Part shown: in pieces, positions 1 through 64,000 of the stretch
Numbering within the stretch: the stretch's first letter is position 1
Layout of the letters: every line of letters starts with the position of its first letter
Assembly (NCBI GenBank): GCA_050183765.1
Contig: JBFXAZ010000013.1
Span: 2,265 to 66,264 of the forward strand
Direction of reading: 5' to 3'
Length of the DNA stretch: 64,000 bases
Source of the DNA: Reyranellaceae bacterium
GTDB lineage: Bacteria; Pseudomonadota; Alphaproteobacteria; Reyranellales; Reyranellaceae
Made by a program: the position numbers and the translations under genes
The notes under the pieces: model-generated
The model's database searches: none
What the model was told of the DNA's origin: nothing
The model's input: the letters and a program-made list of their open reading frames with translations, nothing else

Positions 1-1245
1 GCCGTAGCCGAGCTGGGTGGTCTTGCCCCAGCCGATATAGGTGTGCGGCGCGGTCGGCTTCCAGAACGGCGAGAGCTGGTCGCGCGGGCTGCCGGCGTCG
101 TGGGTGATGATGGTGTTGGCGACGTCGACGGTCTTCTGCAGCTCCCACAGCACGCGATAGGGATTGAGCGGCTCGTCGTTCGACTCCAGCTTGGGCAGCC
201 ACGCCTTCAGCCATTCCGCATGCACGGCGGCGATCTGCTTGGCCACCGCCGTCGAATCCTTCTTCGTGGCACCCGCCGCCTTGCAGGCGTCGATCACCGC
301 GCGCAGCGTGAGCTGGGCATCGCCGATCAGGCCGTGCTGCACGCGCACGTCCTTGTTGAGATGATCAGGGTCGAGCGTCGCCTGGATGATGGTCTTGCCC
401 TTGGGCATCGACACGCCGAAATTGGTCTCGGTGAAGCTGCAGCCGATGCCGAAGATCACGTCGGACTCGGCGAGGAACTGGTGCACCGCCTTGGGCATGG
501 CGCGGCCGCCCGAGCCCAGCGACAGCGGATGGGTCTCGTCGAAGCAGCTCTTGCCCTCGAGGCTGGTGCAGACCGGGATCGCCAGCAGCTCGGCCAGCTC
601 CTTCAGCTCGGCATAGGCATTGGCCCAGTGCACGCCCTGGCCGGCGTAGATCACCGGCTTCTGCGCGCCCATCAGCACCTTGGCCACCTGCTTCACCGCC
701 TCGGGATCGGGCCCGCTGCGCGTCGAGAGGACGGGCGTGTAGTCGATCGGCTCGGGCACCTCCTCGGCGAAGGTGTCGGTCGGCACCTCGATCACCACCG
801 GCCCGCCGCGGCCGTTGCGCAGCAGGGAGAAGGCGCGGCGCATGATGTTGGGCACCTCGGCGCCCGAGGTGACCGGCTCGGCGTGCTTCGAGACCTGCGC
901 CATGGCGATGCTCGAGTTGAAGTTCGGCGGGATGTGCGCGATGCGCCGCGCGTAGCCCATGGGCATCACCAGCACCGGCACCGATTCGCCGAAGCACTGT
1001 GCCACGGCGCCGTAGGCATTCTCGGCGCCCGGTCCGTGCTGCATGCAGAACACGCCCATCTTCTTGCCGCGCGTCAGCCGCGAGATCGCGTCGGCCATGT
1101 GCAGGCCGATGCGCTCCTGGCGCACGATGATCGGCCGGATGTCGAGATGGGCGGCCAGCTCGAGGATGTGGTTCACCGGATAGCCGATGATGATCTCGAC
1201 GCCCTCGCGCTTCAGGATCTCGGAAATCGCCAGACCGACCTTCAT
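1..1245 (-). CDS. Thiamine-diphosphate-dependent enzyme, acetolactate-synthase-large-subunit-like (3' part lies outside the window)
   Basis: The reverse frame is open from base 1 to the ATG at 1245-1243, with GGAGG about 8 nt upstream. Translation MKVGLAISEILKREGVEIIIGYPVNH...CMQHGPGAENAYGAVAQCFGESVPVLV resembles TPP-enzyme N-terminal and central domains. It is missing from the ORF track because it runs off the edge. Confidence 0.75.
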   Translation of the reverse strand, partial: MKVGLAISEILKREGVEIIIGYPVNHILELAAHLDIRPIIVRQERIGLHMADAISRLTRGKKMGVFCMQHGPGAENAYGAVAQCFGESVPVLVMPMGYARRIAHIPPNFNSSIAMAQVSKHAEPVTSGAEVPNIMRRAFSLLRNGRGGPVVIEVPTDTFAEEVPEPIDYTPVLSTRSGPDPEAVKQVAKVLMGAQKPVIYAGQGVHWANAYAELKELAELLAIPVCTSLEGKSCFDETHPLSLGSGGRAMPKAVHQFLAESDVIFGIGCSFTETNFGVSMPKGKTIIQATLDPDHLNKDVRVQHGLIGDAQLTLRAVIDACKAAGATKKDSTAVAKQIAAVHAEWLKAWLPKLESNDEPLNPYRVLWELQKTVDVANTIITHDAGSPRDQLSPFWKPTAPHTYIGWGKTTQLGYG

Positions 1246-1311
1246 GACCGTTCCTCCCTGTTTAGGGGAACGATCATGGCGGCCCCGGCGGGCCGGAGTC
1301 CATCGCGGCTT

Positions 1312-2253
1312 CTATGCGCCCTTGGACTTGCCGCCGCGCGTGCGGAGGAAGTCGCCGATCTCGCCCACCAGGCCCTTGCGGAAGGCCATGACAATGGTCA
1401 CGAAGATCACGCCCTGGATCACCAGCACCCATTCGCCGGCCGAGGCCAGGTAGTTCTGCATGGTGATGATCACGATGGCGCCCACCACCGGGCCGGCCAG
1501 GGTGCCCAGCCCGCCGACCAGCGCCATCAGCACCACCTCGCCCGACATCGCCGCCGTGACGTCGGTCAAGGTCGCGAACTGCAGCACCATGGCCTTGGTC
1601 GAGCCGGCGAGGCCGGCCAGCGCCGCCGACAGCACGAAGGCCAGCCACTTGTAGAGGGTGGCGTTGTAGCCGAGCGACTGCGCGCGCGGCTCGTTCTCGC
1701 GGATGGCCTTCAGCACCTGGCCGAAGGGCGAATGCACGATGCGGTGGATCGCGGCGTAGCCGAACACGACGATCGCCAGCACCACGTAGTACAGGACCTG
1801 ATCGTCCTTGATGTCGATCAGCCCGCCCAGCAGGGGCCGGCGCGGGATGCCCTGCAGCCCGTCCTCGCCATGGGTGAACGGCGCCTGGACGCAGAAGAAG
1901 TAGATCATCTGGCTGAAGGCCAGGGTGATCATCGCGAAGTAGATGCCCTGGCGGCGGATCGCCAACGCGCCGGTGGCGGCGCCCAACGCGGCGGCGCCCA
2001 TCACGCCGGTCAGCAGGCCCAGCTCCGGCGGCCAGCCCCAAACCTTGACCACGTGGCCGTAGAGATAGGCGGCCATGCCGAAGAACATGGCGTGGCCGAA
2101 GCTCAGCAGGCCGGCATAGCCCAGCAGCAGGTTGAAGGCGCAGGCGAACAGCGCGAAGCACAGCGCCGTCATCAGGAACACCGGATAGGCCACGAACGGC
2201 GCGACCAGCGCCGCGACCAGCAGCAGGGCGATGACGATTCGGTTGTTCATCAT
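1312..2253 (-). CDS. livM: Branched-chain amino acid ABC transporter permease (LivM type)
   Basis: The real start is MMNNRIVIALLLVAALVAPF at 2253, inside the fused 1312..3588 track ORF, with an ATGA overlap onto the livH stop. The sequence is a multi-TM LivM-like permease. Confidence 0.88.
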   Translation of the reverse strand: MMNNRIVIALLLVAALVAPFVAYPVFLMTALCFALFACAFNLLLGYAGLLSFGHAMFFGMAAYLYGHVVKVWGWPPELGLLTGVMGAAALGAATGALAIRRQGIYFAMITLAFSQMIYFFCVQAPFTHGEDGLQGIPRRPLLGGLIDIKDDQVLYYVVLAIVVFGYAAIHRIVHSPFGQVLKAIRENEPRAQSLGYNATLYKWLAFVLSAALAGLAGSTKAMVLQFATLTDVTAAMSGEVVLMALVGGLGTLAGPVVGAIVIITMQNYLASAGEWVLVIQGVIFVTIVMAFRKGLVGEIGDFLRTRGGKSKGA

Positions 2254-3131
2254 TTCGTCTGCCCAAACAGGCCGGCCGGCTTGATCAGCAGGACGATGGC
2301 CATGATGACGAAGATCACGGTGCTCGAGGCTTCGGGATAGAACACCTTGGTCAAGCCCTCGACCAGACCCAGCCCAAAGCCGGTGACGATCGAGCCCATG
2401 ATCGAGCCCATGCCGCCGATCACCACGACGGCGAAGACGATCAGCACCAGGTTCTGGCCCATCAGCGGCGAGACCTGGTAGATCGGCGCCGCCATCACGC
2501 CGGCCAGCGCCGCGAGCCCGACGCCGAGCCCGTAGGTCAGCGTGATCAGCTTGGGCACGTTGATGCCGAAGGCCTGCACCAGGGTCGGGTTCTCGGTCGC
2601 GGCGCGCAGGTAACCGCCCAGGCGCGTTCGTTCGATCGCGTACCAGGTGGCGAGGCAGACGACGAGCGCGAAGACCACGACGAAGGCGCGGTAGGTCGGC
2701 AGGTACATGAAGCCGAGGTTGTAGCCGCCGGGGATCGGGTTCGGGTACGGCTGCCCCGAGGAGCCCCATTTGTACTGGAAGATCCCCTCGATCACCAACG
2801 CCAGCCCGAAGGTCAGCAGGAAGCCGTAGAGGTGGTCGAGGTGATAGAGCCGTTTGAGCAGCAATCGTTCGAGCAACACGCCGAAGAGCCCGACGATGAT
2901 CGGCGCGAGCACCAGCGCGACCCAGAACGGAACGCTCAGGATGGTCAGCATCAGCCACGCCACGAAGGCGCCCAGCATGTACTGCGCGCCATGCGTGAAG
3001 TTGATGACGTTGAGCATGCCGAAGATCACCGCCAGCCCGAGGCTGAGCATGGCGTAGAAGGCGCCGTTGATCAGGCCGACCAGCAGCTGGCCGAACAGCG
3101 CCTGGGGAGGAATGCCGAGGAGCTCGAACAT
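2250..3131 (-). CDS. livH: Branched-chain amino acid ABC transporter permease (LivH type)
   Basis: 293-aa polytopic membrane protein MFELLGIPPQALFGQLLVGLINGAFYAM... It is tightly packed in an operon with livM, livF and livG. Confidence 0.88.
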   Translation of the reverse strand: MFELLGIPPQALFGQLLVGLINGAFYAMLSLGLAVIFGMLNVINFTHGAQYMLGAFVAWLMLTILSVPFWVALVLAPIIVGLFGVLLERLLLKRLYHLDHLYGFLLTFGLALVIEGIFQYKWGSSGQPYPNPIPGGYNLGFMYLPTYRAFVVVFALVVCLATWYAIERTRLGGYLRAATENPTLVQAFGINVPKLITLTYGLGVGLAALAGVMAAPIYQVSPLMGQNLVLIVFAVVVIGGMGSIMGSIVTGFGLGLVEGLTKVFYPEASSTVIFVIMAIVLLIKPAGLFGQTK

Positions 3132-3134
3132 CGG

Positions 3135-3831
<697 letters not shown>

Positions 3832-3854
<23 letters not shown>

Positions 3855-4593
3855 AGGCTTCGACGACGGCGGGGTTCTTCGACACGGTCTCGTAGGGCCC
3901 TTCGGCCAGCACCTCGCCGCGCGCCAGCACGGTGATCGTGTCGGACAGATCGGCGACCACGGACATGTTGTGCTCGACCATCAGCACCGTGCGGTTCTTG
4001 GCGACCTGGCGGATCAGCGCCGAGATGCGCGTGATGTCCTCGTGGCCCAGCCCCGCCATCGGCTCGTCGAGCAGCATCATCTCGGGCTCGAGCGCCAGCG
4101 TGGTGGCGATCTCCAGCGCGCGCTTGCGGCCATAGGGCAGCTCGACCGCCGGCAGGCTGGCGAACTCCGACAGACCGACCGCATCGATCAGCTCCAGCGC
4201 CCGGCCGTTGAGGCTGTCGAGGCTCTTTTCCGAGCGCCAGAAGTAGAATGAGGTGCCGAGCTGGCGCTGCAGGGCGACGCGCACGTTCTCGCGCACCGAC
4301 AGATGCGGGAACACCGCCGAGATCTGGAAGGACCGCACCAGGCCCATGCGCGCGATGGTCGCCGGCGCGCTGCCGGTGATGTCGGTGCCGTTGAAGCGGA
4401 TGCGCCCGGCGGTCGGCACCAGGAAATGCGTCAGCAGGTTGAAGCAGGTCGTCTTGCCGGCGCCGTTCGGACCGATCAGGGCGTGGATGGAATGGCGCCG
4501 GATCCGCAAATCCACATTGTTGACGGCGAAAAAGCCCCTGAACTCCTTGGTGAGCCCTTGCGCCTCGAGAATTACGTCGTCAGCCATTACCAC
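3832..4593 (-). CDS. livG: ABC transporter ATP-binding protein (LivG type)
   Basis: Walker A GPNGAGKTTCFN and Walker B MMLLDEP, with a LivG-like C-terminal extension. The 3' end overlaps the livF start by 23 nt. Confidence 0.9.
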
Positions 4594-4705
4594 TCCCCGT
4601 TCCGTCGCCTATAGCATGAACGGTATCGACGCTGTACAGGCCCGCGAAGCGCGCTAGTGTGCGGCGCACGTGCGGCCGGGCCGCGACCCAGAGGGAGAGA
4701 CGAGT

Positions 4706-5911
4706 ATGCTTGGTAGATTGTTTGCGGGCCTCGCCGTCGCCGGCGTGGCGCTCGGCCTGGCCGGCGCGGCGCAGGCGCAGAAACCGTTCAGAATCGGCGT
4801 AATGGAAGGCTTTACCGGCGTCTACGGCGACCTCACCGCCGGCGAGGTCGAGGCCATCCAGATGGCCATCGACGATTTCGGCGGCAAGGTGCTGGGCCGG
4901 CCTATCGAGCTTCTGTCGGCGGATCACCAGACGAAACCGGATGTCGGTGCCGCGATCGCGCGCAAATGGTTCGACGTCGATGACGTCAAGATGATCACCG
5001 GCATCGGCACCTCGTCGGTGGCGCTCGCAGTGCGGAAGATTGCCCAGGAAAAAGGCCGCATCGACATCAACTCCGGCGCGGCCTCGGCCGACCTGACCGG
5101 CCCCGCCTGCTCGCCCACCGGCGCGCACTGGACCTACGACACCTATGCGCTGGCCAAGGTGACCGGCGGCGCCGTGGTCAAGGACGGCGGCGATTCGTGG
5201 TTCTTCATCACCGCCGACTACGCCTTCGGCCATGCCCTGGAGCGCGACGTCACCGCCGTCGTCAAGGCAGCCGGCGGCAAGGTGCTGGGCGGCGTGCGCG
5301 TGCCGCTCAGCACGCAGGACTTCTCGTCCTTCCTGCTGCAGGCCCAGTCCTCGAAGGCCAAGATCATCGGCCTGGCCAATGCCGGCAACGACACCATCAA
5401 CTCGATCAAGCAGGCCGGCGAGTTCGGCATCGTCAAGGGCGGCCAGCGCCTGGCGGGCCTGCTGGTCTTCTCGACCGACGTGCAGGCGCTGACCCTGCCG
5501 GTGGCGCAGGGACTGGTGCTGACCGAGGCGTTCTACTGGGATCTCAATGACGAGACCCGCGCCTGGACCGCGCGCTTCCGCAAGAAGAAGGACAAGCTGC
5601 CCAGCATGCTGACCATCGGCGTCTACAGCTCGACCTTGCACTACCTCAAGGCCGTGCAGGCGGCGGGCACCGACGATGCCAAGGCCGTGATGGCCAAGAT
5701 GCGCGAGCTGCCGGTCAACGATCCGATGACCAAGAACGGCCGGCTGCGCGAGGACGGCCGCCTGATCCGCGACATGTACCTTTTCCAGGTGAAGTCGCCG
5801 TCGGAGTCGAAGAGCAAGGACGACATCTACAAGCTGCTGGCCACCGTGCCCGGCGACCAGGCCTATCGTCCGCTGGCCGAGGGCAAGTGCCCGTTGGTGA
5901 AGACCAACTGA
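4706..5911 (+). CDS. ABC transporter periplasmic substrate-binding protein (Leu/Ile/Val-binding family)
   Basis: Sec signal MLGRLFAGLAVAGVALGLAGAAQA followed by a type-I periplasmic binding-protein-like sequence. I moved the start to ATG 4706, which follows GGGAGAG. The gene is divergent from the liv permease operon. Confidence 0.85.
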   Translation: MLGRLFAGLAVAGVALGLAGAAQAQKPFRIGVMEGFTGVYGDLTAGEVEAIQMAIDDFGGKVLGRPIELLSADHQTKPDVGAAIARKWFDVDDVKMITGIGTSSVALAVRKIAQEKGRIDINSGAASADLTGPACSPTGAHWTYDTYALAKVTGGAVVKDGGDSWFFITADYAFGHALERDVTAVVKAAGGKVLGGVRVPLSTQDFSSFLLQAQSSKAKIIGLANAGNDTINSIKQAGEFGIVKGGQRLAGLLVFSTDVQALTLPVAQGLVLTEAFYWDLNDETRAWTARFRKKKDKLPSMLTIGVYSSTLHYLKAVQAAGTDDAKAVMAKMRELPVNDPMTKNGRLREDGRLIRDMYLFQVKSPSESKSKDDIYKLLATVPGDQAYRPLAEGKCPLVKTN

Positions 5912-5931
5912 GCCGATCCCGAACGCGACGA

Positions 5932-5967
5932 GGGCCGTCCGGCGCCAGCCGGGCGGCCCTTTTCGTT
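5932..5967 (+). terminator. Rho-independent terminator between convergent genes
   Basis: GC-rich hairpin GGGCCGTCCGG...CCGGGCGGCCC (one mismatch) followed by TTTTCGTT, directly after the binding-protein stop codon. Confidence 0.5.
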
Positions 5968-5978
5968 GTCGGGGGGCC

Positions 5979-6608
5979 TCAGGTCATCGGCAGCGCGATG
6001 TGCTTCTTGTAGGCCGGCCGCTCGGCCAGCCTGTCGTACCAGGCCTTGAGATGCGGCATGGCCGGCAGGTCGTCGCGCTTGAACGGCAGGTGAAGCCAGC
6101 GATAGGCCATGGCGCCGGCCGGGATGTCGCCCATGGTGAAGGTGGCGCCGGCGACGAAAGGCCGGTTCGCGAGATGGCCGTCGAGACGCTGCCACAGCGG
6201 CGCCGTGGCGACACGCGCCTTCTCGATGGCGTCGAGGTCGCGCTTTTCCGGCGGCGTGCGGATCAGGCCCCAGAACAGCGTCGTCATGCCGACCGGAAGG
6301 ATGGTGAGCTGCCAGTCCATCCAGCGATCGGCCTCGCCGCGCGCGCGCGGCTCGAGCGGCCACAGCGTGCCGGCGGCATGGGTCGCCGCCAGATAACGCA
6401 CGATCGAGTTCGACTCCCATAGCACATAGCCGTTGTCGTCGATGGTCGGCACCACGCCGTTGGGATTCATCGAGCGGTACCACGGCTGGTCGTTGCCGCC
6501 GAAGGCGCCGCCTACGTCGATACGCTCATAGGCCAGCCCGCATTCGTCAGCCGCCCACAGCGCCTTCTGCACGTTGATCGAGTTGGCGCGCCCGTAGATC
6601 TTCAGCAT
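5979..6608 (-). CDS. Glutathione S-transferase family protein
   Basis: MLKIYGRANSINVQKALWAADECGLAYERIDVGG... shows a thioredoxin-like N-domain plus a helical C-domain. The 209-aa length is typical of GSTs. Confidence 0.82.
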   Translation of the reverse strand: MLKIYGRANSINVQKALWAADECGLAYERIDVGGAFGGNDQPWYRSMNPNGVVPTIDDNGYVLWESNSIVRYLAATHAAGTLWPLEPRARGEADRWMDWQLTILPVGMTTLFWGLIRTPPEKRDLDAIEKARVATAPLWQRLDGHLANRPFVAGATFTMGDIPAGAMAYRWLHLPFKRDDLPAMPHLKAWYDRLAERPAYKKHIALPMT

Positions 6609-6618
6609 GGCCTCTCCC

Positions 6619-7395
6619 CTATTCGCGCCGCCACGCGCCGTCGCGCGACAGCAGGCGATAGCTGGTGCGTCGCGTCTGCTGGCGAGTCTCCTGGACCGCG
6701 ATGGCCTGGCCGTCGGCGCTCCAGCTTAGAGTGTACTGGATATCGGGATTGTCATCCGGCTGCCAGACGACCTTCTCCTGTGCCACGCCGTCAGGCCCGA
6801 TCGACACGACACCCAGCTCGCGGCCATTGAGCTGCTCGTCGCGGAAGCCGAAGGCGCGCTTCAGGTCGGCCGACAGCACGGGCTGCGCGGGCAGCGAGGT
6901 CATCACGCCGGTCGACGGCGCGATCAGCCAGTAGAAATCGAACTCGTTCATGCTCACGTGGACGGCGTAGAGGTTCGCCGCCGGCGGCAGGTCGACCAGG
7001 ACGTGGAAGCGATCGCCATCGAACAGGGCGGAGCCGTAGACTCCCTGGTCGAACAGCTTCAGCGTGCGGCCGCCGCTCAGGGCCAGCATCAGCACGCCGC
7101 CCGAGCGACTGGCCCGCAGCGCCGGCGACGTGCCCAGACGCTGCAGGCGGCGCGCTTCTTCGAGCCATTGCTGGCGCACACCCGCCGGGAGCGCGTTGGC
7201 CTCGACGTTGGACCGCATCTCCTCGGGCGTGGACCAGCCGCTGCGCTCGCCCGGCTCGATGACGGCGTTGGTGCCCGGCGCGACCATCGGCGGCCGCCGA
7301 ATGCTCTCGTTGTCCTGCGCGCGCGCCGCGACGCCGGCCATCGCCACGCACGCCAGTGCGAGGAGCATCGCGCGAGGGGCGCGCACCATGCCCAT
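6619..7395 (-). CDS. Secreted hypothetical protein
   Basis: Signal-peptide-like N-terminus MGMVRAPRAMLLALACVAMAGVAARAQ. I recognise no family. It lies immediately downstream of polA, and the start codon choice is uncertain (7404 TTG, 7395 ATG or 7389 ATG). Confidence 0.55.
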   Translation of the reverse strand: MGMVRAPRAMLLALACVAMAGVAARAQDNESIRRPPMVAPGTNAVIEPGERSGWSTPEEMRSNVEANALPAGVRQQWLEEARRLQRLGTSPALRASRSGGVLMLALSGGRTLKLFDQGVYGSALFDGDRFHVLVDLPPAANLYAVHVSMNEFDFYWLIAPSTGVMTSLPAQPVLSADLKRAFGFRDEQLNGRELGVVSIGPDGVAQEKVVWQPDDNPDIQYTLSWSADGQAIAVQETRQQTRRTSYRLLSRDGAWRRE

Positions 7396-7400
7396 GACGC

Positions 7401-10316
7401 TCAATGTGCCTCCGCCCAGCTCGCGCCGCTTCCGACCTCGACGACCAGCGGCACCGACAGCGCCGCGGCCTTCTCCATCGTCGCCTTGATCGCGGCGCTG
7501 GCGCTTTCGGCCTCGTCGCGCGGCGCCTCGAACACGAGCTCGTCGTGCACCTGCAGCAGCATCCGCGTCTTCAGCCCCGCCGCCTTCATCGCGCCGGGCA
7601 GCGCGATCATCGCGCGCTTGATGATGTCGGCGGCGCCGCCCTGCAGCGGCGCGTTGATCGCCGCGCGCTCGGAGAAGCCGCGCCGCGCCGGGTTCTTGTC
7701 GTTGATGCCGGTGAGATGGATCTTGCGGCCGAACGGCGTCATCACGTAGCCGCGCTCACGGCAGTACTTGCGCGTGCGGTCCATATAGTCGCGGATGCCC
7801 GGATAGCGCTCGAAATAGGCGTCGATGTAGCGCCGCGCCTCGCCCTGGCCGATGCCGAGCTGCGCCGCCAGGCCGAAGGCCGACATGCCGTAGATGATGC
7901 CGAAATTGATCGCCTTGGCCTGGCGCCGCACCATCGGGTCCATGCCGGCCATCGGCGCGCCGAAGACCTCCGACGCCGTGCGCGCGTGGATGTCCTCGCC
8001 GCGCGAGAACGATTCCTTCAGCGAGTCGATTCCGGCGACATGGGCCAGCAGCCGCAGCTCGATCTGCGAATAGTCCGCCGAAAGCAGGATGTGGCCCTTC
8101 TCGGCGACGAAGGCCCGGCGGATCTTGCGCCCGTCCTCGGTGCGCACGGGGATGTTCTGCAGGTTGGGATCGGTCGAGGCTAGGCGACCGGTCGAGGCGC
8201 CGGTCATGTGATACGAGGTGTGCACGCGGCCGGTCCTGCGATCGATCTGCGTCACCAGCGCGTCGGTATAGGTGCCCTTCAGCTTGGCGAGCTGGCGGTG
8301 CTCCATGATCGCCCTGGGCAGGGCGTGGCCGGCATCGGCGAGCTCCTCGAGGATGCCGACATCGGTGGCCCAGGCGCCGTTCTTGTTGCGCTTGCCGCCG
8401 GGCAGCTTCATCTCGTCGAACAGGATCTCGCCCAGCTGCTTGGGCGAGTTCACGTTGAAGCTCTTGCCGGCGAGCTTGTGCGCCTCGGCCTCGTACTCGG
8501 CCATGCGGCGCTCGAAATCGGCACTGAGCCGCTTCAGTTCCGTGGCGTCGACCTTCACGCCGGCGCGTTCCATGTCGACCAGCACGGGAATCAGCGGCCG
8601 CTCGATGCGCTCGTACATCGCCGTCATGCGCTCGTCCGCGGTGCGCGGCTTCAGCGTCAGCCACAGCTGCATGGTGACGTCGGCATCCTCGGCGGCGTAG
8701 TCGCGCGCCTTGTCGATGGCCACGCGATCGAAGCTCACCTGCTTGACGCCCGAGCCGGCGACGTCGGCGAACTTGATGGTCGAGACGCCCAGATGCAGCT
8801 CGGCCAGCTCGTCCATGCCGTGGCCGTGCTTGCCGCCGTCGAGGACGAAGGACAGCAGCATGGTGTCGTCGACCGGCGCGATGCTCACGCCGTGACGCAG
8901 GAAGACGGCGTAGTCGTACTTGATGTTCTGCCCGATCTTCAGCACGCCCTCGTCCTCGAGCAGCGGCTTCAGCGCCTGGAGCATGTCGTCGAGCGGCAGC
9001 TGGCCGGGCAGCAAGGCGTCGGATCCCGTCGCCGCGGCCTGCTCGCCGCCGAGATCGAGCGCGCCCTGCTTGGGCGCCGCCGGCGGTCGATGGCCCAGCG
9101 GCACGTAGGCGGCGCGGCGGCGCGAGGCGTCGATGTCGCCCACCGGCCCGTCGGGCAGCGCCAGCGAGACGCCGACCAGCCCGGCGTTGAGCGAATCCAG
9201 CGCATCCGTCTCGCAGTCGAAGGCGACGACACCGGCCTTGCGCGCGGCGGCGGCGAAATCCTCGAGCTGCGCGGCGGTTGTGATCAGCTCGTAGTCGGCG
9301 AGGCCGAATGGACGGTCGGAGATACGCCAATCGCGCGCCGACGCGTCGGCGGTGGCTGGCGCCGGCGCCTGAGTGGCGGGCGCGGCCTCAGCCGGTGCGG
9401 CCTGGGCCGGCGCGGCAGAGGCCGCCGCCGGTGCCGGCGCGCCGTTGCGGTACTTCGACAGCAGCGAGCGGAAGCCCTGCTGCTCCAGCCACGGCACCAG
9501 GATCGCGGTATCCGGCGCGCGCTTGTCGAAGGAATCGGCGTGTTCCGTCACCGGTACGTCGTCGCGCAGCTTCACCAGCTGGCGCGAGATGCGCGCCAGC
9601 TCGGCATTGGTCTGCAGCGATTCGCGCCGCTTGGGCTGCTTGATCTCGCCGGCGCGCTGCAGCAGCGCATCGAGGTCGCCGTATTCGGTGATCAGCTGCG
9701 CCGCCGTCTTCACGCCGATGCCGGGCACGCCCGGCACGTTGTCGGTGCTGTCGCCGGCCAGCGCCTGCACGTCGACGACCTTTTCCGGCGCGACGCCGAA
9801 CTTCTCGAGCACCGCCTCGCGGCCCAGCTTGCGCATCTTGATCGGGTCGAACAGCGAGACACGATCGCCCACCAGCTGCATCAGGTCCTTGTCGGAGGAC
9901 ACGATGGTGACGTCGGCGCCGGCCGCCACCGCCTCTCGGGTATAGGTGGCGATCAGGTCATCGGCCTCGAAGCCCGCCATCTCCATGCAGGGCAGGCCGA
10001 AGGCGCGCGTGGCTTCGCGAAACAGCGGGAATTGCGGGATCAGCTCCTCCGGCGGCTCGGGCCGGTGCGCCTTGTACTGGGGATAGATGCTGTTGCGGAA
10101 CGTCTCGCGGCCGGCATCGAGGATCACCGCAACGTGATCGATCGCCGGATCCTCGAGGAACTGGGTCAGCATCTTGCAGTAGCCGAACACCGCGTTGATC
10201 GGCGTGCCGTCCGGCCGGGTCATCGGCGGCAGGGCATGGAAGGCGCGGAAGATGTAGCCCGAGCCGTCGATCAGCCAGAGGTGGCGCAGCGGCTTGTTGG
10301 TGTCGGTCGATGGCAT
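7401..10316 (-). CDS. polA: DNA polymerase I
   Basis: 971 aa with a 5'-3' exonuclease N-domain (LIDGSGYIFRAFHA), a 3'-5' exonuclease domain and family-A polymerase motifs (SADYSQIELRLLAH, QVHDELVFE). An Ala/Pro-rich linker separates the domains. Confidence 0.97.
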   Translation of the reverse strand: MPSTDTNKPLRHLWLIDGSGYIFRAFHALPPMTRPDGTPINAVFGYCKMLTQFLEDPAIDHVAVILDAGRETFRNSIYPQYKAHRPEPPEELIPQFPLFREATRAFGLPCMEMAGFEADDLIATYTREAVAAGADVTIVSSDKDLMQLVGDRVSLFDPIKMRKLGREAVLEKFGVAPEKVVDVQALAGDSTDNVPGVPGIGVKTAAQLITEYGDLDALLQRAGEIKQPKRRESLQTNAELARISRQLVKLRDDVPVTEHADSFDKRAPDTAILVPWLEQQGFRSLLSKYRNGAPAPAAASAAPAQAAPAEAAPATQAPAPATADASARDWRISDRPFGLADYELITTAAQLEDFAAAARKAGVVAFDCETDALDSLNAGLVGVSLALPDGPVGDIDASRRRAAYVPLGHRPPAAPKQGALDLGGEQAAATGSDALLPGQLPLDDMLQALKPLLEDEGVLKIGQNIKYDYAVFLRHGVSIAPVDDTMLLSFVLDGGKHGHGMDELAELHLGVSTIKFADVAGSGVKQVSFDRVAIDKARDYAAEDADVTMQLWLTLKPRTADERMTAMYERIERPLIPVLVDMERAGVKVDATELKRLSADFERRMAEYEAEAHKLAGKSFNVNSPKQLGEILFDEMKLPGGKRNKNGAWATDVGILEELADAGHALPRAIMEHRQLAKLKGTYTDALVTQIDRRTGRVHTSYHMTGASTGRLASTDPNLQNIPVRTEDGRKIRRAFVAEKGHILLSADYSQIELRLLAHVAGIDSLKESFSRGEDIHARTASEVFGAPMAGMDPMVRRQAKAINFGIIYGMSAFGLAAQLGIGQGEARRYIDAYFERYPGIRDYMDRTRKYCRERGYVMTPFGRKIHLTGINDKNPARRGFSERAAINAPLQGGAADIIKRAMIALPGAMKAAGLKTRMLLQVHDELVFEAPRDEAESASAAIKATMEKAAALSVPLVVEVGSGASWAEAH

Positions 10317-10521
10317 GGATCCACCTCACAACAGTCGGCCGGGCTGTTCAAGGGCGGGCATCGGCGACAGACACCGTTTCGTAACCGTCGTGGGGAAAAT
10401 TTCTGCGGAAGAGTCGCGGTGCACGGGTGTTTGTTCGTGTAGGGTTCATCGGTCTGACCGGGCGGCGGGCGGTCGGATGCTGAAGGCAAAACCGTCGGGG
10501 GACACCAGGAAAGGATCCACC

Positions 10522-10965
10522 ATGCGTAAGGGACTGATCGTCGGCGCTATCGGCCTTGCCCTGTCGGGCGCCCTGGTCGGAACGGTGCTGGCGCAGGCGA
10601 CCGATCCGATCGCGGCTCGCAAGGACAACCGCAAGCAGGCTGGCGCCGCGATGAAGGCCATCAAGGGCATCATCGACGCAAAGGGACCGACGGCGGGCGC
10701 GGTCGCGCACGCGGCCAAGATCAAGGAACTCACGGTCGCGCACATCAAGCTCTATCCGAAGGGCTCGGACAAGGGCGACACCAAGGCGCTGCCCGTGATC
10801 TGGACCGAGTGGGCGGCCTTCGAGGCTGCCAATACCGCCTCGGCGAACGCCGCCGACGCCATGGCCGCGGCTGCGGGCACCGGCAAGATGGACGCGCTCG
10901 CAGCGGCCTTCGGCGCGACAGGCAAGACCTGCGGCGCCTGCCACGAGAAGTTCCGCGCGAAGTAA
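10522..10965 (+). CDS. Cytochrome c' (class II c-type cytochrome)
   Basis: Start moved to ATG 10522 after AGGAAAGGA. Signal peptide MRKGLIVGAIGLALSGALVGTVLAQA, a four-helix-bundle-like sequence, and a C-terminal haem site CGACHEKFR. Confidence 0.85.
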   Translation: MRKGLIVGAIGLALSGALVGTVLAQATDPIAARKDNRKQAGAAMKAIKGIIDAKGPTAGAVAHAAKIKELTVAHIKLYPKGSDKGDTKALPVIWTEWAAFEAANTASANAADAMAAAAGTGKMDALAAAFGATGKTCGACHEKFRAK

Positions 10966-11019
10966 CCCCGCGTACGACGCGCCGTCGGATCGCGCTTCCG
11001 CGCGGCGCCGACGATCGAG

Positions 11020-11046
11020 CGGCCGGTCCTTGCGACCGGCCGTTTC
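11020..11046 (+). terminator. Rho-independent terminator after cytochrome c'
   Basis: Hairpin CGGCCGGTC-cttgc-GACCGGCCG followed by TTTC, lying between convergent genes. Confidence 0.5.
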
Positions 11047-11050
11047 ACGT

Positions 11051-11755
11051 TCAGCCGCCGACGCGCACGACGAGAAAGACGATGCAGGCCGCGGCGACCA
11101 GCAGCGAAGCGGCCAGCCGTAAGCTGGCAAAGCGCAGGCCGGGCCGGGCCATGCCCGCCGGCACCAGCTTGTCGCCGCTGAGCATCGGGCCGACCAGGTT
11201 CTCGCGCTTGACCACAAGATAGAACAGCGAGGCGCTGACATGCAGCGCCACCATCACATAGAGCAGGTTGATCCAGATGTGATGGACCTTGGTCGCGCTG
11301 CTGCTGAAGCCGTCGCTGGCGAATTTTGCCAGCGGGCCGGCGTAGTAGCCCATGTCGGTGTCCGTGGCGAACAGGCCGGTGACGATCTGGACCAGCAAGC
11401 CGAGGATCAGCGCCACCACCATCCAGCCGCCGACCGGGTTGTGGCCGATCTCCGGCTCGGCCTTGCGGCCAAGCAGGCCGCGCAGGTACGCGATGCCGGC
11501 GCCCGGCCCCTTCACGAAATGGCCGAAGCGCGCCGTGGTGCTGCCCACGAAGCCCCAGGCGATGCGGAACAGCAGCAGCGCGAGGATGGCATAGCCGCAC
11601 CAGAAGTGGAGGGTCAGCCAGTTGTATTCCTTGTTCCAGCCCGGTCCCCATTCCACGCTGACGACCTGGACGATCACCAGCAGCACCAGGGTCCAGTGGA
11701 ACAGACGCGTCGGCAAATCCCACACGCGCAGCTTCGATCGAGACTCGCCGGCCAT
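11051..11755 (-). CDS. Cytochrome b561 family protein (Ni/Fe-hydrogenase b-type cytochrome subunit-like)
   Basis: Start moved to MAGESRSKLRVWDLPTRLFHWTLVLLV (ATG 11755). Four predicted TM helices carry the conserved His pattern (FHW..., HNPVGGW, HHIW). Confidence 0.82.
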   Translation of the reverse strand: MAGESRSKLRVWDLPTRLFHWTLVLLVIVQVVSVEWGPGWNKEYNWLTLHFWCGYAILALLLFRIAWGFVGSTTARFGHFVKGPGAGIAYLRGLLGRKAEPEIGHNPVGGWMVVALILGLLVQIVTGLFATDTDMGYYAGPLAKFASDGFSSSATKVHHIWINLLYVMVALHVSASLFYLVVKRENLVGPMLSGDKLVPAGMARPGLRFASLRLAASLLVAAACIVFLVVRVGG

Positions 11756-11897
11756 CGTCCCCTCGGTTCCTGTCCGCCGCACCACTGTGCCCTCGCGTCG
11801 CACCGGGTCAAGCGATTGATACCACGCCGCCTTTCCGCCATGTTGGCCGCCTAGCACTAGCATCGTTCGCCAAACTCGAACGAGCCGCAGGGGAGAC

Positions 11898-12539
11898 ATG
11901 GCAGCTCAACGCAAGATCGGCACGAAGCTGGCGATGGTGATCGCGCTGGCACTCGCGCCCGCGACGGTCCTGGCCCAGGGTTTCGGCACGCCGCCCGCAC
12001 CGAAGACACCCGGCAGCAAACCCGGTACGCCCCCATCCAAGCCGCTCGACCTGCCGCCGCCCGCACCGGCGACGCCGCCGCAGGACGCCGGCAAGGCGGA
12101 TGCCGACAAGGGCAAGCGGTACCTGGTCAACGACATGCAGCCGGCATTCGACGCGATCAAGGCGAAGGACTGGATCGGCGCCGAGAAGTTCCTGCTGCCC
12201 AAAGCCACCATCCGCGACCCGCGCGCGCAGTTCCTGCTCGGCTCCGAGATCTACGGCAACCGGGAATCGAAGCTCTACGATCTGAAGAAGGGAATCCCGC
12301 TGATCAAGGATTCGGCCGAGCGCGGCTTCGCCCGCTCGATGTTGTTCTACGGCATCAGCTACGCCGACGGCGCCGGCGTGCCCCGGGACATGGTCGAAGC
12401 CTACAAATGGACGGCGCTCGCCTCGCGCCGCGGCGTGCCCGAGGCCGGCATGTTCCTCTCCGAGATGGCGAAGAACATGACCCCCGACCAGATCGAGCGC
12501 GCCAAGGCCGCCGCCGACAAGTTCGCGCCGCACCGCTGA
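11898..12539 (+). CDS. Sel1-repeat (TPR-like) secreted protein
   Basis: Signal peptide MAAQRKIGTKLAMVIALALAPATVLAQ, a Pro-rich linker, then Sel1-like repeats (YGISYADGAGVPRDMVEAYKWTALAS). Confidence 0.72.
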   Translation: MAAQRKIGTKLAMVIALALAPATVLAQGFGTPPAPKTPGSKPGTPPSKPLDLPPPAPATPPQDAGKADADKGKRYLVNDMQPAFDAIKAKDWIGAEKFLLPKATIRDPRAQFLLGSEIYGNRESKLYDLKKGIPLIKDSAERGFARSMLFYGISYADGAGVPRDMVEAYKWTALASRRGVPEAGMFLSEMAKNMTPDQIERAKAAADKFAPHR

Positions 12540-13750
12540 TGGCCTCTCGCCGCCTTCGCCGTGCCTTGGCGCTCGCCTGCTCGCTGGCGCTCGCGGCACC
12601 GGCCTGGGCGCAGGACAAGGCGGCGGACCTCGCCAGGGCGGTCGCCGCCGCCGAACGCGGCAACGCCGTGGTGGCGGAGCCGCTGCTGCGCACCCTGGCG
12701 CTCGACAATGTCGAGGCTGCGGCCTGGCTGGGCTTTCTTCTGGTGCAGCACGGCGACGAGGACAACGTCAAGGAGGGCATGATCCTGCTGCGCCGCGCCG
12801 CCTTCGCCGGCAACGCGCGCGCCAAGTACGGGCTGGCTTTCCAGTATCTCACCGGCGTCGGCACCGATCGCAACGATATCGAGGCCGCGCGTCTGTTCCG
12901 CGAGGCGGCGGAAGGCGGCATCGCGCGGGCCGCCTACAATCTCGGCCTGATGTACGCCGCCGGCCGCGGCGTGCCGCGCGATCCGGCCCAGGCGTTGAAG
13001 TGGTACGAGCAGGCGTCCCAGGCCGGCGATCCGTACGGCAGCTATGCCTGGGCGCGCGCGCTGGAGACCTCGCCGCAGGCGGCGCAGCGCTGGGGCGAGA
13101 TCGCCCCGCTGTATCTCAGTGCCGCCAAGGCGGGCCATCTGGCGGCGGCGGTCCGCTACGGCGCCATGCTGCTGGAGGGGCGTGGCGTGAGCCGCGACCG
13201 CGCGCGCGCGGAGTTCTGGCTGCGCCATGCCGCCGACCACGGCTATCCCGAGGCGGCCCTGCTGATGGGCGACCTGTTCGGCCAGATCGCCATGTCGCAT
13301 ACCGGCAGGCAGCAGGACGAAGCCGCCCGCTCGGCGGCGACCTGGTATCTGCGCGCCGCCGAGGCCGGCGTGCCGATGGCCCAGGCCAAGCTGGGCAATT
13401 GCTTTTTCGCCGGCGCCGGTGTGACACGCGATTTCGTGGCGGCGCAGCGCTGGTACCGCCGCGCCGCCAACCAGGGTTACGCCGATGCGCAGTATGTGCT
13501 GGGCATCTGGCTGAGCGGTGGTGTCGCCGGCATCACCGATCCGGCCGCCGGCTATCAGTGGCTCACGCTGGCCGAGCGCCAGGGCCACAGCAACGCCGCC
13601 AAGGTCCGCGCGCGCGCCGCCGAAAAGCTCACCCCGGACGAAATCCAGCGCGGCAGCGCCGCGGCGCTGGCCTTCATACCTCGGCCGGAACGCGCCAGGA
13701 GCACCGACGACGAAGCGCCGCCGTTGCGGCCGCCGGCCAAGGTGCCGTGA
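12539..13750 (+). CDS. Sel1-repeat (TPR-like) secreted protein
   Basis: Start at MASRRLRRALALACSLALAAPAWAQ, with a TGATG overlap onto the upstream stop. It contains many Sel1 repeats (GxGVxxDxxxAxxWYxxAA pattern, e.g. GRGVPRDPAQALKWYEQASQAG). Confidence 0.8.
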   Translation: MASRRLRRALALACSLALAAPAWAQDKAADLARAVAAAERGNAVVAEPLLRTLALDNVEAAAWLGFLLVQHGDEDNVKEGMILLRRAAFAGNARAKYGLAFQYLTGVGTDRNDIEAARLFREAAEGGIARAAYNLGLMYAAGRGVPRDPAQALKWYEQASQAGDPYGSYAWARALETSPQAAQRWGEIAPLYLSAAKAGHLAAAVRYGAMLLEGRGVSRDRARAEFWLRHAADHGYPEAALLMGDLFGQIAMSHTGRQQDEAARSAATWYLRAAEAGVPMAQAKLGNCFFAGAGVTRDFVAAQRWYRRAANQGYADAQYVLGIWLSGGVAGITDPAAGYQWLTLAERQGHSNAAKVRARAAEKLTPDEIQRGSAAALAFIPRPERARSTDDEAPPLRPPAKVP

Positions 13751-13760
13751 AGTCGTATTC

Positions 13761-13793
13761 TTGACTTGTATTATTTCGGATTCCTAGGATTCC
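13761..13793 (+). promoter_or_regulatory. Candidate sigma70-like promoter with overlapping repeat operator
   Basis: TTGACT (13761-13766), an 18-nt spacer, then TAGGAT (13785-13790). A direct repeat GGATTCC-TA-GGATTCC with palindromic core TCCTAGGA (13782-13789) overlaps the -10 element, about 45 nt upstream of the XRE/S24 gene. Confidence 0.3.
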
Positions 13794-13832
13794 CACCGCT
13801 TTCCCAACCACAGGCCCAATCAAAGGTCGAGG

Positions 13833-14453
13833 ATGCGCGAGCCGTTCAGGGAATTGGGTCACCGAATCAAGGGCCTACGCAAGCAGAAGGGTCTGACCCA
13901 GCAGGAATTCGCAGCCAAGCTGGGTGTCACCCAGCCCACCGTGCATCGCTGGGAAAAAGGCGCCTTCGCGCCCGACGACGCCATGCTGGAGGTGCTCTCC
14001 GACCTGGCCGGCGTGCCGACGGCGGTGTTCCGCTATGGCGAGACTCGCGCCGGCCGGCGCATGATTCCGATCACGGGGTTTGTCGGCGCCGGTGGCGAGG
14101 TGCTGGCGATCGGCGATCCGTCTCCCGGAGCCAGCGCCGAGGAGGTCGACGCGCCTTCCGATGCCGGGCTCTACATGGTCGCCGTCAGGGTGCGCGGCGA
14201 TGGCATGCTGCCGGTGTATGGCGACGGCGACATCCTGTTCTACGGCCGCGATCCGGGATTGGGCGGTGTCGACCCGTTGACCTGCGTGGGTCGTGATTGC
14301 GTCGTGAAGCTCGTCAACGGACCAACATTGCTCAAGCGCGTCGCACTGGGCGGCGGCCGCAATACCTACCTGCTGCTGTCGGTCTTCGCCGAGCCGATCG
14401 TCAACATCCGGCTCGAATGGGCGAGCCCTGTGCGCTGGGTGAAACGGCGCTAG
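13833..14453 (+). CDS. XRE-family HTH repressor with C-terminal S24 (LexA/CI-like) domain lacking the catalytic Ser
   Basis: N-terminal HTH LRKQKGLTQQEFAAKLGVTQPTVHRWEKG. The C-terminal S24-like fold reads GDGMLPVYGDGDILF where LexA/CI have GDSM, and a VVKL Lys is retained. Confidence 0.78.
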   Translation: MREPFRELGHRIKGLRKQKGLTQQEFAAKLGVTQPTVHRWEKGAFAPDDAMLEVLSDLAGVPTAVFRYGETRAGRRMIPITGFVGAGGEVLAIGDPSPGASAEEVDAPSDAGLYMVAVRVRGDGMLPVYGDGDILFYGRDPGLGGVDPLTCVGRDCVVKLVNGPTLLKRVALGGGRNTYLLLSVFAEPIVNIRLEWASPVRWVKRR

Positions 14454-14456
14454 GCG

Positions 14457-14681
14457 CTACTTGCGCGGACAGCTCGGCGGACGCCAGACGCCCTTTTGGC
14501 CGGCCGGCGGACACGGCGTGGACGCAGCCAAGGCGCGACGGTCGAGCTGCATCAGCGTCGGCGCCGAATAGGCCACACCAGCGACGAGGCCCAGCCGTGC
14601 CAGCGCGCGGCGGCGTGACACAGAAACGTCCTCGCGCGTCGAGGGCGTTGCGGCTTCAGTTGTGTCGGGAGTCTTATGCAT
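14457..14681 (-). CDS. Small protein with twin-arginine-like signal and Cys-containing C-terminus (hypothetical)
   Basis: MHKTPDTTEAATPSTREDVSVSRRRALARLGLVAGVAYSAPTLMQLDRRALAASTPCPPAGQKGVWRPPSCPRK contains an SRRRAL + hydrophobic stretch that is Tat-like. Coding status is unproven. Confidence 0.4.
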   Translation of the reverse strand: MHKTPDTTEAATPSTREDVSVSRRRALARLGLVAGVAYSAPTLMQLDRRALAASTPCPPAGQKGVWRPPSCPRK

Positions 14682-14789
14682 GAACACCAATCCCCAGGCC
14701 CATATGACTTGGATTTATGGCTTGAACTATATCAGGCCCAGTGCAGCTTGGCTAGCGGCCCCTCGTCAACTCCCTGACGGAAAGGGACA

Positions 14790-15275
14790 ATGTCGGTGGT
14801 ATCGAGTGACGACCCTCTTGGCCGGCCGGAGGTCACCCAGGCGGTGACCCGGGGGGCGGCGCGCTGGCTGCGTCAGCGCCGCCTGGCGCCGATTCTTGAG
14901 GTGCCCCTGGCCGACGGGCGGCGCGCCGATATTGTCGCGGTGGGCGACAGCGGCGAGATCATCATCATCGAGGTGAAATCCAGCCTCGAGGATTTCCGGG
15001 TCGACACCAAGTGGGGCGATTACCTCGCCTGGTGCGACCGGTTCTACTTCGCGACCCCCGCCACCTTCCCGCTCGAGCTGTTGCCGGCCGAAACCGGCGT
15101 GATCCTGGCGGATGCCTTCGGCGCGGAGCTGCTGCGCGACGATTCGCGGCTGGCCGAGGCGACGCGGCTGTCGGCCGCGCGCCGCAAGGCCTTGCTGGTG
15201 CGGTTGACCAGGCTGGCGGGCGAACGCCTGCAGCGCCTGGCCGATCCGGCTTTCGGCGCGCTCGACGGCGCCTGA
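14790..15275 (+). CDS. MmcB-family DNA repair protein (PD-(D/E)xK fold)
   Basis: The segment ...ADGRRADIVAVGDSGEIIIIEVKSSLEDFRVDTKWGDYLAWCDRFYFA has a D...E-x-K nuclease-like motif, and the overall sequence is typical of alphaproteobacterial MmcB. Confidence 0.75.
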   Translation: MSVVSSDDPLGRPEVTQAVTRGAARWLRQRRLAPILEVPLADGRRADIVAVGDSGEIIIIEVKSSLEDFRVDTKWGDYLAWCDRFYFATPATFPLELLPAETGVILADAFGAELLRDDSRLAEATRLSAARRKALLVRLTRLAGERLQRLADPAFGALDGA

Positions 15276-15278
15276 GCC

Positions 15279-16748
15279 TCAGCCGCCGCCCATGCGGCGG
15301 ATCGTAGCGGTGGTGCTGTGTCCCTCGGCCAGCCGCGCCAGCACGACCTTGCCGCCCCAGCCTTCGACCAGATCGGCGCCGACCACGGTCTCGCGGGTGT
15401 AGTCGGCCCCCTTCACCAGCACGTCGGGCCGCACGGCCTCGATCAGCTTCACGGGCGTGTCCTCGGCGAACACCGTCACCAGATCGACATCGGCCAACGA
15501 CGCCAGCACGGTGGCGCGCGCCGTCTCGCCATTCACCGGGCGTCCGGCGCCCTTGAGGCGGCGCACCGAGTCGTCGCTGTTGAGCCCGACCACCAGCCGA
15601 TCGCAGGCGGCGCGCGCCTGGCGCATCAGCGAGACGTGGCCGGGATGCAGCAAATCGAAGCAGCCGTTGGTGAAGCCGATCTTCAGCCCTGCCCGACGCC
15701 AGCGCGCGACCTCGTCGCGCAGCCGCGCCATGTCGGCGATCTTCGACGCATGCGGATCCCCGCCGCCGCTGCCCAGCAGCCCGCGCGCCAGCTCGGCCAG
15801 GGAGCAGGTCGCGGTGCCCAGCTTGGCCACCACGACGGCGGCCGCCACGTTGGCGAGGACCGCGGCGTCCTCGGCCGGCAGACCGCCGCCCAGCGCCGCG
15901 GCGAAGGTCGCGATCACCGTATCGCCGGCACCCGAGACGTCGAACACCTCGACCGATCGCGCCGGCACGTGCAGCGTGGCGGCTTCGGCCCGAACCAGCG
16001 ACAGGCCCTGCGCGCCGCGCGTCGCCAGAACCTGCTGCAGGCCCAGCCTGGCGATCAGCGCGCGCGCGGCGGCTTCGATCTCGGCGTCGCTGCCGGTGGC
16101 CATGCCGGTGGCGTCGGCCAGCTCATGGCGGTTGGGCGTCAGCACGGTGGCGCCGGCATAGACGCCATAGTCGCTGCCCTTGGGATCGACGATCACCGGT
16201 CGGCCGGCCTCGCGCGCCGCGCCGATGATGTCGCGCGCCACGCCGTCGGCCAGCACGCCCTTGCCGTAGTCCGACAGGATGACGATGTCGCATTCCGCCA
16301 GCGACGGCGCGACGCGCGCCAGCAGGTTCTGCCGCGCCGTCGCCGACAATGGCGCAACCTCCTCGCGATCCGCGCGCAGCAATTGCTGCGCGCCGCCGAT
16401 GAAGCGGTTCTTCACCGTGCTGACGCGGCCCTGGTCGATCACCAGTTGCGCCTCGATGGCATGTTCCTCACCCAGCAGGCCGGCGATCTCCCGCCCGGCG
16501 GCATCGCCGCCGGCCGCAGTGGCGAAGATCGCCTGCGCGCCCAGGGCGGCGAGATTGCGCGCGACGTTGCCTGCACCGCCCAGCATCGCGCTCTCGCGCT
16601 CGATGCGCAGGACGGGAATCGGCGCCTCGGGCGAGATGCGCTCGACCGCGCCGTAGACGTAACGGTCGAGCATCACGTCGCCGACCACCAGCACGCGCAC
16701 CGAGCCCAGCGCCGGCAGGCGCGCGAAGAGCGCGTCGATTTCGCTCAT
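15279..16748 (-). CDS. hldE: Bifunctional D-beta-D-heptose 7-phosphate kinase / D-beta-D-heptose 1-phosphate adenylyltransferase
   Basis: Start at MSEIDALFARLPALGSVRVLVVGDVMLDRY (ATGA overlap with the gmhA stop). A ribokinase-like domain (DVSGAGDTV) is followed by a cytidylyltransferase-like domain (GFTNGCFDLLHPGHV). Confidence 0.92.
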   Translation of the reverse strand: MSEIDALFARLPALGSVRVLVVGDVMLDRYVYGAVERISPEAPIPVLRIERESAMLGGAGNVARNLAALGAQAIFATAAGGDAAGREIAGLLGEEHAIEAQLVIDQGRVSTVKNRFIGGAQQLLRADREEVAPLSATARQNLLARVAPSLAECDIVILSDYGKGVLADGVARDIIGAAREAGRPVIVDPKGSDYGVYAGATVLTPNRHELADATGMATGSDAEIEAAARALIARLGLQQVLATRGAQGLSLVRAEAATLHVPARSVEVFDVSGAGDTVIATFAAALGGGLPAEDAAVLANVAAAVVVAKLGTATCSLAELARGLLGSGGGDPHASKIADMARLRDEVARWRRAGLKIGFTNGCFDLLHPGHVSLMRQARAACDRLVVGLNSDDSVRRLKGAGRPVNGETARATVLASLADVDLVTVFAEDTPVKLIEAVRPDVLVKGADYTRETVVGADLVEGWGGKVVLARLAEGHSTTATIRRMGGG

Positions 16749-17374
16749 CGCCGCTCGCCCGCCAGTCCGAGCGCGATCTCGACCGCGCCGCACAGCATCT
16801 GACCCAAGGCAAGGTGCATCTCCTGGATGCGCGCAACGGTCCGCGACGGCACGATCAGGCAGGGCTCGGCCAGCCCGCGCAACTCGCCGCCATCGCCGCC
16901 GCCCAGCGCCACCGCCGTCAGCCCCTGGCCGCGCGCCTGCGACAGGCCCTGCAGCACGTTGCGGCTGCGGCCCGAGGTCGAAATGCCCATGGCGACGTCG
17001 CCCGGCCGGCCCAGCGCCTCGATCTGGCGCGCGAAGATGCGCTCGAAGCCGAGGTCGTTGCCCGCCGCCGTGAGCGTGGCCCCCTCGGCGGTCAGCGCCA
17101 GCGCCGGCAGCGCCCGCCGGTCGGCGCGATAGCGCACCGAGAATTCCGTGGCGATGTGCTGGGCGTCCGCCGCGCTGCCGCCGTTGCCGAAGATCAGCAG
17201 CTTGTGGCCGTCGGCGAAAGCGCGCGCGCAAATCTCGACCAGCCGCGCGAAATCCTCGCGCAGCGTGCGCCGCGTCTCGGCGGCGACGGCGAGATGCTCG
17301 TCGAGCTCGCCGGCCCAGTAGGCGTCGAGAGATCGCAGGCGCTGGCGCAAGGTCGCGAGGGCATCGTCAGGCAC
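16745..17374 (-). CDS. gmhA: D-sedoheptulose 7-phosphate isomerase (SIS domain)
   Basis: GHKLLIFGNGGSAADAQHIATEF...GISTSGRSRNVLQG is a GmhA-type SIS domain. The gene is translationally coupled to hldE. Confidence 0.9.
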   Translation of the reverse strand: MPDDALATLRQRLRSLDAYWAGELDEHLAVAAETRRTLREDFARLVEICARAFADGHKLLIFGNGGSAADAQHIATEFSVRYRADRRALPALALTAEGATLTAAGNDLGFERIFARQIEALGRPGDVAMGISTSGRSRNVLQGLSQARGQGLTAVALGGGDGGELRGLAEPCLIVPSRTVARIQEMHLALGQMLCGAVEIALGLAGERR

Positions 17375-17418
17375 GGCGGCGATTGTGAATCAAAGGCGAG
17401 GCCATATCCACCTCGGCG

Positions 17419-18342
17419 ATGCGATGGCAGGATGCGGGCGCAATGTCCCGACGACGCGCCTACGCTTTCGCCGCCCTCGACAACGCCTGGATCCACGTCG
17501 ACAGCGATGCGGCGCTGGAGCTCTTCCATCGCCGGTTTCTCGCCCTCTGGCCGATGCGCGAAGGCGGCACGGCGCCGGCCGATATCGTCATCGAGGCGAC
17601 CGCCGCCGACATCGACGCCTACGAACTTCGCCACCCCGCACTGCCGGACGGCATGCTGCGCGTCGCCAGCGCCGAGGAGGCGGCCAACCAGATCGTCTCA
17701 TTGCTGGTGGCCGAGGTCATCCAGCGATCGCCGCGCCTGGTTTCGCTGCATGCCGGCGCGGCGCGCGTCGGCGACGGGCTGATCGTGCTGCCGGGCGATT
17801 CGATGAGCGGCAAGAGCACCCTGTCGCTTCAGCTCGCCCGGCGCGGCGCGCGCTTCGTCGGCGACGATCGCCTGCTGGTCGGCGGCGGCGCGGCGCTGGG
17901 CGGCGACGCCGGTGTGATCGGCGTGGCGCTCGGCCTCACACCACGGGTCCGCCTGCCGATCCATCGCGCCGCCGGCCCCGACTATGCCGCCTTCGTCGAC
18001 CGACACATGACGGTCGAGCATCGCGACGAGGAGGGCGTCGCCACGATCGCCACCGTGGATCCCGAGAGCATCGGCGGCGCACCGTTCGGCGAGGTGGCGC
18101 CGGTGGCGGCCATCGTCGTGCCGCGCCGGGTCGAAGGCGATGACAGCGCCCTTGAGCTGCGGCCGCTGCCGCGCGGGCAGGCGGCACTGGTCCTGCTGCG
18201 CCAGACGGCGACGCCGGCGGTCGACGCCGCCGAGCTGGTCGGCATGATGAGCGCGCTCGCCGCCGGCGTGCCGTGCTGGTCGCTCGCCTATGGCTCCAGC
18301 GCCCGCGCCGCCGATCGCCTGATGCGCCCGCTTGGCGATTGA
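17419..18342 (+). CDS. HprK-related kinase (HprK-related kinase A-like)
   Basis: P-loop LPGDSMSGKSTLSLQLARRGARFVGDD resembles the HPr kinase/phosphorylase C-domain. The start is ambiguous (17419 or the Met at 17443). The gene is followed by a PqqD-like gene. Confidence 0.72.
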   Translation: MRWQDAGAMSRRRAYAFAALDNAWIHVDSDAALELFHRRFLALWPMREGGTAPADIVIEATAADIDAYELRHPALPDGMLRVASAEEAANQIVSLLVAEVIQRSPRLVSLHAGAARVGDGLIVLPGDSMSGKSTLSLQLARRGARFVGDDRLLVGGGAALGGDAGVIGVALGLTPRVRLPIHRAAGPDYAAFVDRHMTVEHRDEEGVATIATVDPESIGGAPFGEVAPVAAIVVPRRVEGDDSALELRPLPRGQAALVLLRQTATPAVDAAELVGMMSALAAGVPCWSLAYGSSARAADRLMRPLGD

Positions 18343-18372
18343 CCCCCGGCCGCCGACGCTCGACAAGGTGAC

Positions 18373-18642
18373 ATGGCCCTGCTGCAGCGCAATCCCGAGG
18401 TCACCGTCACGACGATGGAGGACGGCACCTTCGTCGTCGACCCGGCGACCCAGGCGATCTTCTATCTCGATACGCTGGCGGGCGGCGTCTGGACGGCGCT
18501 CGCCGAGCCGATGAGCGCGAGCGACCTCGAGGCGTTGTTGTGCGACGCCTTTCCCGAGCTGCCGCCCGAAACGATCGCGCGCGACCTCGCCGCCCTGCTG
18601 CGGACCATGACCGAACGCCGCCTGCTGCTCACGATGGACTGA
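18373..18642 (+). CDS. PqqD-family protein (RiPP-recognition-element-like peptide chaperone)
   Basis: 89 aa: MALLQRNPEVTVTTMEDGTFVVDPATQAIFYLDTLAGGVWTALAEPMSASDLEALLCDAFPE... shows a typical PqqD beta-strand plus helical layout. Confidence 0.78.
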   Translation: MALLQRNPEVTVTTMEDGTFVVDPATQAIFYLDTLAGGVWTALAEPMSASDLEALLCDAFPELPPETIARDLAALLRTMTERRLLLTMD

Positions 18643-19747
18643 GCCGGGCTTCGGGCGGGATGCCGTCGCTGCGTCGGACCAGGCCACGCAGGCGGCGCAG
18701 GTTGAGGGCGACGAAGGTCGCGGGCTCGCGCGCCAGCAGCGCCTCGCGGGCAAGCAGTGCGGCGGCGTTGGGATCGCGCGGGAACATCGCCAGCCAGTCG
18801 GCCAGCATGCGCGCGAAGACGTGGCCCGCGAGCCCGACGGGCCGCTGCGACAGCGCTTCCGGCACCAGGATCTGCGGCAGCCCCAGAGTCACCATCAGCG
18901 CGAGGGTCGCGTTGAGCGCGGGCATCAGCGCCGCGCGTCGGGCGCGCGCCTCGATCTCCTGCCAGTCGATGGCGCCGTGGTGGCGCGCCAGCAACCGGGA
19001 CAGATCGATCACCTTGGACAGGGTCGGCGCGAAGAAGCGGTCCTTGGCGATGTTCGAGATCGCGATCAGGCAGGCGTGCTCCGGCGACGGCGCGGCGAAG
19101 GTGCCGTGCGCATAAGCGACGCGACGGGCCGCCTTGCGCACGTCGTCCGCCGGCAGGCCCCGGTGCAGCGGCCAGGAATCGGCCTCGACGTGCAGGTCGA
19201 TGTTGCACAGGCCGTCGGGCGAGAAGAACGGCACGAAGCTGGCGTCGGAAACGAAGCCCCAGCGCCGCCGCCCATCGGCGGCGAAGGCGTAGTTGCGCTT
19301 GCCGAACAGGTCGATCACCGCCGCCAGCTGGTCGCGGCGAACCAGAACGTCGAGGTCGCCGGTGATCCGCGCGGCGGGATCCGGGTACAGAGCGTGGGCA
19401 TGGGCGAAGCCCTTCAGCGCCACCGGATCCAGCCCGGCTTGGGTCATCAGGCGCATCGCCTCCGCCTGCGCGCCAAGCGTCAGCCGGGCGACCAGCAGAG
19501 CCTGCCGGGCGGTTGCCGCATCGATCGGCGAGGGCATACCGGCCAAAGTCAGTGGCTTCAGAAGACTTTCGGCCCAGGCAGGCGATACGCGCCGACAAAG
19601 CCGTTGCGCGAGGATCGATAGCGCGGCGGCCGGGGCCGCTGCGGCGGGCCGACCGGTCAGCAGCACCGCCCACAATGGCCCCGCCGCAGCCTCGATGCCC
19701 TCCATCCGCTCCATCCCGGACCATCCCGCCGCCGCGCGGCGTCCCAA
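18629..19747 (-). CDS. Nucleotidyltransferase family protein (PF14907-like)
   Basis: ALKGFAHAHALYPDPAARITGDLDVLV...NIDLH matches the 'uncharacterised nucleotidyltransferase' family pattern. The 3' end overlaps the PqqD gene by 14 nt (convergent). The start codon is uncertain. Confidence 0.68.
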   Translation of the reverse strand: MGRRAAAGWSGMERMEGIEAAAGPLWAVLLTGRPAAAAPAAALSILAQRLCRRVSPAWAESLLKPLTLAGMPSPIDAATARQALLVARLTLGAQAEAMRLMTQAGLDPVALKGFAHAHALYPDPAARITGDLDVLVRRDQLAAVIDLFGKRNYAFAADGRRRWGFVSDASFVPFFSPDGLCNIDLHVEADSWPLHRGLPADDVRKAARRVAYAHGTFAAPSPEHACLIAISNIAKDRFFAPTLSKVIDLSRLLARHHGAIDWQEIEARARRAALMPALNATLALMVTLGLPQILVPEALSQRPVGLAGHVFARMLADWLAMFPRDPNAAALLAREALLAREPATFVALNLRRLRGLVRRSDGIPPEARLSPS

Positions 19748-19825
19748 CGAAATGACGTGCCACGGCCCGTATGTTAGAGTGGCACCTTAACACATCGACG
19801 CCACCGGAGCGGGTTCCGACCCGAG

Positions 19826-21889
19826 ATGTCCACCCTCGTCTTCTGGCTGCTGATCGCGACGGTGGCGATCGCGCCCTTGCCCTTCGCATCGAACCGGCCG
19901 CTGCCCTGGAGCGTGCTGTCGGCGCTTGTGGCCGTCTTGCTGGTGCTGTGGGGAATCGACCGCATCCGTACCGTCCTGCGCCCCGGCGCGGCGGTCATGA
20001 TGGCATCGTCCGCCTCGACCGGCGGGCCGACGCCGCCCACGCCGGCGGCGGTGATCATCGACCGGCTGGCGATCGCGTTCGCCCTCGTCTTCGGCGCGCT
20101 GATCGCCTGGTACTGGTTCCAGCTCTCGCCGGCCAGCGCAGGGCTCGCGCACCCCGACTGGGCCGAAGCGGCGCGCGCGCTGGGCGAGACGCTGCCCGGC
20201 GCCATCGCGCTCGACCCCGGCGTCGGCGCGCAGCAGGCGATGAAGCTGCTGGCCTATGGCGGCGTCTTCTTCCTCGCCTTCGTGCTGTGCCGCGATCGCC
20301 AGCGCGCGCGCTGGGCCTTCATCGCGCTGGCCGTGGCCGGCCTCGCCTACGCCGCCTATGGCCTGTTCGCGATGTTCGCCGGCTACAAGACGATCATCGG
20401 CCTCGTGCCCTCGTCCTATTCGCGCAGCGTCACCTCGACCTTCATCAACCGCAATTCCTACGCCACCTATGGCGGCCTGTGCGTGATCATCGCCATGGGA
20501 CCGCTGTTGTCGGAGCTGCGCCACGTGCTGCGCAGCGGCGCCTCGCCGATCGCGATCCTGCGCACCGTGTCGGAAGAAGCCACGCCGGTCTTCTACATCT
20601 CGGCGCTGGCGGTCGCGACCGGCGTCATGGCGGTGATCCTCACAGGCTCGCGCGGCGGCGTCGCCAGCATGCTGCTGGGCTTCCTCGTGTTCGGGCTGGG
20701 CATGCTGGTCGTGCGCGACCTCAGCCTGCGCGCTTTCCTCGCGCTGATCGGCACCGGTGCGCTGTGCGTCGGCGCCGCGATGGTGATCAGCGGCGGCTTT
20801 CTGGTGGAGCGCCTCAGCGACGGCATGGAGCACGATGCCCGCTGGGTGCTCTTCGAGGTCGGCCGCCAGGTCGCGGGCGAGCGTCCGTTCGCCGGCCACG
20901 GCCTGGGCGGCTTCGCACCGGCGTTCAACGGCGCCCTGCACAGCTCTCCCGGCTTCGACGCCTATGTCGACTTCGCGCACAACACCTATCTCGAGCTCGC
21001 CGTGGACGGCGGCATTCCCGCCCTGCTGATCAGCCTGGCGTTGGCCGGCATGGCGGTCGGCATCTGCATCACCGGCCTGTTCTCGCGCGCCCGCGGCACC
21101 AGCTTCGCCATCGCCGCCATCGCCGGCGCGGCACTGGTCGCCGGCCATTCGATGGTCGATTTCTCGCTGCAGATGCCGGCGGTCGCCGTGACCTTCATGC
21201 TGATGATGGGTGTCGCCTCGGCCCTGTCGCTGGCTTGGGTGCGGGTCAGGCGCGCGGCGACGATCGGCGAGGAGGCGCGTGCGCCGGAGACGTCGCGCAA
21301 GAGACGTCGCCGACGGCGCGGCGGCAGCGGCCGGCCGAGCTCGGCCGACGATTCGGTCACGCCGGCGCCTGAGCTCGACATGCCGTGGATGCGACCCGGC
21401 GCCGCCACGGCGGCGGGGCGCGGGCCGCAGGACTTCGCCACGCCGGCGCCGCAGGTGCCGCTGGCGCAGGGCCGTGGCGGCGACGCCGATGGCGTGGCGC
21501 TGCGCCGCGAGGCCGCCGCCACGCACAGCGATGCGATCGTCTCGGACGACAGCGGCGAATCCTACAGGGCCGCGCTGGCACGCTGGCAGAGCCTGCGACA
21601 GGCCGCGGCGTCACCGGCGCAGGCGCAGAGGGCCACGTCGATGCCGGATCTGCCGAGCGGGCAGGATGCGTGGGCCGCCGCGGACACCACGCCACCATCC
21701 GACGATACGGCGCGCATGGCGGCGGAGGATCCGCCGACGGTGGTCGACGCGGCTGCGCCGCAGCCGCCGATGCCGCCGGCCTGGCCCGGCGAGGCACGTC
21801 GGCCCGGCGTCGAGCCGGCGCCGTCGGAAGACGACCCGGACGGCTCGGCGGCCAACGTGGTGCGCCTGACCCGTCCGCGCCGGCCGTAG
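19826..21889 (+). CDS. O-antigen ligase family (Wzy_C) membrane protein with long disordered C-terminal tail
   Basis: Polytopic N-terminal portion of about 450 aa with the Wzy_C-like loop FAHNTYLELAVDGGIPALL. The last roughly 230 aa are Ala/Pro/Arg/Asp-rich low complexity (RKRRRRRRGGSG...). Confidence 0.72.
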   Translation: MSTLVFWLLIATVAIAPLPFASNRPLPWSVLSALVAVLLVLWGIDRIRTVLRPGAAVMMASSASTGGPTPPTPAAVIIDRLAIAFALVFGALIAWYWFQLSPASAGLAHPDWAEAARALGETLPGAIALDPGVGAQQAMKLLAYGGVFFLAFVLCRDRQRARWAFIALAVAGLAYAAYGLFAMFAGYKTIIGLVPSSYSRSVTSTFINRNSYATYGGLCVIIAMGPLLSELRHVLRSGASPIAILRTVSEEATPVFYISALAVATGVMAVILTGSRGGVASMLLGFLVFGLGMLVVRDLSLRAFLALIGTGALCVGAAMVISGGFLVERLSDGMEHDARWVLFEVGRQVAGERPFAGHGLGGFAPAFNGALHSSPGFDAYVDFAHNTYLELAVDGGIPALLISLALAGMAVGICITGLFSRARGTSFAIAAIAGAALVAGHSMVDFSLQMPAVAVTFMLMMGVASALSLAWVRVRRAATIGEEARAPETSRKRRRRRRGGSGRPSSADDSVTPAPELDMPWMRPGAATAAGRGPQDFATPAPQVPLAQGRGGDADGVALRREAAATHSDAIVSDDSGESYRAALARWQSLRQAAASPAQAQRATSMPDLPSGQDAWAAADTTPPSDDTARMAAEDPPTVVDAAAPQPPMPPAWPGEARRPGVEPAPSEDDPDGSAANVVRLTRPRRP

Positions 21890-21944
21890 ACCCCGGCTCG
21901 ATCCTCGCGCACGATGCCGACCGCCCACGAGGCGGGGGAGCATC

Positions 21945-23033
21945 GTGAAGATCACATCAGTCGAATCCATCCTGCTCGCCATCCCCTACGAGGACCATGG
22001 CGGCCTCTGGCGCCTGGCCGGCGCACACAAGCAATTCCAGACCCTGCTGGTACGCATCGACACCGACCAGGGCATCAGCGGCTGGGGCGAGGTCTTCACC
22101 AAGAACGGCGAGCTGGCGCTGAAGGCCGTATTCGACACGCATGTCGCGCCCGCCCTGATCGGCCGCGATGCCACCCAGATCAACGTCATCAAGCGCGACC
22201 TCGAACGGCTGCATCACAATTTCGGCCGCGTTGGGCTGGTCGCCTTCTGCGTCTCCGCCGTGGACCTCGCGCTGTGGGACATCCTGGGCAAGGCGGCCGG
22301 CCTGCCGCTCTACCGGCTGCTGGGCGGCAGCGCGCGTCAGGAGCTGCCGCTGTACGCCAGCATGGTGCGCTACGGCTCCGGTCCCGCTGCGGCCAAGGCC
22401 TGCGAGCGGCTGGCGCGCGAGGGCTACGGCGCGCTGAAGCTGCACGAGGTGCTGGTCGAGACCGTGGGCGCCTCGCGCGCCGCGATCGGTCCGAACGTGG
22501 CGCTGATGCTCGACACCAACTGCCCGTGGACGCTCGCCGAGGCGAAGCGCAACGCCAAGCTGATGGAGCCGCACGATCTGCTGTGGCTGGAAGAGCCGAC
22601 CTGGCCGCCGGAAAACGTCAACGCGTTGGCCGCGCTGCGCCGCTCGACGAGCATTCCGATCGCCGCCGGCGAGAACGCCGGCAGCCTCGCCGACTACCGC
22701 ACCATGTTCGAGACCGGCGCCGTCGACATCGTGCAGCCCGACATCGCCAAGGCGCATGGCCTGTCGGAGGCGATCCGCATCGCCGCGCTGGCCGACGCCT
22801 TCGACGTCCAGTTCATGCCGCACTGCTTCATGATCGGCGCCGGCTACGCCCACACGATCCACCTCGCCGCCGCGCTCAACGTGCCGCTGCTCGAGCGCCT
22901 CGCGGTCGATCTCGCCGCCGAGCCGATGGGCGAGGTGGTCAAGCCGAAGAATGGCAAGGTCGCGGTGCCGCAGGGTCCGGGCCTGGGCTGCGAGCCGGAC
23001 GCCGATGCGATCCGGCTGTATCGCGTGGGGTAG
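21945..23033 (+). CDS. Mandelate racemase / muconate lactonizing enzyme family protein (enolase superfamily)
   Basis: A capping domain MKITSVESILLAIPYED...LLVRIDTDQGISGWGE is followed by a barrel with metal-ligand-like LDTN / LEEP / GEN segments. Confidence 0.85.
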   Translation: MKITSVESILLAIPYEDHGGLWRLAGAHKQFQTLLVRIDTDQGISGWGEVFTKNGELALKAVFDTHVAPALIGRDATQINVIKRDLERLHHNFGRVGLVAFCVSAVDLALWDILGKAAGLPLYRLLGGSARQELPLYASMVRYGSGPAAAKACERLAREGYGALKLHEVLVETVGASRAAIGPNVALMLDTNCPWTLAEAKRNAKLMEPHDLLWLEEPTWPPENVNALAALRRSTSIPIAAGENAGSLADYRTMFETGAVDIVQPDIAKAHGLSEAIRIAALADAFDVQFMPHCFMIGAGYAHTIHLAAALNVPLLERLAVDLAAEPMGEVVKPKNGKVAVPQGPGLGCEPDADAIRLYRVG

Positions 23034-23087
23034 GTCGACTGGAGGTGTCGGGTAGCGCAGCACCCATGGAATGACTAGATTGATGTC

Positions 23088-23339
23088 ATGTCCCTACGCA
23101 CTGCCGATCTTCCCGAGGACTTGAAACAGGCGATCGCCAAGCTCTCGCCTGAAGCGCGGCTAACGCTCGCCGACGCCCTGTGGGACGATCTCGAGGCTGA
23201 ATTTCAGATAGCTCCCCCGGAGCTTTCGCCGGAGCATCGAGCGATCCTGGAGGCTCGGAACGCCGAGTTCGAGGCCAATCCTCACGCGCCGCGGAAATCC
23301 CTCGATGAGATTCTGGCGAAGCACGGCCTCAAGCGGTGA
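23088..23339 (+). CDS. Type II antitoxin, 'addiction module component' family (pairs with RelE/ParE toxins)
   Basis: 83 aa: ...LSPEARLTLADALWDDLEAE...LSPEHRAILEARNAEFEANP... is the typical pattern of the TIGR02574-like antitoxin family. Confidence 0.72.
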   Translation: MSLRTADLPEDLKQAIAKLSPEARLTLADALWDDLEAEFQIAPPELSPEHRAILEARNAEFEANPHAPRKSLDEILAKHGLKR

Positions 23340-23640
23340 CACGACACGTCGGCTACGTTCCAGCCGCTGAGCAAGATGTCGATGACGCTATTGAGTACCT
23401 GAACCGGTAGAATCCTGCGGCAGCCGTCCATTTTGCCGAGCGCCTCGGACTTCTTGAAGCCAGGCTGGCTGAAACTCCGCTCATGTATCCGCGAGTTTGG
23501 GGGCCGATCCATGGGCTCGCCTTCATCCGTTTCGCTACGTCGCGCACTATCGCATCTTCGAAAACGACGTCGTTGTGTTGGGCTGCTTCCACACAAGTCG
23601 GAATCCCCGAGTGGTCAGACGCATCCTGCGCGGCCGATAG
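23336..23640 (+). pseudogene. Decayed ParE/RelE-family toxin gene (in-frame stop plus frameshift)
   Basis: GTG 23336 overlaps the antitoxin stop (GTGA). The reading is MTRHVGYVPAAEQDVDDAIEYLNR, then TAG (23408-23410), then NPAAAVHFAERLGLLEARLAETPLMYPRVWGPIHGLAF. The toxin-like C-terminus PFRYVAHYRIFENDVVVLGCFHTSRNPRVVRRILRGR* continues in a different frame from about 23527. Confidence 0.6.
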
Positions 23641-23643
23641 CCG

Positions 23644-24987
23644 TCAGGCGCGAGATCCTGCGACGCGATCGACCATCGTCGGCGCGATACCGAGGTAGTT
23701 CGACGGATCGCAGAGCTTCGCCAGCGCGTCGCGATCGAGGTGCTTCGTCACCGCCTCGACCTTCACAAGCGCGTCGAGCAGCGGCGTGCCGTGCTGCGCG
23801 GCCTCGCGGCAGGCGTCGTAGACGATGTCGTGTGCCTGCTGGCGGCCGGTGTGCGGCGCCAGGCCCATCATCACCGCCTCGGCGACGATCAGCCCTGAGG
23901 TGATATCGAGATTCTTGCGCATGCGCGCGGCGTCGACGATCAGGCCGCCGAGCATGAACCTGGCCTGATGCAGCGCGCTCGAGGTCGCGAGGCAGGCCTC
24001 GGGAATCGCCGCCCATTCGGCATGCCACGGGCCGGTGGCGCGCTCGAAATCGGTGACCAGCGCGTCCATCATCAGGCCGGCCTGCTGGCGCGCGATCTTG
24101 GCGGCGGCGAGGATCAGCTCGCTGGAGATCGGGTTGCGCTTCTGCGGCATGGTGCTCGACGCGCCGCGGCCATGCACGAAAGGCTCGAAGACCTCGCCGT
24201 ACTCGGTCGACATCATGATCATGGTGTCGAGCGCGATCTTGCCCAGCGTGCCGCAGATCAAGGCCAGGGCGTTGACCGCCTCGGCGAAGCCGTCGCGCGC
24301 GACGTGCCAGGTGGCGGCGGGCTCGGCAAGGTTCAGCTCGCGCGCCAGCTCGCGCTGCACCGCCAGGCCCTTCTCGCCGATCGAGGCCAGGGTACCGGCA
24401 GCGCCGGCGAACTCGACCACCTCGACGCGCGGGCGAAGCTGGCGCAACCGCTCGGCGTGGCGGTCCACCGCCGCCAGCATCACCGCGACCTTGTAGCCGA
24501 AGGTCACCGGCAGGGCCTGCTGCAGATGGGTACGGCCGGCCATCGGCGTGTCGCGGTGCTTGCGCGCGAGATCGGCCATGATGGTGCGCAGCGCATCGAC
24601 GTCCGCAGCGACGATATCGAGTGCCGCGCGCAGCTGCAGCGCCGTGGCGGTGTCCATGATGTCCTGCGTCGTGGCGCCCCAATGGACGTAGCGCCCGGCC
24701 TCGCCGCACATCTTCGACAGCTGGGCCACCACCGGCAGGATCGGATAGCCGACGTTCTGCGTCTCGCGCTCGAGCCGCTCGAAGTCGAGCTTCGCGACAT
24801 CCGACGTGCGCGCGATCGCCTCGGCCGCGTCGGCCGGGATCACGCCGGCGCGTGCCTCGGCCCGGGCCAGCGCCACCTCGACCTCGACGTAGCGGCCGAT
24901 CAGCGCGCGGTCGTCGAACACCGCGCGCATTGCGGCTGTGCCGAACATGTCGCGAAACAGGATCGACTCGAAAACCGTGCTGCCCAT
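23644..24987 (-). CDS. Class II fumarate-lyase superfamily enzyme (3-carboxy-cis,cis-muconate cycloisomerase / adenylosuccinate lyase-like)
   Basis: Signature loop GASSTMPQKRNPISSE with an all-helical lyase-1 type sequence. The start is probably MGSTVFESILF (24987). Confidence 0.85.
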   Translation of the reverse strand: MGSTVFESILFRDMFGTAAMRAVFDDRALIGRYVEVEVALARAEARAGVIPADAAEAIARTSDVAKLDFERLERETQNVGYPILPVVAQLSKMCGEAGRYVHWGATTQDIMDTATALQLRAALDIVAADVDALRTIMADLARKHRDTPMAGRTHLQQALPVTFGYKVAVMLAAVDRHAERLRQLRPRVEVVEFAGAAGTLASIGEKGLAVQRELARELNLAEPAATWHVARDGFAEAVNALALICGTLGKIALDTMIMMSTEYGEVFEPFVHGRGASSTMPQKRNPISSELILAAAKIARQQAGLMMDALVTDFERATGPWHAEWAAIPEACLATSSALHQARFMLGGLIVDAARMRKNLDITSGLIVAEAVMMGLAPHTGRQQAHDIVYDACREAAQHGTPLLDALVKVEAVTKHLDRDALAKLCDPSNYLGIAPTMVDRVAGSRA

Positions 24988-25133
24988 GTCCGTTCCCCCT
25001 CGCACGCGGCCGGCACCATGCCGAGGGCCGTAGGCGGCGTCCAGCCGGCCGATGGTATCCGCGTCAGGTTTCTGATACCGTTATGACTGATGTGTTGGGA
25101 TGGCGGCGGAGGTCGCTGTCCGTTCGTTGCGGA

Positions 25134-26756
25134 ATGTCGACCATGAGACCGCACCACCACTTCACCCGCGCGTGGCTGATCGCCCTGATTGGATTGCTCG
25201 TCGTGTCGCTGGCCGGCGTGACCGCCCAGGCGCGCGAGGTGCGGATCGCGCTGGTGATCGGCAATGGCGCCTACGGCGACGCCGCCGAGCCGTTGAAGAA
25301 CCCCGTGAACGACGCGCGGGCGATGGCCGCGGCGCTGCGCGGCGCCGGCTTCGAGGTCATCCTGCGCGAGAACGCCACACGCCGCGCCTTTGTCGAGGCG
25401 CTGCATGAATTCGCCGGCAAGGTGCCGCCGGGCGGCGTCGGGCTGTTCTACTATGCCGGCCACGGCCTGCAGGTGCGCGGCGTCAACTATCTGCTGCCGG
25501 TCGACGTCACGCTCGCCAACGAGTACGACCTCAAATACGAGTCGATCGACGTCAACGACGTGCTCGACCGTCTCGAGGAGTCGCGCGCCCGGCTGAGCCT
25601 CATCGTGCTCGACGCCTGCCGCAACAACCCCTTCACGCGGCGCTTCCGCTCGAGCGCGCGCGGGCTGGCCCAGACCGACGCGCCGCGCGGCACGGTGATC
25701 GCCTACGCCACCGCGCCGGGCGATACGGCCGCCGATGGCGATGGCGACAACGGCGTCTATACGGCGGAGCTGCTCAAGGCGATGGCCGTGCCGGGCCTGA
25801 CCCTGGAGGAGGTCTTCAAGCGCACCATCGACGGCGTCGAGACGGCGACCGCCAGCAGGCAGACGCCGTGGGTGAGCTCGTCGTTCCGCGGCCAGTTCTA
25901 TTTCCATCCCGCCGCCGCGGCCGCCACCAACACCGCGCCCGCGCCACCGGGCGCCGCGTCTCCGCAGACGCTCGAGCTCGCGGCATGGAACGCCATCGCC
26001 GGCAGCAGCAACCCTCAGATGTTCGAGATCTTCCTCGAGCGCTTCCCCAACGGCATCTATGCCGATTTCGCCCGCGCGCGGCTCGCCGAGCTGCAGGCCG
26101 CGAAGCCCGCCGGATCGCCGGCGACGGCAGCGCCCGCCATCAGCGATGAGGAGCGCGAGGACGCGCTGAAGCTCGACGAGCGCGACCGCAGGCGGATCCA
26201 GGCGGCGCTGACCGTGCAGGGCTTCGACACCATGGGCACCGATGGGGTTCTGGGGCCACGCACCCGGCAGATGATCGCCAACTGGCAGCGCAGCCGCGCC
26301 GAGCCGCCCACGGGCTACCTCACCGCGGCACAGGCGGCGTCGCTGTCGAAGGATGGCGATGCCGCCCTGGCCCGGCTGGAGGAAGAGGCCCGGCGCAAGC
26401 CCGCACCGCAGGCGGCCGCAATTTCACCCGGCGGTCCGACGTCGTCGATCGACGGCCGCTGGGGCGGCCAGATTTGCCGCAACGACGCCTGCAGGCCGGC
26501 GAACATCCAGCTCGCCGGCAATCGCATGACGGGGGTCGCGCCAGGCAAGGGCGGGCCGCAGTCGATCGAGGGCAGCGTCGAGCAGGACGGCCAGGTCCGC
26601 GTGCGCTATTTCGGGATCGCGCCGCCCGGCACGCCGCGCGCCGGCAGCCCCTTCGACCACACGTTGACCGGCAAGATCGACGGCGACGCGCTGACGGCGA
26701 CCTATACCTTCCCGGGTGGGGTCGTGTTCCGCCTGACAGCGCGCCGGCTGCCCTGA
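25134..26756 (+). CDS. Caspase-fold peptidase (C14 family) with signal/anchor and peptidoglycan-binding-like domain
   Basis: The N-terminal hydrophobic segment WLIALIGLLVVSLAGVTAQA is followed by a C14 domain with the His/Cys dyad contexts YYAGHGLQ and IVLDACRNNPF. Later comes a PG_binding_1-like repeat RRIQAALTVQGFDTMGTDGVLGPRTRQMIANWQ. The start could also be 25083. Confidence 0.82.
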   Translation: MSTMRPHHHFTRAWLIALIGLLVVSLAGVTAQAREVRIALVIGNGAYGDAAEPLKNPVNDARAMAAALRGAGFEVILRENATRRAFVEALHEFAGKVPPGGVGLFYYAGHGLQVRGVNYLLPVDVTLANEYDLKYESIDVNDVLDRLEESRARLSLIVLDACRNNPFTRRFRSSARGLAQTDAPRGTVIAYATAPGDTAADGDGDNGVYTAELLKAMAVPGLTLEEVFKRTIDGVETATASRQTPWVSSSFRGQFYFHPAAAAATNTAPAPPGAASPQTLELAAWNAIAGSSNPQMFEIFLERFPNGIYADFARARLAELQAAKPAGSPATAAPAISDEEREDALKLDERDRRRIQAALTVQGFDTMGTDGVLGPRTRQMIANWQRSRAEPPTGYLTAAQAASLSKDGDAALARLEEEARRKPAPQAAAISPGGPTSSIDGRWGGQICRNDACRPANIQLAGNRMTGVAPGKGGPQSIEGSVEQDGQVRVRYFGIAPPGTPRAGSPFDHTLTGKIDGDALTATYTFPGGVVFRLTARRLP

Positions 26757-26763
26757 CGCCCGG

Positions 26764-27345
26764 TCAGTCGAAATCCCTGGCCAGCGCCGCGCGCACGGCT
26801 TCCGACATCAGCGCCATGTGGCCGTAGTTCTCGTGCGTGAAGCCGACGACGATCTCGGTGCCTGATGTGCGGAACTTCGCGATCTGCCCGGCGGTGAAGG
26901 GAAAGTGCACGAAGTGCACGGACGAGGCCTTGCCGTCCGCGCGGGTGCGCTCCTGGTCGTCCTCGGCCAGGCCCTTCACCGTCTCGCCGGCGAAGCGGAT
27001 GACCATCGTGTGCTCGATCCCGCCCAACCCGGCCAGGACCCGCGCGCGCCGCACCGGATCGTCGATCTCGAGCATGACGGTGGCGGTCAGCTCGCGACCG
27101 TCGGGGATCAGCGGATTGTAGGCCGCGAGCTCGTCGGGGACCTGCGCCGCGCCGCCCTTCTCGATGTAGAGCATCTCCTGCACCTGGTGCAGCATGGTGT
27201 CGAAGCTCTCGAAGTAGAAGGTCGCGAAGGGCCCGACCTCCAGCCGCCGATGCTTCTTCAGCGCCGTGATCGCCGATCGCCGCTCGGCGCGAATCTTGAC
27301 GTAGTCGGGCAGCGGCAGGATGTCGGTTTCGGTGATCTTGCGCAT
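26764..27345 (-). CDS. DUF3501 family protein
   Basis: MRKITETDILPLPDYVKIRAERRSAITALKKHRRLEVGPFATFYFESFDTMLHQVQEMLYIEKG... matches the DUF3501 pattern. This is the last gene of the rubrerythrin operon. Confidence 0.78.
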   Translation of the reverse strand: MRKITETDILPLPDYVKIRAERRSAITALKKHRRLEVGPFATFYFESFDTMLHQVQEMLYIEKGGAAQVPDELAAYNPLIPDGRELTATVMLEIDDPVRRARVLAGLGGIEHTMVIRFAGETVKGLAEDDQERTRADGKASSVHFVHFPFTAGQIAKFRTSGTEIVVGFTHENYGHMALMSEAVRAALARDFD

Positions 27346-27351
27346 GGCTCT

Positions 27352-27708
27352 TCAGTTCGGTGACTTGCGGATGCGGTTGGGGTGCAGGCGCTCCAGCACC
27401 CGGTGAATGGCGATGCCGATATGGATGTCGGGATTCTCGGAACAGTATTGCGCGATCATGGCGTTCACCTTGTCGACCGAGGTTTCGCCGGTGATGTGCC
27501 AGGTGTCGGGCGTCAGGCGGTTGAGCGCCGAGATGTAGCCCGCCATCCAGGTCTCCACGTAAGTCTTCTGCTGAGGCGTCGCGCCGGCGTATTCACCGCA
27601 CTTGCGTGAACCGGCACCCAGGATATTGAAGCGCCCGTTGGGATCGGCCGCCTGGGCCGCCGCGCCGATCGACACAGCCAACGCGACAAGGGCAAGGATC
27701 CGCATCAC
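27352..27708 (-). CDS. Small periplasmic hypothetical protein
   Basis: Sec signal MMRILALVALAVSIGAAAQA followed by a mature domain of about 98 aa with two Cys. I recognise no family. Confidence 0.55.
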   Translation of the reverse strand: MMRILALVALAVSIGAAAQAADPNGRFNILGAGSRKCGEYAGATPQQKTYVETWMAGYISALNRLTPDTWHITGETSVDKVNAMIAQYCSENPDIHIGIAIHRVLERLHPNRIRKSPN

Positions 27709-27720
27709 AGCCTCCCGGGT

Positions 27721-29094
27721 TCACATCAGTCCATACGCCCTGGCGAACAGCTCGATCGGGTGGTGCGCCTTCGACGCCCTGGGCGGCCCATCCTCGGCGG
27801 TCATTTGCATCACCTGCAACAGATGGTCCGCGGCCAGCGGGCATTCCGAGGCGACGAAAGGCGTGTTGTTGCGCAGCGCCTGCTGCGCGGCCGGGCGGCC
27901 GACCTTGACCGCGACCTCGAAATTCTCGGTGCGCGCGCCCCACAGGCCGCCGTGGCCGGAGCAGCGCTCGATCACCGCCACGCGCGTCTTGGGCACCAGG
28001 CGCAGCATCTCGGCGGCCTTGGCCCCCATGTTCTGCGCCCGCGCGTGGCAGGCGAGATGCATGGTGACGCCGCCCTCCAGCGTCTCCAGCCCGGGCGCGA
28101 GCCCTTCCTTCTTGGCGACGTCGACGACGTACTCGCTGATGTCGAAGGTCGCCTGCGACAGGCGCTTGACGTTGGCGTCATCGGGCACGATCAGCGGCCA
28201 CTCGAACTTCAACATCAGCGCGCACGAGGGCGTCAGCGCGATCACGTCGTAGCCCTTGTCGACCCAGGCGAGCAGCTCGGCCGAGACCGTGCGCGAGGCG
28301 GCGGCCACCGCCTCGAGATCGCCCAGCTCCAGCTTGGGCATGCCGCAGCACGCCGGATGCACGACCTCGGTCTCGACGCCCAGCTTCGCCAGCACGGCGC
28401 GCGAGGCCTGGCCGATGTCGGTGTTGTTGAAGTTCACGAAGCAGGTCGCGTAGAGCACCGCCTTGCGCTTGCCGAAGGCCGGCGCCTCGCGGTTGAGCTC
28501 CACCGGCTCGCGGCGAGCGCGGTTCAGCAGCGTCTCGTCGGCGTAGCGTGGCAGGCGGGCGCCGTGATGGATGCCGGCGACCTTTTCCATCACCCGGCGC
28601 ATGCCGGTGTTGTGCTCGTCCGTCGCCCAGTTGGCGACGCCGGACACGATGTTGGCGAGCTTGCCGTTGCGGTCGGTCTCGGCGAGCTGGCGCTCCATGA
28701 AGGCGGGTCCGCCCTTCTTCTTCACCTCGACCGCGCGATGGCGCAGCATGAGATGGGGGAAGTCCAGTGCCCACTCGTGCGGCGGCACGTAGGGGCACTT
28801 GGTCATGAAGCACAGGTCGCACAGCGTGCAGGCCTCGACGACCTTGCCGTAGTCGTCGTGCTTCACGCCGTCGAGCTCGCCGCTGGGGCTGTTGTCGACC
28901 AGATCGAACAGGCGCGGAAAGGAATCGCACAGATTGAAGCAGCGGCGGCAGCCGTGACAGATGTCGAAGACCCGCTCCATCTCCTTCTGGAGCTTGGCCT
29001 CGTCCCAGAAATCGGCGTCCTGCCAACCCAGGGGATGCCGGGTCGGCGCCTCGAGGCTGCCCTCGCGCAATCGATCCTCCGTAGGCAACGCCAA
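27721..29094 (-). CDS. (Fe-S)-binding oxidoreductase with CCG domains (heterodisulfide reductase D / GlpC-like)
   Basis: Two ferredoxin-type clusters ([15 protein letters not shown] and [16 protein letters not shown]) are followed by Cys-rich CCG-type domains ([15 protein letters not shown]). Confidence 0.85.
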
Positions 29095-29164
29095 GCGCCG
29101 GCTGTGCCGCCGGCGCCACAGCGGAATGGGAGCCCGAGCGGGCTCCCATCCTCTCCTGCGCTGG

Positions 29165-29584
29165 TTACGACAGGGTGTCGAGGGCCTTCTGGAAGCGGCC
29201 GGCGTGGCTCTTCTCGGCCTTCGCCAGGGTCTCGAACCAGTCGGCGATCTCGCCGAAGCCCTCTTCGCGCGCGGTGCGCGCCATGCCCGGGTACATGTCG
29301 GTGTACTCGTGCGTCTCGCCGGCGATGGCGGCCTTCAGGTTGGCGCCGGTTTCGCCGATCGGCAGGCCGGTCGCGGGATCGCCGACCGCCTCAAGGAACT
29401 CCAGGTGGCCGTGGGCGTGGCCGGTCTCGCCTTCCGCCGTCGAGCGGAACACGGCGGCGACGTCGTTGTAGCCCTCGACGTCGGCCTTCTGGGCGAAATA
29501 GAGATAGCGCCGGTTGGCCTGGCTCTCGCCAGCGAACGCCGCCTTCAGGTTGCCTTCCGTCTTCGAACCGCCAAGGTTTGCCAT
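29165..29584 (-). CDS. Rubrerythrin-family ferritin-like protein (no rubredoxin domain)
   Basis: Di-iron ligand pattern E...ExxH occurs twice (GESQANRRY...[13 protein letters not shown] and [10 protein letters not shown]...[10 protein letters not shown]). GGGAGAGGA RBS precedes the ATG at 29584. Confidence 0.9.
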
Positions 29585-29662
29585 CGTCCTCTCCCTCGTG
29601 CTTGCGCCGACAGGGCGCCGTCGCGCTCGGTATAGAAACCGGCAGGCGGACGGTCAACGGAA

Positions 29663-29679
29663 TTTAGAATCTTTCTAAA
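29663..29679. promoter_or_regulatory. Iron control element (ICE), predicted Irr operator
   Basis: Perfect TTTAGAA-TCT-TTCTAAA, extending to the 9-3-9 palindrome AATTTAGAA-TCT-TTCTAAATT. It lies 79-95 nt upstream of the rubrerythrin start codon in an otherwise GC-rich region. Confidence 0.7.
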
Positions 29680-29711
29680 TTGAGAATGAGTTGCAGGCGC
29701 AAACAGCGAGC

Positions 29712-30125
29712 CTATTTGCGGACCCGCACCACCACGTCGACCCGCTCGATATGCAGCCCCTCGGGCGCCGCGGGCAGCCTTGCTAACTCGACCTGCTCGG
29801 CAGGGATGTCGACCAGCAGGCTCTCGTCCTCGATCAGGAAATGGTGATGGGACGAGATGTTGGTATCGAAGTAGATGCGACCCGGCCCGGCCGAAACCTC
29901 GCGCAGCAGGCCGGCGGCGGTGAACTGGTTGAGCGTGTTGTAGACCGTCGCCAGCGAGACCTTGACGCCGTCCCGACGCGCCTCGGCATGCAGCTGCTCG
30001 GCCGTGACGTGGCGGTCGCGGCCGTCGCCGAACAGCAGGGTGGCCAGCGCCAGCCGTTGGCGCGTGGGCCGCAAGCCCACGCTGCGCAACCGGGCCGGAA
30101 CGGCGGTCTCGGACGAAACGGTCAT
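29712..30125 (-). CDS. irr: Fur-family iron response regulator Irr
   Basis: Start at MTVSSETAVPARLRSVGLRPTRQRLALATLLF (ATG 30125). Fur-type winged helix with an internal HHH motif (NISSHHHFLIE). The gene is divergent from fabA, as in many Alphaproteobacteria. Confidence 0.85.
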   Translation of the reverse strand: MTVSSETAVPARLRSVGLRPTRQRLALATLLFGDGRDRHVTAEQLHAEARRDGVKVSLATVYNTLNQFTAAGLLREVSAGPGRIYFDTNISSHHHFLIEDESLLVDIPAEQVELARLPAAPEGLHIERVDVVVRVRK

Positions 30126-30335
30126 CGCCTCGTCATATGCCACCGCCCGGCGCCGATGCCTAGGGGAGCCGGCGCAATTTGTCGCCGCGCGATGCCGAGG
30201 CGCCGCAATCGTCGGCCCTAAGCCTTTGAGCTTCCGGCGATTGCCATTTGCCGCCGCGGTCCTATTTGTTAGAAGCCATCGAGGGTCGCGCTCGCGGCCC
30301 GGCCCGCGATTCCCTGAGACAAGCGCGAGATCGAC

Positions 30336-30860
30336 GTGGACACGATCGCTACCAAGAACAGCTACGGTTACGACGATCTGATCAGGTGCGCCAAGGGCCT
30401 GCTCTTCGGCCCGGGCAATGCGCAATTGCCGTTGCCGCCGATGCTGATGTTCGACCGCATCACCCATATCGACGACAAGGGCGGCAAGTACGGCAAGGGC
30501 GAGATCGTCGCCGAGCTCGACGTGAAGCCCGACCTCTGGTTCTTCCCGGTGCACTTCCAGGGCGATCCCGTGATGCCAGGCTGCCTGGGACTCGACGCGA
30601 TGTGGCAGATGGTCGGCTTTTTCCTGGGGTGGCTGAAGGCACCGGGCAAGGGCCGCGCGCTGGGCGTCGGCGAGGTCAAGTTCAGCGGCATGGTGACACC
30701 CTCGATCAAGCGCGTGACCTATCGCGTCAGCATGAAGCGCGTGTTCCTGCGCAAGCTGGTGCTGGGCGTCGCCGATGGAGTCCTCGAAGCCGACGGACAG
30801 CCTGCCTTCGAGGTCAGCGACATGAAGGTCGGGTTGTTCCAGCCACAGGCGGCGGGCTGA
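30336..30860 (+). CDS. fabA: 3-hydroxydecanoyl-ACP dehydratase / trans-2-decenoyl-ACP isomerase
   Basis: Hot-dog fold with FabA active-site context [28 protein letters not shown] start. Confidence 0.95.
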
Positions 30861-30861
30861 G

Positions 30862-32085
30862 ATGCGCCGCGTCGTCGTCACCGGGCTGGGCATCGTCTCG
30901 AGCATCGGCAACAACGCCGCCGAGGTGACTGAAAGCCTGAAGGCCGGCCGTTCGGGCATCGAGTTCGTGCCCGAGTACAAGGAGCGTGGCTTTCGCAGCC
31001 AGGTCGCCGGCACGCTCAAGGTCGATGTCGAGAAGCTGGTCGATCGCCGCCTGCGCCGCTTCATGGGCGATGGCGCCGCCTTCGCCTGGCTGGCGATGAA
31101 GGAAGCCATCGCCGATGCCGGCCTCGACGACTCCACGATCAAGTCCGAGCGCACGGCGCTGATCGCCGGCTCCGGCGGACCCAGCACCAAGGCGATCGTC
31201 GACGCCGCCGACATCGCACGCGAGAAGGGCCCCAAGCGCATCGGGCCGTTCGTGGTGCCCAAGGCGATGTCGAGCACGGTGTCGGCCAATCTCGGCACCG
31301 CCTTCGGCGTGCGCGGCCCCAGCTACTCGATCAGCTCGGCCTGCTCGACCTCGGCCCACTGCATCGGCAACGCCTACGAGACGATCCTGCTGGGCAAGGC
31401 CGATGTCGCCTTCGCCGGCGGCGGCGAGGAGCTCGACTGGCGCCTGTCGGTGCTGTTCGACGCCATGCCGGCGATGTCCTCGGGCTTCAACGACCAGCCG
31501 ACGCGCGCCTCGCGTGCCTACGACAAGGACCGCGACGGCTTCGTGATCTCCGGCGGCGGCGGCATGGTCGTGCTCGAGGACTACGAGCGCGCCCGCGCGC
31601 GCGGCGCGAAGATGTACGGCGAGATCGTCGGCTACGGCGCCACGGCAGACGGCGCCGACATGGTGGCGCCCTCGGGTGAGGGCGCGGTGCGCTGCATGCG
31701 CCTGGCGCTGGGCGGCTCGGGCCACAACCGGCCGGTCGACTACATCAACACCCACGGCACCAGCACGCCGGTCGGCGACATCACCGAGCTCGACGCCATC
31801 CGCGAGGTCTTCAACGACCGCCTGCCGACGGTGAGCTCGACCAAGTCGATGACCGGCCACAGCCAGGGCGCCACCGGCGCGCACGAGGCGATCTACACGC
31901 TCCTGATGCTGCAGAATGACTTCATCGCGCCGTCGATCAACATCGACAATCTCGATCCAGGCGCCGCCGATTATCCCATCGCGCGCGCGCGCGTCGACGA
32001 CGCCGGGCTGGAGCGCGTGATGTCCAACAGCTTCGGCTTCGGCGGCACCAACGCCGTCCTGCTGTTCCAGAGGGTCGGCGCATGA
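30862..32085 (+). CDS. fabB: Beta-ketoacyl-ACP synthase I
   Basis: 407 aa with the active-site Cys context [13 protein letters not shown], plus His-His ([19 protein letters not shown]). Confidence 0.95.
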
Positions 32086-32144
32086 GTCCCGATTCCGTGG
32101 GCGGTCCCTCTTCGGCGGACGCCGCCAGTCGCGCCTCCGGTCTG

Positions 32145-32942
32145 ATGGCCGGCCGCCGCGGCCTGATCATGGGCGTGGCCAACGACCGCTCGATCGCCTG
32201 GGGCATCGCGCGGGCCTGCCACGCCGCCGGCGCCGAGCTCGCCTTCACCTACCAGGGCGACGTATTCGGCCAGCGCGTCAAGCCGCTGGTCGGCAAGCTG
32301 GGCGCAAAGCTCGTGCTGCCCGCCGACGTCGAGGACGATGCCAGCCTCGACCAGCTGTTCGACACGCTGAAGAAGGAATGGGGCCGGCTCGATTTCCTCG
32401 TGCACGCCATCGCCTATTCCGACAAGGACGAGCTCAAGGGCCGCTACGTTGATACCAGCCGCGCCAACTTCCAGCGCAGCCTGACCATCTCCTGCTTCTC
32501 GCTCACCGACCTGGCGCGGCGGGCGCAACCGCTGATGACCAATGGCGGCAGCCTGATCACGTTGACCTACGGCGGCGCGCGCCATGTGATGCCGAGCTAC
32601 AACGTCATGGGTGTCGCCAAGGCCGCGCTCGAGGCCAGCGTGCGCTACCTCGCCGCCGACCTCGGCCCGCACAAGATCCGCGTCAACGCCATCTCGGCAG
32701 GCCCGATGCGCACGCTCGCCGCCGCCGTGATCGGCGATGGCCGCTACGTCTATCGCACGACGCGCGAAGTGGCGCCGCTTCGCCGCAACATCGACCAGGC
32801 CGATGTCGGCGGCGCCGCGCTCTACCTGCTGTCGGACCTGTCGGCCGGCGTCACCGGCGAAGTGCATCATGTCGACGCCGGCTACCATGTGATGGGTATG
32901 GCGCCGCCTTCCGCGGCGGTTGGCGGCAGCGGCGAGGAATAG
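32145..32942 (+). CDS. fabI: Enoyl-ACP reductase (NADH)
   Basis: MAGRRGLIMGVANDRSIAWGIARA... is a typical FabI N-terminus, and the catalytic region is YNVMGVAKAALEASVRYLA. ATG 32082 is an alternative start, but that extension has atypical codon third positions. Confidence 0.92.
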   Translation: MAGRRGLIMGVANDRSIAWGIARACHAAGAELAFTYQGDVFGQRVKPLVGKLGAKLVLPADVEDDASLDQLFDTLKKEWGRLDFLVHAIAYSDKDELKGRYVDTSRANFQRSLTISCFSLTDLARRAQPLMTNGGSLITLTYGGARHVMPSYNVMGVAKAALEASVRYLAADLGPHKIRVNAISAGPMRTLAAAVIGDGRYVYRTTREVAPLRRNIDQADVGGAALYLLSDLSAGVTGEVHHVDAGYHVMGMAPPSAAVGGSGEE

Positions 32943-32981
32943 GCGGCAAGGGCCGCGCACAACAGTTCGGGACGTTCTGCG

Positions 32982-34367
32982 GTGAGCGAGAGCGAGGCGA
33001 TCATGCCGGCGCCTTCCGCGCCGTCGGCGGCCGCTCAAGCGGTGGCTGCCGCGCGGCGTACGCGTCCGAGCTTCGACGAGACGACAGCGTTTCTCGAAGG
33101 ACGCGCCGGCGTGCGCTTGCGCTCGCTGGTGCAGATTCGCTGGGTTGCCGTCGCCGGCCAGGCGGTGACCGCGGGCGCCGTTCACTGGGGCCTGGGGTTC
33201 AAGCTGCCGGTGCTGTTCGTGTTCGGCACCATCGGCATGTCGGCCCTGCTCAACCTGATCTTCGAGCTCGGCCGGCCCTCCAGCGCACAGTTGCGCGACC
33301 GCGAGGCCGCGGTCTTCCTCGGCTTCGACGTGCTGCAGCTCACCCTGCTGCTCTATCTCACCGGCGGCATCGCCAATCCCTTCGTGCTGCTGCTGCTGGC
33401 GCCGGTCGCGGTCGCCGGCTCTAATCTGTCGCGCCGCAGCGTCACCGTGCTCACCGGGCTCAGCGTGCTGTGCACCGGACTGGTCACCCTGTTTCACCTG
33501 CCGCTGCCATGGGACGGCACGCCGCCGGTCCTGCCGCCGATCTTCGTCATCGCGGTCTGGCTGGCGGTGACGCTGTCGATCGTGCTGATCGCGCTCTATA
33601 CGTGGCGGCTCGCCGACGAGAGCCGAAGGATGCGCGATGCGCTGGCCGCCGTGGCGGCGACCCTGGCGCATGAGCAGCGCATCTCCGCTCTGGGCGCCCT
33701 GGCGGCGGCGGCGGCGCACGAGCTGGGCAGCCCGCTGTCGACCATCGCGGTGGTCAGTCGCGAGATGCAGCGCGAGGTCGAGGCCGACGATCCGCTGCGC
33801 GAGGACGTGGATCTGCTGGTCGATCAGGCGGAGCGCTGCCGTACCATTCTCGCACGGCTGAGCGTCGATCCGGTGGGCGACGTGTCGGACGCCTATACGG
33901 TCGTGCCGGTCCCCGCCCTGGTGGAGGCGGCGGCTGAGCCATGGAACGATGGCCGGGTGACGATCGAGTTCGAGGCCGGCCGTGCTGCCCCCTCGGCGCC
34001 GGAGGTTGCACCGGTCATGGTGCGTGGCCCCGAGTTCCTGCAGGGAATCGGCAACTTGGTGCAGAACGCCTGCGGCTTCGCCCAGTCGAAGGTCGTGATC
34101 AGCACACGATGGACGGCCGCGTGGGTCGAAGTGACCGTGCAGGATGACGGGCCGGGCTTTCCCGATACCTTGCTGGACGAGCTGGGCGCCCCGTTCCTGT
34201 CGACGCGCGGGAGCACCGACGGCCACATGGGCCTGGGCGTGTTCATCGCCAAGACCCTGCTGGAACGAACCGGGGCCATCATTCGTTTCGACAATCGCCC
34301 GCCCTCGGCAGGCAGCGGCGCCCGAGTCACGGCGCGCTGGAAGAACCCGGTATTCCGGTCTACTTAA
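32982..34367 (+). CDS. regB: Redox-responsive sensor histidine kinase (RegB/PrrB/ActS family)
   Basis: Multi-TM N-terminal domain, H-box AAAAHELGSPLSTI, and an ATPase domain (GNLVQNACGFA, DDGPGF, GLGVFIAKTLLE). Confidence 0.85.
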   Translation: MSESEAIMPAPSAPSAAAQAVAAARRTRPSFDETTAFLEGRAGVRLRSLVQIRWVAVAGQAVTAGAVHWGLGFKLPVLFVFGTIGMSALLNLIFELGRPSSAQLRDREAAVFLGFDVLQLTLLLYLTGGIANPFVLLLLAPVAVAGSNLSRRSVTVLTGLSVLCTGLVTLFHLPLPWDGTPPVLPPIFVIAVWLAVTLSIVLIALYTWRLADESRRMRDALAAVAATLAHEQRISALGALAAAAAHELGSPLSTIAVVSREMQREVEADDPLREDVDLLVDQAERCRTILARLSVDPVGDVSDAYTVVPVPALVEAAAEPWNDGRVTIEFEAGRAAPSAPEVAPVMVRGPEFLQGIGNLVQNACGFAQSKVVISTRWTAAWVEVTVQDDGPGFPDTLLDELGAPFLSTRGSTDGHMGLGVFIAKTLLERTGAIIRFDNRPPSAGSGARVTARWKNPVFRST

Positions 34368-34421
34368 GGTCAACGGGCAGTCGCCCGCCGACAGCATTCG
34401 AAAGCGAGCAGGGGACGAACC

Positions 34422-35009
34422 GTGGCCAACCGCGACGAGAAACCCGGCGCGGCCGCGACAGCGGCGGATGCCGGCGACGATACGGAGCGCAGCCTCCTGA
34501 TCGCCGATGACGACCAGGCGTTCCGCATCCGGCTGGCGCGCGCCATGGAGCAGCGCGGCTATGTGGTGACGTCCGTCGGCTCGGTCGCCGAGGCGCTGGC
34601 GCAGGCGGCGTCGCCGCCGGCCTATGCAGTCATCGACCTGCGGCTGGGCGACGGCAACGGGCTGGAGATCGTCGGCCCGCTGCGCAAGGCGCGTCCCGAC
34701 ATGCGCATCGTCGTGCTCACCGGTTATGGCAACATCGCCACCGCCGTCGCCGCGGTGAAGGAAGGCGCGGTCGACTACCTGTCGAAGCCGGCCGACGCCG
34801 ACGCCATCGAACAGGCGCTGGTGGCGCACGGCAAGAAGCTGCCGCCGCCGCCGAGCAATCCGATGTCAGCCGATCGCGTGCGCTGGGAGCACATCCAGCG
34901 CGTCTTCGAGCAATGCGATCGCAACGTGTCGGAAACCGCGCGGCGGCTCAATATGCATCGCCGCACCCTGCAGCGGATTCTCGGCAAGCACGCACCGCGC
35001 GAGCAGTAG
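34422..35009 (+). CDS. regA: Response regulator (RegA/PrrA/ActR family)
   Basis: Receiver domain LLIADDDQAFRIRLARAM...DLRLGDGNG, and the highly conserved Fis-type HTH NVSETARRLNMHRRTLQRIL. Confidence 0.9.
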   Translation: MANRDEKPGAAATAADAGDDTERSLLIADDDQAFRIRLARAMEQRGYVVTSVGSVAEALAQAASPPAYAVIDLRLGDGNGLEIVGPLRKARPDMRIVVLTGYGNIATAVAAVKEGAVDYLSKPADADAIEQALVAHGKKLPPPPSNPMSADRVRWEHIQRVFEQCDRNVSETARRLNMHRRTLQRILGKHAPREQ

Positions 35010-35053
35010 GCCGAAGGCCCCGCAGGACGCCGTGTCCCGGGGGCGCAGACGGT

Positions 35054-36160
35054 TCAGCTCGGGCTGAGCGGCGTCGGGTCCGGCGGCTTGGGGTCGGCCT
35101 CGACGATCGGCGTGGTGGTCTTGGTCGTCGTCGTCGGACGTCCGGATGGCAGCCTGGCGAGCGCCCGGTCGATCTTCTCCTGCTCCTGGAGGCAGGTCGC
35201 ATCCGAGGCGGCCGCGCCCGGCGCCGAGGCATCGAGCAGGAAGGAGGAGGGCTGGTTGGCCGGCTCGACGATCACGGCACCGACCTCGATGCCGGCGGGG
35301 AAGCCGAGGGTCAGCTGGCCACGATCGCTGTCGGTCTCGAACACGATCGCCGGCGCGCTGCCCGGCAACAGGTTGGCGGCGGCCACCGCCCGATCGCGAT
35401 CGTCGCCGACCAGCACGCCACGCTGCAGCCAGCGGTTGGGAGAGACGGCCAGCACCTCAAGCACACGGCCGTTCACCTCGATGCTCGATCCGAAGGGCAG
35501 GTGCTCTGCCTGGACACGCTGCTGCGTCGAGCCCAACAGGATGACACGCAGGCGGCCCTGCGGTACCGCGGTCTTGAAGGCGCGCACGTCGAGAAGCGAG
35601 TCGCCGGTCAGGACATAGTTCTCGATATAGAGCGCGCCACGCGGGCCACCAGCGATACGGCTGTCGCCCGGCACGATCGGAATGGCGCCGGCCGAGGGCT
35701 GGGTGCCGCGCGGCTGGAAGTCGAAGGCGAGCGAGCCGGCAGGCATGCTCCAGCGCTTCACGCCCACGGCATTGATGAGATAGGCCGAGCAGACGTTGCT
35801 CTTCGCCATGCGCGCCACGTCATGTGCCGGCGACTGCGCGACGGTGGCCGTGCCCAGCGACTGACGCCCGGTCTGGCAATCGCCGCGGCGGCAGCGCTCG
35901 TCGATCGCTTCAAGCAGGCGTATCGCCCGGGCACTGGTCTGGGCACGATCCCCGAAGGTTGGCCGCTCTTCGCCCCGGATGAAGTCGTCGGCCTGCTTGC
36001 GCCAGCCGGCATCGTTGCGCGCGGCACCCTCGACAATGGCGCTGATTTCGCGGCCATCGCTGTCGGGTGTCGCGGCGGCCAACTGCGGGGACTGCGCAGC
36101 GGCGCCAAAGGCGACAGCGACAAGGGCGGAACAGATCGGGAATAGAGCGCGCAAATTCAT
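35054..36160 (-). CDS. Secreted protein of unknown function, paralog A (Thr/Pro-rich C-terminal tail)
   Basis: Signal peptide MNLRALFPICSALVAVAFGAAAQ. It shares blocks with the 38438..39505 product (GDSLLDVRAFK, LPGSAPAIVFE, VEPANQPS, CLQEQEKID). The tail is PTTTTKTTTPIVEADPKPPDP. Confidence 0.62.
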   Translation of the reverse strand: MNLRALFPICSALVAVAFGAAAQSPQLAAATPDSDGREISAIVEGAARNDAGWRKQADDFIRGEERPTFGDRAQTSARAIRLLEAIDERCRRGDCQTGRQSLGTATVAQSPAHDVARMAKSNVCSAYLINAVGVKRWSMPAGSLAFDFQPRGTQPSAGAIPIVPGDSRIAGGPRGALYIENYVLTGDSLLDVRAFKTAVPQGRLRVILLGSTQQRVQAEHLPFGSSIEVNGRVLEVLAVSPNRWLQRGVLVGDDRDRAVAAANLLPGSAPAIVFETDSDRGQLTLGFPAGIEVGAVIVEPANQPSSFLLDASAPGAAASDATCLQEQEKIDRALARLPSGRPTTTTKTTTPIVEADPKPPDPTPLSPS

Positions 36161-36329
36161 TTTGATCAATTCTAGGTTCAATATCAGACTCTATAATATT
36201 GATTTTATTGTATTTTCGCCACAGGATTCTTTGGCGGTCAGGCGGGCAATTAAAATGCAATAATATCAATCATTTAGTGAGCTTTATTGATCTAAAACTA
36301 CGGATATCCACCCGATGTTCGCACGCCAC

Positions 36330-36358
36330 AAAGAAAACGGGCCGGCAAAGCCGGCCCG
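36330..36358 (-). terminator. Rho-independent terminator after the Wza-like gene
   Basis: On the minus strand, hairpin CGGGCCGGC-TTT-GCCGGCCCG followed by TTTTCTTT, 25 nt after the stop at 36383. Confidence 0.6.
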
Positions 36359-36382
36359 TTCGAACTCGAATCGACGGATTGA

Positions 36383-37015
36383 TCAGAAGAACTTGCGCGG
36401 CACTTCGACGGTATCGCCCGGCAGGAGCGGCGTCTCGGCATTGCCCTCGAGCTTCTCCCCGGCCCGATAGATGATGGCGGTCTCGGTGCTGCCCCGGCGC
36501 TCGTAGCCGCCGGCCATCGCGACCGCCCCACGGACATCCATACCGAACGAGAACGGATAACGACCCGCCTGGCGGACCTGGCCGAGCACGGTCACCGGCC
36601 TGTAGCCGACGACCTGCACGGTGACCTTGGGATCGCGCAGGATGCCGCCCTGGGAGAACTTGGCGCGGATCTCGTCCTGCACCTCGCCGACCGTGCGATT
36701 GCCGGCCGCCACCTCGCCGATCAGCGCGACGACGATCTTGCCGCCGGCATCGACCTCCAGCTCACCGCCGAGGTCGGACTGGCCCAGCACGACCACCTTC
36801 ACCTTGTCGCCGACGCCGAGCTTGTAGTCGAGGCCACCGACCCCGCCGAGCTGCTTCGGTGCCGGCTTGCTGGGGCCGCTGCTCGACGAGGTATCGCACG
36901 CCGCCAGGGCGACGGCGACGAGGCCGCCCAGCAGCAGGCTGACCAGGAAGCGGAACGTGTCGCCGAAGCGCGTAAGGCTGTGCTGACTTGTCACGATGAG
37001 ATCATCCCGCAGCAA
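36383..37015 (-). CDS. Polysaccharide export outer-membrane lipoprotein (Wza/GumB-like: Poly_export + SLBB)
   Basis: Lipobox LVAVALAAC. Poly_export-like YKLGVGDKVKVVVLGQSDLGGELEVDAGGKIVVALIGEVAAGNRTVGEVQDEI followed by SLBB-like VTVLGQVRQAGRYPF. A non-ATG start (TTG 37015 or GTG 36994) is required. Confidence 0.8.
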   Translation of the reverse strand: MLRDDLIVTSQHSLTRFGDTFRFLVSLLLGGLVAVALAACDTSSSSGPSKPAPKQLGGVGGLDYKLGVGDKVKVVVLGQSDLGGELEVDAGGKIVVALIGEVAAGNRTVGEVQDEIRAKFSQGGILRDPKVTVQVVGYRPVTVLGQVRQAGRYPFSFGMDVRGAVAMAGGYERRGSTETAIIYRAGEKLEGNAETPLLPGDTVEVPRKFF

Positions 37016-37039
37016 TTTCCTACAAGCTGCGGGAAGATA

Positions 37040-38434
37040 TCACAATTGTCCGCCGAGCGTTAGCAAGTAGCGGTTGTCGCGGTAGGCGAAACCCGCGGTA
37101 TCCGAAACGCGGCGTTCGTGGACGTAGCGCGGTCCGACGAAGACCTGCGGGATGATGTAGTACTTCGCGCCGATGTCGAAGATGAAATAGTTGTCGGTGC
37201 GATCGAGCGGGGTGGTGTAGTCGTACCGCTGCCAGGAGAAGCCGGCATCGACCAGCAGCTCGTCGATCGGCAGGTAGCCGACACGCAGCTGCAGGCCGGT
37301 ATTGATGGCGTTGCCGGACGCCACGCCACCGACCGCCGTCCGGTACTCGGTGACGCCGCGACGACCTTCCAGCTCGACCGAGATCGTGTCGGTCGGATTC
37401 CAGTACAGGCGCGCGAGCGCCGACAGACCGCCGATCGACGACAGGCGCGGATCGCTGAAGCTGCGGCGGAAATAGCCGAGGCCCAGTTCAGCGGTCACGG
37501 TACGCGTGACGTCGTAGGCGATGCCGGCACGAATGTCGAAGCCGTGCGAGTTGCGCTGGAAACCGAACGGATCGACGGCGTTGTCGTAGCGCACCCACTG
37601 GTAGGACGGATCGATGAAGACGGACAGCTCCGGCGTGACCTTGTAGCCGAAGCGGCCGGCGACCTCGAACTGGTTGAAGTCCTGATTGGTGCCGCCCGTG
37701 CCCGTGACATAGGTCACGCGCTGGAAGCGGGGCCCGATGCGGACAAAGAAGGGATCGCCGTTGTAGCTGACCGACAGCCCGGTGGTGAGCTGGTGCACGA
37801 TCGAATCAGTGCCGCCGCCGAGCGTACCTGGCTGGCCGGGACCGAGATGGACGCGCGAGAACTCTGCCTCGCCGTTGAGCGCGAACTCGTCGTTGATGTC
37901 GAAGCGGCCACGCGTGCCGACCTGGAATGATTCGTAGCTCTGGCCGGTGTTCGAGACGACGCGCGCCAACTCGCCCAGCGCGTAGAACTGCAGGGCGTGC
38001 ACGTCCCATTCGCTGTCGACGGTCACGCCCGGACGGACGCGGAACACCCAGTCGCTGACACGGTTGGTATCCGTGCGGAAGATGTTGTCGTCGAATTCGA
38101 CGTCGACGGCCAGTCGCGGGTGCACGACGAAGCTGCCGAGCGCGATGCCTTCCAGCTGGTCGCCGCGCGGCCCGCGCAGCACCGAGGCGTCACGCGCCGA
38201 GAGCTCCTGGACCTGGCCGCTGGGCGGCGCCGTCGTGCGCGAAACCGGCGCCGGCGTGGCCGGGCGCACGCCCGGCTGCACGCCGCTGGGCGGAGTCGTG
38301 GTGGTGGTCGTCGGCGTGGTGGTGGTCTGCGCCACCGCAATCGCCGACCACGTCACCACGGCGAGGCCGAGGGCGACGAGCGCGGTGCTCGACGCCGTCG
38401 GGAGGCCGCGCCGGAGCCAGGATGTCGGGTGCAT
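37040..38434 (-). CDS. Outer-membrane beta-barrel protein (EPS-locus-associated BBP2-like)
   Basis: Signal peptide, a poly-Thr/Pro spacer (QTTTTPTTTTTTPPSG), then alternating amphipathic beta-strand pattern ending in ...YLLTLGGQL. My family assignment is by resemblance only. Confidence 0.65.
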   Translation of the reverse strand: MHPTSWLRRGLPTASSTALVALGLAVVTWSAIAVAQTTTTPTTTTTTPPSGVQPGVRPATPAPVSRTTAPPSGQVQELSARDASVLRGPRGDQLEGIALGSFVVHPRLAVDVEFDDNIFRTDTNRVSDWVFRVRPGVTVDSEWDVHALQFYALGELARVVSNTGQSYESFQVGTRGRFDINDEFALNGEAEFSRVHLGPGQPGTLGGGTDSIVHQLTTGLSVSYNGDPFFVRIGPRFQRVTYVTGTGGTNQDFNQFEVAGRFGYKVTPELSVFIDPSYQWVRYDNAVDPFGFQRNSHGFDIRAGIAYDVTRTVTAELGLGYFRRSFSDPRLSSIGGLSALARLYWNPTDTISVELEGRRGVTEYRTAVGGVASGNAINTGLQLRVGYLPIDELLVDAGFSWQRYDYTTPLDRTDNYFIFDIGAKYYIIPQVFVGPRYVHERRVSDTAGFAYRDNRYLLTLGGQL

Positions 38435-38437
38435 CCG

Positions 38438-39505
38438 TCAGTTCCTGCTCACCGGCGGCGGCGGCGGGGGCGGCGGCGGCGGGGGCGGCGGATTGCGCGG
38501 CGGCGGCGACGACTGCGGCAGGGCTGCCAGCAGCTTGTCGAGCTTCTCCTGTTCGCGCAGGCACGAGTCGTTGGTCAGCACGCCGCTGCCGCGCGCCGTC
38601 GAGTCGAGCACCAGGGTCGAGGGCTGGCCGGCCGGCTCGATCAGCAGCGCGCCGAGCTCGGCACCCTGCGGGAACTGCAACTCGATGTAACCCTGCGTAT
38701 TGTCGATCTCGAAGATGATCGAGGGCGCGCTGCCCGGCAGGATGTTGTTGGCGACGAAGACCTGCTCCGGCGTGCCCGTGGCCAGCGCGCCGCGCGGAAT
38801 CCACTTGTCGGGACCGGCGGCGACGATGTCGAAGGGACGGCCGTTGGCGATCAGGGTGCGGCCGAACGGCGAGGACAGCGCCTGCGCCAGCGGCCGCTTG
38901 CCGCTGATCAGCGAGATGCGCAGCATGCCGTTCGGCGCCGGCACCTTGAACGAGCGCACGTCGAGCAGCGAGTCGCCCGACGCCGGATAGGCGTCGTTGT
39001 AGCGCACGCCGCGCTCGCCACCCGTGATGCGCGCGTCGCCGGTGCGAATGGGCGTCATGCCAGGATAGACCGGCGCGCGCGGCGGGTCGAAGTCGAAGGC
39101 CTGGATGTTGCGCGGCACCGTCCAGCGGCGCACGCAGACCGTGTCGATCGGATAGGCGGCGCAAACCGCGCCGCTGGCGATCTTGGCGACGTCCTGAACG
39201 GCGGCGGCAAGGCCGCCGGGGCCACCTGGCGTGCCCGGGCTGCCGGCCGCGCCGCAGCCGCCGGTGCGGCAGCGCTCGTGCAGGTTCTTGATCAGCTGGA
39301 CCGCACGATCGGTGATCTGAGAGCGATCGCCGGCGGTGACATTGCCGAGCAGGTACTCGCGAACCTGCGTCCGCCAGTCGCCGTTGTTGCGGGCGATGCG
39401 GTCGACGAGTTCGGACGACTGCGCCGCGGCGTGGCCGCACAGCACAACCGGGACCACCAAGGCAGCGGCCCAACCGGAAAGAAAGTTGCGTAGGGAGGCT
39501 CTCAT
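38438..39505 (-). CDS. Secreted protein of unknown function, paralog B (poly-proline C-terminal tail)
   Basis: Start at ATG 39505 after AGGAAG. Signal peptide MRASLRNFLSGWAAALVVPVVLCGHAAAQ. Blocks shared with paralog A: GDSLLDVRSFK, LPGSAPSIIFE, IEPAGQPS, CLREQEKLD. The tail is PPPRNPPPPPPPPPPPPPVSRN. Confidence 0.62.
   Translation of the reverse strand: MRASLRNFLSGWAAALVVPVVLCGHAAAQSSELVDRIARNNGDWRTQVREYLLGNVTAGDRSQITDRAVQLIKNLHERCRTGGCGAAGSPGTPGGPGGLAAAVQDVAKIASGAVCAAYPIDTVCVRRWTVPRNIQAFDFDPPRAPVYPGMTPIRTGDARITGGERGVRYNDAYPASGDSLLDVRSFKVPAPNGMLRISLISGKRPLAQALSSPFGRTLIANGRPFDIVAAGPDKWIPRGALATGTPEQVFVANNILPGSAPSIIFEIDNTQGYIELQFPQGAELGALLIEPAGQPSTLVLDSTARGSGVLTNDSCLREQEKLDKLLAALPQSSPPPRNPPPPPPPPPPPPPVSRN
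38453..38492 (-). repeat. In-frame GGC/GGG-rich tandem repeat encoding the poly-Pro tail
   Basis: Plus strand reads CGGCGGCGGCGGCGGGGG CGGCGGCGGCGGGGG CGGCGG, an approximately 15-nt period equal to 5 codons. Confidence 0.6.
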
Positions 39506-39913
39506 CAAATCGCTTCCTGAAAATTCTTTTGGGGCAAAATTCGCCAAACGATTGCTACCTTTATACCAAAGGGGGGTCCACGAAGCACATAGAATTTTGC
39601 ATTGGACGGCAAGAGACCCTGAACGAAACGGGATCAATCGTCGAAAAATCGTCAAACGGACGTGATCGAACATTCGTCTGCGACTCCTCGTCGCGCGCAA
39701 TTGGGCGGAAATTCTCGACGCGGCCTCAGAGCTTTTCCACATGCTATTGTTATCAGACGGATTTCTTGCCACTATGGACCGTTCGTCAATGGTTGCCGCA
39801 GCCACTCTGTGGTATCACTAACAAATTGCACGGATACCGGAGATAGCGCGAGCGAGACGGTGACCGGCACCGTCCAGTAAAATCCCGCTGCGTCGCCGAG
39901 GTCGCCTGCGCAT

Positions 39914-42205
39914 ATGTCTCCGCCCGACAAATCGCATGGTCATAATCCGGGACCGCAGGACGCGCCGGGGCCGGTTAGCGCCGCCGCGGGTCCGCCGCGC
40001 GAGCCGACCGCCGCCGAGCCGCGGCCCCATCGGCCTGTCGATACCCTGCTGCGCTGCCTGCTTTACGTCGCCCAGCAGATGGGGCGGCCGGTCAGCGAAG
40101 CGGAGGTTCGCGCACTGTGCCCGATCCCCGAGCGCGGGCTCGACGAACCCACCTTCCTGCTCGCCTGCTCCCGCCTGGGCTTCAAGGCCGGGCCGGTGAC
40201 GACCGACGCCGCGACGCTTCGGCGTCTGCCGCTGCCTTTCATTCTCGTCGGTGCCGACGACACGCCCTCGATGGTGGTCACCGGCCGCGATGGCGATCGC
40301 TTCACGGCGCTCGATGTCATCGACGCCAAGCCACGCACGCTCGAGCCGCGCGCCATCGCCGAGCTGACCGGCCGTGCCATCGTGCTCAAGGACATGCCGC
40401 CACAGGAGCGCCGGCGCGACTGGAAGGCGCTCCTGCATCAGCGCATCAGGCCGGTGCTCGGCGAGCTGCTGGTCTCGTCCTTCGCCATCAACGTGCTGGC
40501 GCTGGCCACGCCGCTGTTCATGATGGTGATTTTCAACAAGGTCATCGGCCAGGGCAGCCCCGACACGCTGGCGACGACGATGGTCGTGCTGATCGCCGGC
40601 ATGTCGATCGTCTACGTCTTCGACACGATCCTGCGCATCCTGCGCGGCTACGTCTCGAGCAGCACCGGCGCGCGCATCGACGCGCTGATGTCGGGCGAGG
40701 TCGTGCGCCATCTCGTGCATCTGCCGTACCGACACTTCGAGAAGACGCCGTCGGGCGTGATCGCCGAGCGGCTGCGCCAGCTCGATACGCTGCGCGCCTT
40801 CTTCACCGGCCAGATGCCGGCGCTGATCATCGATCTGGGCTTCGTCTTCGTCTATCTGGCTGCGATCTACCTGATCAACGTCATCCTCGGCGTGTTCGTC
40901 ACGCTGATGATCCCCGTCTTCCTCGGCATCTCGCTGGTCACGCATCGCGCGCAGCGGCGCTATATCGACGAGAACTTCCATGCGCTGGCGAGCAAGGGCT
41001 CGGCGCTCAACGAGACCGTCAACAACGCCGGCACCATCAAGGCGCTGGGCCTGGAAAGCGAGATCGAGCGGCGATGGCGCGAGCGCGTGGCGCGCTCGGC
41101 GTGGACGAGCTTCCGCGCCAACAACCTCGCCAACGTCGTCGCCAGCCTCACCGGCGCGCTGCAGATGTTCGTGTCGCTGGGCGTGATCCTGCTCGGCACC
41201 TGGGAGATCACCAACCAGCTGATGAGCATCGGCGCGCTGATCGCCGCCAACATGCTGGCCGGCCGCGCGCTGGCGCCGATGCGCCAGGTGATCTCCGCCT
41301 GGCACACGCTGCAGTCGGTTCGCGCGGCCTTCGCCCGCATCGACGAGATGATGTCGCTCGACACCGAGATCGAGCCCGGCGCGCTCGCGCCCATGCCGCC
41401 GCTGCAGGGCGAGATCGTCTTCGAGCGAGTCTCGTTCAAGTACGACGACGGTCCGCCCGTCCTGCACGAGATCGACCTGCGCATCGAGCCCGGCACGGTG
41501 ATCGGCATCATCGGGCCCTCGGGCTCGGGCAAGACGACGATCTCCAACCTGCTGCAAGGTCTCTACACCCCGACCTCCGGCCGCGTGCTGGTCGACCGCA
41601 CCGACATCGCCCATATCTCGCCGGCGCAGCTGCGTGCGCAGACCGGCGCGGTGCCGCAGGACGTGCAGCTGTTCTCCGGCACCGTGCGCGAGAACATCGC
41701 CATGGGCGTCGCCGACAAGGACCCCGGCCGCATCGTCGCCGTGGCCAAGTTCGTCGGCGCGCACAACTTCATCCAGAAGCTGCCGCAGGGCTACAACACC
41801 GTGCTGAGCGAGCGCGGCGGCGGCCTCTCGCAGGGCCAGAAGCAGTTGTTGTGCATCGCCCGCGCGCTGATCCGCAACCCACGCATCATCGTGCTCGACG
41901 AGGCGACCAGCGCACTCGACCCGGCCACCGAGGAGCAGCTCCTGCGCACGCTGCGCACCAACGCGCGCGGCCGCACCATCGTCATGGTCACCCATCGCCT
42001 GGCGCCGCTGGCCATCGCCGACAAGGTGGCGCTGGTGATCGATGGCCGCATCGAACGCATCGGCCCGCCGACCGAGGTGATGGCCTATGCCCGCATCCGC
42101 ATGGCCGAGGCCAGCCGCGCCCAGCCGCCCGGCCAGTCGCCGATGAGCCAGGGCTCCAACGTCGCCAGCCTGGTCGCCGGTGGCGCCCCGCTGGCTGGCG
42201 CCTGA
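39914..42205 (+). CDS. Type I secretion system permease/ATPase with N-terminal degenerate C39-like domain (HlyB-type)
   Basis: 763 aa. An N-terminal domain of about 150 aa (VDTLLRCLLYVAQQMGRPVSEAE...) is followed by a 6-TM ABC domain. Walker A GPSGSGKTT, signature LSQGQKQLL, Walker B IIVLDEATSALD. Confidence 0.88.
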   Translation: MSPPDKSHGHNPGPQDAPGPVSAAAGPPREPTAAEPRPHRPVDTLLRCLLYVAQQMGRPVSEAEVRALCPIPERGLDEPTFLLACSRLGFKAGPVTTDAATLRRLPLPFILVGADDTPSMVVTGRDGDRFTALDVIDAKPRTLEPRAIAELTGRAIVLKDMPPQERRRDWKALLHQRIRPVLGELLVSSFAINVLALATPLFMMVIFNKVIGQGSPDTLATTMVVLIAGMSIVYVFDTILRILRGYVSSSTGARIDALMSGEVVRHLVHLPYRHFEKTPSGVIAERLRQLDTLRAFFTGQMPALIIDLGFVFVYLAAIYLINVILGVFVTLMIPVFLGISLVTHRAQRRYIDENFHALASKGSALNETVNNAGTIKALGLESEIERRWRERVARSAWTSFRANNLANVVASLTGALQMFVSLGVILLGTWEITNQLMSIGALIAANMLAGRALAPMRQVISAWHTLQSVRAAFARIDEMMSLDTEIEPGALAPMPPLQGEIVFERVSFKYDDGPPVLHEIDLRIEPGTVIGIIGPSGSGKTTISNLLQGLYTPTSGRVLVDRTDIAHISPAQLRAQTGAVPQDVQLFSGTVRENIAMGVADKDPGRIVAVAKFVGAHNFIQKLPQGYNTVLSERGGGLSQGQKQLLCIARALIRNPRIIVLDEATSALDPATEEQLLRTLRTNARGRTIVMVTHRLAPLAIADKVALVIDGRIERIGPPTEVMAYARIRMAEASRAQPPGQSPMSQGSNVASLVAGGAPLAGA

Positions 42206-42216
42206 GGAGACGCGCG

Positions 42217-43734
42217 ATGGCCGAGAGCGCGAGACTGCCGACTGGCGCGTTGCAACCGACGCCCGACGACGGCTCCGGCGCGGCACGCCCGTCCAACCCG
42301 CCCGGAACCGCGGTCGCGCCGCCGGCCAGGCCGCCGGAGAACGCCGTCACCCGCGTCCTCGCCGAGGCGCGTCTGCTCGGCACCCCGCGCGCGAAAGTCG
42401 AGGATTTTCTGCCGGACATCGAGGCGATCAGCGAGCGTCGCCATTCGCCCTATGCCAGCTGGTTGATCTACGCCCTCACCGGGTTCGTCGCCGCGGCGGT
42501 GCTGTGGATGTCGCTCTCCCACATCGATCAGGTGGCGACGGCCCCGGGCGTGATCCGGCCGGCCGGCAAGGCCAAAACGCTCAGCCATCCCGAAGGCGGA
42601 CGCGTCGCGCGCATCCTGGTGAAGGACGGCGACCACGTCCGGGAAGGCCAGGATCTCATCGAGCTCGATTCCGACCAGGTCGACCAGGAGATCGCCAAGT
42701 CGCGCGCGGTCTATCAGGCGCTTTCGGGCGAAGTCGCCCGGCTCGAGGCCGAGACGGCCCAGCAGGCGACGGCGCCGGTCTTTCCGCCGGAGCTGGCCCG
42801 TACCTCAGCGGTGATCGCCGACCAGCTCAACCTGTGGCGCGCGCGCCAGGCGGAGCTGCAGGCACGCCGCACCGCCGCCGATTCCGTCGTGGAGCAGACG
42901 CGCGCGCGCATGCAGGGCGCGCAAGGCCGCATCAAGACACTCGAGGAAAGCGTCACCATCCTGTCGCAGCGCGAGAAGGCGCTGCGCGGGCTGGTCGGGC
43001 AGAAGTACTTTCCCGAACTGCAGTACCTTGGCGTCAAGCGCGATCTCGTGGTCGCGCGCGGCGATCTCGCCTCGGCGCACGACGATCTGAAGAACGCCGA
43101 GCAAGCCTACGCCGAAGCCGTCGAACGGCGCACGATCGTCGATCGCGAGTGGATGTCGGCCGGCCTGAAGCGGCTGGGCGAGGCCCGGGCCGAGCGCGAT
43201 CGCGCCATGGGCACGCTCGAGCAGCAGCTCACCTTCAAGCGCAACCTGGTGCTGCGCGCGCCGATCGACGGCATCGTCAACGGCCTGCGCCTGACCAACC
43301 CCGGCCAGGCGGTACGCCCCGGCGAGCCGGTCGTCGGAGTCGTGCCGTCCGGCGAAGCGCGGCGCATCGAAGTCGAGATCCGGGTCACGAACGCCGACAT
43401 CGGCATGATCACCCAGGGCCAGGCCTGCGTGGTCAAGCTGCAGACCTACGACTGGGTCCGCTATGGCGCGCTCGACTGCAAGGTCACCTACATCGCCGCC
43501 GATTCCATCGCGCCCGATCCGGCGATCAACCCGCAGGCCGCCGCGACCACGCAGCCGTACTTCATCGTCCTGGCGTCGCTGGAGCACGACTACCTGGGCG
43601 ACGACCCGCGCCGCAACCGGGTGACTCCGGGCATGACCGCTCTGGTCGACCTCCATATCGGTCGCCGCTCGATCATGGGTTACTTCACGGACCGCGTCTT
43701 CTCGACCGTCGGCGGCGCGATGAAGGAGCGGTGA
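42217..43734 (+). CDS. HlyD-family type I secretion periplasmic adaptor
   Basis: Start at ATG 42217 after GAGGAGA, inside the fused 40117..43734 track ORF. A single TM (WLIYALTGFVAAAVLWM), a lipoyl-like hairpin (GGRVARILVKDGDHVREGQDLIELD) and a long coiled coil. Confidence 0.88.
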   Translation: MAESARLPTGALQPTPDDGSGAARPSNPPGTAVAPPARPPENAVTRVLAEARLLGTPRAKVEDFLPDIEAISERRHSPYASWLIYALTGFVAAAVLWMSLSHIDQVATAPGVIRPAGKAKTLSHPEGGRVARILVKDGDHVREGQDLIELDSDQVDQEIAKSRAVYQALSGEVARLEAETAQQATAPVFPPELARTSAVIADQLNLWRARQAELQARRTAADSVVEQTRARMQGAQGRIKTLEESVTILSQREKALRGLVGQKYFPELQYLGVKRDLVVARGDLASAHDDLKNAEQAYAEAVERRTIVDREWMSAGLKRLGEARAERDRAMGTLEQQLTFKRNLVLRAPIDGIVNGLRLTNPGQAVRPGEPVVGVVPSGEARRIEVEIRVTNADIGMITQGQACVVKLQTYDWVRYGALDCKVTYIAADSIAPDPAINPQAAATTQPYFIVLASLEHDYLGDDPRRNRVTPGMTALVDLHIGRRSIMGYFTDRVFSTVGGAMKER

Positions 43735-43928
43735 TTTCCGGCCTTTGTGGCGCCATGAATAGCAGTCAGACAATGATCAGGCCCAACAAGTTGTGGCCTT
43801 GATCGGTCCGCAATGAAGTGACAATCGCTTTGAAATTTCCTTGTTTTAGAGTACTTTACGACATGATATTTAATAATTCTCAGGCTGTCGGTTCGCCGCA
43901 TGTGCCGGCCGCAGGGTGGTACTAGTCC

Positions 43929-46184
43929 ATGGCGAACGTGACGCGCTTGCAAACGGGCTACAGCAACCTCCCAGTCGAAGCGCCGCCGCCGGTCTCGCAG
44001 CAGGGGCCCCAGGGCGATCCTTCGCCGTCGGTATCGGTCCGCAATATCCTGGGCATGCTGCGGCGCCACAAGCTGCTGATCGGCGGCGTGGCGCTGATCG
44101 GCACGACCATCGCCTGGCTGATCGCCAACCAGCTGACCCCGGTCTATCAGGCCCAGGCCGACATCGTCATCGAAGGCGGCGGCGATACGCCGATCATCAA
44201 TCCCAACCAGGGCGCGGGGTCGCCCGACGTCAACATGGAGGCCGAGGCCGCCAAGCTGAAGAGCGAGGCCAATGCCCGCATCTCGGTGCGCGCGCTGAAC
44301 CTGATCGAGCATCCGCTGTTCAATCAGGAGCTCGCGCCGCCGCGGCAGGGCAAGCTCAAGGCGCTGTTCGCCCCCGTGATGAAGGATCGGCGCCGGCGAG
44401 GCGCCGCCGCGCCGCCGCGCCTGCCGGCCGAGGAAGTCCGCCGCCGCCTCGACGCGATGCCGCCGGACCAGAAGGACCCCTTCTACAACCAGATCGCCGG
44501 CGCCTGGGCTGGCGGCCTGTCGACGGCGATCCCGCCGTTCTCGCGCGTGCTCAGCATCCGCTACCGCTCGTCCGATCCGCAGCTCGCCGCGCACTCGGTG
44601 AACCAGGCGATCCGGACCTACATGGAGCAGCAGAAGGACGACAAGCAGAAGGATGCGCTGGAGCTGATGCGCTTCCTCGCCACCCAGACCGAGGACGCCC
44701 GCAAGGCGGTGGTCAAGGCGGAGCGCGAGCTGGCCGAATTCCGCGCCGCCAACCAGATCTACGATACCGGTGACGCCTCGACGCAGACCAAGCAGCTGAT
44801 CGAGCTGCAGTCGCAGCTGCTGGCGGCCGAGAAGGACCTGCGCGAGAAGGCGGCGCGTGCCGAGAACGGCATGTTGCCCAACGACAACACCCTGCTCGCC
44901 GAGCTGGCGAACGCCGAGAAGCGCGTCGCCGAGCTCGCGGCGCAGTTCGGGCCGAGCCATCCCGACATGGTGCGCGCGCGCCGACAGCTGGGCGCCGTGC
45001 AGGCCCGCGTCGAGGCCGAGCGTGCCCGCGTCATCCGCAACCAGGGCCGCGAGGTCGAGGCCACGCGCATCTCGGTCGAGAAGCTGCGCGCGGAGGTCAG
45101 CCGTCTCGAGGACCAGATCCGGCGCCAGACCGTGAACCTGGCGCAGCTGCGCACGCTGCAGACCGAGCTCGACACGCGCAAGCAGTACTACCAGGCGCTG
45201 CTGCAGCGCTTCCAGGGCGTCAAGGTCGACACCGAGGTGAAGCGCAAGTCGATCGCCCGTGTGCTGAACGACGCCGAGGTCCCCGCCACGCCCGTCGCGC
45301 CGCGCAAGGATCTCATCGTCCTGATGGCCTTCGTCGCCTCGCTGGCGCTGGGCGTGGCGGTCGCGATCGTCATCGAGCTGATGGACTCCGGCTTCCGTTC
45401 GATCCACCAGCTCGAGCAGATGACCGGCGTGGCCGCGCTGGGCATGGTGCCGTTCCAGTCCGGCCGGCTGCGGCGCAACGCCAAGCCGTGGATGAACATC
45501 GTCGACAAGCCGAACTCGGCCTACTCCGAGGCGTTGCGCACGATCCGGACCGGCATCCAGCTGTCGAGCGCCGACCATCCGCAGCGCACCGTCGTCGTCA
45601 CCTCGTCGGTGCCCGGCGAGGGCAAGACCACCACGTCGCTGTCGCTGGCCGCCGCCTCGGCCGCCTCGGGCGCGCGCACGCTCCTGATCGATTGCGACCT
45701 GCGCCAGCCCTCGGCGCACAAGAACCTCGGCGTCGACAACGAGGCCGGCCTGGCCGAGTTCCTCTCGGGGCAACGCAACCTCGAGGAGCTGGTGCACGTC
45801 GAGCCGCGCACCGGCCTGTACTACATCCTCGCCGGCAAGCGTCCACCCTCGCCTACCGACCTGCTCGGCTCCCTGCGCATGCGCAAGCTGCTGCAGCAGC
45901 TGGGCGACGCCTTCGACCTCGTCGTGCTCGACACGCCGCCGGTGCTCGCGGTGTCGGACGCGCTCCTGCTGGTGCGCCAGGCCGACACGACGATCTTTGT
46001 TGTGCGCTGGGAGAAGACGCGGCGCGATATCGCCTCGACCGGGGTGAAGATGGTCTACGAGGCCGGCGCGCGCCTGTCGGGCATCGTGCTTACCCAGGTG
46101 GACCTGCGCCGCCACGCCCAGTACGACTATACCGACAGCGGCGTGTACTACTACCGCGGCTACAAGAAGTACTACGGCGACTAG
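43929..46184 (+). CDS. Polysaccharide co-polymerase / tyrosine autokinase (GumC/ExoP/Wzc-like)
   Basis: Wzz-like N-terminal TM plus a coiled-coil periplasmic domain, a second TM, then a BY-kinase P-loop VVVTSSVPGEGKTTTSLSLA and Walker B-like FDLVVLDTPP. C-terminal Tyr cluster YDYTDSGVYYYRGYKKYYGD. Confidence 0.9.
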   Translation: MANVTRLQTGYSNLPVEAPPPVSQQGPQGDPSPSVSVRNILGMLRRHKLLIGGVALIGTTIAWLIANQLTPVYQAQADIVIEGGGDTPIINPNQGAGSPDVNMEAEAAKLKSEANARISVRALNLIEHPLFNQELAPPRQGKLKALFAPVMKDRRRRGAAAPPRLPAEEVRRRLDAMPPDQKDPFYNQIAGAWAGGLSTAIPPFSRVLSIRYRSSDPQLAAHSVNQAIRTYMEQQKDDKQKDALELMRFLATQTEDARKAVVKAERELAEFRAANQIYDTGDASTQTKQLIELQSQLLAAEKDLREKAARAENGMLPNDNTLLAELANAEKRVAELAAQFGPSHPDMVRARRQLGAVQARVEAERARVIRNQGREVEATRISVEKLRAEVSRLEDQIRRQTVNLAQLRTLQTELDTRKQYYQALLQRFQGVKVDTEVKRKSIARVLNDAEVPATPVAPRKDLIVLMAFVASLALGVAVAIVIELMDSGFRSIHQLEQMTGVAALGMVPFQSGRLRRNAKPWMNIVDKPNSAYSEALRTIRTGIQLSSADHPQRTVVVTSSVPGEGKTTTSLSLAAASAASGARTLLIDCDLRQPSAHKNLGVDNEAGLAEFLSGQRNLEELVHVEPRTGLYYILAGKRPPSPTDLLGSLRMRKLLQQLGDAFDLVVLDTPPVLAVSDALLLVRQADTTIFVVRWEKTRRDIASTGVKMVYEAGARLSGIVLTQVDLRRHAQYDYTDSGVYYYRGYKKYYGD

Positions 46185-46208
46185 GCGCCACCCTCGACGC
46201 GGTCCGTC

Positions 46209-46994
46209 ATGGCGATGACCACGAACCGTATCTCGCTGATCTCCGACGTGCGGCCGGACGAGCGCGCGCGGCGCAGGAGCAGCCGCCAGGCGGGTCCCGA
46301 GCATCTGCGCCACCGGCTGTCGCTGCCGCTGGGGATCATCGCCATCGTCGGCGGCCTGGCGCTGGGCGCCGTGGCGTTCCCGCACCTGATTGCGGCCATC
46401 GCCGTCGTCCAGGCACGACCGATCGCCGAGCGCTTCATCAGCGGCGAGCGCGGTCCCTATCTGGCGAATGTCGAGCACGCCGGCGAGCGGCTGCAATTCG
46501 CGCTGGGCCTGGCGCCGGACGCCGATACCGCTGTGCTGCTGGCCGATCTGCGGCTGTGGCAGGCGCGGCGCGCCGCGGACACCAAGACCACGCTCGCCTA
46601 TGCCCGGCAGAGCGCCGAGGCCGCGAAGCTCGCGATACGCCATGCCCCGGCCCATGCCACGGCGTGGACCGCGCTGGCCGACGCGCTCGAAGTGCTGAAC
46701 CCGGGCGACGCCTCGGTCGTCGCGCCGCTGTCACGCGCGCTGCTGGTGTCGCCTTACGACCCGAGGCGGCGGCGCACGCGCGTCAACCTGGCGATGCGCC
46801 ATTGGCAGGCGCTGCCGCCGCAGGCGCAGAAGGCGGCCGGTCCGCCGATCGTCGCCATGGCGCGGGCCGACCTGGATGTGCTGGCCAGGCTCACCAAGCA
46901 GAACCTGGCGCTGGGCGCGGTGCGCGACGCGCTGGCCGCCGACGCCGAGCTCGCCCGCCGCTTCGACGCCGCCTATATCGCCCTGCCTAATTGA
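46209..46994 (+). CDS. Membrane-anchored hypothetical protein
   Basis: One TM (LSLPLGIIAIVGGLALGAVAFPHLIAAIAVV) followed by a helical Ala/Leu/Arg-rich domain. It lies directly downstream of the tyrosine kinase gene. I recognise no family. Confidence 0.5.
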   Translation: MAMTTNRISLISDVRPDERARRRSSRQAGPEHLRHRLSLPLGIIAIVGGLALGAVAFPHLIAAIAVVQARPIAERFISGERGPYLANVEHAGERLQFALGLAPDADTAVLLADLRLWQARRAADTKTTLAYARQSAEAAKLAIRHAPAHATAWTALADALEVLNPGDASVVAPLSRALLVSPYDPRRRRTRVNLAMRHWQALPPQAQKAAGPPIVAMARADLDVLARLTKQNLALGAVRDALAADAELARRFDAAYIALPN

Positions 46995-47538
46995 CGACTT
47001 CGCCCTTGTAGACGCCCCACACGTGGCGGCGCTCGACCCAGCCGATATGACCGCCGGCCTGCACACGGCACCAGTCACCCGAGCATGACTTCACCTGGGC
47101 GATGACCTCCACGCCCATGCGGGCGACCTCGGCGGCCTTGGCCGACGGCGTCTTGCGCATCGGCGCATTGGCCGTGGTGACGATAACATAGCGCCTGCCG
47201 CTCAGCAGGCTCTGGTGCACCCAGCCGCCGGCGCCCTGCCAGTCGCGGATCTTCCGCCAGTTCTCGTACTCGCCGACGATCTCGATCGGCATGCCCTTGC
47301 GCTTGAAGACCCAGGTAATGGGGTAGCGCGTGGCCGGTCCGGTGCGCACGTTGGTCTCGTCCGCGCGGATCACGGCGAAGCGCGGCACCGGCAGCCCGGT
47401 GCCCTTGCGCAGCGGCGGCGGGTGGGCCCCGCCCGACGCGGCGACTGTCTGGGCAAAGGCGGGCGGGCCGGCGACCGCCAGCAGGCCGGCCAAGGCCACA
47501 GCCAACCCCGAGCGTCTCGTCCACGCGTCACGCCTCAT
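46987..47538 (-). CDS. Bacterial SH3-like domain protein (DUF1058-like), secreted
   Basis: Start at MRRDAWTRRSGLAVALAGLLAVAGPPAFAQ (47538). Two SH3-like repeats (VRTGPATRYPITWVFKRKGMPIEIV...WRKIRDWQGAGGWVHQSLL and ...GDWCRVQAGGHIGWVERRHVWG). Confidence 0.72.
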   Translation of the reverse strand: MRRDAWTRRSGLAVALAGLLAVAGPPAFAQTVAASGGAHPPPLRKGTGLPVPRFAVIRADETNVRTGPATRYPITWVFKRKGMPIEIVGEYENWRKIRDWQGAGGWVHQSLLSGRRYVIVTTANAPMRKTPSAKAAEVARMGVEVIAQVKSCSGDWCRVQAGGHIGWVERRHVWGVYKGEVVN

Positions 47539-47698
47539 TCGCAAGATATATCCCAACCCGCCCTGTCGATCCACCTGTCAAAGCCCCGATAAGCGGCGGA
47601 TTCGGCATGGTTTTTGCGGGTTGGTCGCGTTGGGGAAGCAAACTGGACAAGCCGCGCGGGGCTTTGCTATTGCCGCGTTTGGGGTCGCTGGAGCCATC

Positions 47699-48691
47699 AT
47701 GGCCGTATCGCCGAAGAAGCCGCTCGTCATTGTCACGCGCAAGCTGCCGGATGCCATCGAGACGCGCATGATGGAGCTGTTCGACACACGCCTGAACGCC
47801 GACGACAAGCCGATGACCCAGGCCCAGCTGATCGAGGCCGCCAAGGCCGCCGACGTGCTGGTGCCCACGGTGACCGACCGCATCGACGCGCGCGTGCTGT
47901 CGCAGGCCGGCCCGAAGCTGCGCCTGATCGCCTCTTTCGGGACCGGCGTCGACCACGTCGACCTCGACACCGCCCGTCAGCGCGGCATGGTGGTGACCAA
48001 CACGCCCGGCGTGCTGACCGAGGACACCGCCGACATGACCATGGCGCTGATCCTCGCCGTGGCGCGGCGCATCGGCGAGGGCGAGCGCCTGGTGCGCGCC
48101 GCCAAGTGGACGGGGTGGGCGCCGACCGCGATGCTGGGCGCGCGCATCTGGGGCAAGCGGTTGGGCGTCATCGGCATGGGCCGCATCGGCCAGGCCGTGG
48201 CGCGCCGCGCCCGCGGCTTCGGCATGGCGGTGCACTACCACAACCGCCGACGCCTGCACGCCGACATCGAGAAGCCGCTCGAGGCGACCTACTGGGAGAG
48301 CCTCGACCAGATGCTGGCGCGCATGGACATCGTCTCGATCAATTGCCCGCACACGCCGGCGACCTATCACCTGCTCTCGGCGCGGCGGCTGAAGCTGCTG
48401 CGGCCCAGCGCCATCCTGGTCAACACCGCGCGCGGCGAGGTGGTCGACGAGAATGCGCTGACCCGCATGCTGCGCGCCGGCGAGCTGGCCGGCGCCGGCC
48501 TCGACGTCTTCGAGCACGAGCCGGCGATCAACCCCAAGCTGGTCGAGCTCGACAAGGTCGTGCTGCTGCCGCACATGGGTTCGGCCACGCTCGAGGGCCG
48601 CATCGAGATGGGCGAGAAGGTCATCATCAACATCAAGACCTTCATCGACGGCCACCGCCCGCCCGACCGCGTGCTGGCGGCGATGTTCTGA
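47699..48691 (+). CDS. D-isomer-specific 2-hydroxyacid dehydrogenase (glyoxylate/hydroxypyruvate reductase-like)
   Basis: Start at MAVSPKKPLVIVTRKLP (ATG 47699). NAD-binding site GVIGMGRIGQAVARRA and catalytic region LVNTARG...DVFEHEP...LPHMGSAT. Confidence 0.9.
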   Translation: MAVSPKKPLVIVTRKLPDAIETRMMELFDTRLNADDKPMTQAQLIEAAKAADVLVPTVTDRIDARVLSQAGPKLRLIASFGTGVDHVDLDTARQRGMVVTNTPGVLTEDTADMTMALILAVARRIGEGERLVRAAKWTGWAPTAMLGARIWGKRLGVIGMGRIGQAVARRARGFGMAVHYHNRRRLHADIEKPLEATYWESLDQMLARMDIVSINCPHTPATYHLLSARRLKLLRPSAILVNTARGEVVDENALTRMLRAGELAGAGLDVFEHEPAINPKLVELDKVVLLPHMGSATLEGRIEMGEKVIINIKTFIDGHRPPDRVLAAMF

Positions 48692-48703
48692 AATGCGGCG
48701 CCG

Positions 48704-48988
48704 CTACGCCGCCTTCAGCCTCTCAAGCTCCGTCTCGAACTCGAACCGCAGCTGCGCGGCCTCGGGCTCGGGCAGCCAGTTCGTCATCTGCGGGAAGATC
48801 GTCTGGTAGAGTCGCAGCTGCCGCGCATCCCACGGCAGGGTTCGCGCCGAGCGCGCCTCGTTCAGGATGACCTGCAGGCGGGCGCGGACCTTCTCGGGAT
48901 CGGCCCGATACGCCCTGGGCGCGGCATCCTCGTCGAACAACTCGGGCTCATCGTTGCCGAACAGGTCCGGCTGATTGTCGCTGGCCAT
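48704..48988 (-). CDS. Small acidic hypothetical protein
   Basis: MASDNQPDLFGNDEPELFDEDAAPRAYRADPEKVRARLQVILNEARSA... has host-like high GC. The start is uncertain (GTG 49024 is the alternative). Confidence 0.45.
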   Translation of the reverse strand: MASDNQPDLFGNDEPELFDEDAAPRAYRADPEKVRARLQVILNEARSARTLPWDARQLRLYQTIFPQMTNWLPEPEAAQLRFEFETELERLKAA

Positions 48989-49087
48989 TGTCTGCCGATT
49001 GGACTCACTCAAGAGGGACACCAATATTGCGCTACGCGGCCGCTATACGCGAGGCCTTCCCACGGGAGCTTGTCCCCAGTCTGGGGA

Positions 49088-52000
49088 TCAGGCGACAGGC
49101 CCCGCGAGGTCGCCGGCCTGCTGTGTCTTGAGAACAAGGGCCAGCGCATCGGCGTCCAGCAGCGGGCCCGCGCATATCCGGTCGAGCAACACGGCCTGAG
49201 CGGGTTCCAGCGCGACGAGTCGGCCGAGAACGTGCAGCAGGTCGATCAGGTCGCTGGTATACTCGGCGAGCCAGCTCTCAGGTTGAACGCTGTCGAGCGG
49301 CGACGGCGGACGTCTGTCGCCAATGATGGGGCGGCTGCGGTCACGACGACGGTAGCTGAACCACTGGCGGATCACTTGCTTGCCGGAAACCTCGTATGCC
49401 CAGACCGCAGGTGAGACGTTCTCGACACTCCCCTTCCCAATGCGTAACCGCCGCGTAGCCGGATCGTAGTCGATCTCGTCCGGCAGGGGTTCCGGCGCCG
49501 AAGGGATGGCGCCGTCCTCAGGAACATAAGGGGCCTCCGCCTTTGGCAGACGCGGAGGCCTGCGCGGGCGGTTCGCCGCCGCGTCGACAAACCGTTCGCC
49601 GTAGCAGTGCAGCCAAACAACCTCGCGTCCCAGCGCGGCCGCTTCGTCAAACAACGCCGCATCGGCGGTGAGAGGCACGCGCAAACCCGGCTGCACGAGA
49701 TCGGCTTCAAAGCGTGAGGTGAAGGCAGGATGGGCGAGCGTCGCGGCAATGTAGGCCATCACGTCTTCGGCCGTGACCTCGCGGCCAAAAGCCTCCGCAA
49801 GATGTGTCACCAGCGCGAGCTTAATGTTGGGCGTCTTCGCCGCTCGATCATGCCACAGCGGATAAACTCGGCCACCTCGACCGTTGTAGTGGTGAAGATC
49901 AGTTATGGCGGCTGAAAGCGTCAGAGCTGGACCGCCACTGGGCGACCGATCTGAGGGGGCAGTTAGTAGTACCTGGCGTGGAGAAAGCATGCCCCAGAGC
50001 TTCGGGTTCGGCTGATTAATCAGGCGAGCATCCGGAATGATCCATTGGCGATCAAAAGAACGAAATCCGTAGTGGATGGCTTGTATTGAGCCTCCGTGGT
50101 CATCAACAACCGGAACGAGGCGTTCCTCGTGGCCCGGTAGACCATGAGCGATTGGCTTGCCCAAGTGCTTGTCACCCGGCTCACCATTGCGCAAATGCGG
50201 ATGAAATAGGATTGCTTTCTTGCTCGGGTTCGCCTCCGTGACTAATCGATGCCAACGACGTTCTAAAGAGGTTGCATCGGGTGAGATGATCCAAGTTCGA
50301 CCCGGCATCACACCCGAGCCGTTGTAAGCAAACATCTCTTCCAGCGGCAGCATCGACGCCCAAAGACCCTCCGCCTCGGGCAGAAACGGATCACGCCAGG
50401 CAGTTGGACAGTCATCCCAGTTGTCGTCGTCGAGCCTGATCGCCTCCATGGCCGCAAACTTTTCCTCGCGCCGTCCCTCGGGCAATCCACGGAACCGTAC
50501 ATGCGCCGGCTGGTCGGGGTTCTTGTTGAGTTTGCGAGCGGCCAATACGATGCAGACTGGCTGTTGCACCCCCTGGAAGATGCGCGTTGCAACCTCTGGC
50601 TGATGACCTTCGGGCGAGCAGTCGATCACCCAGATGTCGGAGCAGGTTCGACGCAGATCGTCTCGCATCCGTTGAAAGCCCCGCCCGTTAAGGAATCCTG
50701 CCACGGTGATGAAGCAGACGATGCCTTCCTCGTCCCGCTCCGGAAGGTTGGTCGACGCCTTCAGCCCCGATCCGAAGACCTTCCACGTCGCCCATCGCCA
50801 GAAATAGACATAGAGGTTCTTCAGGTGCTTGGCGTGCGCGCCTACACCCCAGGCGGGCGGTGGCTTCCACCGGTCCATCGGTGCCTCACGCCCCTTGCTG
50901 CCGGCCTCGATCCAGCCGCCCCGACCCTCCGCCTTTTCCTTGTATGGCGGATTGCCGATGACCACCGTGATCGGCTGACCGCGCTTGACGGCGTTCGCTT
51001 CCCGTCGCGACCTGGCCACCGGCTCCATCACCTGCGGCAGCCAATCCTCTTCGATGAAGGGATCACCCAGTGTGTCCGTGATGAACAGGCGCAGATCGGG
51101 CATGGTCGGGGATGGCTTGCCCGGTGTTCCCATCAAGATTTGCATCTCGGCGATCAGCCGCAGCTGGGCGACAGCGAAGGGGCCAAACTGCATCTCAAAG
51201 CCGAAGATACGCTGGGCAGCGGCAGCCTCGACCGCCGCACGCACAGCGCCAGGCCCCTGGTCCGCGGAGACGATGGAAGCGATACGGCGAAGGACGCCGA
51301 GCAGAAACGTGCCGGTTCCAACGGCGGGGTCGGCCACAAACACATCTGCTGACGCGAGCCCCGTCGCCCGCTCGAACAGCGGGCCGCGCAGCGCCTCGTC
51401 GACAAGCCCAACCATTGCCGTCACGACTTCGGGCGGCGTGTAGTACGAGCCCGTTCGCTTGCGGAGCGCGTTGTCGTAGACCTCGAGGAAGGCTTCGTAG
51501 AAGTACAGCCAGGCGTCGGGATTGTCCTTGCTGATTGTCGGCCAATCGACCGCGTTCAGCACGCGCGTCAGCGTGCCAAGTGACGTCCGAAGCGCGGTCC
51601 GGTTGGTCGCATCATCTGTGAGCAGCCGCAACGCCGTGGCAACCAGGGAGTTCGTAGCCCGCAGTTCCGTCGCGGCCGCCTCGATCCCGTGGTCGAGTGC
51701 GATGCCCCTTGCCCGGGCCACAAGCAGGCCGAACGTGACCGCCTGGGCATAGCCGTCGGCGAATTGGGCATCATCGGCCTGCGGAAAGAGAAGCTTGCGC
51801 CAGTCGTTGGCAAGCGCGTTGAGACTGGACCTACCGGACTCCATCTGCTCGATGACTTCGTCGCGTAGCAGTCGGCAGAGTCGCGCGCTGATTTCGGCGA
51901 GGGCCTTGGCATTGCGTGGCGGCAGCGGTTCCCAGCGTAGGAAGTCGCTCACCAGCGGCAGCAGTCCCGATGGTGCCGCAAGCGCATCTCCGGAGGTCGT

Positions 52001-52471
52001 CACGTCTCCGTCGAGATGCACCACGGCACCGACGATCTTGCCGTCGCGCCAGAGGCTGAACGAATTGCCGTCGGTGTAGAGCAGATTCGGCAGCGACTTG
52101 AGCTTGTTCCACTGCGCCTTGTCGTGGGGATCGGTAAAGCGGTTCGGATTGGCACCCTTGCCCGGCGCTTTCACTTCAACGAAGCCAATCAGCGCGCTGT
52201 GGGCTGTCACCGCGAAGTCGGGCCGCGTCTTGAGGTCGGCAAGGGTGATTTCGCCGACAAGTCGCACTGCCCCGGCCGCCATCCCCGAGAGCTGCGCGAG
52301 ATCTTGGATCAATGCGTCGAGCGGCGCCCTGAGCTGATCCTCTGGGGCGCCTTCGATCGCAATGCCGCTGAGCTTGGGCTTGATGGCCGCGCCATAGGCA
52401 GAGATGGCCACCGCGAGATCCTTGATTGGCAAATCCATCCTCTCGGGAGCCGGGCGACTTGGCTCCGCCAC
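49088..52471 (-). CDS. Fused restriction-modification enzyme, type IIG / type ISP-like (PD-(D/E)xK-like N-domain + N6-adenine methyltransferase + C-terminal specificity domain)
   Basis: 1127 aa. N-terminal RPDFAVTAHSALIGFVEVKAPGK (D...E-x-K). SAM motif I FVADPAVGTGTFLLG and motif IV VVIGNPPYKEK. The C-terminal VWAYEVSGKQVIRQWFSYRRRD resembles the type ISP/IIG C-terminal module. GC and codon third positions are visibly lower than in the flanks. Confidence 0.78.
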   Translation of the reverse strand: MAEPSRPAPERMDLPIKDLAVAISAYGAAIKPKLSGIAIEGAPEDQLRAPLDALIQDLAQLSGMAAGAVRLVGEITLADLKTRPDFAVTAHSALIGFVEVKAPGKGANPNRFTDPHDKAQWNKLKSLPNLLYTDGNSFSLWRDGKIVGAVVHLDGDVTTSGDALAAPSGLLPLVSDFLRWEPLPPRNAKALAEISARLCRLLRDEVIEQMESGRSSLNALANDWRKLLFPQADDAQFADGYAQAVTFGLLVARARGIALDHGIEAAATELRATNSLVATALRLLTDDATNRTALRTSLGTLTRVLNAVDWPTISKDNPDAWLYFYEAFLEVYDNALRKRTGSYYTPPEVVTAMVGLVDEALRGPLFERATGLASADVFVADPAVGTGTFLLGVLRRIASIVSADQGPGAVRAAVEAAAAQRIFGFEMQFGPFAVAQLRLIAEMQILMGTPGKPSPTMPDLRLFITDTLGDPFIEEDWLPQVMEPVARSRREANAVKRGQPITVVIGNPPYKEKAEGRGGWIEAGSKGREAPMDRWKPPPAWGVGAHAKHLKNLYVYFWRWATWKVFGSGLKASTNLPERDEEGIVCFITVAGFLNGRGFQRMRDDLRRTCSDIWVIDCSPEGHQPEVATRIFQGVQQPVCIVLAARKLNKNPDQPAHVRFRGLPEGRREEKFAAMEAIRLDDDNWDDCPTAWRDPFLPEAEGLWASMLPLEEMFAYNGSGVMPGRTWIISPDATSLERRWHRLVTEANPSKKAILFHPHLRNGEPGDKHLGKPIAHGLPGHEERLVPVVDDHGGSIQAIHYGFRSFDRQWIIPDARLINQPNPKLWGMLSPRQVLLTAPSDRSPSGGPALTLSAAITDLHHYNGRGGRVYPLWHDRAAKTPNIKLALVTHLAEAFGREVTAEDVMAYIAATLAHPAFTSRFEADLVQPGLRVPLTADAALFDEAAALGREVVWLHCYGERFVDAAANRPRRPPRLPKAEAPYVPEDGAIPSAPEPLPDEIDYDPATRRLRIGKGSVENVSPAVWAYEVSGKQVIRQWFSYRRRDRSRPIIGDRRPPSPLDSVQPESWLAEYTSDLIDLLHVLGRLVALEPAQAVLLDRICAGPLLDADALALVLKTQQAGDLAGPVA

Positions 52472-52531
52472 GCCAACGATACAACACAGCCTCGGCGCGA
52501 CGAAGGGGATGCGTGCACAACAGCAGCACCA

Positions 52532-53458
52532 TCATTCCACCGTGCCCGGCAACGACGTGCGCGACTCGAGCACGTCGCGCGTGGCGCGGCTGACCTGGGC
52601 GCCGAGCAGCACGATGATCGCGGTGTAGTAGATCCACACCATCACGGCGGCGACACCGCCGGCGGCGCCGAAGGCGCTGGCCATGTGGGTGACGCTGAAA
52701 TAGTAAACGATCGCCCAGTTGCCCAGCGCGAAGAGCGCGGCGACGATCGCTGCGCCGTACAGCGCGTAGCGCCAGGGCACGACGACGTCGGGCAGCGCCT
52801 TGTAGATCACGGTGAAGAACGCCGCGACGGCGCCGTACTGCAACGCGCTCGAGACGGCGGGACCGAGCCAGACGCCCAGCACCGGGAAGGCTTCGAGTGC
52901 GTCGGTATAGGCGCTGATCACCAGGCCGGCCAGCAGCACGACGAGGAACAGCACGCCGATCACCGTCATCATGGCCAGCGCCAGCAGGCGCGTGCGCAGC
53001 TCGGCGATCACGGGATGGCGGCGCCAGCCGCCGGCCGGCTTCCAGATGTGGTCCAGCGCGCTGTCGAGCTCGACGAAGACCGAGGAGCCGGAATAGAGCA
53101 GCAGCACCACGCCGACCGCCGCGACCCAGCCGCGGCCGCGGAACAGGCCGGTGTCGGCGAAGCGACGCAGGATGTCGAGATTGTCCGCGCCGATCACCGT
53201 CGCGATGGCATCGAGGATGTGCTGCTGCGCCATCAGCCGGCCGACCACCGGCTCGGCGATGGCGACGCTGAAGATCAGCACCGGGCCCAGCGAGAAGATC
53301 GTGTAGAAGGCGATCGCCGCGGCCATCGAGGTCAGGCGGTTGTCGACGAAGCCGCGATAGGTGGCGAGGAAGATGTCGAGCAACAGCCTGGGCAGGCGGT
53401 TCTCCACGAACCCTTTGCACACGGCGATGAAGATGTCCCGGATGCGCTGCCACAGCAT
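52532..53458 (-). CDS. YihY/BrkB-family inner membrane protein
   Basis: ...RLTSMAAAIAFYTIFSLGPVLIFSVAI... with six predicted TM helices, typical of the YihY (formerly 'RNase BN') family. Confidence 0.82.
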   Translation of the reverse strand: MLWQRIRDIFIAVCKGFVENRLPRLLLDIFLATYRGFVDNRLTSMAAAIAFYTIFSLGPVLIFSVAIAEPVVGRLMAQQHILDAIATVIGADNLDILRRFADTGLFRGRGWVAAVGVVLLLYSGSSVFVELDSALDHIWKPAGGWRRHPVIAELRTRLLALAMMTVIGVLFLVVLLAGLVISAYTDALEAFPVLGVWLGPAVSSALQYGAVAAFFTVIYKALPDVVVPWRYALYGAAIVAALFALGNWAIVYYFSVTHMASAFGAAGGVAAVMVWIYYTAIIVLLGAQVSRATRDVLESRTSLPGTVE

Positions 53459-53470
53459 GACGCGAGCCTA

Positions 53471-54910
53471 TCACGCCGCCATCGAGTCGATGCGCGGCAG
53501 GTGGGCGATCGCGTTGGCGTAGTGGGCCAGCAACGGCCTCTCCGCCGCGACCGCGGCGTAGAGCCCGTCCTCGCTGACGGCGGCCAGCCGACGCAGGGTC
53601 AGCATGCGCAAGCCCACAAGGATGGCATAGTCGCGATCGCCGCGCGGCAGGTAGATCTTGGCGCCGGCGGCGCCCAGGTCATCCAGCAGAACGGCGCAAC
53701 GGCCCTTCAGTTCCAGCTCGTCGATCGGCTCCTCGGCCTCGAGCAGCACGCTCGACACCAGTGACACCGGCAGCACCGGCACGACCTTGCCGATACCCAC
53801 CATGATGTCGTCGGCCAGGGCGCCGACCGCTTCGAAGCGGCGCTCCTTGTCGAGCTTGCGCAGATCGCCGCCGAAACGATCCGCCGTGCGCGCCAACCAG
53901 TCGCGCGCGGAGATCGGCGCGCCGAAATTCACGCAGGCATAGCCGAAGCTGTACCAACGCCCACGCAGCATCTGGCCGATGTTGCGCACGGCGAAGCGCA
54001 AGGTGGTCTTGATGGCGAAGCCGGCGCCGCGCCGCGGCGCATCGGCGTCGCCGGCGCGCAATTGCGTGCGGTCCTCCAGCACGCGGTCGTAGTTGATGCC
54101 GACGGGCACGAAGACGATGTCGCGCGGGCCCTGCGGGTCGAACGACTTGAGCGCATAGTCCACGAGCCCCAGACGCGGCGGCCTGAGCTTGCCATCTCGT
54201 GACAGGCCGCCTTCGGGATACATGGCCTGCGCCACGCCGGCCTCGGTCGCCATGTGCACGTAGCGCTCCAGCACGCGGCGATAGAGCGGGTTGTTGGAGT
54301 TGCGGCGCACGAAATAGGCGCCCATCGAGCGGATCAGCTGCTGCAGCGGCCAGATGCGCGCCCATTCGCCCACGGCGTAGGAAAGCGCCGTGCGCTCGGC
54401 GGCGAGGAAGGCCACCAGCACGTAGTCCATGTTGCTGCGGTGGTTCATGACGAAGACGATGGTGGCGTCGGGCGGCACCTGCGCATGGGCGATGTCGTCG
54501 ACATAGCCCAGCCGCACGCGATAGAGCGCGCGTGCGAAGGCGCGGGCCAGCGCGTAGCCGACGCGGAAATAGATGTAGGCGTTGAAGGCCGGCACGATCT
54601 CGCGGGCGTAGCCGTAGGCCTCGGCCATCGCCGCCTCGCGCGGAATGTTCTCGACCTTGGCCTTCTCGTTGGCGGCAGCGACCACCTGCGGATCGTAGAC
54701 CAGGCGATCGACCAGCACCTGGCGGCGGGTGAGCTGGAACGGCTTGATCTCGATGCGCAGCCGGCGGTTGACGCTGTCGATCAGCCGGTTGACGCGGCGG
54801 CGCAGGATCCAGCGGCCCGAGGGGATCAGCAGGCGGTCGAGCAGCGACCAGGCCGCGAAGACGGCGATCGCCGCGAACAGCCACAGCGGCACCGTCACCG
54901 GTTCGGTCAT
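53471..54910 (-). CDS. Glycerolipid acyltransferase (PlsC/PlsB-like, HX4D motif)
   Basis: Start probably MTEPVTVPLWLFAAIAVFAAWSLL (54910). Acyltransferase block I is VMNHRSNMDYVLV, followed by FVRRNS and YPEGGLSRDG blocks. Confidence 0.78.
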   Translation of the reverse strand: MTEPVTVPLWLFAAIAVFAAWSLLDRLLIPSGRWILRRRVNRLIDSVNRRLRIEIKPFQLTRRQVLVDRLVYDPQVVAAANEKAKVENIPREAAMAEAYGYAREIVPAFNAYIYFRVGYALARAFARALYRVRLGYVDDIAHAQVPPDATIVFVMNHRSNMDYVLVAFLAAERTALSYAVGEWARIWPLQQLIRSMGAYFVRRNSNNPLYRRVLERYVHMATEAGVAQAMYPEGGLSRDGKLRPPRLGLVDYALKSFDPQGPRDIVFVPVGINYDRVLEDRTQLRAGDADAPRRGAGFAIKTTLRFAVRNIGQMLRGRWYSFGYACVNFGAPISARDWLARTADRFGGDLRKLDKERRFEAVGALADDIMVGIGKVVPVLPVSLVSSVLLEAEEPIDELELKGRCAVLLDDLGAAGAKIYLPRGDRDYAILVGLRMLTLRRLAAVSEDGLYAAVAAERPLLAHYANAIAHLPRIDSMAA

Positions 54911-54943
54911 CCCCGCGTCACCCTCCGATTTTCCCAACCGTAG

Positions 54944-55077
54944 CTACCTTGCCCCGGAGGGGGAAGGTGCCGAAGGCGGATGGGGGATATCGAAGGCGGA
55001 CGCCGAACGCGTTGAGACATCCCCCATCCGTCACGCCGCTATGCGGCGCGCCACCTTCCCCCTCCGGGGGAAGGTAG
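54944..55077. repeat. Nested palindromic intergenic element (REP/MITE-like)
   Basis: Terminal 26-nt inverted repeats CTACCTTGCCCCGGAGGGGGAAGGTG (54944-54969) and CACCTTCCCCCTCCGGGGGAAGGTAG (55052-55077) differ by one mismatch, and each arm is itself a 10-bp hairpin. There is also an inner inverted repeat GGATGGGGGAT / ATCCCCCATCC and a duplicated CGAAGGCGGA. Confidence 0.7.
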
Positions 55078-55106
55078 ATACGGTCGCGACCCCAAGGGAG
55101 GAGCGG

Positions 55107-56240
55107 ATGGCCTATATCGCCGGTGTCGGCACCACGCGCTTCGGCCAGCATCCCGGCAGCACGACGCCGGGCCTGATGGCCGAGGCCGCGCGCCTGGCGC
55201 TGGAGGATGCCGGCCTGGCCCGGCGCGACATCGACGGCGTGCTGTGCGGCTACGCCACCACCATGCCGCACATCATGCTGGCCACGGTCTTCGCCGAGCA
55301 TTTCGGGCTGAAGCCCGCCTACGCCCACGCCATGCAGGCCGGCGGCGCCACCGGCGTGGCGATGGCCATGCTGGCCTCGATCCTCGTCGATTCGGGCCGC
55401 TGCAGGACGGTGTTGATCGTCGGCGCCGAGAACCGCGCCAGCGGCCAGACCCGCGACCAGTCGATCCAGACCCTGGCCCAGGCCGGACACCCCGACTACG
55501 AGGTGCCTTATGGCGCCACCATCCCGGCCTATTACGGCCTGCTGGCGGCGCGCTACATGCACCAGTTCGGCCTGACCCAGGAGGACCTTGCATCGCTGGC
55601 GGTGGTCATGCGCCGCCAGGCATCGCGCCATCCCGAGGCGCATCTGCGCGAGCCTTTCACGCTCGAGCAGGCGATGGCGTCCAAGCCGATCGCGCTGCCG
55701 CTGCACCTGCTGGATTGCTGCCCGATCTCCGATGGCGGCGTCGCCATGGTGATCGCGCGCGATCCGACCAGTGCGGCGCGCGTGAGGGTGCGCGGCGCAG
55801 GCCAGGCGCACCTGCACCAGCACATCTCGATGGCCCGCGACTGGGCCGACATGGGTGCGAAGCGTGCCGCCGACCTGGCCTTCGCCGAGGCACGCATGGG
55901 GCTGACGGACATCCAGCACCTCGCGGTCTACGATTCCTTCACCATCACGCTGGTCATGCTCCTGGAGGAAATCGGCTTCGTCGCGCGCGGCCGGTCGGGC
56001 GAAGCGGCGCGGGCGGGGCGCTTCGAGATCGGCGGCGACCTGCCGCTGAACCTGCATGGTGGGCTGTTGTCCTTCGGGCATTGCGGCGTTGGCGGCGGCA
56101 TGGCGCATCTCGCCGAGGCGCAGCGCCAGCTCAGCGGCCGTGCCGGCGATCGGCAGGCGGGCTCGCCCGCCACCGCCTACGTGCACGGCGACGGCGGCGT
56201 GATGTCCTCGCATGTCGCGATGATCCTGGAACGGGTGTGA
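55107..56240 (+). CDS. Thiolase-like protein (SCP-x / non-specific lipid-transfer thiolase type)
   Basis: Start at MAYIAGVGTTRFGQHPG (ATG 55107, after GGGAGGAG). Thiolase fold segments (LLDCCPISDGGVAMVI, GGLLSFGHCGVGGG). It pairs with a downstream DUF35 OB-fold gene. Confidence 0.83.
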   Translation: MAYIAGVGTTRFGQHPGSTTPGLMAEAARLALEDAGLARRDIDGVLCGYATTMPHIMLATVFAEHFGLKPAYAHAMQAGGATGVAMAMLASILVDSGRCRTVLIVGAENRASGQTRDQSIQTLAQAGHPDYEVPYGATIPAYYGLLAARYMHQFGLTQEDLASLAVVMRRQASRHPEAHLREPFTLEQAMASKPIALPLHLLDCCPISDGGVAMVIARDPTSAARVRVRGAGQAHLHQHISMARDWADMGAKRAADLAFAEARMGLTDIQHLAVYDSFTITLVMLLEEIGFVARGRSGEAARAGRFEIGGDLPLNLHGGLLSFGHCGVGGGMAHLAEAQRQLSGRAGDRQAGSPATAYVHGDGGVMSSHVAMILERV

Positions 56241-56242
56241 GC

Positions 56243-56632
56243 ATGAGCTTCAGCGCCAATCCCCAGGCCCAGGCTTTCTGGCAACAGGTGCAGGAGGGCC
56301 GCATCGTCTATGCGCGCTGCTGCGCCGATCATTGCGGCGCGCCGCAATTCCCGCCCAAGCCGCGATGCGATGTCTGCGACGGCGAGCGCATGGAGATGCG
56401 GGAGGCCAACGGCACCGGCACCATCTTCTCGATCACCGTGGTGCACCGCCCGCCATCCGACGCGCTGCGACAGCACGCGCCCTATGGCATCGCGCTGATC
56501 GATCTCGACGAGGGCTTCCGCATGATGGCGCATGCCGATCCCGGCCTGGCGATCGGCGCCCGCGTGCGCGCCAGCTTCGTCGCCTTCGGCGATCGAATCG
56601 TGCCGCGCTTCGCCGCCGATCAGAAGCCGTAG
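56243..56632 (+). CDS. Zn-ribbon / OB-fold protein (DUF35 family)
   Basis: Rubredoxin-like CxxC...CxxC (ARCCADHCGAPQFPPKPRCDVCDG) followed by an OB-fold. This is the usual partner of SCP-x-type thiolases. Confidence 0.83.
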   Translation: MSFSANPQAQAFWQQVQEGRIVYARCCADHCGAPQFPPKPRCDVCDGERMEMREANGTGTIFSITVVHRPPSDALRQHAPYGIALIDLDEGFRMMAHADPGLAIGARVRASFVAFGDRIVPRFAADQKP

Positions 56633-57519
56633 AGCTTCGCCGGATTGTCGACCAGCACGCGCTTGCGCAAGGCGGCGTCGGGCATCCAGCGGCCCAGCGT
56701 CTCCAGCGTCTCGCCGGTGTGGAACATCACCTTGGCACGGTGCGTGTGCGGCCAGTCGGTGCCCCAGACCAGCCGGTCCGGCCGCGCCGCGATCAGGCCC
56801 ATGGCGACATCGTCAGTGTCGCTCCATTCGTGGTCCTGCAGGCTGTTGCGGTAGGCACCGGAAATCTTCACCCAGGTGCGGCCGGTCTTCAGCAGGTCGA
56901 GCATGACCTGATAGGCGGGATTCGCCACGCCGTCGGGCGCCTTGATATAGGCCATGTGGTCGATCACCACGTCGACCGGCAGCGCCGGCAGGCGTGGCGC
57001 CACCTCGACCAGACGCTCGGGCGTGGTCAGCAGCTGGATATGCCAGCCCATAGGCGCGACGCGGGCCGCGAGAACCTCCAGCGCCTCGAAGCCGATGCCG
57101 CCGCCGGTCGTGACATTGAAGCGCAGGCCACGCACACCCGCCTCGTCGAGCATCTGCAATTCGGCGTCCGGCACGTCGGGCGCGCACACCGCGACGCCGC
57201 GCAACCGTTTGGGATGGTCGCGCAAGGTCTCGACCATCAGGCCGTTGTCGGTGCCGTGCACGCTGATCTGGACCAGCACGCCGTGCGTCAGGCCCAACCC
57301 GTCGAGCATGCGCAGATATTGCGCCTCACTGGCCGCTGGTGGCGTATAGCCGCGCGCGGCGACGAACGGATGCTCCTCGCCATCGCCGATGACGTGGGCA
57401 TGGCAGCAGCAGGCGCCGAAGGGCACGGGCCAGGCCGGCGCCCGCATCTCGGGTCGCGGCCCGGCGCAGAGAGGCGCTTGCTCCGTGGCGAGCGGGTGGC
57501 TGAGCGCACCGTGGGCCAT
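56620..57519 (-). CDS. Amidohydrolase-2 family protein (LigI/2-pyrone-4,6-dicarboxylate hydrolase-like)
   Basis: Metal/active-site-like motifs CCCHAHV, ...IDHM..., WGTDWPH. GGGAG RBS before ATG 57519. The 3' end overlaps the DUF35 gene by 13 nt (convergent). Confidence 0.78.
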   Translation of the reverse strand: MAHGALSHPLATEQAPLCAGPRPEMRAPAWPVPFGACCCHAHVIGDGEEHPFVAARGYTPPAASEAQYLRMLDGLGLTHGVLVQISVHGTDNGLMVETLRDHPKRLRGVAVCAPDVPDAELQMLDEAGVRGLRFNVTTGGGIGFEALEVLAARVAPMGWHIQLLTTPERLVEVAPRLPALPVDVVIDHMAYIKAPDGVANPAYQVMLDLLKTGRTWVKISGAYRNSLQDHEWSDTDDVAMGLIAARPDRLVWGTDWPHTHRAKVMFHTGETLETLGRWMPDAALRKRVLVDNPAKLYGF

Positions 57520-57596
57520 AGGTCATCTCCCGGGATGCGACGGTCGTTGCCGCCTTGCCCGCCAGTCAACCACCTCCCGCCGCGCGCGACAAACCC

Positions 57597-57824
57597 TCAG
57601 CCGTCGGTCGTGCGCACGATGTACGTCCCCAGCATGCCGAGCGTACCGCAGATCCACAGAATCACCGCGAAGACGGGCTCGTGCGCCAAGGCCGCCAGCG
57701 CCAGGCAGACAAGGGTGAAGGCGATATGCATCGACGCGAAGAATACGATACGACGGAACACCGAGAAGCTGTCTTCGTGGGCGCGCAGCTCGCGATCTGG
57801 TAACGGGACGGGAATCGTGGCCAT
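57597..57824 (-). CDS. Small two-TM membrane protein (possibly aa3-type cytochrome oxidase subunit IV-like)
   Basis: 75 aa: ...RAHEDSFSVFRRIVFFASMHIAFTLVCLALAALA... resembles the short bacterial CoxIV family only loosely. Confidence 0.35.
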   Translation of the reverse strand: MATIPVPLPDRELRAHEDSFSVFRRIVFFASMHIAFTLVCLALAALAHEPVFAVILWICGTLGMLGTYIVRTTDG

Positions 57825-57994
57825 GGCTCAATCCTCCTGGGACCGGAACGGAAGCCAGTCCGGCAGGGTTCCCGAGTCATGGCCGCGCAGGCGTGCCGGC
57901 TGGCTGAACGGATGGTCACATCTGCGCGCGCATCCGTTGACGACAGGTGGCTTCGCGCCCACCTTTGGCGCGGCGGGTTCGAGGGAGATCACCC

Positions 57995-58669
57995 ATGTTT
58001 CTATCGATGCTGTCCAAGAAGGCCAGGATGCCGGCGCCCGACCAGGCGCTCAGCGGCCGGGCGGACTACGTGTTCGAGATTCCGGACACCCACTTCGTCA
58101 ACGGCAACCGTATCCGGCCGCCGTTCCCCGCCGGGCTGGAATCGGCGCAGTTCGGCATGGGCTGCTTCTGGGGCGCGGAGCGCAAGTTCTGGCAGGCGCC
58201 GGGCGTCTACAGCACGGCGGTCGGCTATGCCGCCGGCTTCACGCCGCACCCGACCTACGAGGAGGTCTGCTCCGGCATGACCGGCCACAACGAGGTGGTG
58301 AAGGTGTGGTGGGACCCGAAGCTGACCAGCTTCGAGGCGATGCTCAAGGTGTTCTGGGAGAGCCACGACCCGACCCAGGGCATGCGCCAGGGCAACGACG
58401 TCGGCACGCAGTATCGTTCGGGCATCTACGTCGAGAACCCAGCGCAGCGCACGGCGGCCGAAGCGTCGAAGACGATGTACCAGGCGGCGCTGGGCCAGCG
58501 CGGTTTCGGCGCGATCACGACCGAGATCCTCGACGCGCCCGCGTTCTACTACGCCGAGGACTATCATCAGCAGTACCTGGCGAAGGTGCCCAACGGCTAT
58601 TGCGGCCTGGGCGGCACCGGCGTGTCCTGCCCGATCGGCACCGGTGTGACGGCCAGCGCCGCCAGCTAA
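57995..58669 (+). CDS. msrA: Peptide-methionine (S)-S-oxide reductase
   Basis: Start at MFLSMLSKK (ATG 57995 after GAGGGAG). Active site GMGCFWGAE, and the conserved YHQQYL near the C-terminus. Confidence 0.95.
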
Positions 58670-59136
58670 AGCGTCACGAGCTGGCTACCCGCCGGCGTCG
58701 CGTCCAGCAGGGTGACGATGCCGGCGATCTCGTGCGGCACGTCCTTGCGCAGGGCGTCGCGATCGATGTTCTGCGCCCGCAGGCCCATCTCGCAGACGAT
58801 GACGCGCACACCCATCTCGACGCAGGCCGACAGCAGGGTCTCGAAGTCGCCGACGCCGCGCGCCTTGTAGGCGTTGTCGCGGGTGACGCCGGCGTCGAGC
58901 GCATCGGCGAAGCCGGCACGGCCGTCCGACGACGAGCCGTCATCGGCCGGCAGGCGCTGCCACAGCGGCTCGCCCGACTTGGCGTGCATCAGCGCCGTGA
59001 TCGCCTTCTGGGTGAAGAACAGCGTCGTCGGCCGCCCCACGGCGCGCGCCGCCGCGGCCATCGCCAGGGCGTAGTGCACGCGCTCGTAGTCGCCCGAGAG
59101 CGCGATGATCGACAGCGCAGGTGGTGTGTCAGCCAC
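58666..59136 (-). CDS. DsrE/DsrF/DrsH-like family protein
   Basis: Start at GTG 59136, overlapping the upstream stop (GTGGCTGA). [27 protein letters not shown]...[10 protein letters not shown] carries the conserved CEM Cys typical of DsrE_2-type proteins. Confidence 0.68.
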
Positions 59137-59953
59137 AATAGACCTCGTCGTAGCTGGCGCGCGCCAACGGCGCATCGAGTGACGTGATCGCCGGATGCGC
59201 GCCGCACAACGGACAGTCGTCGCGTTTCTGGATCTCGAGGCGCTCGACCGAGGCGCCCAGCGCGTCGTAGAGCAGCAGCGTGCCGGACAGCGACGCGCCG
59301 ACGCCGAGAATCTCCTTCACCACCTCGGTCGCCTGCCAGGCGCCGATGGTGCCGGCCATCGCACCCAGCACGCCGGCGGCGGCGCAGCTCGGCACCGCAT
59401 CGGGCGGCGGCGGCTCGGGGAACAGGCAGCGATAGCAGGGGTGCGGCGCGCCCAAATGCGCCTTCCATGTCGAGAGCTGCGCCTCGAAGCGCAGGATCGC
59501 GGCCGCCACCAAGGTGCGGCGCGCGAGGAAGCAGGCATCGGTCAGCAGGTAGCGGGTGGCGAAATTGTCCGAGCCGTCGGCGACGATGTCGTAGCCTTCG
59601 ACCAGCGCCATCGCGTTGTCGGCGGTGAGCCGCTCGGCGATGGTCACCACCTCGCAGTCGGGGTTGATCTCGGCCAGCGCGCGCCGCGCGCTGTCGACCT
59701 TGCGCACGCCCAGATCGGCGGTGCGATGGATCACCTGGCGCTGCAGGTTCGACAGGCTGACCGTGTCGTGATCGATCACGCCCAAAGTACCGATGCCGGC
59801 GGCGCCGAGGTATTGCAGCAGCGGCGCGCCCAGCCCGCCGGCACCGACCACCAGCACCCGGGCCTGGCGCAGCTTCGCCTGACCGATGCCGCCGATCTCC
59901 GGCAGGATGATGTGGCGCGCATAGCGCTGAAGCTGGGCTTCGGTGAAGTCCAT
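59129..59953 (-). CDS. moeB: HesA/MoeB/ThiF-family adenylyltransferase (E1-like)
   Basis: Start probably MDFTEAQLQRYARHIILPEIG. Nucleotide loop VLVVGAGGLGAP and two CxxC pairs (PCYRCLFP, CPLCG). No rhodanese domain. Confidence 0.8.
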   Translation of the reverse strand: MDFTEAQLQRYARHIILPEIGGIGQAKLRQARVLVVGAGGLGAPLLQYLGAAGIGTLGVIDHDTVSLSNLQRQVIHRTADLGVRKVDSARRALAEINPDCEVVTIAERLTADNAMALVEGYDIVADGSDNFATRYLLTDACFLARRTLVAAAILRFEAQLSTWKAHLGAPHPCYRCLFPEPPPPDAVPSCAAAGVLGAMAGTIGAWQATEVVKEILGVGASLSGTLLLYDALGASVERLEIQKRDDCPLCGAHPAITSLDAPLARASYDEVYCG

Positions 59954-59990
59954 GCCGGCGCTTATAGCACGCCACTGCCCGATCAAGCGC

Positions 59991-60314
59991 TCAGCGCTTG
60001 ACCTTGAAGAACGGCACCTCGTTCATGATCTGGTTGTTCTGCTGCACCAGCGCGCCCAGCTCGGCGCTCTTCTTCATATAGGTCTGCCAGTCGGGATCGG
60101 CCTGCATCGCGGCGCGCTTCTTGGCGCGGTCGGCGGCGTCGTCATAGGCCCAGATGTGCACGAAGCTGTTGACCAGCCCGGTCTCGGTGACGGCGTAGAA
60201 CACCGGCTGGCCGAGGTGCTTGGTCTGCGGCGCCTTGCCGAACTCCTCGTAGAGCTTGAGATGGGCGGCGATGGTGCCCGGGCGACAGACATAGGTGCGC
60301 ATATCGAAGATCAT
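59991..60314 (-). CDS. NIPSNAP family protein
   Basis: MIFDMRTYVCRPGTIAAHLKLYEEFG...NSFVHIWAYDDAADRAKKRAAM is a typical NIPSNAP ferredoxin-like dimeric alpha-beta-barrel pattern. Confidence 0.78.
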   Translation of the reverse strand: MIFDMRTYVCRPGTIAAHLKLYEEFGKAPQTKHLGQPVFYAVTETGLVNSFVHIWAYDDAADRAKKRAAMQADPDWQTYMKKSAELGALVQQNNQIMNEVPFFKVKR

Positions 60315-60381
60315 GACGTTTCCTCCTGGAGGCGTTGGACGAAGCGGAGCGTAGAGCTTATCCCGCATGGGCGGAATGCTT

Positions 60382-60448
60382 CTGTCATTCCGAGCGACGC
60401 GAGGAATCTAGCGGACTTCTGGATTCCTCGCTGCGCTCGGAATGACAG
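60382..60448. repeat. REP-like 27-nt inverted repeat hairpin
   Basis: CTGTCATTCCGAGCGACGCGAGGAATC (60382-60408), a 13-nt loop, then GATTCCTCGCTGCGCTCGGAATGACAG (60422-60448). Two adjacent mismatches. It lies between the cysK 3' end and the NIPSNAP 5' end. Confidence 0.7.
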
Positions 60449-60473
60449 GACGCGCGCGTGACTCCCTTCCGCT

Positions 60474-61433
60474 CTAGTACCCATCGAACAGCGCGGTCGA
60501 GAGGTAGCGTTCGGCGAAGGACGGTACGATCACGACGATGCGCTTGCCCTCGTTCTCCGTCTTGGCGCCGAGCTCGAGGGCTGCGGCGATGGCGGCGCCC
60601 GAGGAAATGCCCACCGGCAGGCCTTCGACCGAGGCGACCTCGCGCGACGTGGCATAGGCGTTGGCGTTGGCGATGCGGATGATGCCGTCGATCACACCCT
60701 TGTTGAGGATGTCGGGCACGAAGCCGGCACCGATGCCCTGGATGGGATGCGCGCCCGGCGGTCCGCCCGACAGCACGGCGCTGTCCTCCGGCTCCACCGC
60801 ATAGACCTTGAGACCGGGCAGGCGTGGCTTCAGCACCTCGGCGACGCCGGTGATGGTGCCGCCTGTTCCGACACCGGCGACGAAGATGTCGAGCTGGCCG
60901 CCGGTGTCCTTCCAGATCTCCTCGGCCGTGGTCCGGCGATGGATCTCGGGGTTGGACGGGTTCTGGAACTGCTGCGGCATGAAGCTGTCGGGGATCGTCT
61001 TCAGCAACTCCTCGGCGCGCGCGATGGCGCCCTTCATGCCCTTCTCGCGTGGCGTCAGGTCGAGCTCGGCGCCGAGAAAGCGCAGCATCTTGCGCCGCTC
61101 GACCGACATCGATTCCGGCATGGTCAGGATCAGGCGATAGCCCTTGGCCGCGGCGACGAAGGCGAGACCAATGCCGGTATTGCCCGAGGTCGGCTCGACC
61201 AGGGTCGATTTCCCTGGAGTGATCCGGCCGGCCTTCTCGGCGGCCTCGATCATCGCTACGCCGATGCGGTCCTTCACCGAGGCCAGCGGATTGAAGAATT
61301 CCAGCTTGGCGACGATCTCGGCCTTCACGCCGCGCTTGGCCGTCAGCTTCGACAGGCGGACCAGGGGCGTGGCGCCGATGGTGTCGACGATGCTGTCGTA
61401 GATGCGGCCGCGGAATTCCGGCGTGGCAGCCAT
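60474..61433 (-). CDS. cysK: Cysteine synthase A (O-acetylserine sulfhydrylase)
   Basis: Start at [27 protein letters not shown] (ATG 61433). PLP Lys context [11 protein letters not shown] and the GTGGTITG loop. Confidence 0.93.
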
Positions 61434-61473
61434 TGCGCGCACTCCCCCAGGGTTCTTGGCCTCGACCCTAGCA

Positions 61474-61505
61474 CAAACGAAAACGGCGGCCCGCAGGCCG
61501 CCGTT
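61474..61505 (-). terminator. Rho-independent terminator after pnp
   Basis: On the minus strand, AACGGCGGCC-TGCG-GGCCGCCGTT followed by TTCGTTTG, 23 nt after the pnp stop codon. Confidence 0.6.
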
Positions 61506-61527
61506 CGTCTTGTGCGCTTCCCCTGGA

Positions 61528-63711
<2,184 letters not shown>

Positions 63712-63841
63712 AACGGTCAGTCCTTTCCCAATCGACGCCACGCCCCGTGACGCGCGCCGCCCGCCGATCGCCCTATGCGATGACGGGACCGCCGGAACCG
63801 CTCGCTCTCGCCCCTGGTCCGACGGTTGTCCTGCGAAAGTC

Positions 63842-63881
63842 GAGGCGCCGGTCGCGTTACCGCACGGGTAACCGGTGCCTC
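63842..63881 (-). promoter_or_regulatory. Long hairpin in the rpsO-pnp intergenic leader (candidate RNase III / autoregulation structure)
   Basis: GAGGCGCCGGT...ACCGGTGCCTC with an inner GTTACC...GGTAAC pairing. Its position, between the rpsO terminator and the pnp start, is analogous to the E. coli pnp leader hairpin. Confidence 0.35.
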
Positions 63882-63885
63882 GACG

Positions 63886-63914
63886 CGAAAAGGCCCCGCC
63901 GCAACGACGGGGCC
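63886..63914 (-). terminator. Rho-independent terminator after rpsO
   Basis: On the minus strand, GGCCCCG-tcgttgcgg-CGGGGCC followed by TTTTCG, a few nt after the rpsO stop codon. Confidence 0.55.
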
Positions 63915-63922
63915 GGTACTTC

Positions 63923-64000
63923 CTAGCGACGCAGACCCAGACGCTCGATCAGGGTGTCGTAGCGCTTGCTGTCGCGGTCCTTGAGGTAGTCGAGCAGCCG
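63923..64000 (-). CDS. rpsO: 30S ribosomal protein S15 (C-terminal 25 codons; remainder outside the window)
   Basis: The reverse translation of the window end gives [25 protein letters not shown], the canonical S15 C-terminus. It is upstream of pnp, as in most bacteria. Confidence 0.85.

Follow-up and report, generated by a model that had tools for sequence, protein, structure and literature searches.

An uncatalogued family of Sec-exported alphaproteobacterial proteins as a candidate accessory of class-3 OPX/β-barrel translocons

Two paralogs encoded on either side of an outer-membrane export pair belong to an uncatalogued family of alphaproteobacterial Sec-exported proteins of about 35 kDa. 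An even chance is given here to the reading that the class-3 OPX/β-barrel-porin translocon has a third, accessory component in these proteins, which would be periplasmic and glycan-binding and would be tethered or modified through their tail. The paralogs lie in the window (the full 64-kb stretch of DNA that was analysed) and are referred to as A (product of 35054-36160, minus strand) and B (product of 38438-39505, minus strand). The relevant features of the window are:

17419..18342, + strand: HPr-kinase-like protein, with weak HprK_rel_A/B and Hpr_kinase_C matches
18373..18642, + strand: PqqD-family peptide-binding protein (PF05402, E 6e-9)
18629..19747, - strand: PF14907 (NTP_transf_5) nucleotidyltransferase, with homologues beside the family gene in distant loci
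19826..21889, + strand: Wzy_C-domain protein of the polymerase or ligase type, with homologues among the Wzy_C genes of related loci
32982..35009, + strand: two-component pair whose histidine kinase is of the 6TM_PilS type and whose response regulator has an HTH_8-type output
35054..36160, - strand: paralog A, 368 aa, old duplicate, monocistronic; the mature protein contains four Cys, and PLSPS-COOH terminates its Thr/Pro-rich tail
36335..36361, - strand: intrinsic-terminator-like hairpin at the end of the B-barrel-OPX operon, with a T tail and a stem of 12 bp (nine G-C pairs)
36383..37015, - strand: class-3 OPX, 210 aa, with Poly_export and SLBB domains only, lipobox LAAC and the end ...PRKFF
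37040..38434, - strand: BBP2_2 outer-membrane β-barrel, 464 aa (PF10082, E 7e-70), presumed porin of the composite translocon
38438..39505, - strand: paralog B, 355 aa, first gene of the B-barrel-OPX operon, with a tail of 13 Pro and then VSRN-COOH
39914..42205, + strand: ABC exporter of the type I secretion type, divergent from B, whose N-terminal domain is C39-like
42202..43734, + strand: HlyD-family adaptor for type I secretion (TIGR01843; score 287 bits, cut-off 209)
43929..46184, + strand: polysaccharide co-polymerase/tyrosine autokinase (Wzz, GNVR, AAA_31)
46209..46994, + strand: conserved protein of ~230-260 aa, weakly VpsP-like, found behind the co-polymerase in most related loci

Two old paralogs of an unnamed family

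A and B are real genes and old duplicates within one unnamed exported family. The initial annotation had described two minus-strand ORFs, encoding diverged paralogs, at these coordinates; both are present, and their products share 126/302 identities (42%; BLASTP E 2e-81). The Cys motifs that it quoted (ERCRRGDC/ERCRTGGC and NVCSAY.../AVCAAY...) and the blocks common to the two proteins, GDSLLDVR(A/S)FK, LPGSAP(A/S)I(V/I)FE, (V/I)EPA(N/G)QPS and CL(Q/R)EQEK(I/L)D, were all found. It had also assigned each protein a Sec signal, and both N-termini, as read from the sequence, do resemble Sec type-I leaders, with a basic n-region, a hydrophobic core and an AAA-Q boundary. Both genes are under purifying selection, with dN/dS values against the orthologues of locus L001 of 0.21 for A and 0.24 for B, the barrel and OPX genes reaching 0.29 and 0.30, respectively. 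The proposed duplication inside the export locus held as to membership of the locus but not as to a local origin, since A and B lie on different deep branches of their subgroup tree and the duplication is thus old.

An exhaustive HMMER profile search placed 151 cluster representatives in the family at E<=1e-3, and 79 at E<=1e-10. There were no Pfam matches among 64 members (A, B and 62 distant relatives), no NCBIfam matches for A, B and one distant relative, and no match for family proteins in a PDB sequence search, so that A and B, previously reported as unplaceable in any family, indeed lack a Pfam or NCBIfam assignment.

The translocon and its conserved neighbour gene

As had been noted, A and B flank the Poly_export and SLBB protein and the BBP2_2 barrel. 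This pair is a true class-3 translocon, an assignment based on an OPX composed of Poly_export and SLBB only, with a lipobox and a Phe-Phe end; the window OPX has no Wza_C domain, and 7/7 related OPX proteins end in [FL]F. The arrangement resembles the WzaX/S/B and WzpX/S/B proteins of Myxococcus xanthus, in which a short Poly_export and SLBB lipoprotein is likewise combined with an outer-membrane barrel, and the likeness extends to a nearby Wzc-like co-polymerase and to the terminal Phe-Phe of WzaB, which docks onto the WzpB porin (PMC12819527). The window barrel is likened to the Wzp porins as a presumed porin beside an OPX, with no claim of homology. The Myxococcus translocon is described as two outer-membrane parts, and the publications consulted on class-3 OPX proteins in that organism describe no third component and no counterpart of A or B.

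The layout B-barrel-OPX-A is the same in five related MAG contigs. More widely, a family member is the first of a three-gene set, followed by a BBP2_2 barrel and a short class-3 OPX lipoprotein, in eight of 12 independent loci (the window, L001, L009 from Minwuia, L010, L011, L015, L016 and L018). The members in L009, L010, L011, L015, L016 and L018 are only 20-25% identical to A and share the first-gene position with B. This placement of the family gene directly before the outer-membrane pore pair across the Alphaproteobacteria suggests an undescribed third part of the export machine. In the other four loci (L012, L013, L014 and L017) the family member is solitary, with neither barrel nor OPX, and the protein can therefore function away from the translocon; three of these four loci hold the closest outgroups of A and B.

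B occupies the ancestral first-gene position, its stop codon lying 3 nt from the barrel start, and translational coupling would keep synthesis of B and the barrel stoichiometric. A forms a transcription unit of its own beyond the terminator and may be regulated separately from the B operon; ~150 nt of AT-rich sequence follow the hairpin, upstream of A. The two-component pair is convergent with A and conserved beside the locus. After its signal peptide the barrel has a Thr/Pro-rich stretch, and the catalytic Cys of the C39-like domain in the ABC exporter appears from its sequence to be absent.

The conserved C-terminus and candidate tail modification

Low-complexity tails were reported for both proteins and are present: that of A is Thr/Pro-rich and ends PTTTTKTTTPIVEADPKPPDPTPLSPS, and that of B has exactly 13 consecutive Pro (CCG/CCC codons) before VSRN. 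As to the suggestion that they form rigid spacers, the Pro/Thr composition is lineage-specific, with a poly-Pro run of 11 to 17 among orthologues, and it is the extreme C-terminus, [AVLI]-[S/T]-P-[N/S], that is conserved family-wide. Of 96 representatives of single-domain size, 69 have Ser and seven have Thr at position -3, against a background of 6%; Pro is found at -2 in 43/69, and N or S at -1 in 52/69. This hydroxyl-bearing motif could be a docking peptide, by analogy with the C-terminal Phe-Phe that docks the OPX on the porin, or a site of O-modification, for which the HPr-kinase-like/PqqD/PF14907 cassette is the candidate modifier.

In its fullest form, the latter option would have the conserved C-terminal Ser/Thr of A/B-type proteins receive an O-linked modification, and as such it is possible but rather unlikely. 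Cytoplasmic PqqD would bind the tail, the HPr-kinase-like enzyme would phosphorylate it and the PF14907 protein would add a sugar or nucleotide before Sec export. The modified end would then serve as an anchor, holding either partner, protein or polysaccharide, to the other. There is precedent in lasso peptides such as paeninodin and pseudomycoidin, whose systems include the same trio of HPr-kinase, PqqD and PF14907-type proteins that accompanies the family genomically: the precursor is phosphorylated on its C-terminal Ser by HPr-kinase homologues, and a nucleotidyltransferase then extends this phosphate with a hexose (PMC8498205). A hydroxyl residue at the C-terminal end is common to both groups, and in the family it is kept through Ser-to-Thr exchange. 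Cassette genes immediately adjoin the family gene in 6/8 distant loci; the HprK-like and PqqD genes are directly upstream of it in L011 and L015, and PF14907 homologues are its divergent neighbours in L008, L009, L010 and L018. Both loci of the former kind have SPS tails, the four with PF14907 alone have SPN, and paralog A ends ...LSPS. Nevertheless, the sample sizes are tiny, the kinase and PqqD matches are far below curated cut-offs (40 bits against 200), and in the window all three cassette genes, at 17.4-19.7 kb, lie 16 kb away. Unlike the lasso systems, the family loci have no lasso cyclase or leader peptidase, and the putative substrate is a 35-kDa Sec-exported protein with its invariant Ser at -3 rather than at the last residue, which in B is Asn. 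The target of the cassette might instead be a sugar, or some small unannotated peptide that leaves through the neighbouring ABC/HlyD pair, although no fitting small precursor ORF was found between the cassette genes of the window.

Predicted fold and proposed role

The AlphaFold model (pLDDT 87, pTM 0.81) comprises a helical bundle and a β-jelly-roll, in the predicted order N-terminal four-helix bundle, β-jelly-roll, one C-terminal helix, a spacer that may be flexible or rigid (Thr/Pro-rich in A, poly-Pro in B) and conserved end. In both of the independent models compared, the central 170 residues share their β-sandwich fold with non-catalytic carbohydrate-binding modules, at Foldseek E-values from 5e-6 to 2e-3. 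The top Foldseek match was the non-catalytic C-terminal module of Bacteroides uniformis GUS-2 (E 4.6e-6), followed by GH115 C-terminal domains, the FERONIA malectin-like domain and CBM35, all of which have the galactose-binding-like/malectin-like jelly-roll in common. The resemblance is at fold level only (TM 0.27 normalised to the whole query, ~180 aligned columns, 13-14% identity) and points to no particular ligand site, and no Pfam or CBM family match accompanies it. In addition, those modules are appended to an enzyme, whereas the family protein stands alone and joins its jelly-roll to a helical bundle and a conserved tail. The match to non-catalytic carbohydrate-binding modules narrows the function, to a protein that is probably sugar-binding, and partly explains the proteins, but does not make them members of a characterised family.

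GH16 and several lyase families likewise have the β-jelly-roll fold. It is nevertheless improbable that A/B-type proteins act as secreted glycanases or lyases and trim the polymer once it is exported, in the manner of rhizobial ExoK, ExsH and PlyA/B, even though such enzymes are common in polysaccharide loci and type I secretion genes are adjacent (PMC1403797). Arg205, Asn230, Trp244 and Glu299 are near-invariant across the family, but this set includes a single acidic residue and no conserved His or Tyr, and the significant Foldseek matches were all non-catalytic modules, with no GH16 or lyase catalytic domain among them; the lack of a Pfam or PDB sequence match also speaks against an enzyme.

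Less probable again is a reading in which a periplasmic cysteine protease of the LapG/HvyA type (Peptidase_C93) acts on the proteins, the C-terminal tail holding the protein at the envelope until cleavage releases or inactivates it, as with CdrA and its barrel CdrB. The LapG dialanine motif [T/A/P]AA[G/V], as defined in bioRxiv 10.1101/198937, occurs in 27/69 distant members at a fixed distance of -36 to -20 from the C-terminus, against a chance expectation of 0.027 per protein, and these members combine a helix, the motif and a short tail as LapA/CdrA-type substrates do. CdrA is likewise Sec-dependent and is held by its C-terminus in the neighbouring barrel (bioRxiv 10.1101/198937), Peptidase_C93 genes are found in L010, L011 and L015 beside HD-GYP or GGDEF genes, and in Caulobacter the C93 protease HvyA, encoded in a capsule export locus, blocks capsulation, its target being unknown (PMC4241560). 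However, the motif is absent from A, B and their entire Cys-containing subgroup, the 64-kb window has no Peptidase_C93 gene, the motif-bearing loci L017 and L018 have none within 10 kb, and the association of motif with protease (3/5 against 0/4) is not significant; moreover, family members are small and globular rather than giant adhesins.

It is most improbable that the proteins leave by type I secretion through the neighbouring ABC/HlyD pair: the ABC and HlyD genes divergently adjoin the family gene in the window, L001, L009, L010 and L016, and the C-terminal region is conserved, but cargo of this route normally has no leader, whereas a canonical Sec-type leader stands at the N-terminus of these proteins, which also have conserved Cys residues and no RTX repeats, and L011, L015 and L018 have no such pair within 10 kb. 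By description only, with no homology claimed, the family recalls Rhizobium leguminosarum PssO and Sinorhizobium meliloti ExpE1, exported proteins of unknown mechanism in polysaccharide export loci with type I secretion genes. PssO is reportedly needed for exopolysaccharide production. The same requirement applies to ExpE1, which is encoded beside export and type I secretion genes (PMC1403797); ExpE1 is type I secreted and calcium-binding, in contrast with the Sec-type leader of the family.

In the favoured reading as a translocon accessory, the translocon would be the outer-membrane end of a Wzx/Wzy-type polysaccharide pathway. The family protein would be located there in the periplasm, possibly touching the barrel or OPX, its jelly-roll would bind the nascent glycan, and the tail would position or control it. 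The structural or cargo-handling role first proposed for A and B is thus partly supported, as it fits both the conserved barrel/OPX synteny and the carbohydrate-binding-module-like fold. If this is true, the family would constitute an undescribed third part of the polysaccharide export machine.

Two paralogs of an uncatalogued exported family

The paralogs A and B and the two genes between them lie in a window of high GC content (~68%), at the following positions:

35054-36160, minus strand: paralog A, 368 aa
36383-37015, minus strand: OPX, a Poly_export+SLBB lipoprotein, 210 aa
37040-38434, minus strand: BBP2_2 (PF10082) barrel protein, 464 aa
38438-39505, minus strand: paralog B, 355 aa

The bracketing of a Poly_export+SLBB protein and a barrel by A and B, claimed in the initial annotation, is borne out, and the sequence blocks quoted there were all found in the two proteins, together with a Thr/Pro-rich tail in A and a run of exactly 13 consecutive prolines in B. 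A and B share 42% identity across 302 residues (BLASTP, E 2e-81), and the duplicated pair is confirmed as genuine, far beyond chance. Their N-termini are read as Sec type-I leaders. A lipoprotein reading was rejected for both proteins, the leader Cys being outside any lipobox and not conserved. The constraint on A and B is at least that on the barrel and OPX, with dN/dS values of 0.21 (A), 0.24 (B), 0.29 (barrel) and 0.30 (OPX) against orthologues on a related 136-kb contig.

The initial annotation could not place the proteins in any family, and neither A nor B has a Pfam or NCBIfam match at E<=0.1. Even at E<=1, Pfam gave zero matches among 64 diverse members (A, B and 62 distant ones), and NCBIfam returned nothing for A, B or the member of related locus L015, the sole distant one scanned. 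A word-indexed protein search yielded 25 close relatives, all named 'hypothetical' and without informative names, with the identical sequence labelled as a Reyranellaceae MAG protein, and a related-locus search with the family profile A1 found six close relatives only. When the family profile was run exhaustively with HMMER against 1.84 billion cluster representatives, 151 were recovered at E<=1e-3, 79 of them at E<=1e-10; most are 330-400 aa long and carry a signal peptide, and the taxonomic names on cluster members point to Alphaproteobacteria (Reyranellaceae, Minwuia, Rhodospirillales). With tblastn against plasmids, paralog A had no match, and the representative P0077 gave two partial matches to Plesiomonas hypothetical proteins. 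On a neighbour-joining tree A and B occupy separate deep branches of a Cys-containing subgroup, and the duplication is old. A and B are genuine, constrained members of this alphaproteobacterial family, which is uncatalogued, and arose by an ancient duplication.

Among weak relatives, the beta-sandwich domain of the family is found fused to PEP-CTERM sorting signals or FecR (representatives P0106, P0131, P0150, P0163, P0169 and P0171; P0045 and P0115), and it is present in proteins of 770-1230 aa (P0138, P0142, P0146 and others) with no other Pfam domain. A PEP-CTERM reading of A and B themselves was rejected: such proteins carry a PEP motif, a transmembrane helix and a basic cluster at the C-terminus, whereas A ends LSPS, B ends VSRN, neither has a transmembrane helix, and PF07589 occurs only in the weak relatives P0106 and P0150.

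Synteny with an OPX/porin export module

The strongest evidence concerning the family is its genomic context. When the neighbourhoods of twelve independent members were compared, 8/12 loci showed the family gene leading a set whose other genes encode a BBP2_2 barrel and a short Poly_export/SLBB protein, namely at B in the window and in L001, L009 (the complete Minwuia chromosome CP123782), L010, L011, L015, L016 and L018. The members in the last six have only 20-25% identity to A, indicating that the family/barrel/OPX synteny has outlived deep divergence. A Wzz/GNVR/kinase co-polymerase and a conserved ~240-aa protein come next in most of the eight, with Wzy_C and Bac_transf nearby; the other four members (L012, L013, L014 and L017) are solitary. 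Contigs of the Reyranellaceae-like lineage run co-polymerase, HlyD and ABC, then B, barrel, OPX and A, then response regulator and kinase, and this arrangement is intact wherever a contig is long enough to show it. The gap between the B stop and the barrel start is 3 nt, a strong terminator-like hairpin lies 3' of the OPX gene, and ~150 nt of AT-rich DNA lies 5' of A. B is therefore read as co-translated with the barrel, and A as a separate transcription unit.

The OPX protein contains PF02563 and PF10531 only, with no outer-membrane-spanning Wza_C segment; it has the lipobox LAAC and ends in PRKFF, and all seven related OPX proteins (7/7) end in [FL]F. The barrel protein is a PF10082 match (E 7e-70), and 24 nt separate its gene from the OPX gene downstream. 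The class-3 OPX protein WzaB of Myxococcus uses its C-terminal Phe-Phe to dock on the porin WzpB, and loss of its last three residues eliminates secretion as well as binding (PMC12819527). The genes flanked by A and B encode a class-3 OPX/porin translocon: the OPX lacks Wza_C and ends in Phe-Phe, and the gene of the presumed porin, the barrel, adjoins it. The papers that established the Myxococcus system report a pair of outer-membrane components, with nothing like A or B beside them. Assignment of A and B to a class-3 OPX/porin translocon is proposed solely from synteny: the family would be an accessory of this export module, with a fold of a glycan-binding type, and would be located in the periplasm and either docked or modified at its conserved C-terminal end. 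The family, its fold and its synteny are established, and the location, ligand, partners and tail chemistry of the protein are inferred.

Several further features of these loci were observed. After its signal peptide the barrel has a Thr/Pro-rich stretch (TTTTPTTTTTTPPSG...) resembling the tail of A, so that three envelope proteins of the locus carry low-complexity Thr/Pro segments. Convergent on A (32982-35009) lie genes for a response regulator with HTH_8-type output and a histidine kinase of the 6TM_PilS type. Related MAGs have this pair at 86-97% conservation beside the locus, L011 has a similar one ahead of its family gene, and in the window it is a likely regulator of the export locus. 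At the locus edge, directly 3' of a VpsP-like gene, lies 46987-47574, whose 195-aa product has a pair of bacterial SH3 domains (SH3_4/SH3_3). Between the PF14907 gene and an ABC exporter, L009 (7845-8645) and L010 (7885-8667) encode a conserved ~260-aa protein, 59% identical between the two, for which no Pfam or NCBIfam match and no homologue in the window was found.

Fold, conserved residues and the carboxyl end

An AlphaFold2 model built from the 64-sequence alignment (pLDDT 87, pTM 0.81) comprises four helices (32-124), a beta-sandwich (129-309), one helix (320-335) and a low-confidence tail. Foldseek searches of the PDB with two independent models matched modules resembling carbohydrate-binding modules (CBMs) at E 4.6e-6 to 2e-3, including the non-catalytic C-terminal module of Bacteroides uniformis beta-glucuronidase 2 (the best, E ~5e-6), GH115 C-terminal domains, the FERONIA malectin-like domain, CBM35 and other glycan-binding modules. 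The family models thus share the beta-sandwich jelly-roll of galactose-binding-like and malectin-like CBMs, but by sequence they belong to no curated CBM or malectin family: the 64 members have no Pfam match at E<=1, and PDB sequence searches with the profiles A1 and A2 gave noise only, with no match below E 0.03. The initial annotation had regarded a confident Foldseek match to a characterised family as evidence against its view; what was obtained is a resemblance to CBMs at the level of fold, at 13-14% identity, but not family membership. Near-invariant positions across the family are Phe148, Gly158, Gly202, Arg205, Gly224, Asn230, Trp244, Glu299, Pro300 and Ser366, and the Arg/Asn/Trp/Glu set is of the kind expected on a sugar-binding face, which it may form.

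The Cys residues are conserved only within the subgroup that holds A and B. The Cys spacing C-x4-C ... C in residues 90-124 of A (window 35790-35895) gave a weak profile match, at E 0.3, to plant-type [2Fe-2S] ferredoxins, which have the motif CX4CX2CX29C and are cytoplasmic or Tat-exported. Because A lacks the third of the ligand Cys and has a leader of the Sec type and not twin-arginine, this match is judged to be due to chance; nor are the Cys conserved family-wide.

The Pro/Thr tail had been put forward as a key feature of the proteins. Tails are indeed present in A and B, but their composition is lineage-specific and the poly-Pro length varies among orthologues: the 13 Pro of B, encoded by CCG/CCC codons (window 38450-38490), are 11, 12, 12 and 17 in L001, L002, L006 and L007. 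Family-wide conservation lies at the extreme C-terminus, where a survey of 96 representatives of 300-480 aa found Ser at position -3 in 69/96 and Thr in 7/96, with Ser making up 6% of the background. Among the 69 with Ser at -3, Pro occupies -2 in 43/69, Asn or Ser occupies -1 in 52/69, and Ala, Val, Leu or Ile occupies -4 in 59/69; A ends LSPS and B ends VSRN. The hydroxyl persists even where Ser and Thr replace one another, always equally far from the free carboxyl end, which points to a recognition or modification site rather than a mere spacer.

Modification, cleavage and alternative roles

The possibility that the family is an acceptor of phospho-glycosylation is given lower weight than the accessory role, and is raised by a cassette of HPr-kinase-like, PqqD and PF14907 nucleotidyltransferase genes. 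The window loci concerned are:

16745-17374: GmhA-like SIS gene, next to the cassette
17419-21889: HPr-kinase-like, PqqD and convergent PF14907 genes (the three cassette genes, 17419-19747) and Wzy_C

Cassette genes directly adjoin the family gene in 6/8 distant loci, with kinase and PqqD immediately upstream in L011 and L015 and PF14907 divergently adjacent in L008, L009, L010 and L018. In lasso-peptide biosynthesis, the precursor's C-terminal Ser is phosphorylated by HPr-kinase homologues, and a nucleotidyltransferase attaches a hexose to the phosphate (PMC8498205). The tail ends in Ser in both kinase+PqqD loci and in Asn in the four PF14907-only loci, a correlation between tail ending and cassette type that is suggestive on tiny numbers. 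Substrates of HPr-kinase-like RiPP tailoring kinases carry a C-terminal Ser and are encoded together with the kinase and a PqqD-type binder; A ends in Ser and B in Asn, and the invariant Ser of the family is at -3. The cassette lies 16 kb from the family genes in the window and directly beside them elsewhere, and no small precursor ORF is evident in the window cassette.

A tethered lectin released by a protease is also given lower weight. The dialanine motif [T/A/P]AA[G/V] of LapG (bioRxiv 10.1101/198937) occurs at -36 to -20 in 27/69 distant members, against an expectation of 0.027 per protein. Peptidase_C93 (C93) genes, encoding LapG/HvyA-type proteases, adjoin HD-GYP or GGDEF genes in three related loci:

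L010, 19990-20649: Peptidase_C93
L011, 19372-20067: Peptidase_C93
L015, 2602-3354: Peptidase_C93

The family members of these loci carry [P/A]AAG ~28 residues from the C-terminus and are candidate C93 substrates in capsule loci. In Caulobacter the C93 protease HvyA, encoded within the capsule export locus, blocks capsulation, and its target is unknown (PMC4241560). LapG-type substrates carry this motif in a periplasm-exposed segment; the A and B tails lack it, tblastn with three C93 proteins found nothing in the 64-kb window, and a TAAG tail did not significantly predict a nearby Peptidase_C93 (3/5 vs 0/4); the protease idea is therefore a lead for the wider family only.

A glycanase is likewise weighted below the accessory role; no catalytic jelly-roll domain (GH16, lyase) was among the Foldseek matches in the PDB.

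Type I secretion cargo, also of lower weight, would suit the neighbouring HlyD and ABC genes. Type I secretion substrates have no N-terminal Sec leader; their signal is C-terminal and usually accompanied by RTX repeats. Both A and B begin with a Sec-type leader, contain conserved Cys and have no GGxGxD repeats. A search of the window for RTX-type cargo found only housekeeping genes and a restriction enzyme. That enzyme and one further gene are:

49088-52471: Type ISP restriction-modification enzyme (N6_Mtase + Type_ISP_C), 1127 aa
24852-26756: caspase-like Peptidase_C14 with peptidoglycan-binding domain, 634 aa

The former lies in the lowest-GC part of the window (0.625 vs ~0.68) and was probably acquired horizontally. 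Rfam and tRNA scans of the window were both empty.

It is also conceivable, though improbable, that the family is the protein end-piece of the exported polysaccharide, its C-terminal Ser/Thr being phospho-glycosylated by the cassette or a Wzy_C-type enzyme and the polymer linked to or primed on the protein; in TAAG lineages a LapG/HvyA-type protease would then cut the tail, and capsule would be shut down or released. If so, a long-sought kind of target for HvyA-like proteases in alphaproteobacterial capsule loci would be named.

Class-3 OPX systems are the commonest outer-membrane polysaccharide exporters and, to our knowledge, the OPX plus porin architecture has been elucidated only recently and in Myxococcus only. 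For researchers of polysaccharide export, a family that is an accessory of this module would be of direct relevance: if a third syntenic protein is truly part of it, the alphaproteobacterial export machine has an extra part, which would change the OPX plus porin picture. The last four residues, which hardly vary, would be easy to target by mutagenesis. The family may offer a handle on the transfer or retention of capsule or exopolysaccharide at the outer membrane, on the targets of HPr-kinase-like/PqqD/nucleotidyltransferase cassettes in polysaccharide loci, and on what LapG/HvyA-type proteases cleave in capsule loci.
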